Of a stretch of 49,723 nucleotides of DNA, positions 1-49,723 are shown in pieces. The notes beneath the pieces were generated by a model. It did not search any database. It saw nothing but the letters and a program-made list of their open reading frames with translations, and was not told where the DNA came from. A program made the position numbers and the translations under genes. Numbering within the stretch: position 1 is the first letter of the stretch; each line of letters starts with the position of its first letter. The stretch comes from Chloroflexota bacterium (GTDB lineage Bacteria; Chloroflexota; Anaerolineae; B4-G1; DUEL01), in NCBI GenBank assembly GCA_011388675.1, contig DROW01000174.1, positions 1 through 49,723 of the forward strand. The letters run 5' to 3'.

Positions 1-177
1 GGGATCGTGGTGGACGACACGCACCCCGTCCCGCTGCCGCCCGATATGCCGCCGGGCGAATATGTCCTTTCGGTGGGGATGTACGATTGGCCTGGCTTGC
101 AGCGACTCCGCGTGGTGTCCGGCCCTGCGGCGGGCGGGGACCACATCGTCCTGCAGACGATACGGGTAGAGCCGTGA
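1..177 (+). CDS. 3' end of an upstream ORF (C-terminal fragment only). Possibly the C-terminal domain of a GT-C type membrane glycosyltransferase.
   Basis: Frame 1 is open from the window edge to TGA at 175-177 (..GEYVLSVGMYDWPGLQRLRVV..IVLQTIRVEP*). The stop overlaps the GTG start of the next gene (GTGA). The product guess rests only on context with the downstream YfhO-like gene. Confidence 0.4.
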   Translation, partial: GIVVDDTHPVPLPPDMPPGEYVLSVGMYDWPGLQRLRVVSGPAAGGDHIVLQTIRVEP

Positions 178-2390
178 GGCGGAAGCACCTCGTTGGCCCT
201 GTGGTGATTGGGGCCGTCTTGTTTCTATACCTCTGGCCGGTTTGGCTGCTGGGGTACCGGTTCCCACTCGGCGGTGGAGACCTCTGGGGCCAGTTGTACC
301 CCGTCTGGTCCTTTGTCTCCGAATGGCTCCACAGGGGCGTCTTCCCCCTGTGGAACAACCGGCTGATGGGCGGAGACCCCATCATTGCCGAGTCGCAGTA
401 CGGCCTGCTGAATCCGTTGAACTGGCCGCTGTTTCTGGTGTATCCCATTCCGAGGTGGGCGGTTCTCCTGCGCGGGAGTCTTCCACTATTTATCGGGGGC
501 GTGGGGATGTACGTCCTCTTGCGCTCCCCTCGCTGGCGTCTGGGCTATGGAGCGGCCGCTATCGGTGCTGCTGCTTATGCGCTCTCCGACCCGTTCCTCA
601 CCCACCTGGGCCATCCTCAGATCAACGACGGTCTGGCCTGGCTTCCGTGGAGTTTCCTGGCCGTGGACCGGGCGGTGGAACATCGGCGTTGGGTGTTGTG
701 GACTGCCCTTCCAGTTGCTATGCTGGGACTATGTGGGCATATTCAGACGGCTCTTCTGGGAGCGGCTGCCCTGGTCCTCTATGCCTTGTGGCGGTGTCTG
801 GAACCGCCGCTTGCCTCTGCCCCCCGGCGACTTGGCTCTCTCTTGTTGACCGGTGGGATCGCCCTCAGTATGACGCTCCCCGTCCTGTTGCCCGCCCTAG
901 AGCGTTACCCGCTGAGCGACCGGGCCGGGACGCCCCTGTTGTTGGTCAGGGGTTACCACTGGCCGCCGGAAATGCTGATCGACCTCCTCTCGCCCTGGTT
1001 CCACGGTCGAGGGGTGCGGTACTTCTGGGGCGATTGGGGGCGGATAGAGAGCGCCTATGTGGGGGCGGTGGCCCTCTATCTGGCCGTCCCTGGCCTCCTG
1101 GCCGACGTCCGTCGTTCGCGTACCCGCTTTCTCTGGCTGCTGGGTGGCCTGAGTGTGCTCTTCGCTTTGGGGTTCAACGGGCCCCTGGGGCCGATGATCG
1201 CCAGGGTGGAGTTGCTGGCCCGAATGGGAAAGACCGGCCGGGCCGCTTACCTCGTCTCCTTCACGCTGGCCGTCGGTGCGGCGTTGGGGTTTCACCATCT
1301 CCGGGGTTCTGGCAGGTTGCGTCGGATCCTGGCCCTCTCATTGGCCGGAGTGGGGCTTCTGCTCTGGGCGACGGCTCCGTGGCTGGCTGCGCGCGTTCCC
1401 TCGGGCGATCCTTTCCTGCGGGCCGTCGGTGGGTTGCGGGCGGCGGCCCTGCTGGCCTGGGCGCTGATCCCCGCTCTGTTGTTCTTTTCCAACCACGTGC
1501 TCTGGCGGGCCTTCCCCCTGGTGCTTTTGGTGGCGGAGTTGGTCGCCAGCGGATCGCTGGTGGAGGTGGAACCGGTCCCCGTGCCAGCCGACCACGAGGC
1601 CGCTCTGGCTTTCCTCCAGGCCGACCCCGGCTGGTTTCGTGTGGACGTGGATCCGGAGGTGCGGAACCTGTGGCCCCCCGCGGCCCTTCAGATGGCCGGC
1701 TTCGAGGTGCCCCAGGGCACGGGCGACCCGATGGAACTGCGGGAGTTCAACGTGTTGCGCTGGAGTATCCCGTCGGCGACCAGCCCTGCCTATCGGCTTC
1801 TAGGGGTGAAATACATCATCGTCCCCAAAGGAGCACCGGTCGGCGGGGAGGGGATCTGGCCGGTCTTCGTCGACGATCCAACAGTGGACGTCCACCTCAA
1901 CACGCTGGCCCTTCCGCGCGTGTGGCTGGTCTATCGCACGGAGGTGGTGGCGGATTACGGCGAGGCCCTGGAGCGGGTGCTTGACGAAGACTTCCGCCCT
2001 GAGGAGGTCGCCGTCGTCCAGGGCGGGCCCCGCTTGGAGGAAAAGGGGGCTGGGCGGATCGAGGTGGGGTATTACGGCTCGAACCGGCTCGCTGTGTACG
2101 TGGAGACGGATGCGCCTGCCCTGCTGGTCCTTTCCGATACTTTCTACCCCGGCTGGCGTGCCGCGGTGGATGGCGAGCCGTCGCCCATCTACCAGACCGA
2201 CGCGGCCTTCCGCGGGGTTCTCGTCCCGGCCGGAAGACACCGGGTGGAGATGTGGTTCTCCCCTCGCAGCCTCTGGAGGGGACTGGGAGCGGCAGGTGTA
2301 GCCCTCCTCATCGGGCTGGTCCTCACGGTGGTGAGAGGACGGGGATCGCCCGGCGGCCCGAATCGACGGCCGGGGGGAATTACTCCTTGA
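174..2390 (+). CDS. YfhO-family polytopic membrane protein (GT-C fold glycosyltransferase-like)
   Basis: Many predicted TM helices. The C-terminal soluble part carries the YfhO-like signature FYPGWRAAVDGEPSPIYQTDAAFRGVLVPAGRHRVEMWF. I chose the GTG at 174 (VRRKHLVG..) because it overlaps the upstream stop; the R/G-rich 87-173 extension looks non-coding. Confidence 0.7.
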   Translation: MRRKHLVGPVVIGAVLFLYLWPVWLLGYRFPLGGGDLWGQLYPVWSFVSEWLHRGVFPLWNNRLMGGDPIIAESQYGLLNPLNWPLFLVYPIPRWAVLLRGSLPLFIGGVGMYVLLRSPRWRLGYGAAAIGAAAYALSDPFLTHLGHPQINDGLAWLPWSFLAVDRAVEHRRWVLWTALPVAMLGLCGHIQTALLGAAALVLYALWRCLEPPLASAPRRLGSLLLTGGIALSMTLPVLLPALERYPLSDRAGTPLLLVRGYHWPPEMLIDLLSPWFHGRGVRYFWGDWGRIESAYVGAVALYLAVPGLLADVRRSRTRFLWLLGGLSVLFALGFNGPLGPMIARVELLARMGKTGRAAYLVSFTLAVGAALGFHHLRGSGRLRRILALSLAGVGLLLWATAPWLAARVPSGDPFLRAVGGLRAAALLAWALIPALLFFSNHVLWRAFPLVLLVAELVASGSLVEVEPVPVPADHEAALAFLQADPGWFRVDVDPEVRNLWPPAALQMAGFEVPQGTGDPMELREFNVLRWSIPSATSPAYRLLGVKYIIVPKGAPVGGEGIWPVFVDDPTVDVHLNTLALPRVWLVYRTEVVADYGEALERVLDEDFRPEEVAVVQGGPRLEEKGAGRIEVGYYGSNRLAVYVETDAPALLVLSDTFYPGWRAAVDGEPSPIYQTDAAFRGVLVPAGRHRVEMWFSPRSLWRGLGAAGVALLIGLVLTVVRGRGSPGGPNRRPGGITP

Positions 2391-3078
2391 TCAACACTTC
2401 TTCCAGTTGTTGCCGCACTTCTACGGGCAGGTTCTTCCGCGCTCCCGGCCCACGAAGCCAGGACTTGACCTTCTTGCTGTGGAAAACCGGCACCGGAGGG
2501 TCTTTCAGGTCGAGCCGCACGTCCGGGTTGATGAAAAGCACCACTCCCTGGATGGGGACCTCGGTCCCGGGGAGGTGTTTCTCCAGGTATCGCTTCATCT
2601 GTTCCACCTGCGCTTCGGCGTCCAGTTCGGGCCTCCCCAGCCGTTCCTGCCCGGCCAGTTCGCGGAAGAACTTTCCGCGCTGGTAATGGCTCCACTTACC
2701 GTCGGCGTAGGTAACCTCGCCGGGCTGGGAACGCACGGCGAAGACGGTAAGCCCGTCGGGGCCCAGCAGAACGTGTGGGACCGGCAGGACGTACTGGAGC
2801 AGCGTGTATCGGTTGTCCAGCCCTTTGAGGGCGTTGCGCACCCCTTTGTAGTGGGCCGTGGGGCCGCCGAACTGCTCCATATAGTAGCCGCCGAGGTAGG
2901 AGAGGATGACGCCGATGGTTAATGCTGCGCCCAGCGCAAGGGGCATCAGGGTGGGGCTCCGGAGTTGGAACCACGAGAAGACGAAGGCCGCGAGCAGGAC
3001 GAGCAGGCCAGCCAGGCTGAGGTAGCGGCCGGCTTTGGCACGACGCTCGATGTAACGTTCGTTGGCTATGATTCGCAT
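2380..3078 (-). CDS. NERD domain-containing membrane protein
   Basis: MRIIANERYIERRAKAGRYLSLAGLLVLLAAFVF.. has two N-terminal TM helices followed by a NERD-like region (YTLLQYVLPVPHVLLGPDGLTVFAVRS..). The ATG is at 3076-3078. The 564-aa track ORF upstream of it is antisense to plsX. Confidence 0.7.
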   Translation of the reverse strand: MRIIANERYIERRAKAGRYLSLAGLLVLLAAFVFSWFQLRSPTLMPLALGAALTIGVILSYLGGYYMEQFGGPTAHYKGVRNALKGLDNRYTLLQYVLPVPHVLLGPDGLTVFAVRSQPGEVTYADGKWSHYQRGKFFRELAGQERLGRPELDAEAQVEQMKRYLEKHLPGTEVPIQGVVLFINPDVRLDLKDPPVPVFHSKKVKSWLRGPGARKNLPVEVRQQLEEVLIKE

Positions 3079-3119
3079 TGTCGCTCCTTTGACTTTCGGT
3101 GTCTCCCGTGTCTCCGTGG

Positions 3120-4154
3120 CTAGGATACGGCAGCGCGGATGGCTTCCAGTACCTCGCTTTCCACGGCCCGCCGGGCCTGCCGGATGGCGTTCTTCACCGC
3201 TTTGGCGTTGGAGCGGCCGTGGCCGATGATCACGATACCGTCGACCCCCATCAACAGGGCCCCGCCGTACTCGGCGTAGTCCATCCGGCGGACGATCCGC
3301 TTCAGGGCGGGTGCCAGGAGGATCAGGCCGGGCAGCGCTGCGATCAGCCCCGGTGCCATCAGCACCAATCCCGCCTTGCTCAGACCGCCCCTGGTCAGTT
3401 CCCGCTTCAGAAAGCGGAGCATAAACGAGGCGATGGCCTCGGTAGTCTTCAACATCACGTTGCCGGTGAAGCCGTCGGTGAGGGCGATGTCGGTCATCCC
3501 CCGCGTGATCTCTTTGGGCTCCACATTGCCCACGAAATTGAGGTCGCTCTGGGCAAGCAGGGCGTAGGCCTCCCGGACCAGGATGCTCCCCTTCTCCGGC
3601 TCCTCTCCGTTGGAGACCAGGCCGACGCGGGGGCTTTCGACCCCCCACATCCTCTGCACGTAGGCGACGCCCATCCGAGCGAACTGGAGCAGGTCCTCCG
3701 GACGACAATCCGTGGTCGCGCCGTTGTCGATGAGGAGGATGGGATCGTCGGCGACCGGGTAGATGGTCGCCAGGGCCGGACGGCGCACTTTGCCTCCCGG
3801 CCCCCGGATGCGGCCCAGGTCGAAAAGGGCCGAGGCCAGGACGGCGGCGGTGTTCCCGGCGGAGACGAAGGCTTCCGCCTTCCCCTCTTTGACCAGCCGC
3901 ATTCCCACCCGGATGGAGGAGTCTTTCTTCGCCTTGACCGCATCGGTGTGCTCGTCCATCCCGATCACCTCGGGGGCGTGGACCACGGTGAGGGGCAGCC
4001 CTGCCGTTTCGTGTTTGGAGAGTTCGGCCTTCACCGTGTCCTCCGGCCCGACCAGCAGGATTTCCTCGCCCCATTCGCGGGCCGCCATCACCGCCCCCGC
4101 CACGTCCGGCACAGGCCGATTGTCCGACCCCATCGCATCCACCACGATCCGCAT
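3120..4154 (-). CDS. plsX: phosphate acyltransferase PlsX
   Basis: MRIVVDAMGSDNRPVP.. with PlsX-like sequence over the full length (..FVSAGNTAAVLASA.., ..IIGHGRSNAKAVKNAI..). I chose the ATG at 4154 because GGAGG lies 6 nt upstream; the ATG at 4160 abuts the SD. Confidence 0.9.
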   Translation of the reverse strand: MRIVVDAMGSDNRPVPDVAGAVMAAREWGEEILLVGPEDTVKAELSKHETAGLPLTVVHAPEVIGMDEHTDAVKAKKDSSIRVGMRLVKEGKAEAFVSAGNTAAVLASALFDLGRIRGPGGKVRRPALATIYPVADDPILLIDNGATTDCRPEDLLQFARMGVAYVQRMWGVESPRVGLVSNGEEPEKGSILVREAYALLAQSDLNFVGNVEPKEITRGMTDIALTDGFTGNVMLKTTEAIASFMLRFLKRELTRGGLSKAGLVLMAPGLIAALPGLILLAPALKRIVRRMDYAEYGGALLMGVDGIVIIGHGRSNAKAVKNAIRQARRAVESEVLEAIRAAVS

Positions 4155-4245
4155 CCGCATCCTCCTTTTTCCTCTCTGTTCTCTTCTTCTGTCTTTCCCC
4201 GGGGAGGTGACAGCCGCGTCGGGATTGTACCCCGCCAGGGACGGG

Positions 4246-4273
4246 TTGACAAGTGGGGAAGGATGGTTATAAT
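4246..4273 (+). promoter_or_regulatory. sigma70-type promoter for tRNA-Leu
   Basis: TTGACA (4246-4251), 16-nt spacer, TATAAT (4268-4273), 12 nt before the tRNA 5' end. Confidence 0.5.
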
Positions 4274-4284
4274 TAGGACCGGAT

Positions 4285-4367
4285 GCCCCGGTGGCGGAAT
4301 TGGCATACGCAGCAGGTTGAGGGCCTGTGCCCGTAAGGGCGTGGAGGTTCGAGTCCTCTCCGGGGCA
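4285..4367 (+). tRNA. tRNA-Leu (anticodon GAG), class II with long variable arm
   Basis: Acceptor stem GCCCCGG/CCGGGGC with discriminator A. Anticodon stem GCAGG/CCTGT with loop TTGAGGG. Variable arm GCCCGTAAGGGCGT. T-arm GGAGG-TTCGAGT-CCTCT. No encoded CCA. Confidence 0.9.
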
Positions 4368-4388
4368 CTGGGTAGAACGTTGTGGAAG

Positions 4389-4412
4389 TAGCCTCCCGTC
4401 GGCGGGAGGCTA
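4389..4412. terminator. bidirectional hairpin between tRNA-Leu (+) and the GH13-like gene (-)
   Basis: TAGCCTCCCG-tcgg-CGGGAGGCTA forms a perfect 10-bp stem. It is followed by TCGCTTTA and lies 6 nt from the stop of the convergent gene. Confidence 0.55.
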
Positions 4413-4417
4413 TCGCT

Positions 4418-6319
4418 TTATGGGGAGGCACCGCTCCCCAGGTCGAACAGGGCACATCCGGCGGGAGGAAGGTGCCCCTCGGAGGCGCTGGAATCGCCGA
4501 GCAGGAAGCGGGCGGGGGGGAGGTGCAGGGTAAAGGACTGGGGATGGCTTGGGTCCGTGTTGATCACGATGGCGATTCCCTTCTCCCCGCTCCGGCGGAC
4601 CACGGCCCATACGTGCGGGTTGTCTGATGGCACCAGGTCGAACGTGGCGGGGTCGGGGTTCGTCACCAGATCCGCGAAGCGGCGGCGGATCGCCAGTGTC
4701 CGACGGATCCAGTCGATCAGGTGGGATTCGCTCTCCCAGCCGTAGGCAGCGGTGCTGAAGAGGGGCAATCGTTCGGCCGGATAGCGGGCCACCTCCTCAG
4801 GGGAGAAGTCCAGGCCGGTGTTGACCGGAAGGGTCTCCCCCAGTTCCAGGCCGGAATGGCAGAAAGGGATGCCGGGGAGAAGGCAGCCCAGGGCCCAGGC
4901 GGCGCGGGCGGCGGTCAAGCCGCCGGGGCGGGCTGCCGCCCGGGGGGTGTTGTGGGTCTCCGGCGCGGCGAGGAAGGGAAGGGAAAACCGTTCCCGTGTC
5001 AGCGGGCGGAGTAGACCTTCGAGCAGGAGAGAGGGACGCCAGACCAGCCACCAGTAGTTCCCAACGACGGCGTCGTACCCCTGCGCCGCTGCCTCCCCGT
5101 CGTATGAAAAGGTCTCGGACCAGAATGCGAAGCCCGGGTCGATCTGGCGAGCGGCTTCCACGATCCGGCGCTTCAGGTCCCCCGGCAGGGCGTGCCCCAT
5201 ATCCAGCAGCGCGCCGTCGATCCCGAACCGTCGCTGATAAGAAGGGATGATCTGGGTGATCCGCTGCCAGAGGGACTCCACGCGGTTCTCGGCCTGGGCC
5301 AGCCGCTCGTCGTACATCCGGATCGTGTTGTACGCGATGTAGTTGAAGTCCGGGTGATCGTACAGCCGGAGGTAGGTAACGTCCGTCCACGGCGGCTGCG
5401 GATCGTCTGGGGGCCAGTCGGCGAACGCGCCGGGGATGCGGACCCGCGTGCCATCGGGGAGGATGCCGATCCACTGTCCCCCCTCTTTGTGGACGGAGTG
5501 GGCGGGTGGGGGAGGGAGGAACATCGCCCGATAGGTGGCCGGTGGCGGAGGAAGGTCTTTCAGGTCGCCCCGGGCGACCTGCTCCTTGATCCGAGCCAGT
5601 TCCTCGGGGGGGAAGAGGGGAGGGCCGTAGCCGTTCCCTTTCGGGTCTGTTGCCTGGCGGTCGGGGATGTCGGCCCGGATCCAGTAGAACCACTCGGGGT
5701 GTTCGGCCACCCAGTCGGCGTCCAGCGCGGCGGTGCGGAGGGCGAACTCGACCACGACCCGCATCCCCAGCCGGTGGGCGGCCTCGACGAAGGCGGCGAG
5801 CTCCGTCTCCACATCCAGCCCCAGCGCGGGTTCTGCCAGAAGCGGGTCGAGTCGGTAGGGGTTCTGGACCGCGTAGATCGAGCCCAGGTTCCCCTTTTTC
5901 CCGTACTGACCGATGGCGGTGATGGGGAGGAGGTGGAGGGTGTTGAAGCCCATCTGGCGGAGCGTCGGGAGCAGGGCGATACTTTTGAGAAATGTGCCCG
6001 TTTCCCGCCACCCTCCCTCCGTCGGCTCCGGTGCGATCTCCCCATCCCCATCGTGGTCGAAGGCGGTGGTGGCGCGCACCAGGAGGCTGTACGTTACCGC
6101 TTGGCGAGACCATCCTCGCTCCCCGTCGGCAGGGGACGGGTGGGGAGGGGAGGACAGGATCTCGTTGATCCGGCGCAGGTAGAAGCGGTGGGGACGCACC
6201 GCCCGACGGAGAGGTGGTCCGTGCGGGTTGCACCACCATCCGGGGACCTCATAGCGGGGCTGATGCTTGAACGCGGCGCGGGCCAACCGATCGCGCACGA
6301 TGGAGAGGGGAGTGCCCAT
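4418..6319 (-). CDS. alpha-amylase-family (GH13-like TIM barrel) protein, GlgE/maltosyltransferase-like
   Basis: GH13-like blocks: ..GFNTLHLLPI.., ..GMRVVVEFALRTAALDADWVAEHPEWF.., ..GIDGALLDMGHAL.., ..FAFWSETF.., ..PETHNTPR... I chose the MGTPLSIV start because AGGAGA lies 5 nt upstream. The longest ORF would extend to 6358. Confidence 0.6.
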   Translation of the reverse strand: MGTPLSIVRDRLARAAFKHQPRYEVPGWWCNPHGPPLRRAVRPHRFYLRRINEILSSPPHPSPADGERGWSRQAVTYSLLVRATTAFDHDGDGEIAPEPTEGGWRETGTFLKSIALLPTLRQMGFNTLHLLPITAIGQYGKKGNLGSIYAVQNPYRLDPLLAEPALGLDVETELAAFVEAAHRLGMRVVVEFALRTAALDADWVAEHPEWFYWIRADIPDRQATDPKGNGYGPPLFPPEELARIKEQVARGDLKDLPPPPATYRAMFLPPPPAHSVHKEGGQWIGILPDGTRVRIPGAFADWPPDDPQPPWTDVTYLRLYDHPDFNYIAYNTIRMYDERLAQAENRVESLWQRITQIIPSYQRRFGIDGALLDMGHALPGDLKRRIVEAARQIDPGFAFWSETFSYDGEAAAQGYDAVVGNYWWLVWRPSLLLEGLLRPLTRERFSLPFLAAPETHNTPRAAARPGGLTAARAAWALGCLLPGIPFCHSGLELGETLPVNTGLDFSPEEVARYPAERLPLFSTAAYGWESESHLIDWIRRTLAIRRRFADLVTNPDPATFDLVPSDNPHVWAVVRRSGEKGIAIVINTDPSHPQSFTLHLPPARFLLGDSSASEGHLPPAGCALFDLGSGASP

Positions 6320-6468
6320 CGATCTCCTCATACCTGGTGTGAGGGGATTATAACACAATGTGTGGGGGGGACAACGTTCCGCGCCGCGGCCCGGACGCGA
6401 GGTCGAGTTCTATCGGTTAAGGTTGCATTACTCTAAAATAACACGGAATTTGTTTGATTAAAGATGGC

Positions 6469-6496
6469 TTGACTTCTCCTATGAAACGAGTATCAT
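6469..6496 (+). promoter_or_regulatory. sigma70-type promoter upstream of the Tad/Cpa operon, inside an AT-rich island
   Basis: TTGACT (6469-6474), 16-nt spacer, TATCAT (6491-6496). The 6360-6546 intergenic region is conspicuously AT-rich compared with its flanks. Confidence 0.45.
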
Positions 6497-6547
6497 TTTG
6501 ATTAGGATACCCGGCATCCAGTCCTGGATCTTCTGAAGGAGGAAACG

Positions 6548-7579
6548 ATGCGCGGACGCCGATCGCTGATTCTGGTTGGGTTGATCATCATCGTCGCTGG
6601 TGTGGCTGCCGTCCTTCTGCTCCCCCGTTTGCTGAAGCCTGCACGGCCCCAGCCTGCCCCGAGCCAAGAGGCTCCCCCAGAGGAGGGGGAGACGGTTACC
6701 ATCGTGGTCTCGGCGCAGAACATTCCGCAGGGCAAGGACATCACTGAGGACGCGGTCGTCCTTGAGCCGTGGCCTAGCGGGTCCGTGCCGATGGGGGCGT
6801 TCTACGAGGCCCAGGAGGTCATCGGGAAGGTGGCCAGCACTTTCATCCCTCGCGGGATGCCGATACTGGAGAGCATGCTGGTTGAACCGGGCGAACTGCT
6901 CCCCTCCGGAGGCCCGGCTGCGATGCAGATCCCTGAGGAGAAAGAGGTCGCCTACGCTCTGCCCATCTCCCGGTACACCAGCGTGGCCTGGGCGATCCGA
7001 GCCGGGGACCATGTGGACGTGTTGCTTTCCTTCCCTCTGGTGGACCTGGATGAGGAGTTCCAGACGATACTCCCCAATCAGCAAACCTGCGTCTCCCCTC
7101 CGGAGGGGGAGGAGTGTACGAGCGGCGTCCAGGGGCGGTTGGAGGCGCTGCCCAACGGATGGTTGGTGAGCATCACGCCCAGTGAGGGGCAGCGCCCGCG
7201 GCTGGTAACCCAGTTGACGGTGCAGGACGCCGTCGTGCTGCGCGTCGGCGATTGGCGCGGGACGGAACAGGAGGGGGAAGGTGGCCAGGGAGGCGCAGGC
7301 GGAGGAGAGACCGCCGGAGAGGAGACGCGCCCGCCGACCGAACTCCCTGTAACCCTGGCTGTAACCCGTCAGGAGGCGGCTATCCTGGAGTTCGCTCGGC
7401 TGAGCAACGCTCGGATCACCCTCGTGCTGCGGCGCACCGGCGAGACGGGGCAGGTGCCGGGTACGTATCCGGTGACCCTTCAGTACCTGATGAATACGTA
7501 CGGCATCGAGCCGCCGCCCAAGTTGCCCTACGGGATCAACCCACCGGTGGAGACCGGCGGAGGAGGGCCGGCCGAGTAG
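6548..7579 (+). CDS. cpaB: Flp pilus assembly protein CpaB/RcpC-like (SAF domain)
   Basis: N-terminal TM anchor (LILVGLIIIVAGVAAVLLL), then a SAF-like segment (VVSAQNIPQGKDITEDAV..) and a CpaB-type beta domain. It is the first gene of a cpaE/cpaF/tadB/tadC cluster. SD is GAAGGAGG. Confidence 0.75.
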   Translation: MRGRRSLILVGLIIIVAGVAAVLLLPRLLKPARPQPAPSQEAPPEEGETVTIVVSAQNIPQGKDITEDAVVLEPWPSGSVPMGAFYEAQEVIGKVASTFIPRGMPILESMLVEPGELLPSGGPAAMQIPEEKEVAYALPISRYTSVAWAIRAGDHVDVLLSFPLVDLDEEFQTILPNQQTCVSPPEGEECTSGVQGRLEALPNGWLVSITPSEGQRPRLVTQLTVQDAVVLRVGDWRGTEQEGEGGQGGAGGGETAGEETRPPTELPVTLAVTRQEAAILEFARLSNARITLVLRRTGETGQVPGTYPVTLQYLMNTYGIEPPPKLPYGINPPVETGGGGPAE

Positions 7580-7608
7580 GGAGATGAGGTGCCTGCAGAG
7601 GAGTAGGG

Positions 7609-8904
7609 GTGGTGGATAGATCCGAGGAGCGAATTCGCGTCCTGATCGTCGACGACGTCGCGGAGACGCGGGAGAACCTGCGCAAACTCCTTTCCTTCGA
7701 CCCTGAGATCGAGGTGGTGGCGACGGCCGCCACGGGGGAGGAGGGGGTCCAACTCGCCCGGGAACTCCACCCCCACGTCGTATTGATGGACATCAACCTC
7801 CCGGGGATAGACGGGATCACCGCTACCGAGCAGATCGTGCAGGAAGTGCCCACGGCGCAGATCGTCATCCTCTCCGTGCAGGGGGAGACGGGCTATATGC
7901 GCCGGGCGATGGCGGCCGGGGCGCGGGACTATCTGGTCAAGCCGCCGAGCGGCGACGAGTTGATCAACGCCATTCGGCGGGCCTACGAGATCGGGAAGAC
8001 CCAGGCGGCGCGCATCGCTCCTCCCACCGTCGCCCAGCCCGTCTCCGGCCAGCCCGGTCCCGCCCGACGGGGACAGTTGATCACCGTCTTCGCGCCGAAG
8101 GGCGGCGTCGGTTGTACCACCGTGGCCGTCAACCTGGCCATTGCCCTGCAGGAGCACCTGGGGGTCAGCAAGAAGGTCGCCGTGCTGGATGGCAGCCTCC
8201 AGTTCGGAGACGTGGGGGTGATGCTGAACCTGCAGACCAACCGAAGCCTTGCCGATCTGGCAGGGCGGGTCGATGAGTTGGATGCCGACCTGTTGACCAG
8301 TGTGCTGACCCCTCATCCGACGGGCATCAAGGCTCTGCTGGCCCCGCCCCACCCGGAGGCAGCCGAGAGCCTGCGGGCGGCCGAGGGGGATGAGGGAATC
8401 GGGCGGGTCATCCGGGCCGTGGTCGGCAAGATGCTCGAACAGTTCGACTACGTGGTGGCCGACACGTGGAGCTGGGTGGATGACCTGAGCCTGGCTCTGC
8501 TCGACGAGGCCACGCTTATCCTGGTCGTGCTGGACCCCTTGATCCCTGCCGTGAAGTCGGCCCGCCTCTTCCTCGACCTGGCGCGCAAACTGGATTATCC
8601 GGACGAGAAGGTGGCACTGGTGATCAACGCGGCCGATCGGCGGACGGGGTTGCGTGTGGACCAGATCGAGCGCGCGCTGATACCGGCGATCGGACACATC
8701 CCATACGACGAACGGGCCGGTTTCTCGGCCGCCAACCGTGGCGTGCCTCTGATCAGCGAGGAACGGAACAGCGCGGTGGCCAGGGGGTTCGCACGGCTCG
8801 CTCATGCCGTCCTAGAGCGGTTGGAGCAAATCGCCTCGGAAGAGGAAGAGGAAGACGTGGAAGCCGAGGTCAGTCGTCGTCTGTTAGGACGCATCCTACG
8901 GTGA
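7609..8904 (+). CDS. response-regulator receiver fused to a CpaE/TadZ-like ParA/MinD-family ATPase
   Basis: The REC domain has an acidic pocket (IVDDVAE), phospho-acceptor Asp (VVLMDINLPGIDG) and Lys (YLVKP). The ATPase domain has a deviant Walker A, FAPKGGVGCTTVAVNLA. GTG start with GAGGAG 5 nt upstream. Confidence 0.75.
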   Translation: MVDRSEERIRVLIVDDVAETRENLRKLLSFDPEIEVVATAATGEEGVQLARELHPHVVLMDINLPGIDGITATEQIVQEVPTAQIVILSVQGETGYMRRAMAAGARDYLVKPPSGDELINAIRRAYEIGKTQAARIAPPTVAQPVSGQPGPARRGQLITVFAPKGGVGCTTVAVNLAIALQEHLGVSKKVAVLDGSLQFGDVGVMLNLQTNRSLADLAGRVDELDADLLTSVLTPHPTGIKALLAPPHPEAAESLRAAEGDEGIGRVIRAVVGKMLEQFDYVVADTWSWVDDLSLALLDEATLILVVLDPLIPAVKSARLFLDLARKLDYPDEKVALVINAADRRTGLRVDQIERALIPAIGHIPYDERAGFSAANRGVPLISEERNSAVARGFARLAHAVLERLEQIASEEEEEDVEAEVSRRLLGRILR

Positions 8905-8939
8905 CAACAGGGTGGCCCAACGGGCGAAGGGGTTGAGAG

Positions 8940-10319
8940 ATGTCGCTTCTGCGGAGAATTGAGAAGGCCAAACAGCAGGTCGGACGGACCGGAGAGGGGG
9001 GGCCGGACCGGCGTGTGTCGGTGGCAGGGGCTCCCCCCTCCGTCACGCGGGACACCTTCAAGGATCTGAAGACGCGCATTCAGAACAAACTGATCGCCGA
9101 ACTCGACCCGACGCTGGACGTCTCCCGCGAGGAGGAGGTTCGGCGGACCATCCGGGAGATGTACGAAGCGCTCCTGGCGGAGGAGCGGATCGTCCTCAGC
9201 CGGGCCGAGCGGGAGCGGCTGTTCGAACAGATCGTCGCCGAGATCCTGGGCCTGGGGCCGCTGGAGCCCCTCCTGCGCGATCCGACGATCACTGAGATCA
9301 TGGTCAACGGGCCCAAGAACATCTACGTGGAGCGGAACGGGAAGATCGAGCGGGTGCGAGCCACCTTCGAGTCGGACGAGCACCTGATGAGGATCATCGA
9401 GCGGATCGTGGCTCCGCTGGGCCGCCGGATCGACGAGAGCGTCCCTTATCAGGACGCCCGTTTGCCGGATGGGTCCCGCGTCAACGCCATCATCCCGCCG
9501 CTTTCGCTGATCGGCCCGGTGCTGACCATCCGGAAGTTCTTCAAGATCCCCCTCACGGCGGAGCGGCTGATCGAACTGGGCTCGATCACCCCAGAGGCGG
9601 TGGAGTTCCTCAAAGCGTGTGTTCAGGCGAAGTTGAACATCGTCGTCTCCGGCGGTACCGGCACCGGCAAGACTACGCTGCTGAACGTCCTCTCGGCCTT
9701 CATTCCTAACGACGAGCGGATCATCACCATCGAGAACGCTGCCGAGTTGCAGTTGCAGCAGGAACACGTGGTCCCCCTGGAATCCCGTCCCCCCAACATC
9801 GAGGGGCGGGGCGAGGTAACGATCCGGGATTTGGTCATCAACAGCCTGCGGATGCGGCCCGACCGGATCATCGTCGGCGAGTGCCGGGGGCCGGAGGCGT
9901 TCGACATGCTCCAGGCGATGAACACGGGCCACGAGGGATCGATGACGACCATCCACGCCAACACCCCGCGGGATGCCCTCGCTCGTCTGGAGAACATGAT
10001 TCTGATGGCCGGTATGGACCTGCCGCACCGGGCGATCCGTGAGCAGATCGCCTCGGCGCTGGATCTCATCGTGCAGTTGGAGCGGATGCGGGACGGAAGC
10101 CGGAAGGTGGTCAACATCAGCGAGATCGAGGGGATGGAGGGCGACGTGATCGTCATGTCCGACATCTTCAAGTTCGAACTGGCCGGCTACGAGAAGGGCC
10201 GAGTGATCGGTTCCCTTCGCCCCACCGGCATCCGACCGAAGTTTATGGACCGGATCGAGGCGGCCGGGATCCATCTGCCGCCGACGATCTTCGGAGTGGG
10301 TGGACGGTTCCGCCTGTAA
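8940..10319 (+). CDS. cpaF: CpaF/TadA-family type II/IV secretion ATPase
   Basis: Walker A VSGGTGTGKTTLLN, Asp box and Walker B (RPDRIIVGECRG), His box (MNTGHEGSMTTIHAN). Length is typical at about 460 aa. Confidence 0.9.
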   Translation: MSLLRRIEKAKQQVGRTGEGGPDRRVSVAGAPPSVTRDTFKDLKTRIQNKLIAELDPTLDVSREEEVRRTIREMYEALLAEERIVLSRAERERLFEQIVAEILGLGPLEPLLRDPTITEIMVNGPKNIYVERNGKIERVRATFESDEHLMRIIERIVAPLGRRIDESVPYQDARLPDGSRVNAIIPPLSLIGPVLTIRKFFKIPLTAERLIELGSITPEAVEFLKACVQAKLNIVVSGGTGTGKTTLLNVLSAFIPNDERIITIENAAELQLQQEHVVPLESRPPNIEGRGEVTIRDLVINSLRMRPDRIIVGECRGPEAFDMLQAMNTGHEGSMTTIHANTPRDALARLENMILMAGMDLPHRAIREQIASALDLIVQLERMRDGSRKVVNISEIEGMEGDVIVMSDIFKFELAGYEKGRVIGSLRPTGIRPKFMDRIEAAGIHLPPTIFGVGGRFRL

Positions 10320-10340
10320 GGCAAAGGAGAGAGGCAAGCG

Positions 10341-11303
10341 ATGGACGTCCCGGTCCTTGTCACCGTCCTCGTCCTGGCGGTCTTCTTCGGGTACGGCGTC
10401 TACCTCTTCATCCGAGGGCGACGATCGGAGGTGGAGGAGCGGTTGGGGCGGTACACGGCCCCGATCGGCGAGCCGGAGACGCGGGAGGCCGCCAGAGGCG
10501 CGCGACGGTCCCCGTTGGGGGAGCGGCTGGAGCGGGCCATTTCGGGCCGAGGGTTCGCCGAGAACATTCGGACCCAATTGGCGCGCGCCAATTTGAAGTT
10601 GACGGCGGGCGAGTTCATCGCTGCCACCGTGATCTCCGTCATCCTCTTCGCCTTCCTGGCTTACTTCTTCGGCCACCACAACCCGCTGTTCGGGCTGGGT
10701 GGCGCGGTCCTGGGCTTCTTCGCCCCCCGCTGGTACGTCTCCTTCCTCCAGCAGCGTCGCCTGAATGCGTTTAACTCCCAGTTGAGCGATACGATCAACA
10801 TGCTGGTCAACGGCCTGCGTGCCGGGTACAGCGTGCTGCAGGCGATGGAGGCAGTGGCCGAGGAGATGGGCCCACCAGCCTCGGAGGAATTCCGGCGGGT
10901 CGTCCGCGAGGTCCAGTTGGGCCTCAGTATGGAGGAGGCCCTCAACAACCTCCTGCGCCGCGTCCCCTCCGACGACCTCGACCTGATGATCACGGCGATG
11001 AACGTGCAGCGGGAGGTGGGCGGCAACCTCGCGGAAGTGCTGGACGCGATCAGTTTCACCATCCGCGAGCGAATCCGCATCCAGGGCGAGATCCGGGCCC
11101 TCACCGCCCAGGGGCGGTATTCGGGGTACATCGTCAGCCTGTTGCCCGTCGTGGTCGCCATCCTGATCTACACCATCAACCCCGACTTCATTCGGCCGCT
11201 GTTCGAGGATCGGACCTGCGGCTGGCCGGTGCTGGGTTTCGCAGCCCTGGGGGTCATCATAGGCAACCTGGTCATCCGCAAGATCGTGGAAATCGAGGTG
11301 TGA
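10341..11303 (+). CDS. tadB: TadB-like type II secretion system F-family inner-membrane protein
   Basis: N-terminal TM helix plus a T2SSF-like cytoplasmic domain (..LSDTINMLVNGLRAGYSVLQAME..) and C-terminal TM helices. SD is AAGGAGAGAGG. Confidence 0.8.
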   Translation: MDVPVLVTVLVLAVFFGYGVYLFIRGRRSEVEERLGRYTAPIGEPETREAARGARRSPLGERLERAISGRGFAENIRTQLARANLKLTAGEFIAATVISVILFAFLAYFFGHHNPLFGLGGAVLGFFAPRWYVSFLQQRRLNAFNSQLSDTINMLVNGLRAGYSVLQAMEAVAEEMGPPASEEFRRVVREVQLGLSMEEALNNLLRRVPSDDLDLMITAMNVQREVGGNLAEVLDAISFTIRERIRIQGEIRALTAQGRYSGYIVSLLPVVVAILIYTINPDFIRPLFEDRTCGWPVLGFAALGVIIGNLVIRKIVEIEV

Positions 11304-11319
11304 TCGCTTTGAGGTGGGA

Positions 11320-12267
11320 ATGAGCGCAATCGTCCTGGTCGTGCTGATCGTCTCCGTTGTGGGAGGGCTGACCCTCATCGTGATCGGCCTGTTGGGATCA
11401 CGGGAGGAAGCCACCGTCGAGGAGCGGCTGACCCAGTTGGGGACGCTGGAGCGTCCTCCCTCCCTTGAGGAGATCGAACTCTCCCAGCCGTTTTCCGAGC
11501 GGGTCCTCCGTCCCTGGCTGCGGAAACTGGCTGATTTCATCGCCCGTTTCACGCCGGAGCAGACGCTCGCGCGGACCCGCCGTAACCTGGAGTTGGCCGG
11601 GTTGATCTACCGGATGGGCCCGGCGGAGTTCATCGCCATCCGGTATGTCCTGATGGCCGTGATGGGCGCGCTGGCGATCCTCATCGCTTCGAAGAGCGAT
11701 GCCTCGCCGTTCCAAAAGGCGGGGATGATCGTCGTGACAGCGGCCCTCGGCCATTTCCTTCCCGTGCTGTGGCTGGGTTCCCGGATCAGTCGGCGGAAGC
11801 GGGAGATCCTGAAGGCGCTGCCCGACGCGCTGGACCTGCTGACCATCTGCGTTGAAGCGGGCCTGGGGTTCGACGCAGCGATGGCCAAAGTGGTGGAGAA
11901 GTGGGACAACGAACTGAGCGAGGGGTTCGCCCGAGTGCTCCAGGAGATCCGTCTGGGCAAACTGCGCCGTGAAGCCCTGCGGGAGATGGCGGATACCGTG
12001 GACCTGCCGGAGTTCTCCACCTTTGCGGCGGCCATCATCCAGGCCGAGCAGTTGGGGGTGAGCATCGCCAAGGTGCTGCGTATCCAGTCGGACCAGATGA
12101 GGGTGCGGCGGCGGCAGCGGGCGGAGGAGGAGGCGCGGAAGGCCCCGGTGAAGATCATGCTCCCCGCCGTGCTTTTGATCTTCCCTTCGCTGTTCGCCAT
12201 CATCCTTGGCCCGGCAGCGATCAACCTGAAGGACATCCTGGGCCATAGCAACGTCATGGGGCCGTGA
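11320..12267 (+). CDS. tadC: TadC-like type II secretion system F-family inner-membrane protein
   Basis: T2SSF-like (..LPDALDLLTICVEAGLGFDAAMAKV..) and a paralog of the preceding gene. I preferred the ATG at 11320, which follows GAGG by 5 nt. A GTG at 11314 is an alternative start. Confidence 0.8.
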   Translation: MSAIVLVVLIVSVVGGLTLIVIGLLGSREEATVEERLTQLGTLERPPSLEEIELSQPFSERVLRPWLRKLADFIARFTPEQTLARTRRNLELAGLIYRMGPAEFIAIRYVLMAVMGALAILIASKSDASPFQKAGMIVVTAALGHFLPVLWLGSRISRRKREILKALPDALDLLTICVEAGLGFDAAMAKVVEKWDNELSEGFARVLQEIRLGKLRREALREMADTVDLPEFSTFAAAIIQAEQLGVSIAKVLRIQSDQMRVRRRQRAEEEARKAPVKIMLPAVLLIFPSLFAIILGPAAINLKDILGHSNVMGP

Positions 12268-12307
12268 GTGGAGCGGGCGTCTTCATCGTTGCCGACTACG
12301 AAGCGGG

Positions 12308-13009
12308 ATGCCGGACGTCGACGTCATCGGTCGTTTGAGGTGCTGGGTTCTCGACCTGCTGTTTCCCCCCCGGTGCCTCGTGTGCCAGCGGGTAGGGACG
12401 TGGCTCTGTGCCGAATGTGTTTCCTCGCTCCCTTTCGTTCGCGGGCCGGTTTGCCAACGGTGCGGCCTCCCTCTCCAAAAGGAGGGCCTTTGCAGGCGAT
12501 GCGCCGACCACCCTCTGCGTATCGATGGGATTCGTTCCGTGTTCCTCTTCCAGGGGGTGATCCGGACGGCAGTCCATCGGCTGAAGTACCGGGGGCAGCG
12601 GGGGCTGGCGGAGCCGCTGGGGGCGCTGATGGCCGAAAAGTGGCTGGAACGGCCGGTGGAGATCGACTTGATCGTGCCGGTTCCGCTGCACCCCCGTCGG
12701 TTGCGGCAGCGCGGCTACAACCAGGCGGCGCTGTTGGCTTCCGCGCTGGCCCAGCGCGTCCAGCGCCCGGTTCGAGAAGAGGCCCTCGTCCGGGTGCGGA
12801 ACACCCATCCCCAGATGGAGTTGGGGAGGGCGGAGCGACGACGGAACGTCCAGGGAGCCTTCCGGTGTCGGGAGGACGTGCGGGGACGACGGGTTCTGGT
12901 GGTGGACGACGTCTGTACCACCGGGGCCACGCTTGAGGCGTGCGCGGATGCTCTTAGGGCGGGCGGCGCGCGTCAGATCTGGGCGCTGACGCTGGCCAGG
13001 GCACCTTAA
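12308..13009 (+). CDS. comFC: ComF-family protein (ComFC-type phosphoribosyltransferase-like)
   Basis: N-terminal Cys4 zinc finger (PPRCLVCQ..WLCAECV.., ..CQRCGLP..CRRC) and a C-terminal PRTase motif, VLVVDDVCTTGATL. Confidence 0.8.
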   Translation: MPDVDVIGRLRCWVLDLLFPPRCLVCQRVGTWLCAECVSSLPFVRGPVCQRCGLPLQKEGLCRRCADHPLRIDGIRSVFLFQGVIRTAVHRLKYRGQRGLAEPLGALMAEKWLERPVEIDLIVPVPLHPRRLRQRGYNQAALLASALAQRVQRPVREEALVRVRNTHPQMELGRAERRRNVQGAFRCREDVRGRRVLVVDDVCTTGATLEACADALRAGGARQIWALTLARAP

Positions 13010-13042
13010 GGGAAAAAGACCACTTTACTCTGGAGGATGAAG

Positions 13043-13582
13043 ATGGACATTCAGTTGAACGCGCGGAATCTGGAGATCACACCCCGTCTCCGGGAGTATG
13101 TGGAGAAGAAAGTCTCTAAGTTGAACCGCTACCTGCCGAACCTGGACGAGGTGCGGGTCGATCTCTCGGTGGAGAGTGCCCGGTCCAGCGACCAGCGACA
13201 GGTGGCCCAGTTGACCGCTTGGGTTGGCGGGACGGTCCTTCGGGCTGAGGAGCGGGCGGGAGACCTGTTCGCCGCCATCGATGTCGCGGTGGACAAGATG
13301 CGACGGCAGATCTCCCGGTACAAGGAGCGGAGACAGGATCGATGGCAGCGGTCGGGTGGGGCGCGTACCGCCCCGCCGCCCGAGGAAGAGGAAGGCGGCG
13401 GCACCCTGGTCCGCATCAAGCGGTTCGACATGGTGCCGATGACGCCCGAGGAGGCCATCGAACAGATGGAGTTGCTGGGGCATCAGTTCTTCGTTTTCCT
13501 GAACGCAAACGAGGGGGAGATCAACGTCGTCTATCGGCGCCGTGATGGGAACTATGGGTTGATTATGCCTCAGATCAGGTGA
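13043..13582 (+). CDS. hpf: ribosome hibernation-promoting factor, long form
   Basis: MDIQLNARNLEITPRLREYVEKKVSKLNRY.. is the sigma54-modulation/S30AE fold. The C-terminal dimerisation domain is present (..IKRFDMVPMTPEEAIEQMELLGHQFFVF..). The ATG at 13043 lies 6 nt after GGAGG. Confidence 0.9.
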   Translation: MDIQLNARNLEITPRLREYVEKKVSKLNRYLPNLDEVRVDLSVESARSSDQRQVAQLTAWVGGTVLRAEERAGDLFAAIDVAVDKMRRQISRYKERRQDRWQRSGGARTAPPPEEEEGGGTLVRIKRFDMVPMTPEEAIEQMELLGHQFFVFLNANEGEINVVYRRRDGNYGLIMPQIR

Positions 13583-13611
13583 GGCCGAGGTCGACGCAGC
13601 GAAGCGTGGGA

Positions 13612-13641
13612 GCCCGGTAGGTCGACCTGCCGGGCTTCCTT
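13612..13641 (+). terminator. hairpin terminator candidate after hpf
   Basis: GCCCGGTAGGTCGACCTGCCGGGC is a near-perfect palindrome (one G-U pair). It is followed by TTCCTT. Confidence 0.45.
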
Positions 13642-13662
13642 ATGTAGAAATGTGGAAGCGCG

Positions 13663-14784
13663 ATGGCTGGTGGGGTGACGCTGGTCCTGATGGTGGGTGG
13701 GGAGGCGCGCAGCCCGGTCGAGCGGGCGGTTCGCCGGGCGCGGGAGGCTGCGGCGTGCGACCTTCTGGAGGCGTTGCTGGAGGCCGGGTGCGTGGCGCGG
13801 GCCGTCGTCGCCACCGACGACCCCCGCTGGACGGCGTCGCTGACCCACCTGCCCGTGGAGGTCGACCTCGACCGGCCGGGCGAGCCGTTCCACTTCGGCC
13901 GTCGGCTGGCCGGCCTCGTCCGTCGCTACCGGCTGAACGGGGTGTTGTACGCCGGCGGGGGAGCGGCCCCGTTGATGTCCCCGTCCGCGTGGCGGAGGGC
14001 CCTTGCCGATTTCGCCGCCGGAAGGGTGGCGGTCGTGACCAACAACCTTCATTCTTCCGATTGGGTTGCCTTCCGTGCCACGGAGGAATGGCTGTCCCTC
14101 GTCTCCGCCCAGGAGCGGGATAACGGGCTGGCGTGGGCGCTGGCCCACGAGGCGGGGTTACCGACGCGCGCCCTCCCCCCCTCGGCGGCCACCCGGTTCG
14201 ATCTGGACACCCCGGCCGACCTGCTGATCGCGCGGGCTCACCCGAACACGCCGTCGCGCCTGCGGGAGGTCTTGCGCGCGCTCGATTGGCCTGGGGACGC
14301 CCTTGAGGGCGTGCTGGCGGCGATGGAACGGGAGGGGGGGCTGTTGGCCGTGATCGGCCGCTCCTCGTCGGCTGCCTGGACCGCGCTGGAGAGGGCTACC
14401 CGGTGCTGGGTGCGGATGTACGTGGAGGAGCGCGGGATGGTCGCCAGCGGGCGGCTTCGTCGGGGAGAGGTTCGTTCCCTTCTCGCCGAGTACCTGGAAC
14501 AGGTGGGGCTGGAGGGTTTTTTCTCCACCCTGGGCGATCTGGCCGACGCGGTGCTGATGGACAACCGTGTGATCCTGGCCGCGCGCGGACGGTGGCCCTC
14601 CCGGGCCGACCGGTTCGCGGCCGATCTGTTCCGCTGGCAGGAGGTCGCGGACCCGTTCCTGCGGGCGTTCGCCCGGGCGGCGGCGGCGGCGGAGATCCCC
14701 GTTCTGATGGGGGGCCAGTCCGTCGTCTCCGGCGGGCTGCTGGCGCTGGTCGAGATCCTGACGTCGCGGAGAGAGGGATGGTGA
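13663..14784 (+). CDS. hypothetical protein. The N-terminal half is tentatively MobA/CofC-like (GT-A nucleotidyltransferase fold); the C-terminal half is unknown.
   Basis: Coherent codon usage and an ATGGTGA start/stop overlap with the next gene. Weak motifs only (..VLMVGGEARSP.., ..FDLDTPADLL..). The function is not established. Confidence 0.55.
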   Translation: MAGGVTLVLMVGGEARSPVERAVRRAREAAACDLLEALLEAGCVARAVVATDDPRWTASLTHLPVEVDLDRPGEPFHFGRRLAGLVRRYRLNGVLYAGGGAAPLMSPSAWRRALADFAAGRVAVVTNNLHSSDWVAFRATEEWLSLVSAQERDNGLAWALAHEAGLPTRALPPSAATRFDLDTPADLLIARAHPNTPSRLREVLRALDWPGDALEGVLAAMEREGGLLAVIGRSSSAAWTALERATRCWVRMYVEERGMVASGRLRRGEVRSLLAEYLEQVGLEGFFSTLGDLADAVLMDNRVILAARGRWPSRADRFAADLFRWQEVADPFLRAFARAAAAAEIPVLMGGQSVVSGGLLALVEILTSRREGW

Positions 14785-15275
14785 GGCGAGTTCTCTTCGT
14801 GTGTGCGGGCAATCTGTGCCGTTCCCCGATGGCGGCGGCGATCCTGCGGTCTCGCCTGGAGCGGGACCCCCGCCGGAAGGACTGGGAGGTCGCGTCGGCT
14901 GGCCTGTGGGCGGAAGAGGGCCTGCCGGCCAGCGAGCCGGCGATCCGGGTTATGGCGGAGCGGGGGTACCGCATCGATCACCACCGGTCCCGCCGGGTCA
15001 CCCGGCAGATGCTGGAGCGGGCCGACCTGGTTCTCGGGATGACCCCCGACCACGTCGAAGCGCTGCGGCTGGCCTTCCCCGACCTGGCGGATCGGGTCCA
15101 CCTGCTGGCGGAGATGATCGGCGGATCCTTTGGCGTGGAGGACCCCTATGGGCGGCCGCTCGGCGTCTACCGGGTGGTGGCGGACGAGTTGGAGCGGATC
15201 GTCGAAGGGGGGTATGACCGAATCGTCTCCCTGGCGGAACGCGGCGGGCGCGTCGCTGGGGAGCCTCCGCCGTAA
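14778..15275 (+). CDS. low-molecular-weight protein tyrosine/arginine phosphatase family
   Basis: The P-loop VLFVCAGNLCRSPMAAA gives the CX5R(S) signature, and a DP(Y/F) motif is present (VEDPYG). The ATG at 14778 overlaps the upstream stop. Confidence 0.85.
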   Translation: MVRRVLFVCAGNLCRSPMAAAILRSRLERDPRRKDWEVASAGLWAEEGLPASEPAIRVMAERGYRIDHHRSRRVTRQMLERADLVLGMTPDHVEALRLAFPDLADRVHLLAEMIGGSFGVEDPYGRPLGVYRVVADELERIVEGGYDRIVSLAERGGRVAGEPPP

Positions 15276-15356
15276 TGATCCCTGAGGGGGCTGAGGGCGT
15301 TCGGGCCCTCCTCAATCCGCTCCTATTCTGAAGCACACCCCCGGCGGAAAGACAAG

Positions 15357-15384
15357 TTGACTGTATTGGAAGAACAGGTATAAT
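15357..15384 (+). promoter_or_regulatory. sigma70-type promoter for the DUF4388/GTPase operon
   Basis: TTGACT (15357-15362), 16-nt spacer, TATAAT (15379-15384). Confidence 0.5.
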
Positions 15385-15452
15385 CAAGTCACTTCGACGA
15401 GAGTTGGGGAAGACGGGGGACCTGAAGGCTCCGCTAAGAAGGCAGGCAGGAT

Positions 15453-16283
15453 ATGGCGCTGAAAGGGAATCTGCGCGACTTCAACACCACTCAGTTGTTC
15501 AACCTGATCAACCTGGCACGGAAGACAGGGACGCTGACTATTGAGACCAAGGACGCGCGGGCCCGGCTCTGCTTCAAAGAGGGGAAGTTGATCTACGCTG
15601 GTCTCGACGGGCAGGACGATCGCCTGGTCACCATTCTCCTCAAGGCCGGGAAACTCACCGAGGAGCAAGCGCGCACCATCCGTGCTCGGTCCGACATCAA
15701 AAACGACAAGGAACTGGGGCTGCTGCTGATCAACGCGGGCTATGTATCCCAGGAGGACATCGTCCGCAGCGTGCGGGAGCACACGCTGGAGACGGTGTAC
15801 CAGTTGTTCAACTGGACGGAGGGCACGTTCCGCTTCGAGCCCGGCCTGCTTCCCATTGAGGGCCGGATCACCGTCCCCATCGACCTGGAGAACGTGATTA
15901 TGGAGGGCAGCCGTCGGCTGAAGGAATCGGCCCGGCTGGAGGAGGAACTGCCCAACCTGGATATGGCCCTTAAGTTCACGGATCGCCCAGATGCCCGTAT
16001 GCGGACCATCAACCTCACCGTTGAGGAATGGCGGGTCGTTTCCTTCATCAATCCCCGGAACACGATTCGCCAGATTGCTCAGTACAACAATATGAGCGAT
16101 TTCCAGATCCGGCGCATCGTCTACGGCCTGCTGCAGGCGGGGTTGGTGGAGTTGGTACCCCCGGAAGGTGTGGAGCGGAAGCCTCCCCCGGGTGCGCCTC
16201 CTGGCACTCCACCGAGGCCACGACGTCCAGCAGTGAAACGGAGCATCATCCAACGACTGATCGACCGCATCCGGGAGCTGTAG
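15453..16283 (+). CDS. DUF4388 (PatA-N-like) domain protein with a Pro-rich C-terminal tail
   Basis: The N-terminus LKGNLRDFNTTQLFNLINLARKTGTLTIE..ARLCFKEGKLIYA matches the DUF4388 pattern. The C-terminus is PPPGAPPGTPPRPRRP followed by a short helix. Confidence 0.7.
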   Translation: MALKGNLRDFNTTQLFNLINLARKTGTLTIETKDARARLCFKEGKLIYAGLDGQDDRLVTILLKAGKLTEEQARTIRARSDIKNDKELGLLLINAGYVSQEDIVRSVREHTLETVYQLFNWTEGTFRFEPGLLPIEGRITVPIDLENVIMEGSRRLKESARLEEELPNLDMALKFTDRPDARMRTINLTVEEWRVVSFINPRNTIRQIAQYNNMSDFQIRRIVYGLLQAGLVELVPPEGVERKPPPGAPPGTPPRPRRPAVKRSIIQRLIDRIREL

Positions 16284-16286
16284 GAT

Positions 16287-16847
16287 ATGCAAACGCTGAA
16301 GATGGTTGTTACTGGCCCCTTTGCGGCCGGAAAGACGCAGTTCATCCAGAGCGTCAGCGAGATCGACGTCGTCGAGACCGAGGCAAAGATCACTCGGGAC
16401 GAGGAAAAGATCAAGGACCGCACCACGGTGGCGATGGACTTCGGCCGCATCACCATCGACGAGGACCTGGTTCTCTACCTTTTCGGGACGCCTGGACAGC
16501 GCCGATTCGACTTTATGTGGGAGATCCTCTCCGAGGGGATGCTGGGTTTCGTTGTGGTCGTGGACAGCACGCGGCCGGAGACGTTCCGGGAGGCGCGGGA
16601 GATCCTCGATACGTTTTACAACTACGCGCCGACGCCCTACGTGGTAGCGGCGAACAAACAGGATCTGGAAGACGCGTGGGAGCCGGAGGACCTGCGGATC
16701 GCGCTCCGCATCCCCCGCGACGTGAAGGTCATTCCCTGCGTCGCCACCGACAAGGAAAGCGTGAAGCGGGTGTTGCTGGAGTTGCTGTATTCCATCCTGG
16801 AAACGATGGACGACCAGGAGGGAGAGGAGGGCGAGTCTGCGCAGTAG
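16287..16847 (+). CDS. small Ras-like GTPase of the MglA/CvnD (COG2229) type
   Basis: G1 is GPFAAGKT, G3 is FGTPGQ (no Asp, as in MglA-type proteins), and G4 is NKQD. It starts 3 nt after the DUF4388 gene. Confidence 0.8.
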   Translation: MQTLKMVVTGPFAAGKTQFIQSVSEIDVVETEAKITRDEEKIKDRTTVAMDFGRITIDEDLVLYLFGTPGQRRFDFMWEILSEGMLGFVVVVDSTRPETFREAREILDTFYNYAPTPYVVAANKQDLEDAWEPEDLRIALRIPRDVKVIPCVATDKESVKRVLLELLYSILETMDDQEGEEGESAQ

Positions 16848-16880
16848 GCCGAGGAGGGCGTCCTACAGAAATGGAAGGGC

Positions 16881-16909
16881 GGGGTCGAGCCGTTCGACCC
16901 CCTTTCTTT
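16881..16909 (+). terminator. Rho-independent terminator after the GTPase gene
   Basis: GGGGTCGA-gccgt-TCGACCCC stem-loop, followed by CTTTCTTT. Confidence 0.6.
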
Positions 16910-16995
16910 GGCTGTGATGACCTGTTCGGATCGGGCGACGCTCGTAACCGCTTCGTAATCGAGTTGGAACACAGGGCCCTCTTCCCCGTGGTTAA

Positions 16996-17004
16996 TGGTA
17001 TGAT
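16996..17004 (+). promoter_or_regulatory. extended -10 promoter candidate for the eight-gene operon
   Basis: TGgTATGAT lies 48 nt upstream of the ATG at 17052. There is no good -35 element. Confidence 0.35.
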
Positions 17005-17051
17005 ATGATAAGGAAAGCGGGTGGTCTATACCGGCGCTCGGTAGGGAAGGT

Positions 17052-17837
17052 ATGAGTTCGATCGTCACCGATCGAGGGTTGGTGCACTACGAGGCCTATG
17101 GACGCGGCCAGCCGGTCATCTTCCTCCATTGCTGGCTGGGATCGTGGAGTTATTGGGTCAGCACAATGGAGGCGTTGAGGGACCGGTACAAGACGTATGC
17201 GCTGGATTTCTGGGGGTTTGGTGAGTCGGCGAAGAAGGGGGATCAGTTCGGCGTCTCCGATTACGTCGAGATGGTGATGCAGTTTATGGAACGGATGGGG
17301 CTGGAAAGGGCCCCCGTGATGGGGCATTCGATGGGGGGGACGGTTTCTCTCAGCCTGGCCCTGACTTACCCCGAGCGCGTGGAGAAGGTGGCCGTGGTGG
17401 GGTCTCCGATCAGCGGCGACGGCCTCGCATTGATCCTGAAACTGGCCGCCAAACGGTACCTGGCCGCCCTCGCCTACGGGATCCCGGGCGTCCTCCCCCT
17501 GGGGGTGCGCCTGTTCTCCCCTTTCCTGACCCGCGACTGGAAGCGCTGGTATGGGATGTTCGAGCAGGACCTTTCCCGTACAACGCTGCACTCCTTTCAT
17601 TACAGCATCGCTTCGCTGCGGAAGACGGACCTGACCCCGCGCCTGAAAGAAATCCAGGTGCCGGTCCTGGGGATCTACGGTCTCAGGGACCGGATCGTCG
17701 ACCCGAAGCAGGGGGAGCTGCTGGAGCGGCACGCTCCGTTCGGCCAGGTCGCCTACTTCGATCAATCCGGCCACTTCCCGATGCTGGACGAGCCGGACCG
17801 GTTTCACGCTACGTTGGGAGAGTTTCTTGATCGATAG
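17052..17837 (+). CDS. alpha/beta-hydrolase fold protein (intact Ser-Asp-His triad)
   Basis: HCWLGSW oxyanion region, nucleophile elbow GHSMGG, Asp in GLRDRIV, His in SGHFPMLDEP. Confidence 0.8.
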   Translation: MSSIVTDRGLVHYEAYGRGQPVIFLHCWLGSWSYWVSTMEALRDRYKTYALDFWGFGESAKKGDQFGVSDYVEMVMQFMERMGLERAPVMGHSMGGTVSLSLALTYPERVEKVAVVGSPISGDGLALILKLAAKRYLAALAYGIPGVLPLGVRLFSPFLTRDWKRWYGMFEQDLSRTTLHSFHYSIASLRKTDLTPRLKEIQVPVLGIYGLRDRIVDPKQGELLERHAPFGQVAYFDQSGHFPMLDEPDRFHATLGEFLDR

Positions 17838-17849
17838 GAAGGGCTAGCG

Positions 17850-18503
17850 ATGCCATCTGCTTCGAGGAACACGGCCGAGCCGGACCAACTCGCCTACGCT
17901 TTCCCCAACAAGATGGGGCGGATCCTCCTCCTGGCGATGGAGGAAGTGATGGGGCAGAACGGGCTGACGGCGATCCTGAACCTGGCCAATCTGCGCCACC
18001 TGCAGGGGCGGTACCCGCCGAACAACTTCGATATGGACTTCCTTTTCGACGACGTCTCGCGGCTGTTCACCGCGCTGGACGAGATGTACGGGCCGCGCGG
18101 GGGGCGTGCGCTGGCCCTGAGGATCGGCCGGGCCTGCTTTCGGTTCGGTATCAAGGACTTCGGCCCAATGCTGGGCGTGGCGGATCTGGCCTTTCGGGTG
18201 GTTCCGCTGGAGATGAAGGTCCGTATCGGGTTGGAGGTCTCCGCCGAGGTGTTCAACCGGTTCAGCGACCACCGTGTCCGTCTGGAGGAGGACGAGGAGG
18301 ACCTCGTGTGGCTTGTCGACCGCTGCGGGGTTTGCTGGGGGCGCGAGGTGACCGCCCCCTGCTGCCACGCGACGGTCGGCTTCCTCCAAGAAGGGCTCTA
18401 CTGGGTCAGCGGCGGACGGAACTTCGATGTGGAGGAGGTGGCCTGTATCGCCGCTGGGGATGAGGCCTGCGCCGTTCGGATCAGCAGGCAGCCTGTCGAT
18501 TGA
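17850..18503 (+). CDS. V4R (4-vinyl reductase / BchJ- and XylR-sensor-like) small-molecule-binding domain protein
   Basis: The C-terminal Cys-rich V4R signature is VDRCGVCWGREVTAPCCHATVGFLQEGL..VEEVACIAAGDEACAV. It starts 12 nt after the upstream stop. Confidence 0.7.
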   Translation: MPSASRNTAEPDQLAYAFPNKMGRILLLAMEEVMGQNGLTAILNLANLRHLQGRYPPNNFDMDFLFDDVSRLFTALDEMYGPRGGRALALRIGRACFRFGIKDFGPMLGVADLAFRVVPLEMKVRIGLEVSAEVFNRFSDHRVRLEEDEEDLVWLVDRCGVCWGREVTAPCCHATVGFLQEGLYWVSGGRNFDVEEVACIAAGDEACAVRISRQPVD

Positions 18504-18509
18504 GGTAAG

Positions 18510-19766
18510 ATGCGGAAGATCATTCTCCGGGACCGCAAGCCGATATCGCCCTTCAACGAACCCGCCCGCGACCTGAGGGTGCTGAATAAGCCGTTGTGGC
18601 TCTACCAGCGGGATCTGCTCGCGCCTTACGTAACCCAGGAGCGGGAGGTGGATTCGTTTGAGGAGATCGGCCCGGAGCGGGTGGAGACCCTGGTCTACCG
18701 GGAGAACCTCTTCTTCGACCAGGAGTTCATCGAGGCCTTCCTCACCAAGGCGCGAAGGTTGGGCAAGGCGTGCCAGGTGGCCTTCCCGCTGGACGACAAG
18801 GCGATCGCCGAGCACGCCCTCCCCCTCCAGCGAACGATCCGCAGGGAGGGGGAACTGTATGTCGCCGATATGTGGTACTTCCCCTACGGAATCGAGGAGA
18901 ACGTCCGCCCCCTGGTGATGCACACCGAGCCGCGGGAAGTGGGGTACTACCACGTCCCGACCCATATGTCCAACGAGATGGGCGACCTGGTCTACAACGT
19001 GCCGACCAAAGCGTTTCTGGCCATCGAGACCTGGGTCCACGTACTGCTGGCCAACATCGTCTTTGGGGTGTTCGCCAGGGGGGCGCGGTTCGAGCGGGAC
19101 GTGGAGCGAAGTGTCCGCCTGCCCCTGCGCCTGCTCTGGCGGGCGCTCCTTGAGCAGAAGCAGGTTCTCTCTTCGTCCGCCGTGGTGAAGATCGGGCGAA
19201 ACTGCTCCATCGATCCCAGCGCGGTCATCCGCGGGCCGACGACCATCGGCGACAACGTCACCATCGGCCCGGGCGTCGTCATCGATAACTGCATCATCGG
19301 CAACAACGTGGACATCGCCCAGGGGTGCCAACTTCTGCTCAGCGTCGTCAGCGACCGCTGCTTCCTGCCCTTCCGGGCTTCTCTGTTTATGACGGTCCTG
19401 ATGGAGGACTCAATGGTCGCCCAGAACACGTGTCTCCAGTTATGCGTGGTGGGGCGAAACTCTTTCATCGGGGCGGGAAATACGTTCACCGACTTCAACC
19501 TGATCCCGAAACCCCTTCGGGTCCCCTACGATGGGAAACTGGAGCCGACCAATATGCCGGTCCTGGGCGGGTGCGTGGGCCATAACTGCCGGATCGGTTC
19601 CGGGATGGTCGTCTACCCGGCCCGGACGATCGAGTCGGACACGGTGTTGGTGCCATCGGCAGAACGGAGGGTGATCGAGAAGAACGTTACGTTTGAGGAA
19701 AGCGACCTGCACAAGATACCCGGTGGAATGCGGATGCATCCGCGGCTCTACCCTCCGCCCCGCTGA
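18510..19766 (+). CDS. left-handed beta-helix (hexapeptide-repeat) protein, alternative-GlmU / putative sugar-nucleotidyl/acyl-transferase-like
   Basis: Hexapeptide run IGRNCSIDPSAVIRGPTTIGDNVTIGPGVVIDNCIIGNNVDIAQGCQL... The N-terminal ~230 aa have no classical GxGxR NTP-transferase motif. It starts 6 nt after the upstream stop. Confidence 0.65.
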   Translation: MRKIILRDRKPISPFNEPARDLRVLNKPLWLYQRDLLAPYVTQEREVDSFEEIGPERVETLVYRENLFFDQEFIEAFLTKARRLGKACQVAFPLDDKAIAEHALPLQRTIRREGELYVADMWYFPYGIEENVRPLVMHTEPREVGYYHVPTHMSNEMGDLVYNVPTKAFLAIETWVHVLLANIVFGVFARGARFERDVERSVRLPLRLLWRALLEQKQVLSSSAVVKIGRNCSIDPSAVIRGPTTIGDNVTIGPGVVIDNCIIGNNVDIAQGCQLLLSVVSDRCFLPFRASLFMTVLMEDSMVAQNTCLQLCVVGRNSFIGAGNTFTDFNLIPKPLRVPYDGKLEPTNMPVLGGCVGHNCRIGSGMVVYPARTIESDTVLVPSAERRVIEKNVTFEESDLHKIPGGMRMHPRLYPPPR

Positions 19767-19840
19767 GGGGGGTAGGGGGCCGTGAGGGCCACGGGGTCCG
19801 CGCCTTCGCTGGCGTCTTTCAGAGTTACCGAACGTTGCCA

Positions 19841-20929
19841 ATGGACCGGTTCGCTTTCATTATCCACCCGCTAGAGCCCAAGGCGGATGTAGCGCGAAAA
19901 TACCCCTTCCTGGCCCGGATCCTGCCGGTTCGGCTGATCCACTTCTTCTCGCGCTACTGGCCGCCGCTGGTCCTTTCGCGGGTCACGGGGGTCCGGTCTC
20001 CGGCGACGGGGCGGGAGGTGGAGGGGTTCCTCCTGGCCTGCCCGCTGACCGCCCAGCAGATGCTCCGCCTGCCTACCCGGCTGGTCTACCGAAAGATCAT
20101 TCAGACGGGAAGGCTGGCCGAGCGCCTGGGGGCGCGGATCCTCGGGTTGGGGGCGTATACCTCGGTGGTGGGGGACGGCGGGTTGACGGTGGCGAAGGCG
20201 CTGGACGTGCCGGTAACGTCCGGCGACAGTTACACCGTCGCCGTCTCCGTCCGCGCGCTGCTGGAAGCGGGTCGGGCGGTGGGCGTCGAGCAGGAGCGGG
20301 CTGTGGCCGCGGTGGTGGGCGCGACGGGGGCCATCGGTTCGGCGAGTGCCCGATGGCTGGCGCGGAAGGTCCCCCGCTTGATCCTGGTGGCCCGCAGGGA
20401 AAGGGCGCTGCAGAGATTGGCGGATCGGATCGCCGAGGAGACGGGCGTGACGGTGAAGCCCTCCACACAGGTCGAGGCGATCGTTGAGGCGGACCTGATC
20501 CTCACGGCGACCAGCGCGGGGCAGCCGCTGATCTTCCCGCAGCACCTCAAACCGGGGGCGGTGGTGTGCGACGTCGCCCGGCCGCGGGATGTCTCCCCGC
20601 GCGTGATGGAGGAGCGGAAGGACGTCCTCCTGATCGATGGGGGGTTGGTGAAAACGCCGGAGGGCGTCGATTTTGGCTTCGACTACGGCTTGCCGCCAGG
20701 GTTGACGTTCGCCTGTATGGCGGAGACGATCGCGTTGGCTCTGGAGGGGCGATTTGAGGATTATACGGTAGGGAAGGACCTCTCTCTTGAGAGGATCGCG
20801 GAGATCGAGCAGATCACCCAGCGGCACGGTTTCCGGCCGGCGGAGTTCTTGGCGTTCGAACGACCTGTGGAGGAGGCGCGGCTTCGGGCCGTCCGTCGCC
20901 AGCGTAGAGGAGAAAACGGCCCGCGTTAG
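19841..20929 (+). CDS. acyl-ACP reductase (AAR)-family / COG5322 NAD(P)-dependent dehydrogenase
   Basis: Block-wise resemblance to cyanobacterial AAR: FAFIIHP, LGLGAYTSVV, TSGDSYT, AAVVGATGAIGSASARWL, LILVAR, LLIDGG, TFACMAE (conserved Cys), ALEG, RHGFRP. I preferred the ATG at 19841 over the TTG at 19835. Confidence 0.65.
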   Translation: MDRFAFIIHPLEPKADVARKYPFLARILPVRLIHFFSRYWPPLVLSRVTGVRSPATGREVEGFLLACPLTAQQMLRLPTRLVYRKIIQTGRLAERLGARILGLGAYTSVVGDGGLTVAKALDVPVTSGDSYTVAVSVRALLEAGRAVGVEQERAVAAVVGATGAIGSASARWLARKVPRLILVARRERALQRLADRIAEETGVTVKPSTQVEAIVEADLILTATSAGQPLIFPQHLKPGAVVCDVARPRDVSPRVMEERKDVLLIDGGLVKTPEGVDFGFDYGLPPGLTFACMAETIALALEGRFEDYTVGKDLSLERIAEIEQITQRHGFRPAEFLAFERPVEEARLRAVRRQRRGENGPR

Positions 20930-20953
20930 CCTGGTCCAGGCGGAGGTTGCACG

Positions 20954-21847
20954 ATGAGCGAGGGAAGAATCCTGATCGTAGAGGACGATTTCGACATCTC
21001 GAACATGCTCCGCATCTACTTCCAGAGCCAGGGGTACGAGGTCTCGGTGGCCCCGCGGGGAGAGGATGCGCTGGAGATGTGTCGGCAGCAGCTGCCCAAC
21101 GTGGTGGTGCTCGACATCATGCTCCCGGACATCGATGGGTATGAGGTCTGCCGACGGCTGCGCAGCAACCTGCGTACCAGCCACATCCCCATCATCTTCC
21201 TCACCCAGAAGGACGAACGGTCCGACAAGATCCACGGCTTGGAACTGGGGGCCGACGACTACATCACCAAGCCCTTCGACGTCGAGGAACTGAAACTGCG
21301 GGTGCGGAACGCGATGGCCCGCGCGACCTACGAGAGCCTCACCAATCCGACGACCGGGTTGCCCAGCGCTAAGTTGATCGAGGAGCAGCTGCGTCGGCTG
21401 ATGCGTCGGGACGATTGGGGCATCCTTTACATCGGCATCAACGGTCTCGACGCCTTCACCGAGGTGTACGGATTCGTCGCCGGCGACGAGGTCCTCCGCT
21501 ACACGGCGATGGTCATCGGCGAATCGGTGGACGCCGTCGGCACGCCGGACGATTTCATCGGCCACGTGGGAGGGGACGATTTCCTGATCATCACCGAGAA
21601 GTCCCTGGTCGAGCCGCTGGTGAAGGATCTGGAGCGACGCTTCTCCGAGGGGATCGGCACCCACTACGACTTCAAGGCCCGCCAGCAGGGCTACATCGTG
21701 GTGCGGGACGACGAGGGCAACGAGCGGAAGGTGGGGTTGATGACCCTGGCGATCGGCGTCATCACGAGCGACGACGGGCCCTTTACGGACATCCGGGAGA
21801 TCACCGAGGCGGCCGCGGCGGCCCGGCGGGAGGGGCGGCGACCATAG
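20954..21847 (+). CDS. response regulator: receiver plus GGDEF-type domain with a variant GGDDF motif
   Basis: REC features: IVEDDFD, VVVLDIMLPDIDG, YITKPF. GGDEF-like features: ..NPTTGLPS.., GINGLDAFTEVYGFVAGDEVL, HVGGDDFLII. Confidence 0.85.
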   Translation: MSEGRILIVEDDFDISNMLRIYFQSQGYEVSVAPRGEDALEMCRQQLPNVVVLDIMLPDIDGYEVCRRLRSNLRTSHIPIIFLTQKDERSDKIHGLELGADDYITKPFDVEELKLRVRNAMARATYESLTNPTTGLPSAKLIEEQLRRLMRRDDWGILYIGINGLDAFTEVYGFVAGDEVLRYTAMVIGESVDAVGTPDDFIGHVGGDDFLIITEKSLVEPLVKDLERRFSEGIGTHYDFKARQQGYIVVRDDEGNERKVGLMTLAIGVITSDDGPFTDIREITEAAAAARREGRRP

Positions 21848-21856
21848 CCTCGTTGG

Positions 21857-24800
21857 ATGCGGAGACGGAAGCGGAAGGTGAGCGGACCGGTGCGTAGGCG
21901 GGCATCCCCTGTTCTTCAGCCCAGGGCAATCGTCGCGATCAGCATCGTCGCGCTGTTGCTGTGGCTGGCTTATGGCCTCAACCACACGCCGGCCGAGTGG
22001 CAGCCGGTGCTCCGGCTGCTGGTGCCGATGGCCGTGGGCGTCCTGGCAGGTGTCGCCGGAAAAGAAGCGGGTCTGGTGGGGACGATCCTTTCCCTCGCTC
22101 TTTTGCTCCCCGGAACCATTCAGGCGTTGATCTCGGGATCGCTCGTCCAGGCGGTGTATGAACTGGTGCTCGTTGGCCTGAGCCTCGTCGCTGGGGTCCT
22201 CCTCCCCGTCCTGATCTCCCGTCGGGCCGAGCAGCGGTTGAATTCCCAACGGCGACAGATGGAGGAGCGGGCCGCTCGCTGGGGGACTGCCCTCTCCGGC
22301 CTGGGCCGCGTCGGCCGGGAGTTGAGCCTGACCTTCGATCCGGAACGGATCTATCGAGTCGTGGCCGAGGAGGCGGTCCGTTTTTGCCAGGCCGATCGGT
22401 GTGCCGTCCTCCTGCGGGATCTCGAAACGGGCGATTGGGACCTCGCCTTCTGTGTCGGCTACCTGGAGGAAGAGCAGGCTGCCTTGCGGGAGGCCGTGCG
22501 GGAACCCCCGCAGGGGACAGCGCTGTGGGAGGTGATGCAGGAGGGGAATCTGGTCCGGGTGGACGATGCCTCCGCCGAGGGCCGCACGGCGTGGGGGGAG
22601 GAAGGGGCCCGCTCTGCTGTGTTGGCCCCCTTCCGCCTGGGCGACGACCTGGCGGGCCTCCTCCTGCTGGAGAGCCGCGCCGCAGGCCCCTTCGATGAAG
22701 AGGCCCGCGCGTTCGTCGAGGCGTTGGCTACCAACCTCGCCGTCGCCGTGGGAAACGCTCACTTCTACCGGGAGCAGATGGAGCGCAGCGAGATCCTCCG
22801 CCGGCAGGCCGACCAGCTGAGCCACGTCCTGGAGATCGGCCAAGCCATCCGGTCCGACCGGCCGCTGGAGGACGTGCTTGAAGAGATCGCCTACGCCATT
22901 CAAGAAAGCGTCGGCTTCAACCTGGTGTTGATCAGCGTGCTGGAGGGAGATCCGCCACGGTTGCGCCGGATGGCCGCCGCCGGATTGCCGGTGGACGTGG
23001 TGGAACAGATGAAGCGGACGACCCAGCCGTGGTCTGCCCTGCAGACGGTGATGCGAGATGAGTTCCGGATCAGCCAGAGTTACTACATCCCCGCCGAGGA
23101 GCAGGCCCACTGGCGTGGCGTCCTCGACGTGTACGAGCGAGAGATCGCGGAGATTCACAGGGAGCCCGGTCGGTGGCATCCGCAGGATATGCTGATTGTG
23201 CCGTTGCTGGGCCCCGGAGGGGAGGTGCGGGGCATCCTCAGCGTGGACGAGCCGCGGGACGGGCGGGTGCCGGACCGGGCCACGATTGAGGCGTTGGAGA
23301 CCTTCGCGGTCCAGGCCGCTGTGGCCGTGGAAAACGCGCGGCTGGTGGAGGCCCTCCAGCGGCGGCTGGACCTTCTGACCTTCTTCAACGAGTTGAACCG
23401 GTCGGTCATCGCCAAACAAGGCTTGGAGCAGGTCCTCCAGACGGTGGTGGAGGCCACGGGGCACCTGGTGGAGAGCACCGGCAGCGTCCTTTTCCTGTTC
23501 GACGAGGAGAGCGGCCGATATGTGCCACGGGCGGCCTACGGGCACGATCTGGAGAGCCTGCAGGCGTACACCTATCCCCCGGGCGAGGGGATGGTCGGAC
23601 GGGTGGCGGCTACCGGTATGCCGCTCACCGTGGGAAACATTGAGGAGGAAGTGACGGGGGAGGGAGAGTACCTCCACGGCGGCGCGGTCGTCCTGACCCC
23701 CCTCACCTTCGGCGACCAGGTGGTCGGCGTGCTGGCGGTGGACCGGCGCTATCGGGAGCCGTTCTCGTCCACGGACGTGGCGACCCTCATCGCCCTGGCC
23801 GACCAGGTGGCGGTGGCGGTGCAGAACGCCCGACTCCTGGACGAGGCCGTCCGGCGCTCCCAGGAACTCGCCACGTTGCTGGAGGGAAGCCAGGCCCTCT
23901 CCTCTACCCTCGACCTCAACTGGGTGCTCCAGGCCCTGGGCGACCGGGTCCTCGCAATGACCGGGGCGGAGCGGTGCGTGATCTCCGAGTGGGATCGGGA
24001 GGCCGGGCGTCTGACGGTGGTCTGGGCGATTGGGAAGGAAGGGGTCGACGAAAGCCTCATAGGGTCCGATTACGGCGCGACGAGGTATGCGGCCGCCGTC
24101 GAGGTCCTGTTGACCCAGGAATCGCTTTCGCTGCCCTCCTCCGCCCTCGGCGAGGAGGCCACTGACTCCGGCACCGCCCTGCTTCTGCCGATGGTCGCCC
24201 GTGGGCAGACGGTCGGTCTGGTGGAACTGTGCCGGCTGGATGGGGGTTCATTCGCCCCTGGGTCGGTCCGGCTGGCTCAGGCGTTGGTTAACCAGGCGGC
24301 CGTGGCGATGCAGAACGCCCGTCTGTACGAGGAGGTCCATCGGTTCACCCAGGAACTGGAGCGCCGGGTCGAGGAACGGACGAGGGCGCTGGCCCAGGCG
24401 CTGGAGGAGTTGACCGTCGAGCGGGACCGGGTGGAAGTGTTGTACCGGATCGCCTCGGAGGTCTCCAGCAGTCTGGATCTGGACCACGTGCTGAACCGGA
24501 CGTTGGAGTTGGTCGCCCAGGCGGTTGGGGCGGAGCGAGGGGTGGTCATCCTGCGGGACCCCGGTCAGCCCGACCGGCTGATCCGGCGGGCGGCGGTCGG
24601 CGGGTCGGGCCCGGTGCCTCCCGGCGGAACCCCCGTCCGATGGCGACCCGGGGAGGGGTTGGCCTGGTGGGTCATCGAGCGGGACGAGGCGGTCCTGGTG
24701 GAGGATCTGCGGGAAGATGAGCGGTGGGTCGTCGAGGAGAACGACGAGCCGGTCCACCGGGCGTGTCTGGCGGTGCCCCTCAGCCGCGCCGGGGACGTCT

Positions 24801-26797
24801 CGGGCACGCTGATGCTCTACCACAGCCGCCCCGGCTACTTCGACGTGGACCATCTGCGGGTGGCGGAGGCAGCGGCTTACCAGATCTCCAACGCGGTGGG
24901 CAACGCGGCTCTCTACAACCTGATCCGCGAGCAGGCCGAGCAGTTGGGCGCGATGCTCAAGCAGCAGCAGGTCGAGGCGGCCAAGAGTCAGGCCATCCTG
25001 GAGGGCGTGGCCGACGGCGTGATGGTTACCGACGCCGATGGCCGGGTCATCCTCTTCAACGCGGCCGCCGAGCGGGTCCTGGGAGTCTCCCGCGAAGAGG
25101 TGCTGGGGCGGACGACGCGGGAGATGCTGGGCCTTTACGGGGCGGAGGGACGGGCCTGGCTGGACGCTATCGAGGAATGGGCCGCCAACCCGGCCGATCA
25201 CATCCCCGGCGACTTCACCGCCGAGCGGGTGCAGATCGGCGACCGGATCGTCAGCGTGCATATCTCCCCGGTGATTATGGGGTCCGAGTACCTCGGCACC
25301 GTCTCCGTCTTCCGCGACATCACCGCCGAGGTCGAGGCGGAGCGGGCGAAGAGCGAGTTCGTCTCCACCGTTTCCCACGAGTTGCGCACGCCGATGACCT
25401 CGATCAAAGGGTACACCGACCTGCTGCTGATGGGGGCTGTGGGTGAATTGACGGAGCAGCAGCGCCACTTCGTGACCATCATCCGCAACAACGCCGATCG
25501 GTTGACCGCCCTGGTCAACGACCTGCTGGACATCTCCCGCATCGAGAGCGGGCGGATCGAACTGAACCTGAAGCCAGTGCTGATCCAGGAGGTGGTCGAC
25601 CAGGTGGTCAGTTCGTTGCAGCCGCGGGCCAGCAGCCGGGATCTGGAGATCAGGGTCGAAGTGTCGCCGGATCTGCCGGCCGTGTGGGGGGACAGCGATC
25701 GGATCGCGCAGATCCTCATCAACCTGGTCGGGAACGCGATCCAGTACACCCCGCCGGGAGGCGAGATCACCATATCCGCTCGGGTCCGCGGAGAGAAAAT
25801 GGAAGTCTCCGTGGCCGACACCGGCATCGGGATCTCCGAGGAGAATCAGAAGAAGATCTTCGACCGGTTCTTCCGGGCCGACGACCCTCTGGTGCAGGAG
25901 ACCCCGGGGACCGGCCTGGGGCTGCCCATCACGGCCTCCCTCGTCGAGATGCACGGTGGGGAGATCTGGGTGGAGAGCGAACTGGGGGAGGGGAGCACGT
26001 TCACGTTCACCCTGCCCCTCGCCGAGGCGGTGCAGGCGGCCGCCCTGGCCCCGGAGCCGGAACCGCCGCTGGTCCTCGTGGTCGAGGACGACCACGACGT
26101 GGCGAATCTGATCCGATACCACCTGGAGGCGGCGGGGTTCCAAGTGAGGATCGCTGCGACCGGGCGGGAGGCCCTTCAGTTGGCGCGGGAGATGGAGCCG
26201 GCGCTGATCACGCTGGACCTGCTGTTGCCGGACATCAACGGGTTGGCCGTGTTGCAGCGGTTGAAAGAGGAGCCGGAGACGACGGCGATCCCGGTGGTGG
26301 TTGTTTCAGTTGTGTCTTCTAAGGAAGAAAGCCTCCGCCTGGGCGCGGTCGGATATGTGACCAAGCCGATCGACGAGGAGACCTTGCTGCGGGCGGTGCA
26401 GCGGGGTCTGGGGCGACGGGGCCCGATCCTGGTGGTCGACGACGACAGCGACACGCTCCAGTTGATCCGGGAGGCCCTCCGGCGGCACGGGCTGGGGGTG
26501 CGCACCACGCGGCACGGTCGCCGCGCGCTCCAGGTCGCCCGCGATGTTCATCCGGCCCTCGTCCTGCTGGACCTGAAGTTGCCGGACATCGACGGCTACC
26601 AGGTTTTGCGGGGCCTCAAGTCCAACCCGCTCACCCGCGACATCCCGGTAATGGTGATGACGGGCAGTCCGGGGCGGATCGAGCGCAGGGAGGAGGCCTT
26701 CACCCTGGGAGCCGCCCGCTTCCTCGCCAAGCCGTTTGCGGTGGAAGACCTGGTTCAGGAGATCACGAAACTGTTGGGCGATTCTCAAGGGTCCTAG
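21857..26797 (+). CDS. hybrid sensor histidine kinase: N-terminal TM helices, about five GAF domains, PAS, HisKA, HATPase_c and two receiver domains
   Basis: Repeated GAF endings (..AVAVGNAHFYRE, AVAVENARLVEAL, AVAVQNARLLDE, AVAMQNARLYEE, SNAVGNAALYNL). PAS (AILEGVADGVMVTDADGRVILFN). H-box SHELRTPMTSI. N/G boxes (NLVGNAIQYT, DTGIGI, GTGLGLPI). Two REC domains (ITLDLLLPDINGL; VLLDLKLPDIDGY). Confidence 0.9.
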   Translation: MRRRKRKVSGPVRRRASPVLQPRAIVAISIVALLLWLAYGLNHTPAEWQPVLRLLVPMAVGVLAGVAGKEAGLVGTILSLALLLPGTIQALISGSLVQAVYELVLVGLSLVAGVLLPVLISRRAEQRLNSQRRQMEERAARWGTALSGLGRVGRELSLTFDPERIYRVVAEEAVRFCQADRCAVLLRDLETGDWDLAFCVGYLEEEQAALREAVREPPQGTALWEVMQEGNLVRVDDASAEGRTAWGEEGARSAVLAPFRLGDDLAGLLLLESRAAGPFDEEARAFVEALATNLAVAVGNAHFYREQMERSEILRRQADQLSHVLEIGQAIRSDRPLEDVLEEIAYAIQESVGFNLVLISVLEGDPPRLRRMAAAGLPVDVVEQMKRTTQPWSALQTVMRDEFRISQSYYIPAEEQAHWRGVLDVYEREIAEIHREPGRWHPQDMLIVPLLGPGGEVRGILSVDEPRDGRVPDRATIEALETFAVQAAVAVENARLVEALQRRLDLLTFFNELNRSVIAKQGLEQVLQTVVEATGHLVESTGSVLFLFDEESGRYVPRAAYGHDLESLQAYTYPPGEGMVGRVAATGMPLTVGNIEEEVTGEGEYLHGGAVVLTPLTFGDQVVGVLAVDRRYREPFSSTDVATLIALADQVAVAVQNARLLDEAVRRSQELATLLEGSQALSSTLDLNWVLQALGDRVLAMTGAERCVISEWDREAGRLTVVWAIGKEGVDESLIGSDYGATRYAAAVEVLLTQESLSLPSSALGEEATDSGTALLLPMVARGQTVGLVELCRLDGGSFAPGSVRLAQALVNQAAVAMQNARLYEEVHRFTQELERRVEERTRALAQALEELTVERDRVEVLYRIASEVSSSLDLDHVLNRTLELVAQAVGAERGVVILRDPGQPDRLIRRAAVGGSGPVPPGGTPVRWRPGEGLAWWVIERDEAVLVEDLREDERWVVEENDEPVHRACLAVPLSRAGDVSGTLMLYHSRPGYFDVDHLRVAEAAAYQISNAVGNAALYNLIREQAEQLGAMLKQQQVEAAKSQAILEGVADGVMVTDADGRVILFNAAAERVLGVSREEVLGRTTREMLGLYGAEGRAWLDAIEEWAANPADHIPGDFTAERVQIGDRIVSVHISPVIMGSEYLGTVSVFRDITAEVEAERAKSEFVSTVSHELRTPMTSIKGYTDLLLMGAVGELTEQQRHFVTIIRNNADRLTALVNDLLDISRIESGRIELNLKPVLIQEVVDQVVSSLQPRASSRDLEIRVEVSPDLPAVWGDSDRIAQILINLVGNAIQYTPPGGEITISARVRGEKMEVSVADTGIGISEENQKKIFDRFFRADDPLVQETPGTGLGLPITASLVEMHGGEIWVESELGEGSTFTFTLPLAEAVQAAALAPEPEPPLVLVVEDDHDVANLIRYHLEAAGFQVRIAATGREALQLAREMEPALITLDLLLPDINGLAVLQRLKEEPETTAIPVVVVSVVSSKEESLRLGAVGYVTKPIDEETLLRAVQRGLGRRGPILVVDDDSDTLQLIREALRRHGLGVRTTRHGRRALQVARDVHPALVLLDLKLPDIDGYQVLRGLKSNPLTRDIPVMVMTGSPGRIERREEAFTLGAARFLAKPFAVEDLVQEITKLLGDSQGS

Positions 26798-26816
26798 ATA
26801 ACGGAGGGATGAAGCC

Positions 26817-27188
26817 GTGACGAAGATCCTCGTTGCCGAAGACGAAAAGGACATACGCGAGTTGATCGCCTTCACGCTCCGCTTCGCCGGCTACGACGTC
26901 GTGCTGGCCAACAACGGTGCCGAAGCGCTGCAGAAAGTGGCCGAAGAAAGGCCCGCCCTGATCCTGCTGGATGTCCGTATGCCCAAGATGACGGGGTACG
27001 AGGTCTGCCGACGGCTGAAGGAGAACCCGCAGACGGAGGACATCCCGGTCGTCTTCCTCTCCGCAAAGGGGCAGGATCGGGAGGTCCAGGAGGGGTTCGA
27101 ATCGGGGGCAGTGGACTACATCATTAAGCCCTTCGTTCCGGATGAGTTGATCGCTCAGGTGAAGCGGATTCTGGAGCAAACGGGGTAG
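26817..27188 (+). CDS. single-domain CheY-like response regulator
   Basis: ILVAEDEKD, LILLDVRMPKMTGYE, FLSAKG, YIIKPF. GTG start about 8 nt after GGAGGG. Confidence 0.85.
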   Translation: MTKILVAEDEKDIRELIAFTLRFAGYDVVLANNGAEALQKVAEERPALILLDVRMPKMTGYEVCRRLKENPQTEDIPVVFLSAKGQDREVQEGFESGAVDYIIKPFVPDELIAQVKRILEQTG

Positions 27189-27209
27189 AGCGCGAACGGT
27201 GCGCGAGCA

Positions 27210-28013
27210 ATGAGCGCGGTTATTATCGAGAGCGGGTTGGTCCATTATGAGGCCCTGGGCCGGGGCCGGCCACTGATCTTGATCCACGGCTGGCTGGGCT
27301 CCTGGCGTTACTGGGTGCCGACGATGGACGACCTTTCCGACCGGTACCGGACCTACGCGCTGGACCTGTGGGGGTTTGGCGATTCGGACCGGCGGCAGGG
27401 CGGATATACGCTCTCTGAATACGTCGCGCAGGTGCGCCGGTTTATGGACGAGATGGGGATTGTGCGCGCGCCGTTAGTGGGGCATGCCCTGGGTGGGGTG
27501 GTGGCGCTCCGCCTGGCGGTGGAGTCGCCTGAGCGGGTGGAGCAGGTGATGGGAGTCAGTGTGCCGCTGGACGGGACGGCCGTCGGGCGGTCTCTGGCCT
27601 CCTTCTCAGGCAACGGCGATGACATCCTGGCGCGCGTCTTGGGCCGTCGACAGGCCAGCGAGTACCCCGAGGTGAGGCTGGAGGCCAGAAAAGCGGATGG
27701 GCTTGCCGTCGCCGATACCGTGCGTGCGGTGATGCAGATGGACCTGCGTCGGGATCTGGCGCTGGTCAGCGTCCCCGTCCTCTTGGTCTACGGGGGGCAC
27801 GATCCGTTGATTCAGAGGCCGGAGGAGAAAGAGCGCAGGAGACGGTGGGACGAGGAAGACAACGTCCGGGTCATCTGTCTGGAGGAATCCCGCCACTTCC
27901 CGATGCTGGACGAGATGAACAAGTTTAACCGGCTGCTGCGGCAGTTCTTGGATACGAGCGGCGACCTCAGCGCGCTGGAAGTGAAGGAGGAGTGGCGGCG
28001 GCGGGTGCGATAG
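27210..28013 (+). CDS. alpha/beta-hydrolase fold paralog lacking the nucleophile Ser (GHALGG)
   Basis: It aligns along its N-terminal half with the 17052-17837 product (GLVHYEA.GRG.P.I..H.WLGSW.YWV.TM..L.DRY.TYALD.WGFG.S). The elbow is GHALGG rather than GHSMGG. Asp (GGHDPLI) and His (SRHFPMLDE) are retained. Confidence 0.8.
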   Translation: MSAVIIESGLVHYEALGRGRPLILIHGWLGSWRYWVPTMDDLSDRYRTYALDLWGFGDSDRRQGGYTLSEYVAQVRRFMDEMGIVRAPLVGHALGGVVALRLAVESPERVEQVMGVSVPLDGTAVGRSLASFSGNGDDILARVLGRRQASEYPEVRLEARKADGLAVADTVRAVMQMDLRRDLALVSVPVLLVYGGHDPLIQRPEEKERRRRWDEEDNVRVICLEESRHFPMLDEMNKFNRLLRQFLDTSGDLSALEVKEEWRRRVR

Positions 28014-28094
28014 GGGGAGCGGCTCCAGGCATCGAGGCACGGAGTCCTGCGGTGATTACGTGGGGAGAGGTCCCCACGCTGCGCACTTTTTGCA

Positions 28095-28164
28095 CCGCAG
28101 AGACACGGAGGGCGCAGAGAGTTGAAAGAAGTTGGAGGACTCTGCGCCCTCTGCGTCTCTGCGG
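28095..28164. repeat. long GC-rich palindromic element (REP/MITE-like) in a convergent intergenic region; probable bidirectional terminator
   Basis: CCGCAGAGACACGGAGGGCGCAGAG (28095-28119) pairs with CTCTGCGCCCTCTGCGTCTCTGCGG (28140-28164). That is 25 positions with 1 mismatch and 1 G-U, around a 20-nt loop. The arm is related to the element at 34262-34306. Confidence 0.6.
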
Positions 28165-28178
28165 CGAGGGTGGTAAAC

Positions 28179-28616
28179 CTACCGCTCCAGGAGGATGGTG
28201 ACCGGACCGTCGTTGTAGATCTGTACCAGCATATGGGCGCCGAAGAGGCCGGTCTTCACTGGGACGCCGGTCTCCGCGAGGACGCGGGCGAACAGGTCCA
28301 CCAGCGGCTCCGCCACCTCCGGCGGGGCCGCGTTAACGAAAGAAGGCCTTCGCCCCTTTCGGGCGTCAGCGTAGAGGGTGAACTGAGAGACCACCAGGGC
28401 CTCCCCCTCCACATCCAGCAGGCTGGCGTTCATCTTGCCGTGCTCGTCCTCGAAGATGCGCAGGCCGGCCACCTTGCGGGCCAGCCACGCCGCCTGCTCC
28501 TCGGCGTCGCCGTGGGTGACCCCCACCAGGACGACGACGCCCCGCCCGATCCGGGCGATCGTTTCCCCGTCTACGGACACCGCTGCCTGACTAACCCTCT
28601 GGACCAGTGCTCGCAT
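28179..28616 (-). CDS. dtd: D-aminoacyl-tRNA deacylase
   Basis: [45 protein letters not shown].. through the NDGPVT C-terminal motif. Confidence 0.9.
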
Positions 28617-28974
28617 CGTCTATCCCTCGGGCCCGTCCCCGCCATTCTTCGGGGGGGAACCGTTGCTCGTTGCGGGCCAATTTAGCCTGCACCGCCTCGC
28701 TGACGTCCGCCCCCAGCGCGTTCGCCAGACTCAAGGCGTAGATCAACACGTCGGCCAGTTCGTCGACGACCGCTGCCCGTCGACGAGGGTTTTCCATCGC
28801 CGCAGCGGCCTGCTCGGGGGAGAGCCAGAGGAAGTGCTCCATCAGTTCCGCGGCCTCGATGGCGATGGCGACGCTCAGGTTCCTGGGCGTGTGGTAGATC
28901 TCCCACTCCCGGGCGGCCACGAAGGCGGCGACCTGCCGACGTAGATGGGCTACGGTGGTCGCTTCGTCGCTCAT
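28591..28974 (-). CDS. MazG-like nucleotide pyrophosphohydrolase (small all-alpha NTP-PPase)
   Basis: ..[29 protein letters not shown].. and ..[14 protein letters not shown].. are EExxE/D-type motifs. The ATG overlaps the trpS stop (ATGA), and the 3' end overlaps dtd by 26 nt. Confidence 0.8.
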
Positions 28975-29963
28975 CGGACCGGTGGGAGGCCGATGGCCTC
29001 CTTGACCTCGGCGAGGACCTGGGAGGCGATGGCGGTAGCCCGACGAGCGCCGTCCGCCAGGACGTCCCAGATGTGGTCCGGCTCGGCGGCCAGCGCGGCC
29101 CGGCGCTCACGGAACGGCGCGAAGTAGTCGGCGATGTTCTGCGCCAGCAGCCGCTTGCAGTCCACACAGCCGATCCGCGCCGTCCGACAGTCCTGTTCGA
29201 TCTGCTCGACGTCGTCGGGGGAGAAGAAGCCGTGGAAGGTGAAGACGTTGCACACCTCCGGCCGGCCGGGGATGTGCCGGTGGGTGCGCTGGGGGTCGGT
29301 AACCATCCGCATCACCCGCTCCCGGATCTCCTCCGGCTCGGCGGCGATCTCGATGTGGTTGTTCAGCGATTTGCTCATCTTCTGCTGCCCGTCGATGCCC
29401 AGCACCTTGGGGAAATCGGTGTATTTGGCCTGCGGCTCGACGAGGACCTCGCCGAAGTGGTAGTTGAAACGGCGCACGATCTCGCGGGCAAGTTCCAGGT
29501 GGGGGGCCTGGTCCCTTCCCACCGGCACCGTGTCCGCTTTGTAGAGGACGATGTCGGCGGTCATCAGCACCGGGTAGCCGACCAGGCCGTAGTTGACGTT
29601 GTCCGGCTGCTGGCGGACCTTCTCTTTGAAGGTGGGGAGCCGGGTCAGCCAGCCGAGGGGGGTGAGCATCGACAGGATGGTGTGCAGTTCGGAGACCTGG
29701 GGGGTGTGGGACTGGATGAAGAGGATGGTCTTCTCCGGATCGATCCCGGCGGCCAACCAGTCCAGGGCCATCTCGTAGGTCCACTCGCGGATCTTGTCGG
29801 TGTCCTTCAGGGTGGTCAGAGCGTGCAGGTCGGCGACGAAGTAGATGCATTCGTAGTCTTCCTGGAGCGCGACGTAGTTGCGGATGGCCCCCAGGTAGTT
29901 ACCCAGGTGCTGGCGGCCCGTGGGACGGGCCCCGGAGACCACACGACCCTTCTTTGCCCCCAT
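28971..29963 (-). CDS. trpS: tryptophan--tRNA ligase
   Basis: SGARPTGRQHLGNYLGA (HIGH-type region), FVADLHALT, KMSKSL. I chose the ATG at 29963 because GGAGG lies 5 nt upstream. The longest ORF extends to 30002. Confidence 0.9.
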   Translation of the reverse strand: MGAKKGRVVSGARPTGRQHLGNYLGAIRNYVALQEDYECIYFVADLHALTTLKDTDKIREWTYEMALDWLAAGIDPEKTILFIQSHTPQVSELHTILSMLTPLGWLTRLPTFKEKVRQQPDNVNYGLVGYPVLMTADIVLYKADTVPVGRDQAPHLELAREIVRRFNYHFGEVLVEPQAKYTDFPKVLGIDGQQKMSKSLNNHIEIAAEPEEIRERVMRMVTDPQRTHRHIPGRPEVCNVFTFHGFFSPDDVEQIEQDCRTARIGCVDCKRLLAQNIADYFAPFRERRAALAAEPDHIWDVLADGARRATAIASQVLAEVKEAIGLPPVR

Positions 29964-30078
29964 TTCGCCTCCTTGCATCGATCTGGGTGTCAAGTGTACC
30001 ACAGGAGTAGGGAACCAACAAGGCCGATCCTGCTCACCCGCCCAGTAGACGGGGAGGGATCGGCCTTGTACGAGCCGC

Positions 30079-30110
30079 CTGGGCGGGAGGTGGGTTAGAC
30101 CTCCCGCCAG
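30079..30110 (-). terminator. hairpin overlapping the stop codon of the RpiR-family gene
   Basis: CTG(G)GCGGGAGGT-gggttag-ACCTCCCGCCAG is a 12-bp stem with one bulge, and the loop contains the TAA stop. There is no U-tract, so its function is uncertain. Confidence 0.35.
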
Positions 30111-30973
30111 ACGCGGTAGATGTCTCCGCGTTTGCTTTCCTCTGCCTGCTTGCTCAACAGGTCAGCGTAGGTCTGATGCAGCGCGTTGATGCGCGCCTCC
30201 ATCTGCTCTTCGTCGCGGGCCAGGAGGGCCTGCCAGATGGCCATCATCACGGCGACGAGGGTAGCGATGGAGGGCACTCCCAGCGGAGTCTGCGCGGGGC
30301 AGACGAGGACGTGTTCGGTGGTCTGCGCCGGCGGGGTGACCAGGGAGACGCTGATGGCACCGGTCTTTGCCTTCTTCTCCTGGGCGGCGCGAAGGACCGC
30401 GGCGGTGTCCACGCCGGCTCCCGGGACGCCAATGCCCAGAACCAGGTCCTCCGGCCCCAGGTCTTTGACGATGAAGGCGGCGCGGGCCGGATCGGCGTGG
30501 AGGACGGCGGCGTTGACCCCCGCCATCCGCAGGTAGTCCACGAAAAGGGAGGCCAGGCTGGTGCCCGTTCCCTCCCCGACGACCCAGACGCGCTGCGCCT
30601 CAGCGATCATCCCTACGATCGCGGCCGCCTCTTCGGATACCTGGGCCACGGCCATCCCCAGCGTATGGCGCTGGTGCTCCAGCAGGGCCTGCAGTCGCTC
30701 CGCGTCGGTTTTGGCCTCCGGGAACTTCGCGTAGGCCGCGGTGAGGTCCTCCTTCACACGTCGCTTGATCTCGCGGGCCAGTTCGCGGTAGCCGGAGTAG
30801 CCCAGCGTCTGGGAGAAGCGGACAACCGTGGCGGCGTCGACGCCGAGGGCGCTGGCCAGTTCCGTCGCCGTCATAAAAGCGACGTCCAGTTCGTTGTTGA
30901 GGATGAAATCGGCCAGGCGCTTGAAACTGGGTGTGAGACTTTCGTATGCCTGTTTGATCCGTTCTCTGAACAT
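30095..30973 (-). CDS. MurR/RpiR-family transcriptional regulator (HTH_6 plus SIS domain)
   Basis: The N-terminal RpiR-type HTH is (..FKRLADFILNNELDVAFMTATELASALGVDAATVVRFSQTLGYSGY..). The SIS domain is (..VWVVGEGTGTSLASLF..). Confidence 0.85.
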   Translation of the reverse strand: MFRERIKQAYESLTPSFKRLADFILNNELDVAFMTATELASALGVDAATVVRFSQTLGYSGYRELAREIKRRVKEDLTAAYAKFPEAKTDAERLQALLEHQRHTLGMAVAQVSEEAAAIVGMIAEAQRVWVVGEGTGTSLASLFVDYLRMAGVNAAVLHADPARAAFIVKDLGPEDLVLGIGVPGAGVDTAAVLRAAQEKKAKTGAISVSLVTPPAQTTEHVLVCPAQTPLGVPSIATLVAVMMAIWQALLARDEEQMEARINALHQTYADLLSKQAEESKRGDIYRVWREV

Positions 30974-31125
30974 GCCGGTACCCCCTTGTGAGAAAGTCTA
31001 GGTCTTCAATCGACTTCATATTATATCATATTCACCGTCAAATGCAAATTAAGTTTCTGGGGCGGGTCTGTAATACCACTTGTCCGACCGTCGGTATAAC
31101 GGCTGGCGGGTGGCACTGCCGTGGA

Positions 31126-31154
31126 TTGATTGAACCTCGCGTGTGTGGTAAGAT
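31126..31154 (+). promoter_or_regulatory. sigma70-type promoter candidate for the flavoprotein/SBP pair
   Basis: TTGATT (31126-31131), 17-nt spacer, TAAGAT (31149-31154). It lies in an AT-rich divergent intergenic region shared with the rpiR-family gene. Confidence 0.4.
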
Positions 31155-31194
31155 AGGAGCCTGTTGGGGCGGAGGCCCCGAGAGGAGGTGATCC

Positions 31195-32325
31195 GTGAGG
31201 ATACTGGCGATCAACGGTAGCCCGCGTGGCCGCCAGGGGAACACCGAGGTCATCCTGCAAGCCTTCCTGGAGGGGGCCCGGAGCGCGGGGGCGGAGGCAG
31301 AGGTCGTCTATCTCAAGGAGAAGACGATTCGGCACTGCACGGGGTGCTTCACTTGCTGGACCAAGACCCCGGGCGTCTGTATCCATCAGGACGATATGCC
31401 CGCGCTCCTTGAGAGAGTGATCGAGGCCCGCATCCTCGTCTTCGCGACCCCGCTCTACGTGTTCACCGTTTCCGGCCTGATGAAGGACTTTATGGATCGG
31501 CTGATTCCCCTCGCGCTCCCTCACATCGTTCGCCGGGGGCACCACTACATCCATCCGATGCGCCGTCCAGACGTTTGGCCGAAGAAGGTGGTCCTCATCT
31601 CCAACTGCGGTTTCCCGGAGCCCCATCACTTTTCCGGGCTGGAGGAGACGTTCCTCCGTTTCGCCGACTCGCCGGATCTGGAATGGGCCGGGAGCGTTCT
31701 CTGTGCGGGAGGGGAGTTGCTCCGATCCCCGCTGCGGGAGCGGATGGGGTGGTATCTGGACGCGGCGCGGCAGGCCGGAGCGGAGGTGGTGGAGAGGGGC
31801 GAGATCCTCCCGGAAACCCGGGCGGTGCTCAGCAGGCCCCTGATCGCGGATCCGGCGGTCTATGCGCGGATGGCGAATGCCTATTGGCGGAGCCTGGGGG
31901 TGGAGCCGCCTCCTTCGCAGGCCACCACCCGGTCGGATGCGCCTCAGGCACGGCTGCTTCTCCCACCCCGCTCCCTGGACACGGTGCGGGATGCGGTCGC
32001 CGGGATGGCGGTCGCCTTCCGGCCCGAGGAGGCCGGCGACCTGAAGGCGGTGATCCAGTTCGAGGTGGAGGGCGAGGAGCCGGGGAGGTATTACCTCCTC
32101 ATCGCCGACGGACAGTGTGCGGCCTACGAGGGGGAGCACCCCGCGCCCACGTTGACCATTCGCACCCCTGCGGAGGTCTGGCTGGGGATCGTTCGGGGGG
32201 AGGTCAACGGCGCCCAGGCGATGATGGAGGGGCGGTATGCGGTCGAGGGAGACCTCGGGCTGCTGATGCGGTTTGGCCGCCTCTTTTCTGGCCGACATCG
32301 TAACCGGATCGAGGTGGAGGAATGA
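31195..32325 (+). CDS. flavodoxin-like NAD(P)H-dependent FMN reductase domain fused to a C-terminal SCP2 sterol/lipid-carrier domain
   Basis: The N-terminus is MRILAINGSPRGRQGNTE..CTGCFTCW..VFATPLYVFTVSG. The C-terminus is SCP2-like (..AVIQFEVEGEEPGRYYLLIADGQC..PAEVWLGIVRGEVNGAQAMMEGRYAVEGDLGLLMRF). GTG start 6 nt after GGAGG. Confidence 0.7.
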   Translation: MRILAINGSPRGRQGNTEVILQAFLEGARSAGAEAEVVYLKEKTIRHCTGCFTCWTKTPGVCIHQDDMPALLERVIEARILVFATPLYVFTVSGLMKDFMDRLIPLALPHIVRRGHHYIHPMRRPDVWPKKVVLISNCGFPEPHHFSGLEETFLRFADSPDLEWAGSVLCAGGELLRSPLRERMGWYLDAARQAGAEVVERGEILPETRAVLSRPLIADPAVYARMANAYWRSLGVEPPPSQATTRSDAPQARLLLPPRSLDTVRDAVAGMAVAFRPEEAGDLKAVIQFEVEGEEPGRYYLLIADGQCAAYEGEHPAPTLTIRTPAEVWLGIVRGEVNGAQAMMEGRYAVEGDLGLLMRFGRLFSGRHRNRIEVEE

Positions 32326-34010
32326 AACGACAGTTCCTGTTCCCGTTGTACGTCCTGTTGCTGGTAGCGCTGCTGGTCGGATGCGCTTCAGAGGCGACCC
32401 CCCCTCCTCCGGCGGGCAGCGCGCCTACGCCTACGCCCTTGCCTTCGGGCGTTCCCCTGCCCCAGCGCATTCGAACCCGGGGGTATCTGATCGTCGGCGT
32501 GCGGTACGACCTGCCGTCGATCTGCTCTGTGACCGAGGAGGGGACCCTGGCCGGGTTTGAGGTGGACCTGGGGCGGGAGTTGGCTCGCCGCTGGCTGGGA
32601 GACCCCGACGCCGTCCGGTTCCGGCAGGTGCGATCCGACACGGCGGTGAGACATCTGCTGTCGGGGGACGTCGATCTGACGCTGGCGGCGCTGGCCCACA
32701 CGCAGGAGCGGGAGGAAGAGGTCGATTTCGGTCCGACCTATTTTCTGGACGGACAGGCTCTGTTGGTGCGGGCCTCGGACGCGATGTCGATCACCTCCCC
32801 AGTGGACCTCGTCGGGCGGGTCGTGGGGATCGAAGAGGGTTCGGAGGCGGCCGATGCGCTGGCCGCCACGGTCGAGTTCACTCCTACGTTCCAGACGTAT
32901 CCCACGCTGGACCGGGCGATCGCAGGGTTGATCGACGGGGAGGTGGACGCGGTGGCCGACCTTCACCACCGCCTGGTCCGGGGATTGACGCCCGGCTCCG
33001 GCCTGCAGGTGGTCGGCCTGTACACGCAGATCCCGGTGGCCCCAGCCTACCCGCCCAACGAGCCGGGCTTCGCCGACCTGGTCGCCCTGACGTTTCAGGA
33101 GATGTGGTCGGACGGGACGTTCGCCGGGCTGTACGAGCGGTGGTTCCCGGGGGCTCCGTGGCCCTCCGTGGAGATCTGGCCCGGAGCGGCGACGATCACG
33201 CTGGAGGAGGCCGGGGGAGCCAAGAGAGTCTCGGGGACGATGGATGGCGTCCGTAACCGGGGGCGACTGCGGGTGGCGATGGTGGCCGACCGACCGCCGT
33301 TCGCCTATGTCGATGCCACGGGTGCGCCGGCTGGGTACGAGGTTCGCCTGCTGGCCGCGCTGGCCGAACGGTGGCTGGGGGACCCTCTGGCGGTGGACCT
33401 CCTGCCGGTAACGATGGACGAGGGGATGCGGATGTTGCGGGATGGGGAGGCCGATCTGCTGATCGGCGCGATCCCCCACACGCAGGAAGCGGAATTGGCG
33501 GTGGATTTCAGCCTGACGGTCTATCTGGCCGGGCAGAGCCTGATGGTCCAGGCGGGGTCTGGTATCGAGGGAATCGCCGACCTGGACGGGCAGCCGGTGG
33601 CGATCGTCTCCGGCTCCGGGGGTGGGGAGGCCCTGCAGCGGATCGCTCAGGATCTGCACATCTCCCCGGTCATCGTCCCCAAAGCGACATTGGACGAGGC
33701 GATTGCGGCCCTGCAGGCGGGGGAGGTGGTGGCCATCGTCGGAGAGCGCACCGAGTTGCTGGGGCCTGCCTACGCCACGCCAGGGCTTGGGGTGACGGCC
33801 GACCGGCTGACCTCGGTCCCCCTTGCCTTCGGCCTGCCCCCCGGCGATTCCTCCTTCCGCGATCTGGTGAACCTCACGCTGGAGGCAATGGTCCAGGACG
33901 GGACGTTTGCAGCGATCTATGGGGAGTGGTTCGACGACTCACCGCCGGAGATCGAACGGTGGCCGGGGGCACCGACGCAGCCCCTGCGATTGCTCCCTCC
34001 CTCCTCTTAA
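32322..34010 (+). CDS. lipoprotein with two tandem family-3 (amino-acid type) solute-binding domains
   Basis: Lipobox LLVALLVGCAS. There are two internally similar halves (..RGYLIVGVRYDLP..VDLTLAALAHTQERE.. and ..RGRLRVAMVADRPPFAY..ADLLIGAIPHTQEAE..). The ATG overlaps the upstream stop (ATGA). Confidence 0.75.
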   Translation: MKRQFLFPLYVLLLVALLVGCASEATPPPPAGSAPTPTPLPSGVPLPQRIRTRGYLIVGVRYDLPSICSVTEEGTLAGFEVDLGRELARRWLGDPDAVRFRQVRSDTAVRHLLSGDVDLTLAALAHTQEREEEVDFGPTYFLDGQALLVRASDAMSITSPVDLVGRVVGIEEGSEAADALAATVEFTPTFQTYPTLDRAIAGLIDGEVDAVADLHHRLVRGLTPGSGLQVVGLYTQIPVAPAYPPNEPGFADLVALTFQEMWSDGTFAGLYERWFPGAPWPSVEIWPGAATITLEEAGGAKRVSGTMDGVRNRGRLRVAMVADRPPFAYVDATGAPAGYEVRLLAALAERWLGDPLAVDLLPVTMDEGMRMLRDGEADLLIGAIPHTQEAELAVDFSLTVYLAGQSLMVQAGSGIEGIADLDGQPVAIVSGSGGGEALQRIAQDLHISPVIVPKATLDEAIAALQAGEVVAIVGERTELLGPAYATPGLGVTADRLTSVPLAFGLPPGDSSFRDLVNLTLEAMVQDGTFAAIYGEWFDDSPPEIERWPGAPTQPLRLLPPSS

Positions 34011-34012
34011 GG

Positions 34013-34195
34013 CTATGAGCGGGGGGCCATCCGTTCCAGGTCGGCGCGGGGGACCTTCACCACGTGCCGACACCGGGGGCACTCGAAGGTGTAGTATTCC
34101 AGATCTTTCTCTCGAAGTTCCTCCAGCGCGGCGATCACCGCCTCACGGCTGAGGCTGAACATATGGCCGCATCGCTGGCATCGTACACGTCTCAT
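34013..34195 (-). CDS. small zinc-ribbon protein (60 aa)
   Basis: Two CxxC pairs (CQRCGH .. CPRCRH). GGAGGG SD 4-5 nt upstream and a promoter-like element further upstream. Confidence 0.5.
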   Translation of the reverse strand: MRRVRCQRCGHMFSLSREAVIAALEELREKDLEYYTFECPRCRHVVKVPRADLERMAPRS

Positions 34196-34230
34196 CGGGT
34201 CCCTCCTCGTCGCTCAATCTTCCTGCTGCG

Positions 34231-34259
34231 ATTGTAAGCCAAAAGAGGGGGAAGGACAA
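34231..34259 (-). promoter_or_regulatory. sigma70-type promoter candidate for the small zinc-ribbon gene
   Basis: On the minus strand: TTGTCC (34254-34259), 17-nt spacer, TACAAT (34231-34236). Confidence 0.4.
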
Positions 34260-34261
34260 GC

Positions 34262-34306
34262 GGAGGGTGCAGAGTCAGCGTTTTTCCCTTGCCCTCTGCG
34301 CCCTCC
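34262..34306. repeat. second copy of the GC-rich palindromic element family; likely terminator after the cysC-rocD fusion gene
   Basis: GGAGGGTGCAGAG (34262-34274) pairs with CTCTGCGCCCTCC (34294-34306): 13 bp with one G-U and a 19-nt loop. The right arm plus flank CTCTGCGCCCTCCGCGCCTCCACGGCGAG closely matches CTCTGCGCCCTCTGCGTCTCTGCGGCGAG at 28140-28168. Confidence 0.5.
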
Positions 34307-34329
34307 GCGCCTCCACGGCGAGATTCGGG

Positions 34330-36078
<1,749 letters not shown>

Positions 36079-36114
36079 ACCCAACGTGCTCCTTTCCTTC
36101 GATTCGGTAAGAAG

Positions 36115-36765
36115 TTATCCGTCCTCTGGTGCTCGTTGCCTTTCCTGTTCGGCCAGCGCCGCCCGAATCTCCGCCTCGGGGATCGCTCCTTCCCGCAGGA
36201 TCGCCGGTGGCCAGACGGTGCAATCCAGCACGGTGGAGGGGATCCCGCCCCGACAGGGCCCGCCGTCCACGATCAGATCCACCCGGCCCGCCAGTTGCTC
36301 CAGGGCCTCTTGGGCCGTCAGCGCGGCCGGCTGACCGGAGAGGTTGGCGCTGGTAACCGCGAGGACGCCGCCCGCAGCCCGGATGATCCCCCGGGCCAGG
36401 TCGAGGTCGGGGATGCGGACCCCCACCGTCGGTCCGGGGCTCACGACGGTCGGTACGGCGTCGGTCTTGGGGACCACCAGGGTCAGTCCTCCGGGCCAGA
36501 ACCGGCGGGCGAGGGGGAGGATCGATTCCGGCAGGACAGCCACCTTTGGGAGGTGTTCGACGTCGGAGAGCAGGAGGGCGATGGGGCGGCTGGTGTTGCG
36601 CCCTTTTGCTTCGTAGATGCGGGCGATCGCCTCCCGATCGCCCACGTGTGCCGCCAGGCCGTAGACGGTGTCGGTCGGGAAGACGACCAGTCCTCCGCCA
36701 CGCAGCACCTCAGCGGCGCGCTCGATTGCTCCCTCTTCGGTTGCACGGATCACCTGGGTCGCCAT
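36115..36765 (-). CDS. tsaC: L-threonylcarbamoyladenylate synthase (TsaC/YwlC/Sua5 family, single domain)
   Basis: ..GGLVVFPTDTVYGLAA.., ..IYEAKGRNTSRPIALL.., ..VRIPD.., ..AVTSANLSGQP.., ..STVLD... The ATG at 36765 follows GGAGGTGCA. It overlaps the prmC 3' end by 16 nt. Confidence 0.85.
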   Translation of the reverse strand: MATQVIRATEEGAIERAAEVLRGGGLVVFPTDTVYGLAAHVGDREAIARIYEAKGRNTSRPIALLLSDVEHLPKVAVLPESILPLARRFWPGGLTLVVPKTDAVPTVVSPGPTVGVRIPDLDLARGIIRAAGGVLAVTSANLSGQPAALTAQEALEQLAGRVDLIVDGGPCRGGIPSTVLDCTVWPPAILREGAIPEAEIRAALAEQERQRAPEDG

Positions 36766-37619
36766 TGCACCTCCAGTACGCGGTCGCGTCCTGCTAGGTC
36801 GGGGTGGAGGGTCGGCCTGGCCGTGGGGAGGAGAGCGCGGGCCAGGTTCAGTGCGGCCCTTCCCTGCCCGGCACCGATCTCGATCAGAAGCGTACCGCCC
36901 GGTCGCAACAGGCGTGGGGCCTCCTCCAGAAGCCGACGGATCACCTCCAGGCCGTTCCGCCCCCCGTCCAGGGCGAGACGGGGCTCGTGCTCGCGGATCG
37001 ACCGGGGGAGGTCGGACCACTCCTCCGTCGCCACATAGGGAGGGTTGGAGACCAGCAGGTCCACCGGGCCGAGGAGCGGGGTCGCCAGGTCGCACTGGAG
37101 GAAGCGGATCTGGTGGGCCACGCCGTGGCGTCGGGCGTTCAGGACGGCCACCCGCAGGGCGGACATCGAGATGTCGGTGGCGTACACTTGGGTCTCTGGG
37201 AGATGGATGGCGAGGGCCACGGCGATGCATCCACTGCCGGTCCCCACGTCCACCACCGTCCGCGGTCGGCAAGCAAGGGCCAGATCTACCAGCGTCTCCG
37301 TCTCCGGCCGGGGGATCAGCACGTCGGGGGTGACCACGAAGTCCAGGCCGTAGAACTCGATGTGGCCGGTTAAGTAGGGTAGGGGATACCCCGTTGCGCG
37401 GCGGCGGAGGAGGTGTCGGTAACGGGCCATCTCCTGGGGGGCGAGGAGGCGCTCGGGGTGGGCGAGCAGCGCCTCGCGGGAGAGGCCGGTGACGTGGGAA
37501 AGGAGGCACTCTGCCTCCAGGCGGGCGGAATCGGCGATGGAACGGAGGCGGTCCGTGCCCTCAACCAGGGCTTCCCCTATCGAGAATCCCGAAGGTCCCC
37601 TTGCCACTTCCTGGCCCAT
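36750..37619 (-). CDS. prmC: release-factor glutamine N5-methyltransferase
   Basis: SAM motif VVDVGTGSGCIA and substrate motif SNPPY. The start is ambiguous, either ATG at 37619 or TTG at 37646. Confidence 0.85.
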   Translation of the reverse strand: MGQEVARGPSGFSIGEALVEGTDRLRSIADSARLEAECLLSHVTGLSREALLAHPERLLAPQEMARYRHLLRRRATGYPLPYLTGHIEFYGLDFVVTPDVLIPRPETETLVDLALACRPRTVVDVGTGSGCIAVALAIHLPETQVYATDISMSALRVAVLNARRHGVAHQIRFLQCDLATPLLGPVDLLVSNPPYVATEEWSDLPRSIREHEPRLALDGGRNGLEVIRRLLEEAPRLLRPGGTLLIEIGAGQGRAALNLARALLPTARPTLHPDLAGRDRVLEVQWRPR

Positions 37620-37709
37620 CACGATGGGGTGTTGGAGCCCGTTCAACGCTCATCTCCCGCAGGTGGCCTGTCGGTCGAACCGTCGAAAGGACGGCCTGGA
37701 AAGGCGGGG

Positions 37710-38795
37710 CTACGCAACCTCGGGTTCCTTTTCCGCCATCTCTTTCAACCGTTCCTCCTGTTCGTGGGCGATCAGCGCGTCGATGATCAGGTCCAGATCG
37801 CCGTCCAGCACGTCCGGCAGCCGGTAGATGGTCAGGCCGATGCGGTGGTCGGTAACCCGGTTCTGGGGGAAGTTGTAGGTGCGGATCTTCTCGCTCCGCT
37901 CGCCGGTGCCCACCTGATTGCGCCGCGTTGCGGCGATCTCCTCTTGTTGTTTCCGCCGTTCGATCTCGTAGAGACGGGCGCGGAGGATGGCAAGGGCTCG
38001 CGCCTTGTTCTGGCTCTGGGACCGCTCCGACTCGCAGGCGACGACGATGCCGGTGGGTTTGTGGGTGATGCGGACGGCCGTAGCGTTCTTTTGCATATGC
38101 TGGCCGCCGGGGCCGGAGGACCCGTAAACCTCGATCTCCAGGTCTTTCGGATCGATGTGGACCTCCACCTCTTCCGCCTCTGGGAGGACGGCCACGGTGG
38201 CGGTGGAGGTGTGAATGCGACCGGAGGATTCGGTAACCGGGATACGCTGTACCCGGTGGACGCCGCTTTCAAACTTCAGGCGGGAGAAGGCTCCCTTCCC
38301 CCGGACCTCGAAGATCACCTCCTTAAAGCCGCCGATGCCCGTGGAATGGGCGCTCAGGAGTTCGGTCTTCCATCCCTGGCGCTCGGCGTACCGGGTGTAC
38401 ATCCGATACAGGTCGGCGGCAAAGAGCCCGGCCTCGTCCCCTCCTGCGCCCGCGCGGATTTCCATAATCACGTCCCGCTCGTCTCGGGGGTCCTTCGGCA
38501 GGAGGAGCAGCCGCAGCCGTTGTGCCAGTTCGCTCAGTCGCTCCTCCAGCCGGGCGACCTCCGCCTCGGCCAGTTCTCGCAGTTCCGGATCGTTCTCCTC
38601 TAGCAGGGGGCGTGTCTCTTTCAGTTCCCGTTCGAGGTCCTTGTGCTCCCGGTAGAGGGCAACCAGTTCCTCAAGGCTACTCCGTTCGCGGGCCAGTTCG
38701 GTCAGCCTCGCTGGGTCCGACGCCACGGCGGGATCTGCCAGCAGGCGGGTCAGTTCTTCGTATCGTTGTTCGATCTCTTTCAGTCGTTCCCACAT
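37710..38795 (-). CDS. prfA: peptide chain release factor 1
   Basis: Full-length RF1 with the PVT tripeptide (RIPVTES) and GGQ motif (SGPGGQHMQ). Confidence 0.95.
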
Positions 38796-38847
38796 CGTCG
38801 GGCCTCACACAAACGGCGGCCCTGCGGCCGCCCTTTTCGGCGGGGAT

Positions 38848-38876
38848 ATTATAATGGCAGAACGACGGTGCGTCAA
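38848..38876 (-). promoter_or_regulatory. near-consensus sigma70 promoter for prfA-prmC-tsaC
   Basis: On the minus strand: TTGACG (38871-38876), 17-nt spacer, TATAAT (38848-38853). Confidence 0.5.
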
Positions 38877-38913
38877 GGAGTGTTGTTTGGCCCTTGACGG
38901 GGGGCGGAGGGGG

Positions 38914-39576
38914 TCAGTTGCCCCCGCGCCGGGGGCCTCGGCGGAACCGGTCGCGCAGGGAGCCGGAGGATCGTGGTTCGTCGTCCGGCCCGGAGAGGCG
39001 GGCACCGCATTGGCTGCAGAAGCGGGCGCCTGGCTCCATCAGCGCGCCGCAACGGGGGCATTTCACCGGTTGGACGTCGCCCAGGGGCGCGCCGCAGGCG
39101 GAGCACTTGGGGGCACCGATGGGGTTGCCCACGCCGCAGTACGGGCAGACGACGACCGTCTCCTCCGCCCGCAGGCCGAGACTGGCCCCCACGCTCTCGC
39201 AGTAGTGCTCCACCGCCGCCCACACCTGCTGGGGCAGGGTCAAGCCGGAGATGGAGCGGGCGATGTCGTCGATGCGGGTGATGAGGGAGAGGGGGTTGAT
39301 GAGGGCCAGCAGGCCGGTCTGAGCCAGGTCGGCCACGGCCCCCAGCCACCGCTGTTGGCCCAGGGAGACCCGGACTCCGCCCTCGACGCGGGCGATGCCG
39401 ACGGTCAACGCCGTCTGGGGGCCGCCCCACTCCCAGTCGCGGGAGGCGATCTGGACGAGGACGTGGTCGCCGTGCCCAATCTTCTGCGCCATCAGGTCGC
39501 CCCGGTTGAACTGGGCGACGAGGGCGTCGGCCAGCGCGTCCGGCTCGATCTCGCCACGGTAGGTTCGTTGGTCCAT
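38914..39576 (-). CDS. double zinc-ribbon protein with an uncharacterised N-terminal domain
   Basis: The C-terminus is CPYCG..CSACG..CPRCG..CSQCG. The ATG follows AGGAGGTGAGATCGAT. Confidence 0.6.
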   Translation of the reverse strand: MDQRTYRGEIEPDALADALVAQFNRGDLMAQKIGHGDHVLVQIASRDWEWGGPQTALTVGIARVEGGVRVSLGQQRWLGAVADLAQTGLLALINPLSLITRIDDIARSISGLTLPQQVWAAVEHYCESVGASLGLRAEETVVVCPYCGVGNPIGAPKCSACGAPLGDVQPVKCPRCGALMEPGARFCSQCGARLSGPDDEPRSSGSLRDRFRRGPRRGGN

Positions 39577-39583
39577 ATCGATC

Positions 39584-40336
39584 TCACCTCCTGTGGAGTT
39601 CGGCGATTTGTCGCACGATCTGGGCGAAGGCGACGGGGTCGCGCCCGCGGCGGCTGGCCCCCAGCCCGTCCACGTCGGGGTCGGCCAGCAGCGCGCCGGC
39701 GTGCTCCGGGGTGACGGAACCGCCGTAGATGATGCGGACTGCCTCTGCCGTCGCTTCTCCGTGCCGTTGGATGATCCACCGGCGGATGGCCCGGCAGCCG
39801 GCGGCGACGTGGGCTGGCGACACCGGCTCTGCCCGCCCGATGGCTCCCTCCGGCTCGTAGACGAAGGCCATCCGGGTGATCTCCTCGCCGCTGCATCCGG
39901 CCAGCAGGGTGGCAAGTCGGTCGGGGTCGAAGGGCTCGCCGTAGGGTTCCCCCACCAGCAGGATGGGGCGCAGGCCGGCGTCGAGGGCCGCCCGCACCTT
40001 CCGGTTGACCGCCGGGTCGTCTTCCCCCAGCCGACGGCGTACCTCCCAGTGGCCGACCATCACCCAGGTGGCTCCGGCGTCGACCAGGAGGGGGCCGGAG
40101 ATCGCGCCGGTGTGGGCCTCGCCGGGGCCGGGCCACAGGTCCTGCCCGCCCACACTGATCCCCGTCCCCCGCAGGGCCTCCGCCAGGGTGTGGATCGCCG
40201 TATACGGCGGGCAGACGACGATCTCCACCCGCTCCACCAGATCCGCCACGCGGGGGAGGAATTCCCGGATGAAGGCCCGTGTCTGGGCCAGTGTCATCGC
40301 CATTTTCCAGTTGGAGAGGGCGAGCGGTTTGCGCAT
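39584..40336 (-). CDS. tpiA: triose-phosphate isomerase
   Basis: ..LALSNWKM.. (catalytic Lys region), ..VMVGHWEVRR.. (His/Glu region), ..IIYGGSV... I preferred the ATG at 40336. The longest ORF (GTG) reaches 40360. Confidence 0.9.
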   Translation of the reverse strand: MRKPLALSNWKMAMTLAQTRAFIREFLPRVADLVERVEIVVCPPYTAIHTLAEALRGTGISVGGQDLWPGPGEAHTGAISGPLLVDAGATWVMVGHWEVRRRLGEDDPAVNRKVRAALDAGLRPILLVGEPYGEPFDPDRLATLLAGCSGEEITRMAFVYEPEGAIGRAEPVSPAHVAAGCRAIRRWIIQRHGEATAEAVRIIYGGSVTPEHAGALLADPDVDGLGASRRGRDPVAFAQIVRQIAELHRR

Positions 40337-40389
40337 CTTCTCTTTCCAAGTGCTAACCACGGAGACAGCAGGGACACAGAGTTTCCGTA

Positions 40390-40398
40390 ATTATACCA
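40390..40398 (-). promoter_or_regulatory. extended -10 promoter candidate for tpiA
   Basis: On the minus strand, TGGTATAAT (TGn plus TATAAT), about 54 nt upstream of the ATG. Confidence 0.35.
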
Positions 40399-40475
40399 TA
40401 CCAGGTCTTACGTAGTTGGGGCGACCGGGACTTTCAGAACGAGGAGGGCGACGTTCCGTCTCAACCTCACCTCTG

Positions 40476-40525
40476 CTGCCCCCTCCCCGCAAGCGGGGAG
40501 GGGGCAGCCCGCCGCAGGCGGCGGG
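40476..40525 (-). terminator. two abutting GC-rich hairpins downstream of the secreted-protein operon
   Basis: CTGCCCCCTCCCCGC-aa-GCGGGGAGGGGGCAG (40476-40507), then CCCGCCG-cagg-CGGCGGG (40508-40525). There is no U-tract. Confidence 0.45.
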
Positions 40526-40557
40526 GGGGCAGCGATACCTATCAAATTGTATTCCCG

Positions 40558-43500
40558 TTATCCCCCGCGCAGGATGAGGGGCAGGAAAAGCAGCCGGGGG
40601 TGGGAGCCGGGGTTGAGCGGATCGGTGTTTCGGGCCACTTCCTCCCCGTCCTGCCACCCGTCGTCGTCGGTGTCCGCATCCAGCGGGTCCGTCCACCTGT
40701 CGAACTCCTGCTCGTTGGTCAGGCCATCGCCGTCGGGGTCCCCCGATGCGCCGTTATCTCCTGTGGCGTCGTTGGGGTCTAACCCCCGACCCACCTCCCA
40801 GTACGTGGGTAGGCCGTCCCCGTCGGCATCGGTGGAGGCCCCGGTCTGGCAGGTTACGGTGAAGACCATTCGGGTCCAGAGGGTGGTGGTGAGGGTGTTG
40901 GGATCGTGTTGCAGCGGGATGACGGCTAACCCGGCCAGCGTGCCCGCTCCGCTAGCGGCGGTGGTCGTGTAGACGGAGTAGGGTTGCGTCGGGTAGAGAC
41001 CATCGGCCTCGAATCGCTCCCTCACCATCCCTTGACCGTTGCCATCGCCGCTCGGGGGCACGTACATTGCACCGTCGGCCACCCAGGTCGTGCTTTGAGA
41101 GGCGGCCTGATCCCATTCCACGCTGGTAACCGCCGAGCCGGGAGGCAGGAGGGTCCAGGCCTTGAAGACGGGGAAGGGGGGCTCATCGAAACGCCCGCCG
41201 TAACCTGCCCCCGGGATCTTCAGATACCACTCGGAGCCCACCTTGTGGATGGTCCATTCGGGCACCCGCAGTTCCACGCGGTAGCGAAGGATGCCGGGTT
41301 CGAGATAGGGCGGGGGGTCGAGGTACTCCGGTCGCAGCCAGTATCGGTCCCACGACCAGGGTGGGAGGAGGAAGCACCGGGCGCGGTAGTTGGGAATGCC
41401 GTAGAGGGTGGTGATGGCGATGACCCGGCGCTCGACGGTTCCGATCCCGCCGACGTCGGTCACGTAACTGTTGACGGCCCGCCGGAAGGCCTCTCCGGCC
41501 GTGATGCAGCCGTCTTGGGCGAGGTGCTGGATGATGTATGTGGACAGTTTTTCGTTGTGCCGTGTCCCGCTCGTGTCGGTGCTGCAGCCCGTGGAGGAGA
41601 TCGCCGTGTAGCCGGTGGCCCCCACGTAGATGCCCACCTCTCTCTCGGCGAACTCCTCGGGGAACTCGGAGTAGGTGGTGCCGGCGTCGGGGGCGTGGTA
41701 GAGTTGGTTGCCGAAACTGGCCCCGTTGTGGCACCCGGAGGTGACGATGACGGCGTTGGGCAGGTCGTTCAGGGCGGCCGTGTCGCCGTAGGAGGGGTGG
41801 TCGCCAGCGTAGAACGCCTCCGCGCTCGTGGAGATAGCGTTGTAGTCCCCATGCCCCCCGAAGTAAACCAGGTCGCTTCCGGCGTTCAACTTGGGTGGTA
41901 CGTCGTTAGAGTCGTACGAACATTGCACGAGGTCATCGTCGGTGCTGGTTCCCATCCAGTCGGCTGCCAGCGTACCGCCGTCCAGGTAATCAGAGGAGGC
42001 GATGGAGATCTGGTCCGCACGGGAGAAACGGCCGTAACTGGCGAGATAGGTGTCGATCAGATCGCCGATCTGGGAGGGCGTCTCCACCAGGCGGCCCACC
42101 GCCAGTTCGGGGACCAGTTCGTGCTGGTCGCCCCAGCCGTCGTCGACGTAGGAGAGGTCGCCGTAGATGGAGTCGGTGAGGTAGTGGCCCCAGCCGTTGA
42201 CCTGACCGGGCGTGGAGTAGAGTTGGCGGATGTAACTGTCGGGGTCGGGCAGGTTGGCGCCCCAAAACCGTTCCTGGGCCGAAAACAGGTGGTCCTGTTC
42301 CCGCGCCTTCATCGGGATCACCTCGTTGGCACCGACGATGATGAGGTAGGAGAGGTTGGGATATGCGGCCTGCTTGAGGTGTTCGATATAACCGTCGATG
42401 GCCGTCACGCAGGCGTTGTTCGCCTCCACGCTTCCCTCGTTCCCCTCCCAGTTGGCGCAGGTGGTCTGGAGATCGGACGGCGCGTGATCGCTCAGGTCCC
42501 GATGGAGGGCGGTCATATTAGTGAGGTCGGATGAGGTCCCGACCAGCGTGCTGACGTCGTTCGTCAGATCGACGACGTCGGCGTGTGCATACCCCAGGTC
42601 CTCCATCCGACCGTAGTCGGTCAGGATCAGGGTGTCCACTTTCATCCGCTCGATGAGGGACCAGACGACGTTGACGAAGACGTCCTTGCCGGTCTGGCTC
42701 ATACTGTCGGGACCGGCGTAGAATCCCCAGAGGAAGTAACGACCGTCCTCCTCGATCAAGGGGTAGTGGATGTCGTTGTCGCTCTGCCGGCCTACGGGCA
42801 GGACGTTGGCGAGGGGGGAGGGCATATAGATCGCCACGTGGGTGTTGGGGGTATCGTACAGGGTGACGAGGCGATTGTCGATAGGGATACGGTAGGGGAG
42901 GCTCCATATCGGATCGTTCGGATCCACGACGTTGATGTCCGTTCGGTTCAGAGCGGTCCAGCCCTGTCCCCACTTGATAAACAGGTCGAGTTCCTGGAAC
43001 AGGGAGGCCCCTCCCCCTCCGAGGCCGAGGATGGGTTTCCCGGACCCCTGGATCTTTTCCCGAGCGCCGTCTGACCCCGACCAGTCGTAGCCCCCGCCGG
43101 TGTCGTTGCCGACGAGGATCAGGTGGTAGGGGGAGAAGTCGGTGTCCGCGACCTGGCTCAGCGGCACCAGGGTTGTGTTCACCCCGTTGGCGACCAGCAG
43201 GTCCTTGAAGGCCTCGGCGGTGTTTACGTCGGCGTCGTAGATATAGGCGGCTGCCAGGGTGGGGGTGGTGACGGTGAAGGGAGTGGAGGCCTGGGCGTAG
43301 CCTGCGTTGACGTCGGCGAAGATCTGGTGGACGCCCTCCGAGGCCTCCGGAGGGACGACCACGGGCAGGGCGAACGTGCCGTCGGACCGGAGCGACGTGG
43401 AGCCGAGGTGGCGTCCGGTGTAGAGGGTGTCCCAGTACAGGGAGACCGTGTCGAAGGGGCCATAACCGGAGAAGGTGCCGGTGACCAGCGTCCAGGTCCC

Positions 43501-43650
43501 CGGCGGGCCGGAGGTGGGAGCAGCAGCGATGGTGTCCGCGAGGGGGGTGGAAGACACCCCCCTCGCAGGTAGAAGCATTCCGGTCAACAGCAACACGGTG
43601 CCGAGAAGCAGACGAGCGACGGTTCCCAGTTTAGAGCCCTTTGCGTTCAC
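40558..43650 (-). CDS. secreted peptidase C25 (gingipain-like) family protein with C-terminal thrombospondin-type-3-like Ca-binding repeats
   Basis: Signal peptide (ARLLLGTVLLLTGMLLPARG). C25-like blocks: YLIIVGANEVIPMK, YGDLSYVDDGWGD..VPELAVGRL, VYFGGHGDYN (His), VIVTSGCHNG (Cys). TSP3-like repeats: DADGDGLP..DPDGDGLTNEQE..DADTDDDGWQDGEE. GTG start 6 nt after AGGAGG. Confidence 0.7.
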   Translation of the reverse strand: MNAKGSKLGTVARLLLGTVLLLTGMLLPARGVSSTPLADTIAAAPTSGPPGTWTLVTGTFSGYGPFDTVSLYWDTLYTGRHLGSTSLRSDGTFALPVVVPPEASEGVHQIFADVNAGYAQASTPFTVTTPTLAAAYIYDADVNTAEAFKDLLVANGVNTTLVPLSQVADTDFSPYHLILVGNDTGGGYDWSGSDGAREKIQGSGKPILGLGGGGASLFQELDLFIKWGQGWTALNRTDINVVDPNDPIWSLPYRIPIDNRLVTLYDTPNTHVAIYMPSPLANVLPVGRQSDNDIHYPLIEEDGRYFLWGFYAGPDSMSQTGKDVFVNVVWSLIERMKVDTLILTDYGRMEDLGYAHADVVDLTNDVSTLVGTSSDLTNMTALHRDLSDHAPSDLQTTCANWEGNEGSVEANNACVTAIDGYIEHLKQAAYPNLSYLIIVGANEVIPMKAREQDHLFSAQERFWGANLPDPDSYIRQLYSTPGQVNGWGHYLTDSIYGDLSYVDDGWGDQHELVPELAVGRLVETPSQIGDLIDTYLASYGRFSRADQISIASSDYLDGGTLAADWMGTSTDDDLVQCSYDSNDVPPKLNAGSDLVYFGGHGDYNAISTSAEAFYAGDHPSYGDTAALNDLPNAVIVTSGCHNGASFGNQLYHAPDAGTTYSEFPEEFAEREVGIYVGATGYTAISSTGCSTDTSGTRHNEKLSTYIIQHLAQDGCITAGEAFRRAVNSYVTDVGGIGTVERRVIAITTLYGIPNYRARCFLLPPWSWDRYWLRPEYLDPPPYLEPGILRYRVELRVPEWTIHKVGSEWYLKIPGAGYGGRFDEPPFPVFKAWTLLPPGSAVTSVEWDQAASQSTTWVADGAMYVPPSGDGNGQGMVRERFEADGLYPTQPYSVYTTTAASGAGTLAGLAVIPLQHDPNTLTTTLWTRMVFTVTCQTGASTDADGDGLPTYWEVGRGLDPNDATGDNGASGDPDGDGLTNEQEFDRWTDPLDADTDDDGWQDGEEVARNTDPLNPGSHPRLLFLPLILRGG

Positions 43651-43665
43651 AGGGTACCTCCTGTG

Positions 43666-45732
43666 CTAATGGCCGCGCAGGACGAGGGGGAGGAAGACGC
43701 GGGAGGGGAGGCGCCAGATCCGGACCTCGACGTAGTCGGCGAAGCCGTCTTCGGGACGGCGGTAGACGGTGATGGAGGAGGAAGTGAGGCTGCGCCAGTA
43801 GGTTCCCACTCGGTCGTCGGCGTTGTAGCCCGCCGGGGGGTTGGCGCCGAAGTCGGCCCCGCCGTAGTGCCGCTGGTTCACGCCGTTCGAGGCACTGAAT
43901 TGCCACATCACTACCAAGTAGTCGTACGGATTTCCTCCTAGGTTGTGGGTAAACGTCTGAGACACGTCCCGCCCGATGAGCGTCCAGTCGCTGTCGTAGT
44001 CCGGCGCTGCCATTCGCCATATGCGCACGCGCACCTGCTCGGCGTAGATGTCCTCGGGGCGGCGGTAAACGGTGATGGAGGAGTTGTCGAGGCTACGCCA
44101 GTAGGCTCCCACCCGATCGTCCTCGTTCATCCCCGAGGGCGGATGGTCTCCGAAGTCCGCCCCGCCGTAGTAGCGCTGATTCACGCCGCTGCCTGTGTTC
44201 CTGTACTGCAGGTCGACCAGGTAATCGCCAATGGACCCTCCCAGGTTGTGGTTCAGGGTGGTGGAAGTGTCTTGGGCCAGGGAGACCCAGCCGCTGTCGT
44301 AGTCCGGTTGGGGCATCTTCCAGATGCGGACGCGGACCTGTTCGGCGTAGATGTCCTCGGGGCGGCGGTAAACGGTGATGGAGGAGGAGGTGAGGCTGCG
44401 CCAATAGGCTCCCACCCGCTCGTTCTCCGCTGAGCCGCCGAACGACTTGGCTCCGAAGTCCGCCCCGCCGTAGTAGCGGAGGTTGACTCCGTTGTTGCCG
44501 CTCATCCTGTACTGCATATCCACCAGGTAGTCGTCCGTGTCGCCCCCCAGATCGTGGGTGATGGTTTTGGCCTCGTTTTGTCCTATGGAGACCCAACCGC
44601 TGTCGTAATCGGGGTAGGTGGGGGTCCAGTAACGCCAGATGCGGATGCGGACCTGCTCGGCGTAGATGTCCTCGGGGCGGCGGTAAACGGTGATGGAGGA
44701 GTCGTCGAGGCTGCGCCAGTAGGCTCCCACCCGATCATCCTCGTTCATCCCCGAGGGCGGATGGGCTCCGAAATCCATCCCGCCGAAATACCGCTGGTTG
44801 ATGCCGCTGCCCCCGCTCCAATATTCCATGTAGACCACGTAGTCGTCGGGATCGCCGCCGATGTTGTGGTACAGCGTCTTCACCTGATCGGTGCCCAGGG
44901 AGACCCATCCGCTGTCGTAGGTGGGGTTGGGCCGGACCCAGATGCGGACGCGGACCTGCTCGGCGTAATCGTCCTCCGCGCGGCGGAAGAGGGTGATGCT
45001 AGTGGTGTTCAGGGACCGCCAGTACACTCCCACCCGGTCGTCCTCCCGGGTGCCGTTGAAGGCCAGGGCTCCGAAGTCCGCCCCGCCGTAGTAGCGCTGG
45101 TTGACGCCGCTGTCGCTGTTACGGTACTCCATATAGACCACGTAGTCGTCGACGTTGCCTCCGAGGTTGTGGTTGAGGGTCGTGCCTGTGGCCCCTGGCG
45201 TCAGGGAGATCCAGCCGCTGTCGTAGTCAGGGTAAGCATCGACCCAGATGCGGATGCGCACACGCTCGGCGTAGATGTCCTCCGGGCGGCGGTAGACGGT
45301 GATGGTGGAGGTGGTGAGGCTGCGCCAGTAGGCCCCTACCCGCTCGTCCTCCGCTGAGCCACCGAACGACTTGGCCCCGAAGTCCGCCCCGCCGCAGTAG
45401 CGGAGGTTGACCCCATTGTTGCCGCTACTTGTCCAGTACTGCATATCCACGACGTAATCGTCCACGTCTCCCCCCAGGTTATGGGTGAGCGTCTCCGCCT
45501 CGCCGGGGTCTATGGAGATCCAACCGCTATCGTAGGCGGGACCGCCCGAGTAGGCGTAGGTAGTGGCGGAGGTTGCCTCGATCGCTGCACCTCCCATCGG
45601 GGCTGGTTCAGACATCCCCGGGAGATACCCCGGTTCCTCGGGACCGCTCGGTCCCTGGGCGTGAATCGCGCCTAAGGGCAAGATCGTGAGGATCACGATG
45701 ATGCTGCTGATGACCATCCACTTCGTTTTCAT
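43666..45732 (-). CDS. secreted protein built from six tandem ~102-aa repeats of an unrecognised domain
   Basis: Signal peptide (VISSIIVILTILPLGAIHAQG). Six units follow, each with YDSGW..HNLGG..DDY(V/L)V..GVNQRYYGGADFG..DDRVGAYWRSL..SITVYRRPEDIYAEQVRVRIW. SD is AAGGAG. Confidence 0.75.
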   Translation of the reverse strand: MKTKWMVISSIIVILTILPLGAIHAQGPSGPEEPGYLPGMSEPAPMGGAAIEATSATTYAYSGGPAYDSGWISIDPGEAETLTHNLGGDVDDYVVDMQYWTSSGNNGVNLRYCGGADFGAKSFGGSAEDERVGAYWRSLTTSTITVYRRPEDIYAERVRIRIWVDAYPDYDSGWISLTPGATGTTLNHNLGGNVDDYVVYMEYRNSDSGVNQRYYGGADFGALAFNGTREDDRVGVYWRSLNTTSITLFRRAEDDYAEQVRVRIWVRPNPTYDSGWVSLGTDQVKTLYHNIGGDPDDYVVYMEYWSGGSGINQRYFGGMDFGAHPPSGMNEDDRVGAYWRSLDDSSITVYRRPEDIYAEQVRIRIWRYWTPTYPDYDSGWVSIGQNEAKTITHDLGGDTDDYLVDMQYRMSGNNGVNLRYYGGADFGAKSFGGSAENERVGAYWRSLTSSSITVYRRPEDIYAEQVRVRIWKMPQPDYDSGWVSLAQDTSTTLNHNLGGSIGDYLVDLQYRNTGSGVNQRYYGGADFGDHPPSGMNEDDRVGAYWRSLDNSSITVYRRPEDIYAEQVRVRIWRMAAPDYDSDWTLIGRDVSQTFTHNLGGNPYDYLVVMWQFSASNGVNQRHYGGADFGANPPAGYNADDRVGTYWRSLTSSSITVYRRPEDGFADYVEVRIWRLPSRVFLPLVLRGH
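43705..45534 (-). repeat. in-frame tandem DNA repeats (period ~300-312 nt, 6 copies) inside the CDS
   Basis: For example, 44038-44145 and 44656-44763 differ at only about 3 positions. Repeats 1 and 4 also share long near-identical stretches (45260-45420 vs 44340-44500). Confidence 0.8.
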
Positions 45733-45753
45733 TAGATTCTCCTTTCCTGTATT

Positions 45754-45782
45754 TTGACAAGCGTTCCTCCTCGGACTATACT
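45754..45782 (+). promoter_or_regulatory. sigma70-type promoter for the small lipoprotein gene
   Basis: TTGACA (45754-45759), 17-nt spacer, TATACT (45777-45782). Confidence 0.5.
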
Positions 45783-45800
45783 CCCCTTGGGAGGGGCAGG

Positions 45801-46175
45801 ATGGACGCTCGGAGGATTGCTTCAGGTACCGTCCTGTTGGCGGTGTGCCTCTTGCTGGTCGGCTGTACTTCGCTTCCCAGAGGGGCCAAGGAGGCGGTAC
45901 TCTCTTCCTTCATCCCTGAAGAGGAGCCGCGCATCCTCTCCGCCCACAGAGCCCATCTCTTGCCGGAGGACGCCACGGCTGGGGTGGAGGAGGTGTGGTG
46001 CGTTGAGGTCGCCTTTCAGTGCTGGAGTTGCCCGTACGGGGAATGGCGCACCTGCGTCTCCGGCTATCTCGTCCGCCGTCTAGGGGACCGGTGGGAGTCG
46101 ATGGAGATGCAAACAGAGGAAGAGTGGGCTGGATGGGAGGCGAGAGGGTGTCCGCAGGTGCCCGAATCCCCGTGA
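45801..46175 (+). CDS. small Cys-rich putative lipoprotein
   Basis: Lipobox LLLVGCTS, GGGAGGGG SD, consensus promoter upstream. Six further Cys residues (..WCVEVAFQCWSCPYGEWRTC..GC..). No recognisable family. Confidence 0.55.
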   Translation: MDARRIASGTVLLAVCLLLVGCTSLPRGAKEAVLSSFIPEEEPRILSAHRAHLLPEDATAGVEEVWCVEVAFQCWSCPYGEWRTCVSGYLVRRLGDRWESMEMQTEEEWAGWEARGCPQVPESP

Positions 46176-46254
46176 GGAGGACCCCGGTCGCTTTCGGTGA
46201 GCGCCGGGTTTGAAGGTTCAAGATTCTGTCAAGGGCGTTTTCCTTTCTGGGGGA

Positions 46255-47829
46255 CTACACGGTCCGTCGCATATAGGTCCCTACCAGCCGGAACCCCCGT
46301 TGCCGGTAGTAGGGCCGTGTGCCCACCGCGGCGATGACCGCCAGGTGCCGGTAGCCTGCCTCCCGGGTCATTGCCTGGGCCTTTTCCAACAACCGCGTTC
46401 CCAGTCCGACGTGCTGTGGTCGGCCGTCTCTTCTGTCCCCTAGCGGCAGCGCCGGGCCGTAGACGTGGAGTTCCCGCACTATTGCGCAGCCGTGCAGTTC
46501 CTCCATCTCCGGCTCGACTTGGGGGAACGAGAGCCGCAGGAACCCCGCCAGCCGACCCTCCTCCGTCTCGTAGGCCAGGAAGTGCTCCACCGTGCCGTCG
46601 GTCTCGTAAGTGGTGAGGGTCAGGCGGAGGCTCTCCGGTTCCACCGGCTCCCCCCGCACCTCCCGGCACCGGATGCACCGGCAGACCCACCCCTCCTGCG
46701 CCATCCGTTCCTGCACGATCTGGCGGAGATTGGACTTGGTGACCCCGGCAACGATGTCCGGTGCGGGGATGTCCCGCATCAGTCGGTTGACCCGGCAGTA
46801 GGGCGGGATGAGGGTCTTGCAGGCCATCAGCAATCGGACCAGGGTTTCCTCGTCGTACGGCTCGTACTTCCCCGCCCGCCACAGTTCGTACAGTTCGGTC
46901 CCCTCGATCAGCAGGCAGGGATAGATCTTCAACTCGTCGGGCCGCAGCGCGGGATCGTCCCAGAGGCGACGGAAGTCCTCCAGGTCGCTCTCCGGCGTGG
47001 CCCCGTAGAGGTTGGGCATCCAGTGGAGGACGATCTTGAACCCCGCCAGGCGGAGCCTGCGGACCGCCTCGCGGGTCTGCTCGACGGTGTGCCCCCGCCG
47101 GTTGAGGGCCAGGATCCGGTCGTCCAGGCTCTGCGCGCCCAACTGCACCTTCGTCACCCCCAGCCGACGGAGCCTCCGCACCTCCCCCAGGGTGACGCGG
47201 TCGGGCCGGGTCTCCACGACCAGGCCGACCTGTCGGTGGGGCGCGGTCTCGTTCAGCCGCTGCGCCTCCTCCAGCGACGGAGCCTCCCGCTCGTTCAGCG
47301 CGTCCAGGCAGCGGTGGACGAACCACTCCTGATAGTCGGCGGGGTAGTCCGACCAGGTGCCGCCGAGGATGAGGAGTTCCACCTTGTCAGTGGGGTGGCC
47401 GATGTTCTCCAGGGCGCGGACCCGCCCGGCGGTCTGGGCGAAGGGATCGTACTCGAACCGGCGGGCCCGCTGGACCCCCGGCTCGTCCGGCAGGTAGGAC
47501 TTGGGGGAGGAGGGGTCGTTGGGGCAGTAGATGCAGGTGCCGCGGCAGGGGTGGGGTGGGGTGAGGACGGAGACCGGCGCGACGCCGGAGATGGTGCGGG
47601 TGGGCTTGCGGGAGAGGGCCTGGGCCAGGCGAGGGTCGTAGGCCATCCGTCCCTCGGTGCAGAGGTGGCGGTAGACGCGCAGCAACTGATCGCGGGTGAA
47701 GAGCCCCCCGTCGGGGCGGGGGTAGCGCCGCAGCACTGCCTGGACCCGCCGGGGGGTCAGTCGGCCTGCCTGGGCGGCCAGCGTGCGAAGGGCCGCCTCA
47801 CACCGCTCCAGGCTCACTTCATCCGCCAT
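46255..47829 (-). CDS. elp3: Elp3-type radical-SAM/GNAT tRNA-modification enzyme (bacterial Elongator protein 3 homolog)
   Basis: Radical-SAM cluster CRGTCIYCP. Elp3-like blocks (..ELLILGGTWSDYP.., ..VETRPDRV.., ..GVTKVQLGAQSLDD..). C-terminal GNAT (..IVRELHVYG..QHVGLGTRLLEKA..). The ATG is at 47829. Confidence 0.85.
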   Translation of the reverse strand: MADEVSLERCEAALRTLAAQAGRLTPRRVQAVLRRYPRPDGGLFTRDQLLRVYRHLCTEGRMAYDPRLAQALSRKPTRTISGVAPVSVLTPPHPCRGTCIYCPNDPSSPKSYLPDEPGVQRARRFEYDPFAQTAGRVRALENIGHPTDKVELLILGGTWSDYPADYQEWFVHRCLDALNEREAPSLEEAQRLNETAPHRQVGLVVETRPDRVTLGEVRRLRRLGVTKVQLGAQSLDDRILALNRRGHTVEQTREAVRRLRLAGFKIVLHWMPNLYGATPESDLEDFRRLWDDPALRPDELKIYPCLLIEGTELYELWRAGKYEPYDEETLVRLLMACKTLIPPYCRVNRLMRDIPAPDIVAGVTKSNLRQIVQERMAQEGWVCRCIRCREVRGEPVEPESLRLTLTTYETDGTVEHFLAYETEEGRLAGFLRLSFPQVEPEMEELHGCAIVRELHVYGPALPLGDRRDGRPQHVGLGTRLLEKAQAMTREAGYRHLAVIAAVGTRPYYRQRGFRLVGTYMRRTV

Positions 47830-48464
47830 AGATGGCTGGTATCGTTCATCAGGGCTAATCGGTACCGTTCCTCGCCATGCCATTCGATCACGTTCACCGC
47901 GCAAGTATCCTGCCGTACAGACCAGAAATGGTCGTTCCCCAGGCCGAGCACCGCACAGAGGAGGACCTGGTTGACCACCGTGTGGGCCACCAGGGCGATC
48001 GTCTGGCCGAGGTGGCGTTCGGCGACCTGCCGCAGTGCGGCCGTGCCGCGTCGCCGGACGACCTCCAGGCTCTCCCCGCCGGGGAACTGAACCGTGTGGG
48101 GGGCGTCCCTCCAGGCCAGCATTAAGTCCGGATACCGCTCCCGCGCCTCGGCGAAGGCCATCCCCTGCAGTTCGCCGAAGTGGATGTCCATCAGCCCGTC
48201 CAGCGGCTGCACGGTGAGCCCCTGCAGGCTGGCGATGGCCTCTGCTGTCTGCATCGCCCGGCGAAGGGGGCTGGCGTAGATCGCCGTAGGTGCCCAGCGG
48301 GCGACGACGTACTCCGCCGTCGCCTGGGCCTGGCGCTGACCCGTCTCGTCCAGCGGGATGTCGGTCTGCCCCCGAAAACGGGCCTCCCGGTTCCACTGAG
48401 TCTGACCGTGGCGGATGAGGAGGATATGGGTGACTGGGTGACCGGGTGACTGGGTAATTGCCAT
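47814..48464 (-). CDS. histidine phosphatase superfamily (phosphoglycerate-mutase-like) protein
   Basis: RHG motif (LLIRHGQTQWN), ..SPLRRAMQTAE.., ..LVAHTVVN... The ATG follows GGGAGGGCGA. The 3' end overlaps the elp3 start by 16 nt. Confidence 0.8.
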   Translation of the reverse strand: MAITQSPGHPVTHILLIRHGQTQWNREARFRGQTDIPLDETGQRQAQATAEYVVARWAPTAIYASPLRRAMQTAEAIASLQGLTVQPLDGLMDIHFGELQGMAFAEARERYPDLMLAWRDAPHTVQFPGGESLEVVRRRGTAALRQVAERHLGQTIALVAHTVVNQVLLCAVLGLGNDHFWSVRQDTCAVNVIEWHGEERYRLALMNDTSHLWRMK

Positions 48465-48537
48465 TCGCCCTCCCTTTCTCTCTTGCCGATAGATTCCCCT
48501 TTTTGTACCACCAACGGGAGTAGGTGTCAACCGAGGT

Positions 48538-48566
48538 TTGCAGCCCTTCCCGTAGTGGGGTATAAT
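48538..48566 (+). promoter_or_regulatory. sigma70-type promoter for the rmd-like/gmd genes
   Basis: TTGCAG (48538-48543), 17-nt spacer, TATAAT (48561-48566). Confidence 0.5.
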
Positions 48567-48593
48567 CGCCGACGTGAGCAAGGAGGAGGTCCT

Positions 48594-49556
48594 GTGCGCG
48601 CGCTGATCACCGGAGCAGAGGGGTTTGTGGGAGGCCATCTGCGGGCCTACCTGCTGACCCATACCGATTGGGAACTTCTAGGGACCTGCCGCGCCGATCT
48701 CAGGCCGCCCTGTAAGGACGTTCCCCGGATGCGATGGGCGAAGGTCGATCTGCGGGACCCGAGGCAGGTGGGGGACTTGGTGGATTCCTTCACGCCGGAC
48801 GTGATCTTCCACCTCGCGGCCCAATCGTTTGTGCCCGCCTCCTTTGCCGATCCGTGGGAGACGCTGGAGAACAACATCCGGTCCCAGTTGAACCTCCTGG
48901 AGGCGGTTCGCCGCTCGGCGCATCCGGCGCGGGTGATCGTAATCGGCTCCAACGAGGAGTACGGCTATCCGGCCCAGGAGGATTTGCCCCTGACGGAGGA
49001 AAGCCCTTTGCGCCCGGCCAACCCCTACGCGGTCAGCAAGATCGCGCAGGATTTTCTCGGCTTGCAGTACTACCTGGCCTATGGGGTGGAGGTGATCCGC
49101 CTGCGGCCCTTCAACCACACGGGGCCGGGCCAGTCCCCCCGTTTCGTCGTGCCCGCCTTCGCCAGCCAGATCGCCCGCATCGAGGCGGGCCTCCAGGAAC
49201 CGGTGGTCCGCGTGGGGAACCTGGAGGCGGCGCGGGATTTCACCGACGTCCGGGACATCGTCCGCGCCTATTACCTCGCTGCTGTCCAAGGGGGGCCGGG
49301 CGAGGTGTACAACCTGGCGTCGGGGCAGCCCCGCTCTATCCGCTGGGTGTTGGAGACGCTCCTCTCCTTCTCCACCGTCTCCATCCGCGTGGAGATCGAC
49401 CCCGCCCGGTACCGTCCGGTGGACACGCCAGTTATCTACGGAAGCGCGGAGAAGTTCCGACGGCGAACCGGGTGGCGGCCGGAGATCCCCTTCGAGCAGA
49501 CGCTGCGGGATACGCTGGATTACTGGCGACAGCAGATCGCGGAGGGGCAGACGTAG
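48594..49556 (+). CDS. NAD-dependent epimerase/dehydratase, GDP-4-dehydro-6-deoxy-D-mannose reductase (Rmd)-like
   Basis: Rossmann motif ITGAEGFVGGHL and catalytic YAVSK. It sits immediately upstream of gmd. GTG start after AAGGAGGAGG. Confidence 0.75.
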   Translation: MRALITGAEGFVGGHLRAYLLTHTDWELLGTCRADLRPPCKDVPRMRWAKVDLRDPRQVGDLVDSFTPDVIFHLAAQSFVPASFADPWETLENNIRSQLNLLEAVRRSAHPARVIVIGSNEEYGYPAQEDLPLTEESPLRPANPYAVSKIAQDFLGLQYYLAYGVEVIRLRPFNHTGPGQSPRFVVPAFASQIARIEAGLQEPVVRVGNLEAARDFTDVRDIVRAYYLAAVQGGPGEVYNLASGQPRSIRWVLETLLSFSTVSIRVEIDPARYRPVDTPVIYGSAEKFRRRTGWRPEIPFEQTLRDTLDYWRQQIAEGQT

Positions 49557-49580
49557 ATCTCAACGGAGGAGGTTTGAAGT

Positions 49581-49723
49581 ATGCCCAGGGCTCTGATCAC
49601 TGGAATCACAGGGCAGGATGGCTCCTATCTGGCCGAGTTCCTGCTGGAAAAGGGATACGAGGTCATCGGGATGGTCCGCCGTACCAGCACGGTCAACTTC
49701 TCCCGCATCCAGCACATCCAGGA
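49581..49723 (+). CDS. gmd: GDP-mannose 4,6-dehydratase (5' fragment, runs off the window)
   Basis: [36 protein letters not shown].. is a typical Gmd N-terminus. SD is GGAGGAGG. Confidence 0.85.

Follow-up and report, generated by a model that had tools for sequence, protein, structure and literature searches.

The question raised by this locus is whether eight closely spaced genes of a Chloroflexota bacterium, in which enzyme-like proteins are encoded together with a phosphorelay, make and sense a lipid-derived molecule, as a preliminary description had proposed, or serve signalling of another kind. The analysed stretch of 49,723 nt (contig DROW01000174.1 of assembly GCA_011388675.1), hereafter the window, was therefore compared with related genomes. 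The locus looks like a multi-protein signalling module and not a lipid-signal-making pathway, because it includes conserved PATAN and GTPase genes and because three of its apparent enzymes lack key catalytic residues. The reading preferred here, to which we assign a probability of about one half, is a vertically inherited, ten-gene GTPase and two-component signalling module of Anaerolineae/Thermoflexia with enzyme-derived sensor or adaptor subunits.

Layout and conservation of the gene block

Eight ORFs (g1 to g8) were found at 17052-28013, all on the forward strand, as are the upstream genes gA and gB, with a coding-type GC3 of 0.80-0.88 and intergenic gaps of 12, 6, 68, 24, 9, 19 and 21 nt. 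The third gap, between g3 and g4, becomes 74 nt when g4 starts at the ATG at 19841, which was favoured by the orthologue consensus over an alternative TTG at 19835. This arrangement, the upstream terminator and the 25-nt downstream palindrome had all been given in the preliminary description and were confirmed, and its domain assignments proved correct when called with Pfam and NCBIfam. The terminator-like hairpin lies on the forward strand 3′ of the upstream gene gB (16881-16909; 9-bp stem, CTTTCTTT tail), the hairpin proper spanning 16881-16901 before the T-run, and its position was not kept among relatives; inside the block, the terminator-like matches were only weak, 5-bp ones. A promoter-like element was observed on the same strand 5′ of g1 (16956-17009), in which a TTGGAAC box is followed by an extended -10-like TGnTAnnAT. 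In an alignment of 23 gB-g1 spacers the latter was invariant at T-G-n-T-A-n-n-A-T, and a TTTAAC..TGCAAC box was conserved. Between the convergent g8 and dtd, an inverted repeat (28095-28164; 25-nt arms at 28095-28119 and 28140-28164, 92% complementary, 20-nt loop), unique in the window, is probably a bidirectional terminator.

Relatives of g3 were found in at least 530 species-level genomes, and synteny was counted in the best 80 of these, with g3 identities of 61-96%, so that the counts are biased to close kin. The block order was kept in about 60 species-level genomes of Anaerolineae/Thermoflexia, and four further contexts agreed with this synteny. Since the outside neighbours were not kept in the same way, upstream ones being common to no more than 19/46 loci and downstream ones to no more than 16/40 (maximum ~41%), the arrangement is beyond chance; even where g3 was only 61-70% identical, sharing reached 85-100% inside the block versus ≤41% outside. 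Gaps among relatives were short or overlapping (medians -4 to 44 nt). It was also revealed that two genes upstream of g1, gA and gB, were each present in 60/60 assessable loci, and that the gB-g1 spacer was ≤25 nt in 11/67 loci, so the evolutionary unit is not eight genes, as described before, but ten. Two Thermoflexus loci (L046, L049) contained gA-gB-g1-g3(-g4) without adjacent g5-g8, and the same was seen in the gene list of Anaerolinea thermolimosa (PMC8756737); the two halves can therefore separate. Directly 3′ of g8, an Amidase_3 gene was found in 16 of ~40 relatives and is absent from the window.

The PATAN-GTPase pair and the two-component proteins

The gene gA (15453-16283), which lies 5′ of the block in all the species-level loci counted above, encodes a PATAN (DUF4388) protein (Pfam DUF4388, 6.4e-31) that carries an insertion of four helices and ends in a MarR-like winged helix. 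In its AF2 model (pLDDT 74) the winged helix follows a b-a-b-b-b-[helical insert]-b-a core, and its C-terminus matched a MarR protein (E 0.0018). Next to it, gB (16287-16847; Pfam ATP_bind_1, Ras, Arf) encodes an MglA-family small Ras-like GTPase of the GTPGQ type, whose best solved relative was MglA (1e-7). The motifs GxxxxGKT, TT, GTPGQ and NKQD were invariant in 72-74 of the 74 orthologue rows, the exceptions being alignment gaps, and the median identity of 79% was the highest among the block's proteins. An MglB/Roadblock partner is the usual companion of such GTPases; none was found within the block. The GTPGQ type has been assigned to MglA groups 2-5, and PATAN genes near MglA genes have been reported (PMC4316618).

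Three genes encode two-component proteins. The response regulator g5 (20954-21847; domain match) joins a REC domain to a partial, degenerate GGDEF domain (GGDDF), in which the GGDEF Glu was retained in 3/69 orthologues and the first metal-binding Asp in 1/69; the gene was present in 66/69 assessable loci, with a median identity of 71%. It is followed by g6 (21857-26797), a membrane-anchored hybrid histidine kinase with ~4 N-terminal TM segments, five GAF stretches, PAS, HisKA, HATPase_c and two REC domains. The kinase was present in 60/63 assessable loci with 31-85% identity and a variable GAF number, and its length ranged from 1470 to 2110 aa among the further contexts examined. The single-domain REC response regulator g7 (26817-27188; domain match) was counted in 43/57 loci, an underestimate, as very long kinases push it beyond the fetched DNA. 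Neither an Hpt nor a DNA-binding output domain was detected in g5, g6 or g7 with Pfam and NCBIfam. Enzyme-like and signalling genes are thus found together among relatives, the opposite of the lack of co-localisation that the preliminary description had named as its refutation, and the invariant core consists of gA, gB, g3, g5 and the kinase.

Enzyme-fold proteins and alternative readings

The product of g1 (17052-17837; Abhydrolase_1, 4.2e-29) is an alpha/beta-hydrolase with GHSMGG and an intact Ser-Asp-His triad, which was kept across orthologues (S93 72/72, D213 71/72, H241 71/72), and it looks catalytically competent; the gene was found in 56/60 loci. Its paralogue g8 (27210-28013; domain match), 39% identical to g1, carries GHALGG without the nucleophile. 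In 42 orthologues this position was occupied by Gly in 27, Ala in 11, Thr in three and Ser in one, and the His was retained in 42/42; with Gly or Ala in nearly all of them, g8 is predicted to be a pseudo-hydrolase. The best solved relatives of both proteins were PHB depolymerase, esterases and C-C hydrolases. Between them, g4 (19841-20929) encodes an AAR/PigE-N-type (COG5322) NAD(P)H-dependent thioester reductase, which matched PigE at 1e-64 and AAR at 104.8 bits against a cut-off of 449.7 bits. Its catalytic Cys and GxxGxxG were each kept in 66/66 orthologues, so that it too looks competent, and the gene was found in 63/74 loci. Both g1 and g4 are accessory, because each was lost in some lineages.

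The product of g2 (17850-18503; Pfam, family profile) consists of a V4R-type small-ligand-binding domain alone, in which a cluster of Cys and Glu residues is conserved. It scored 24.9 bits against V4R, under the 31-bit gathering score; V4R was recognised in 29/31 orthologues (best 1.1e-10), and a profile of the family matched the MopR/PoxR sensor domains, with Cys/Glu/Cys/Cys aligned to their Zn-site residues. No TRAPP/Bet3 chain was found among its sequence matches, and the gene was present in 55/60 loci.

A family of its own, with invariant P14, F15 and W175, is formed by g3 (18510-19766; Hexapep 7e-17), which combines a nucleotidyltransferase fold with a left-handed beta-helix. The N-domain was modelled by AF2 at pLDDT >90, and its Foldseek matches included CobY, VTC1/GMPP, ST0452, RmlA and GlmU. 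The GxGTR loop is missing, and a G-loop was found in none of the family members searched, down to 23% identity. The former label of hexapeptide transferase was therefore abandoned and g3 regarded as a probable pseudo-enzyme, although loss of canonical residues is no proof of losing all catalysis and a different mechanism is conceivable. In 4/6 look-ups of a distant subfamily (~30% identical), the g3-like gene was preceded by an SDR/epimerase gene and followed by one for a 7TM(+GAF) histidine kinase; at its metagenome loci, an SDR was present in 21/53 and a kinase in 21/49, and PATAN, GTPase and hydrolase genes were not found at the loci of this subfamily. One family member (P0253), in a single fusion cluster, was fused to a GT2 glycosyltransferase. 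Of the enzyme set first described, only g1 and g4 thus kept a catalytic appearance, while g8, g3 and the GGDEF domain proved degenerate.

It is doubtful that g1-g4 constitute a small pathway for making or modifying an aldehyde-type or lipid-derived molecule, in which an acyl thioester is reduced to an aldehyde by the AAR-like protein, the hydrolase and transferase act as tailoring enzymes, and the GAF kinase, V4R protein or pseudo-hydrolase senses the product, as in an autoinducer-like synthase-plus-receptor operon. The catalytic Cys and NAD(P)H loop of g4, the triad of g1, the binding of hydrophobic ligands by V4R proteins (PMC2253512), the Zn-site residues aligned in g2, the joint occurrence of enzyme-like and signalling genes in ~96% of assessable loci, and the distant g3-like gene, flanked by genes for an NAD-dependent SDR and for a sensor kinase, all favour it. 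However, g4 was missing from 11/74, g2 from 5/60 and g1 from 4/60 loci while the signalling genes stayed, and the dispensability of g4 and g2 argues against an obligate biosynthetic pathway. Moreover, g3 lacks the nucleotidyltransferase signature, g4 falls far below the AAR cut-off, and no acyl carrier (ACP), acyl-activating gene (ligase) or aldehyde-consuming gene (ADO, aminotransferase) was found in the block. Such a pathway would also leave the invariant PATAN-GTPase pair unexplained, and a dedicated four-enzyme route to a signal is a poor fit.

An alternative, which is unlikely, is that the module monitors or regulates envelope (glycan, peptidoglycan, nucleotide-sugar) metabolism, with g3 as a GMPPA- or eIF2B-like nucleotide-sugar-binding regulator, and that, in these filamentous organisms, growth of the envelope or remodelling of the septum is directed by the kinase and GTPase. 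The sugar-1-phosphate nucleotidyltransferase fold of g3 with its C-terminal beta-helix, the glycosyltransferase fusion, the NDP-sugar-type epimerases/dehydratases beside the distant subfamily and the amidase gene are consistent with this, but the fusion forms only one cluster, the amidase occurs neither in the window nor in most loci, g4 is a thioester reductase and not a sugar enzyme, and the proposal refines the output side without a distinct mechanism. It is quite improbable that two or three functionally unrelated units (PATAN-GTPase, enzyme genes, two-component system) were frozen side by side and have stayed so only through common descent in a single class. Although one lineage supplies all loci, g1 in the window is parted from gB by a terminator and has a promoter-like element of its own, and g5-g8 are not at the site in Thermoflexus and A. 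thermolimosa, this reading is opposed by the contrast in sharing inside and outside the block, by the very short or overlapping gaps, including those between gB and g1, and by the independent recurrence of g3-kinase adjacency in the distant subfamily.

The proposed module and its likeness to known systems

The preferred signalling module would consist of two adjacent transcription units: gA-gB, encoding the MglA-family GTPase and its PATAN-winged-helix partner, and g1-g8, which has its own conserved promoter-like element and encodes the multi-GAF hybrid kinase, two receiver proteins without classical DNA-binding output and five enzyme-fold proteins. We infer that g8, g3 and the degenerate GGDEF domain in g5 bind ligands or serve as adaptors, and the direction of information flow that we infer is as follows. 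Metabolite signals in the cytoplasm would be read by the GAF domains of the kinase, by the V4R protein and by the pseudo-enzymes; it is plausible that the GAF, V4R and pseudo-hydrolase proteins sense ligands. The kinase would then phosphorylate g5 and g7, which, with the PATAN protein and g3, would set the nucleotide state, partners or localisation of the GTPase; the winged helix of the PATAN protein may also bind DNA. The output would run mainly through protein-protein or spatial control, and not through a transcription factor of the classical response-regulator kind. Since g1 and g4 look active, the block probably carries out some chemistry. Against the module stand the good terminator between gB and g1 in the window, the MglB/Roadblock partner missing from the block and the separability of its halves.

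No description of this gene composition was found in the literature, in agreement with the preliminary description; several known systems share parts of it. According to the summary in PMC4316618, the Streptomyces conservon (CvnA-D; Komatsu et al. 2006) encodes a GTPGQ-type MglA-family GTPase, a sensor histidine kinase of the membrane and accessory proteins, which presumably assemble into a signalling complex that has no DNA-binding response regulator dedicated to it. The block likewise encodes a GTPase of this family and type, a membrane-anchored sensor kinase and accessory proteins. Compared with that summary, however, it lacks Roadblock/MglB (CvnB) and DUF742 (CvnC), the G4 motif of its GTPase is NKQD and not the NxFD of group 2, and its kinase is of the hybrid type, with several GAF and two REC domains, whereas the conservon kinase has HAMP and a C-terminal LPxR motif; PATAN, two hydrolases, V4R, the pseudo-nucleotidyltransferase, the AAR-like reductase and REC-GGDEF are added. 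With the MglA/MglB polarity module and PATAN-MglA neighbourhoods, the block shares the GTPase family, the PATAN gene adjoining the GTPase gene and a receiver-domain link, but it has no MglB, and its GTPase has no intrinsic Arg finger of group 1 MglA (TT, not RT). The PATAN-MglA neighbourhoods are called ‘occasional’ and variable in PMC4316618 (citing Makarova et al. 2006), and as described there they do not include the fixed set of eight companion genes.

Similar comparisons apply to single proteins. As in AAR and the PigE/KecF N-terminal reductase (COG5322), g4 aligns over its full length and keeps the thioester-forming Cys and NAD(P)H loop; unlike these, it falls far short of the equivalog cut-offs, has neither an ADO partner nor a fused aminotransferase, and is embedded in a signalling locus, being dispensable in ~15% of loci. 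The V4R domain of g2, its aligned zinc-site Cys/Glu/Cys/Cys and its length, about that of a complete sensor domain, resemble the sensor (A) domain of XylR/DmpR/MopR/PoxR, but g2 stands alone, with no fused AAA+ sigma-54 activator. GMPPA, KONJAC and eIF2B gamma/epsilon are catalytically impaired nucleotidyltransferase and beta-helix regulators, among which GMPPA acts as an allosteric sensor and eIF2B controls a GTPase. The two-domain architecture and the lost catalytic glycine-rich loop are shared by g3, although the likeness lies only in fold and hexapeptide repeats, without sequence-level orthology. In RsbQ-RsbP of Bacillus and D14/KAI2 of plants, alpha/beta-hydrolases are signalling components, RsbQ and D14 keeping the nucleophile. 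In the block, as in RsbQ-RsbP, a small alpha/beta-hydrolase is encoded with a signalling protein on which it is presumed to act; neither g1 nor g8 resembles RsbQ specifically and g8 has lost the nucleophile, but by analogy this non-catalytic paralogue could have a receptor role.

The ten-gene locus and its conservation

The window derives from a Chloroflexota MAG of a hydrothermal-vent metagenome (the identical contig is ENA ERZ940665 k127_511387), has a G+C content of ~66% and encodes a g3 protein ~96% identical to that of 'Thermoflexia bacterium J88'. GC3 frame analysis and the ORF list placed eight plus-strand genes, g1 to g8, from 17052 to 28013, with intergenic gaps of 12, 6, 68-74, 24, 9, 19 and 21 nt. 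The series is preceded by a hairpin with a 9-bp G+C-rich stem and a T-rich tail (16881-16909) and followed, between g8 and the convergent dtd gene, by a 25-nt inverted repeat (28095-28119 and 28140-28164; 92% complementary, 20-nt loop) that occurs a single time in the window, and the terminator-like matches inside the block are all weak 5-bp ones. In these respects the preliminary description, of an eight-gene block with such gaps, an upstream terminator, a downstream palindrome and no internal terminator, was borne out. An Rfam scan of 13000-29000 returned no match to a known RNA family. Directly upstream of the terminator lie two further genes, gA (15453-16283), encoding a PATAN/DUF4388 protein with a winged helix, and gB (16287-16847), encoding a small GTPase.

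The g3 alignment was scanned against one genome per GTDB species, relatives were found in at least 530 genomes, and the ten window proteins were compared by tblastn with the best 80 loci, the counts referring to loci with enough flanking DNA. Three g3 homologues (66-69% identical) lie among the same ten genes in identical order, with different genes outside. Among the best 80 loci, gA and gB were each present in 60/60 (median identity of 58% and 79%, respectively), g1 in 56/60 (63%), g2 in 55/60 (52%), g4 in 63/74 (56%), g5 in 66/69 (71%), the kinase gene g6 in 60/63 (42%), g7 in 43/57 (67%) and g8 in 41/56 (53%), while g3, the anchor gene, showed a median identity of 65%; the g7 and g8 counts are too low, because very long kinase genes push both past the fetched DNA. 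The enzyme-like and the signalling genes, whose coupling had been proposed at the outset, thus stay together. In the flanks, which served as a control, the most frequent family was RecN-like upstream of gA (19 of 46 loci) and Amidase_3 downstream of g8 (16 of ~40). Since flank families are shared by so few loci, the block is kept well beyond background synteny. Spacers within the block have medians of -4 to 44 nt, save that between gB and g1.

Within the best 80 loci, g4 is missing in 10-11, g2 in 5 to about eight and g1 in four to six, one locus (L054) has lost both the kinase and g4, and two Thermoflexus loci (L046, L049) contain gA-gB-g1-g3-g4 with no g5-g8 within 8.6 kb. The invariant set is composed of gA, gB, g3, g5 and, almost always, the kinase. 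A near-intact ten-gene locus in the best 80 of at least 530 relatives, together with a GTPase identity of ~79%, points to an important cellular function; conservation across those relatives may be overstated, because the 80 loci inspected were the best-scoring ones. These loci are labelled Anaerolineae, Anaerolineales, Thermoflexales/Thermoflexus, or unclassified Chloroflexota/Chloroflexi/Chloroflexia MAGs, besides one 'Archaeoglobales' contig. The latter, a 5-kb 'Archaeoglobales archaeon' contig (L035, QMZE01000099.1), carries gA-gB-g1-g2-g3 at ~61-80% protein identity to the window (65% for g3) and is most likely a mis-binned Chloroflexota contig.

The gB-g1 spacer measures 90 nt in the median, although in 11 of 67 loci it is no longer than 25 nt. 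It harbors a conserved element of ~55-90 nt overall, present in a diverged form at 16956-17009 of the window, in which a TTTAAC..TGCAAC box (TTTTTTAAC.GAA.TGCAACGGCC) is followed after ~28 nt by the motif TGnTAnnAT. The element was found in 22 relatives (L006, L017, L020, L021, L023-L025, L032-L034, L037, L038, L041, L043, L047, L050, L052, L053, L055-L057 and L061), and its TGnTAnnAT motif is invariant and shaped like an extended -10 box. Complementary arms lie on either side of this -10-like box in many loci. Because RNAalifold predicted no pairs in the spacer alignment and a duplex test of the arms around the box, performed sequence by sequence, gave a weak signal (mean z -1.6), the element was considered promoter-like and not an RNA structure. 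Its conservation therefore indicates that g1-g8 probably form a genuine transcription unit that has a promoter of its own, as the preliminary limits of the operon had implied, the evolutionary and functional unit also taking in gA-gB. The element could combine promoter and operator, the latter perhaps a target of the gA winged helix. The sole sigma-70-like match on the plus strand inside the block, TTGCCA-17-CATTAT at 19835-19863, overlaps the start of g4, which orthologue consensus places at ATG 19841 and not at TTG 19835; since g3 and g4 lie a median of 11 nt apart in relatives, an internal promoter at this position is not conserved.

The GTPase pair and the two-component proteins

In gB, the P-loop GPFAAGKT (family consensus GxxxxGK[ST]) and the G4 motif NKQD (consensus [NT]KxD) are unchanged in 72-74 of the 74 orthologue rows, with alignment gaps in the others. 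G3 reads GTPGQ in 74/74 and G2 reads TT in 73/74, with a Thr in place of the intrinsic Arg finger. Wuichet and Sogaard-Andersen used GTPGQ and the G2 Thr-Thr as features defining MglA groups 2-5 (PMC4316618), and the P-loop, G4, G3 and G2 sequences of gB all agree with these groups; its best solved relative is MglA (1e-7). In that survey, MglA genes were usually coupled to MglB/Roadblock, and PATAN genes occurred occasionally in the vicinity of MglA genes of groups 1 and 5 (PMC4316618). A Pfam search of the ten block genes and their flanks gave no match to Roadblock/LC7, the family of the usual MglB/Roadblock partner.

The AlphaFold2 models behind the structural statements made here were built on shallow alignments (61-96% and 69-100% identity). 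For gA, the model (pLDDT 74) suggests a b-a-b-b-b-(four-helix insert, residues 58-118)-b-a core, followed by a winged helix at the C-terminus (match to a MarR protein, E 0.0018) and by a disordered Pro-rich tail. Foldseek returned no match to this model at an E of 1e-3 or better, and its seven best matches were NPRL3/NPRL2 chains of GATOR1 (E 0.0065-0.11, TM ~0.2), a predicted likeness that is a weak lead, below usual significance. In GATOR1, NPRL2 and NPRL3 form a longin and winged-helix GAP for Rag GTPases. The insert of gA (residues 57-110; window 15621-15782) was also compared with MshEN/GspE_N, against which it scored 19.4 bits (NCBIfam cut-off of 38), and with the PilB N-terminus (E 0.29). 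The c-di-GMP motif of MshEN consists of two tandem 24-residue stretches, RLGxx(L/V/I)(L/V/I)xxG(L/V/I)(L/V/I)xxxxLxxxLxxQ (PMC5013675). In the insert, motif I has no Gly3, motif II has no Arg1 and neither keeps its Gln, and given the loss of these key Arg, Gly and Gln residues no c-di-GMP binding is claimed. The weak likeness of the insert to MshEN is worth recording in that a degenerate GGDEF protein is encoded at the same locus.

For the two-component proteins, domain profiles agreed with the preliminary assignments of a REC-GGDDF protein (g5), a hybrid kinase with TM, ~5 GAF, PAS, HK and two REC segments (g6) and a single-domain REC protein (g7). The kinase comprises ~four N-terminal TM helices, five GAF stretches, PAS, HisKA (H-box SHELRTP), HATPase_c and two REC domains; g7 consists of REC, with no other domain found, and g5 of REC and the first half of a GGDEF domain. 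The fourth position of the g5 motif GGDDF varies (D48/N14/E3 of 69), Gly replaces the first metal-binding Asp in 60/69, the RxxD inhibitory/receptor site reads TPDD, with Thr at the Arg position in 57/69, and the guanine-binding Asn and Asp are also changed relative to the Thermotoga cyclase 4urs. With the GG[DE]EF motif, the metal-binding Asp and the guanine-binding residues altered, g5 was rejected as an active diguanylate cyclase. For a multi-step His-Asp-His-Asp phosphorelay, g6 would supply the hybrid kinase with receivers; no Hpt profile match was observed in g6 or elsewhere in the block, so that an Hpt protein would have to be encoded elsewhere. A classical DNA-binding receiver output is absent from the block as well. 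No other component varies nearly as much as the kinase, whose identity ranges over 31-85%, with lengths of 1470 to 2110 aa and differing GAF numbers. Variants were seen at L004 (13299-19631), L060, L070, L074, L075, L078, L080, L083, L085 and L087, and in several loci the kinase probably runs past the fetched DNA. One locus (L058) encodes g5 in two copies.

Enzyme-derived proteins of the block

The alpha/beta-hydrolase g1, first described as having an intact triad, matched the family profile, and its triad is kept across orthologues (S93 in 72/72, D213 in 71/72, H241 in 71/72); thus it appears intact, and the protein looks active as judged by these residues. The description of g8 as its paralogue also held (39% identity, E 3e-59). 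The nucleophile position of g8 is G27/A11/T3/S1 of 42, with the His kept in 42/42, so that g8 departs from catalytic alpha/beta-hydrolases at the nucleophile of G-x-S-x-G. The window g2 protein scored 24.9 bits against V4R (PF02830), below the 31-bit gathering score, and 29 of 31 orthologues matched this profile, the best at 1.1e-10, so that g2 would qualify as a V4R protein, as initially named, through its orthologues. The g2 family profile matches MopR/PoxR sensor domains and MJ1460 over a Cys/Glu/Cys/Cys region, in which C172, E196, C199 and C207 are aligned with metal-site positions of the MopR segment. BchJ/BchO, the V4R protein and hydrolase of photosynthesis clusters, were rejected, given that NCBIfam gave no BchJ match in the block and that the BchO score, 42 bits, fell short of the cut-off of 172.

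The whole length of the reductase g4 aligned with the PigE N-terminal reductase domain (1e-64; PDB 4ppm, 1.6e-38) and with cyanobacterial AAR (1.5e-26). Its CMAET Cys and GATGAIG loop, the latter fitting the NADPH-binding pattern GxTGxIG of AAR, are in register with PigE/AAR, the Cys aligning with the AAR FACFAE segment in HMMER, and in orthologues both the catalytic Cys and GxxGxxG are present in 66/66. Membership of AAR was rejected because g4 reached 104.8 bits against the equivalog TIGR04058 (cut-off of 449.7) and no aldehyde-deformylating oxygenase (ADO) gene was found in the block or the window, and that of PigE because the aminotransferase domain is missing. Of the earlier AAR-family label, the AAR/PigE-N relationship, with its Cys and loop, survives, whereas assignment to AAR proper does not.

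Hexapep and LbH profiles matched the hexapeptide repeats of g3. Its AlphaFold2 model has a mean pLDDT of 78, mostly >90 over residues 1-140 (85-97 per 10-residue block), and was matched by Foldseek to CobY, VTC1/GMPP, ST0452, RmlA and GlmU at E values from 3.6e-5 upward, corresponding to a nucleotidyltransferase fold followed by a left-handed beta-helix. Sugar-1-phosphate nucleotidyltransferases carry an N-terminal nucleotide-binding signature, G-x-G-T-R...K. Residues 5-15 of g3 read ILRDRKPISPF, without a G-x-G-T-R loop, which is absent from every family member down to 23% identity, while P14, F15 and W175 are invariant in the family. A GlmU/ST0452/GMPPB-type enzyme was thus rejected, the fold and beta-helix being present and the signature loop absent; the initial label of hexapeptide transferase-like protein holds for the repeats and fails at this loop. 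In combining this fold and beta-helix with loss of the loop, g3 resembles in architecture the catalytically impaired regulators GMPPA and eIF2B gamma/epsilon, a likeness that makes no claim of membership.

For g3, a search of 1.84 billion cluster representatives gave just 53 clusters at E below 1e-30, with a tail of full-length relatives at 23-43% identity. In one subfamily (P0164, a g3-family protein cluster, 30% identical), 4 of 6 contexts contained an SDR/epimerase (NAD_binding_4/3Beta_HSD matches), the g3-like gene and a HisKA_7TM(+GAF) histidine kinase, in this order. Among 80 metagenome loci of this subfamily, the SDR was directly upstream in 21/53 and the kinase directly downstream in 21/49 (trio at L088, L090, L091, L093 and ~21 metagenome loci among L094-L173), and no PATAN, GTPase, hydrolase or V4R genes were found in the metagenome loci. 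A trio of NAD(P)-dependent oxidoreductase, g3-family protein and membrane sensor kinase therefore occurs in two clades whose reductases and kinases are unrelated. No other evidence argues as strongly for a functional coupling of the enzyme-like and signalling halves as this recurrence, and to that extent it supports the general intuition of the preliminary description. The P0164-subfamily trio itself looks like a second uncharacterised kinase-associated module, and the recurring pairing of g3-family protein and sensor kinase offers a second family-level lead that is testable. Another g3-family cluster (P0253) is fused to a GT2 glycosyltransferase.

Function, relation to described systems and neighbouring genes

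The reading favored here, with a probability of about one half, is that the locus encodes a GTPase and two-component signalling module in which the enzyme-derived proteins are mainly sensor or adaptor subunits. In such a module, the GAF array, the V4R protein, g8 and g3 would bind metabolites, the kinase would phosphorylate g5 and g7, and these would then act on the GTPase and the PATAN protein or in concert with them, leading to an output that may be spatial, through protein-protein contacts, or may pass through the winged helix of gA. The preliminary description held instead that the block makes and senses a lipid or aldehyde signal. Co-localisation of the enzyme-like and signalling genes and the recurring trio stand, and g1 and g4 do look active; however, a dedicated pathway of this kind is rather doubtful, since some loci do without g1, g2 or g4, g3 is degenerate, carrier and partner enzymes are absent, and the GTPase pair is left out. 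An envelope- or nucleotide-sugar-related role would be a plausible refinement, unlikely as it stands, and a frozen juxtaposition of unrelated units is less likely still because of the flank control and the short spacers in the block. The most speculative reading, to which little credence is given, is a bacterial small-GTPase regulatory complex built on an MglB-less MglA-like GTPase from folds that regulate eukaryotic GTPases. In this complex, gA would take the part played in GATOR1 by the GAP subunits NPRL2/NPRL3, the V4R protein that of Bet3 in the exchange factor TRAPP, and g3 that of eIF2B gamma/epsilon, under control of a metabolite-sensing GAF kinase. The evidence for it is thin: the GATOR1 matches of gA are weak, homology between V4R and Bet3 has been reported (PMC2253512), and g3 is like eIF2B in architecture only.

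Among described systems, the actinobacterial conservon and the PATAN-MglA neighbourhoods come nearest. The conservon (CvnABCD) comprises a HAMP kinase with a C-terminal LPxR motif, a Roadblock protein, a DUF742 protein and a GTPase with an NxFD G4. In contrast, the block has no Roadblock and no DUF742, its G4 is NKQD, and its kinase is TM-GAFx5-PAS-HK-RECx2 with no HAMP match found, so that it was rejected as a conservon for want of the defining features; it is also much richer than the 'occasional' PATAN-MglA pairing (PMC4316618). PADLOC-DB returned generic receiver-domain matches and no relation to a defence system. By motifs and profile scores, the locus falls outside AAR/ADO, PigE, active diguanylate cyclases, GlmU-type families and any PADLOC defence system. 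It belongs with small-GTPase/histidine-kinase signalling loci, and is class-wide, strongly conserved and compositionally unusual.

The locus brings together three things not previously described together, namely an MglB-less MglA-family GTPase, a two-component system without a classical DNA-binding output, and partly dead enzyme-derived proteins. If its parts do cooperate, they would carry the conservon/MglA idea of prokaryotic G-protein signalling further and provide tractable soluble proteins for studying small-GTPase regulation without Roadblock partners and the recruitment of pseudo-enzymes as sensors. The filamentous Anaerolineae, most of them uncultured, abound in sediments, hot springs and digesters, and almost nothing is known of their signalling to our knowledge. 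In agreement with the earlier statement that no described system of this composition was known, full-text literature searches found no paper describing this gene set; the sole mention found is a neighbour list from Anaerolinea thermolimosa, in which, much as at the two Thermoflexus loci, DUF4388, GTPase, hydrolase and GlmU-like genes directly precede nirS and were left unanalysed (PMC8756737).

Some neighbours of the block were also considered. The Amidase_3 gene (N-acetylmuramoyl-L-alanine amidase) lies directly after g8 in the 16 relatives that have it, sometimes overlapping the g8 stop, and is absent from this position in the window; examples are L003 (19026-19793), L004 (from 20908) and L006 (19036-19809), besides 13 more loci. 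A few genes upstream of gA-gB, a Tad-type pilus locus (6506-12267) encodes RcpC/CpaB, a REC-ParA (CpaE-like) protein, a T2SSE ATPase and two T2SSF proteins. It was weighed as an output of the block because PATAN proteins contact pilus ATPases in cyanobacteria, and it was rejected because this neighbourhood is not conserved in other genomes. The same lack of conservation beside the block applies to a 373-aa ORF (13663-14784) of strong coding signal (GC3 0.87), with no match in Pfam, NCBIfam or PADLOC, and to the low-molecular-weight phosphotyrosine phosphatase gene that follows it just upstream of gA (14778-15275). Elsewhere in the window, an ORF at 31192-32325 has an NADPH-dependent FMN reductase/flavodoxin-like domain fused to an SCP2 sterol-carrier domain at the C-terminus, and in a 594-aa ORF on the minus strand (34330-36114) an APS-kinase domain (4e-66) is joined to a class-III aminotransferase domain (5.9e-133), an unusual fusion.

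Follow-up and report, generated by a model that had tools for sequence, protein, structure and literature searches.

YLP-box-type tails, matching a catalogued putative sorting motif, at the C-termini of two adjacent secreted proteins of a Chloroflexota bacterium, one of them a C25-type peptidase-like protein

The window, which is the whole stretch of 49,723 nucleotides analysed here, contains two neighbouring genes on the reverse strand whose products share a short C-terminal tail. ORF calling and translation confirmed that the tail-bearing ORFs are 43666..45732(-), of 688 amino acids, and 40558..43650(-), of 1030 amino acids; as the preliminary description had it, they are adjacent, 15 nt apart and have a common C-terminal tail. 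The features of the locus are as follows.

43666..45732, minus strand: gene for a secreted 688-aa repeat protein with a YLP-box tail at its end (ORF, translation)
45658..45732, minus strand: aa 1-25 of the repeat protein, predicted to be a Sec signal peptide, ending AIHA/QG (read from sequence)
43669..43698, minus strand: tail V-F-L-P-L-V-L-R-G-H of the repeat protein, a YLP-box with F instead of Y (ORF, motif scan, NCBIfam)
43651..43665, minus strand: intergenic spacer of 15 nt that contains GGAGG (cat tag CACAGGAGGTACCCT gtg)
40558..43650, minus strand: gene for a secreted 1030-aa clan-CD (C25-type) peptidase-like protein with a YLP-box-like tail (ORF, Pfam PF01364)
43558..43650, minus strand: aa 1-31 of the C25-type protein, predicted to be a signal peptide (read from sequence)
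42652..43290, minus strand: class-I glutamine-amidotransferase (GATase)/flavodoxin-like alpha/beta domain, aa ~121-333 (Foldseek, profile search)
41446..42408, minus strand: Peptidase_C25 catalytic region, aa 415-735 (Pfam)
41851..41853, minus strand: His600 (GGHG), invariant in 28-29 homologues
41731..41733, minus strand: Cys640 (SGCHNG), invariant in 28-29 homologues
40846..41298, minus strand: beta-sandwich domain like the gingipain pro-domain, aa ~785-935 (profile versus PDB, Foldseek)
40606..40839, minus strand: bacterial thrombospondin type-3 (calcium-binding) repeats, aa ~938-1015 (Pfam TSP3_bac)
40561..40590, minus strand: YLP-box-like tail L-F-L-P-L-I-L-R-G-G of the C25-type protein (ORF, motif scan, orthologue register)

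The short spacer with its GGAGG is consistent with a putative single operon. The genes near the pair in the window are housekeeping genes, namely those for TIM, RF-1, Sua5, an ELP3-like radical SAM protein and a sugar dehydratase. The N-terminal signal peptides that had been assigned to both proteins are indeed Sec-like, with predicted cleavage at MKTKWMVISSIIVILTILPLGAIHA/QG and MNAKGSKLGTVARLLLGTVLLLTGMLLPARG/VS.

The 688-aa protein is composed of six tandem repeats of ~105 aa, which correspond to six beta-sandwich domains in the AlphaFold2 model (pLDDT 88.6, pTM 0.87). In this model, the N-terminus is a helix, residues 2-17, followed by a low-confidence linker. The protein has no match in Pfam or in PDB sequence searches, and a fold search gave weak matches to lectin and jelly-roll structures. 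It has at least 597 homologues, and those with names are from Chloroflexi/Anaerolineae. Its C-terminus is WRLPSRVFLPLVLRGH, which ends in RVFLPLVLRGH, and residues 681-688 have a pLDDT of about 50; the tail therefore lies outside the fold.

The 1030-aa protein (AlphaFold2 pLDDT 82.8) ends with GSHPRLLFLPLILRGG, whose last residues are LLFLPLILRGG. Its N-terminus is modelled as a helix, residues 6-25, followed by a low-confidence segment. The GATase-like domain resembles GATase domains (2a9v, TMt 0.64) and GMP synthases in Foldseek, and a profile search matched flavodoxin at residues 140-216. The preliminary assignment to the C25 type holds, as residues 415-735 score 46.9 bits with PF01364 (cut-off 23, E=2.9e-12). 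His600 and Cys640 form a putative catalytic dyad; no catalytic domain that would allow their superposition on gingipain catalytic residues was retrieved by PDB sequence search or among the top 50 fold matches. The protein is a putative secreted cysteine peptidase. The region that follows matched the pro-domains of Kgp (5mun_A, E=5.6e-4) and RgpB (4ief_A, E=0.03) by profile against the PDB, and 5mun_B by Foldseek (probability 1.0, TMt 0.65); this gingipain-pro-domain-like fold sits C-terminal to the catalytic domain. In the thrombospondin type-3 region, a ladder of Asp residues from D941 to D1001 is invariant in 28 aligned homologues. The tail has a pLDDT below 50. In both models, the tail is free, at a pLDDT of about 50 or lower.

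The preliminary description proposed an undescribed tag, but two models of NCBIfam release 20, NF050076.1 (sort_motif_YLP) and NF053834.1 (ultrashort_CTERM), already cover it under the name YLP-box putative sorting motif-containing protein. Our literature search found no paper on the YLP-box, which is known as a curated, putative motif. Because of HMMER's filters, the standard NCBIfam scan reported nothing for the full-length window proteins, and tail fragments were used for scoring. The curated cut-offs of both models were reached by the tail of the 688-aa protein and by those of C25-type orthologues. For the repeat protein, a 26-aa fragment scored 16.4 bits with NF050076 (cut-off 15) and 14.3 bits with NF053834 (cut-off 10), and a 38-aa fragment scored 14.3 and 12.4 bits, respectively. 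The window tail LLFLPLILRGG drew no hmmscan report from either model at E<=10; it aligns in register with the orthologue tails RSVFLPLVLRSR, QRIFLPLVLRNYS and NLYLPLIVRGY, and the tails of the orthologues P0003, P0009 and P0022 pass both models. The consensus of the YLP-box is [RKQ]-x-[IVL]-[YF]-L-P-[LVI]-[VI]-x-[RK]-x(0-3)-COOH. Both window proteins have two residues after the Arg and predicted signal peptides, and homologues that have names are Chloroflexi/Anaerolineae; both tails are probably copies of the YLP-box. They share with the catalogued motif the consensus, the extreme C-terminal position, the host phylum and the type of secreted cargo; they differ in having Phe for Tyr and in ending with RGH and RGG rather than the common RNY.

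A six-frame scan found the strict motif at these two C-termini only, each two residues before the stop, in agreement with the earlier remark that no other protein in the window carries it. At the DNA level, a degenerate pattern encoding [YF]-L-P-x-[VIM]-x-R matched twice in 49.7 kb, while 0.02 matches were expected from shuffles. The tail is kept in 29/29 homologues of the C25-type protein and in 103/120 of the repeat protein, down to about 41% identity. Its Pro is invariant, and over 95% of the homologues have 4-7 residues after it. From this conservation, the invariant Pro and the DNA count it follows that the motif is not due to chance. Moreover, the tagged genes use six different Arg codons in the motif and the DNA 3' of the stop is not conserved: selection on the protein, not on the DNA, keeps the tail. 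That the shared tail arose by chance, or belongs to a DNA element repeated at the ends of genes, has next to no probability. Nothing but the shortness of the motif speaks for it, and against it stand the count in the window, the retention of the tail across homologues at 41-66% identity, and the synonymous variation of its codons together with a lack of conservation in the DNA downstream. Codon variation, positional conservation and the DNA count thus rule out such an origin.

Species genomes were scanned with the pattern Y-L-P-x-[VIM]-x-R-N-Y-stop, which samples the RNY variant only and occurs at no fewer than 120 loci (at least 120). Among the matches listed, 94/125 end ORFs of at least 80 aa, and almost all of these 94 belong to MAGs of Chloroflexota (Anaerolineae, Thermoflexales, Ardenticatenales and Caldilineae); the listed matches in other phyla are non-stops or lie in ORFs under 31 aa. 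In 2.9 M viral contigs, the same pattern gave 6 matches, all in ORFs of at most 45 aa. In 649 ORFs, the strict motif was found 84 times within 10 residues of the C-terminus and twice internally, and 8 of the 84 C-terminal cases had not been preselected by the search pattern. The enrichment of signal peptides, a check that the preliminary description had proposed, was observed: 35/47 tagged ORFs have a signal-peptide-like N-terminus versus 91/457 untagged ones (OR 11.7, P=6e-14), as scored by a crude home-made heuristic on greedy ORF calls in high-GC DNA. The tagged cargo comprises DUF11, PKD, beta-helix/choice-of-anchor Q and D, CARDB, Big and FG-GAP families, that is, unrelated surface-type proteins with typical surface modules. 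One small tagged family has more than 4274 clusters. In the neighbourhoods of the tagged genes, no gene for a candidate receptor or enzyme recurred.

The slot occupied by the tail can hold other modules. Homologues of the repeat protein outside the Chloroflexi end in dockerin-like DxNGDxxIDIAD tails, and distant homologues of the C25 family and of the GATase-like domain have tails that are dockerin-like, TM-plus-basic (PEF-like) or of T9SS type. This swapping between modules supports a sorting or anchoring role. The GATase-like domain is common to other large secreted proteins (P0030-P0034, the neighbour of the repeat protein in the related 451-kb contig L123, and P0245). In P0245, three repeat units (65% identity) are fused to the GATase-like domain (50% identity); it is shared domains, rather than the tag, that link the C25-type protein to the six-repeat protein.

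The YLP-box probably marks Sec-exported cargo, to be read outside the membrane and retained or attached at the surface, with both window proteins as cargo. Led by their signal peptides, both would leave the cell via Sec. The flexible tail with its free C-terminus would then be recognised outside the membrane by a putative factor, which would keep or attach the cargo at the cell surface, with or without cleavage of the tail; a possible site is the outer layers, decorated with proteins, of filamentous cells of the Anaerolineae type. In this scheme, the C25-type protein and the repeat protein would both be passengers that carry the tail. The earlier proposal of a sorting or processing tag thus stands in one part: secreted proteins do carry the tail as a genuine, modular tag at the C-terminus, for which sorting or anchoring is the best reading. 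The other part, in which the co-encoded C25-like protein is the processing enzyme, is not supported; the family is much rarer than tagged cargo, is absent from 855 kb around 94 other tagged genes and swaps its tail as cargo does.

It is very unlikely that the C25-type peptidase is a dedicated, PorU-like signal peptidase or transpeptidase for the YLP-box that bears the signal itself. PorU, the C25-family sortase of the T9SS, carries a T9SS domain itself and sets a precedent; the C25 catalytic region of the window protein is genuine, His600 and Cys640 do not vary among homologues, and the gene lies in an apparent operon with a tagged gene; in L125, two further tagged genes come after a C25 homologue. 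However, there are about 29 full-length clusters of this peptidase versus at least 597 of the repeat protein, a single-copy-like tagged cargo and ~20-fold more, and versus the more than 4274 of the small tagged family, and the 855 kb that surround the 94 tagged genes among the matches listed contain no C25 homologue. The two genes also part company: in L123 the repeat protein adjoins a different, non-C25, untagged protein, and in L124 the C25 homologue has no repeat-protein neighbour. Distant family members bear dockerin-like or TM-plus-basic tails, like cargo, and the gingipain-pro-domain-like domain points the same way, as gingipains are T9SS cargo. No PorU-type NCBIfam model matched the C25-type protein (E<=0.1). 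A role as general processing enzyme for the tag is disfavoured by the cluster counts and the 855 kb of neighbourhoods, in which the C25 family does not co-occur with the cargo; a PorU role in a T9SS is disfavoured by the missing model match, the 10-residue tag and the housekeeping neighbours in the window. There is a very slim chance that, within this Anaerolineae sub-lineage, the peptidase could cleave or transfer YLP-box cargo. If true, this would be a sortase-like surface attachment that dispenses with a membrane-spanning signal, in a phylum whose envelope is atypical and multilayered.

Two further readings compete with sorting or anchoring. The tail could serve quality control or maturation as a recognition peptide at the C-terminus, read for turnover or activation rather than localisation by, for example, a PDZ-containing protease of the tail-specific (S41/Ctp) or HtrA type. 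PDZ proteases bind hydrophobic C-termini, and the tail is hydrophobic, unstructured in the models and at a fixed short distance from the carboxyl end. Their recognition usually hinges on the terminal residues, whereas the last 0-3 residues here vary widely (RNY, RK, QK, RE, RGH and RGG); furthermore, homologues fill the slot with anchoring or sorting modules, not degrons, and the cargo is of surface type. We consider this reading unlikely. It is also quite improbable that the tail is an assembly beta-strand that joins a partner subunit in donor-strand fashion, so that fibres or a sheath layer form. Its hydrophobic residues alternate and basic residues flank them, and abundant tagged proteins of ~100 aa, found in cassettes with fibre-like proteins, weakly resemble PamT, a tip pilin of CPR bacteria, in its N-terminal part, at a sub-threshold score (E=3.6e-6, 26.6 bits versus a cut-off of 240). 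Donor-strand pili in monoderm CPR bacteria offer a precedent (bioRxiv 10.64898/2026.03.03.709456). The central invariant Pro, however, is unfavourable within a regular strand, the tag also occurs on enzymes and on very large unrelated multidomain proteins, and no acceptor protein was found.

Among known systems, the YLP-box resembles in layout the tripartite signals (LPXTG/sortase, PEP-CTERM/exosortase, PGF- or PEF-CTERM/archaeosortase and GlyGly-CTERM/rhombosortase). As with these, proteins that have a signal peptide end in a motif, hydrophobic residues and a basic residue; the YLP-box is likewise lineage-restricted, occurs on many unrelated cargo families, and sits in a slot that PEF-like signals fill in homologues. 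We know of no cognate sortase-like enzyme for it, and none was found in the neighbourhoods of the tagged genes. The hydrophobic part, however, has 3-4 residues instead of about 20. With only 3 hydrophobic residues from the Pro to the Arg/Lys, no membrane-spanning helix is possible, as had been noted for sortase- and exosortase-type signals; so short a part cannot hold cargo in the membrane as tripartite signals do, and the recognition step would therefore be without precedent. The T9SS, a Bacteroidota-type outer-membrane system, offers a second parallel: with PorU and the gingipains in mind, a C25-family peptidase here itself bears the C-terminal tag of its lineage and has a gingipain-pro-domain-like domain, and T9SS-type tails stand in for the YLP-box in some homologues with the GATase-like domain. 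In contrast, the signal of the T9SS folds into a domain of ~80 aa and the YLP-box is a 10-residue peptide, and, unlike in gingipains, the pro-domain-like fold comes after the catalytic domain. Dockerins fold into calcium-binding modules of ~25-60 aa and have a known cohesin partner, whereas the YLP-box is an unstructured decapeptide with, to our knowledge, no known partner. Nevertheless, the end of repeat-protein and C25-family homologues in other phyla holds a dockerin-like tail in place of the YLP-box, and this replacement suggests, by analogy, that the two may have an equivalent role in attachment.

The two genes lie side by side on the reverse strand, and their products, a repeat protein and a C25-type protein, end in a similar tail of about ten residues. 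This tail is referred to here as the YLP-box, and proteins that bear it are called tagged. The two genes are:

43666..45732, reverse strand: repeat protein gene, 688 aa, with the C-terminus ...WRLPSRVFLPLVLRGH followed by the stop
40558..43650, reverse strand: C25-type protein gene, 1030 aa, with the C-terminus ...GSHPRLLFLPLILRGG followed by the stop

Translation of both ORFs confirmed the shared tail reported in the preliminary description. A six-frame scan found the strict motif solely at these two C-termini, each time two residues ahead of the stop, in agreement with the earlier remark that no other protein of the window has it. The degenerate DNA pattern had 2 matches in the window, where shuffled sequence would give 0.02. 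The genes probably form one operon, since they are separated by a spacer of only 15 nt, which contains GGAGG. Both N-termini have a basic and then a hydrophobic stretch, as is typical of Sec signal peptides; signal peptides had been noted for both.

The repeat protein is predicted to consist of six β-sandwich domains (pLDDT 88.6, pTM 0.87), and its final eight residues have a pLDDT of about 50. A fold search with it gave weak lectin or jelly-roll matches and nothing stronger, and PDB sequence searches with each window protein by itself returned nothing useful. The predicted structure of the C25-type protein (pLDDT 82.8) comprises, from the N- to the C-terminus, a signal peptide, an Ig-like domain, a GATase1/flavodoxin-like domain (hereafter GATase-like), the catalytic region, a β-sandwich that resembles a pro-domain, TSP3 repeats and a low-confidence tail. 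Pfam Peptidase_C25 matches residues 415-735 with 46.9 bits (cut-off 23), and His600 and Cys640 of the catalytic region are invariant across all homologues. The TSP3 repeats that directly precede the tail are of the bacterial type (Pfam). Profile alignment assigns residues ~121-333 to the GATase-like domain and not to a gingipain pro-domain. The β-sandwich at residues ~785-935 does resemble the gingipain pro-domain (profile match to 5mun with E=5.6e-4; Foldseek TMt 0.65). However, the pro-domain of gingipains is located before the catalytic domain, whereas this look-alike (40846..41298, reverse strand) is located after it, and it may be an inhibitory domain in a permuted arrangement.

The tag had been proposed as undescribed, but it is already catalogued. 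An NCBIfam scan of 91 tagged tails returned NF050076.1, 'sort_motif_YLP', and closer scans also matched NF053834.1, 'ultrashort_CTERM'; both entries carry the description 'YLP-box putative sorting motif-containing protein'. A 26-aa fragment of the repeat-protein tail scored 16.4 bits with NF050076.1 (cut-off 15) and 14.3 bits with NF053834.1 (cut-off 10), and a 38-aa fragment scored 14.3 and 12.4 bits, respectively. The tails of three C25 orthologues reach the cut-offs of both models, while neither model reported the window C25-type tail, LLFLPLILRGG, in the tail scan. NCBIfam scans with both full-length window proteins gave no YLP-box match, because so short a match is lost in the filters of HMMER. 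As the window shows, tails of the F-variant on long proteins escape standard scans. Literature searches with peptide strings, 'YLP-box' and 'ultrashort CTERM' found no paper on the motif, so the YLP-box is known as a curated putative motif.

The distribution of the tail was studied by a DNA scan for Y-L-P-x-[VIM]-x-R-N-Y-stop in one genome per species (GTDB), which gave at least 120 loci. Among the 125 matches listed, 94 close ORFs of 80 aa or more, and these 94 are almost all from Anaerolineae, Thermoflexales, Ardenticatenales, Caldilineae or unclassified Chloroflexota MAGs. Several of the genomes have 3-5 loci each among the listed matches. The listed matches from other phyla, Bacteroidota and Proteobacteria among them, have TGG in place of a stop codon or close ORFs shorter than 31 aa, and are chance background. 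As a negative control, the same pattern had six matches in 2.9 million viral contigs, every one in an ORF of at most 45 aa. Long tagged ORFs were also seen on contigs binned as Hyphomicrobiaceae, Desulfovibrionaceae and Promethearchaeota (loci L018, L068 and L056); L018 and L068 have the common tail NNVKCITLKGGLLYLPLITRNY. These contigs are probably misbinned Chloroflexota, and the tail could thus be a contamination marker.

The tagged proteins are mutually unrelated, with domains that include DUF11, PKD, right-handed β-helix, CARDB, Big, FG-GAP, GH113 and 'choice-of-anchor' Q, D and T. In 649 greedy ORF calls from the tagged loci (207,000 residues), the strict motif occurs 84 times within 10 residues of the C-terminus and twice internally; eight of the 84 are independent of selection by the search pattern. 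A crude heuristic assigns a signal-peptide-like N-terminus to 35 of the 47 complete ORFs that are tagged and to 91 of the 457 that are not (odds ratio 11.7, P=6e-14), the enrichment that the preliminary description had suggested checking. The tagged genes use six different Arg codons and variable third positions, and the 30 bases past the stop are not conserved. Selection at the tail thus acts on the protein and not on the DNA, and a DNA repeat is rejected as the source of the shared tail.

Homologues of both window proteins retain the tail. All C25-type homologues, at identities between about 41% and 66%, have a related one (for example RSVFLPLVLRSR, RIFLPLVLRNYS, YIYLPVSLKSP and IIFLPLVTRS), even a 1120-aa variant with a different domain ahead of it. 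The motif terminates 103 of the 120 listed repeat-protein homologues, and the tagged ones, where their sources are named, are from Chloroflexi or Anaerolineae MAGs. Three of the other 17 seem truncated, and a Sumerlaeota protein and related sequences, also among the 17, have a dockerin-like module, GDVNGDSxIDIADIIYY, at the C-terminus instead. An alignment anchored at the invariant Pro gives the consensus [RKQ]-x-[IVL]-[YF]-L-P-[LVI]-[VI]-x-[RK], and four to seven residues follow the Pro in >95% of cases. The tail is thus conserved and modular.

By analogy with PorU, the C25-type protein had been proposed to process the tag. The comparisons argue against this role. The C25-type family has 37 matches, about 29 of them full-length. 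In the same database, the repeat-protein family has at least 597, and a single small tagged family has >4274. No C25 homologue was found by tblastn in 855 kb around other tagged genes, and PorU-type models did not match the C25-type protein. One C25 homologue (locus L124) has no adjoining repeat protein, and another (L125) is inside a run of other tagged genes. Downstream of the latter, two further unrelated secreted proteins (L125:13230-16640 and 16786-18888, forward strand) have the divergent tails HWVRLPLVYRGIP, which lacks an aromatic residue, and HRLYLPVSRK; tagged genes thus cluster. An exhaustive HMMER search showed that distant C25-family members have dockerin-like ends (P0165, P0203, P0252) or a TM-plus-basic end (P0228), and that GATase-like-domain proteins have PEF-like TM signals (P0196, P0197), T9SS-type tails (P0193, P0206, P0258) or dockerin-like ends. 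The C25-type family is best described, on this comparison, as cargo, because its members wear whichever tag their lineage uses. A trans-acting role in this sub-lineage is conceivable, but nothing supports it.

The two genes are linked by their domains and not by the tag. A natural fusion protein, P0245 (1208 aa), joins three repeat units (65% identity) to a GATase-like domain (50% identity), the window counterparts of which are at 43666..45732 and 42652..43290, respectively, both on the reverse strand. This 'Rosetta-stone' protein suggests that the window pair act together through these domains. Furthermore, on a 451-kb Chloroflexota contig (L123), a tagged homologue of the repeat protein (10001-12073) is followed, in place of the C25 peptidase, by a 1448-aa VWA/Peptidase_C39_2-like protein (12192-16538, forward strand). 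This protein has no YLP tail, and its sole shared part is a GATase-like domain at its end.

Clustering of the 649 ORFs from 90 tagged loci showed no untagged enzyme or membrane protein that recurs beside the tagged genes. The genes that flank the window pair are housekeeping genes, with no sorting-factor candidate. Divergent from the repeat-protein gene is a 124-aa ORF (45801..46175, forward strand) with a lipoprotein-like start (LLLVGC) and no Pfam match. Between RF-1 and triosephosphate isomerase, the ORF 38914..39915 (reverse strand) has a C-terminal double zinc ribbon cluster (CPYCG..CSACG..CPRCG..CSQCG); it overlaps the triosephosphate isomerase ORF 39584..40360, so its true start is probably further downstream.

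What does recur at tagged loci is a cassette of a fibre-like protein, a small tagged protein and a tagged β-helix protein, seen in Chloroflexota at L023, L055, L064, L069, L071, L074, L079, L082 and other loci. The fibre-like protein is secreted and has GGGxxNxA repeats, with a TM-plus-Arg tail in some copies. The small protein, of ~100 aa, has a signal peptide, the pattern GGYDLTWN..GQPDAG..GGFWGG and a YLP tail; its family has >4274 clusters, every one named hypothetical. The third gene, often present, encodes a β-helix choice-of-anchor-Q protein with a YLP tail. Two small tagged proteins (L024:3986-4255, reverse strand; L069:1549-1860, forward strand) weakly match the N-terminal part of PamT, a CPR pilus tip protein (NF058579; E=3.6e-6, with 26.6 bits below the cut-off of 240), a likeness that may reflect just the signal peptide and first strands.

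The preliminary description was thus right that the tag is real, and probably a sorting signal, but not that it is undescribed, and the proposed tie to the C25 enzyme is unsupported. Among the possible readings, a role of the YLP-box as a signal for surface sorting or anchoring has the best support: the tagged protein would first be exported by Sec, and the tail would then be read at its free C-terminus. This reading is favored because the distance of the tail to the C-terminus is fixed, because it is unstructured in both predicted models, lineage-restricted and confined to surface-type proteins with signal peptides, and because it interchanges with recognised anchoring or sorting modules. The YLP-box could possibly be a recognition peptide for a PDZ protease, or a donor strand, but both roles fit these data less well than sorting or anchoring.

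The envelope of filamentous Chloroflexota has several outer layers and is poorly understood; to our knowledge, these bacteria have neither BAM nor LPS. The outer layers are a plausible destination of YLP-box cargo, and how the tail is read is a question about this envelope, no more tractable from the window, which contributes two more cargo proteins, than from the existing database entry. The YLP-box, which has no membrane anchor, is among the shortest protein-sorting signals proposed. The comparative results do not reveal the machinery; they strengthen the sorting-signal reading, marked merely putative by NCBIfam, because of the strict C-terminal position, the enrichment in signal peptides and the replacement of the tail in homologues, where dockerin-like, PEF-like and T9SS-type modules occupy the place of the YLP-box at the C-terminus.
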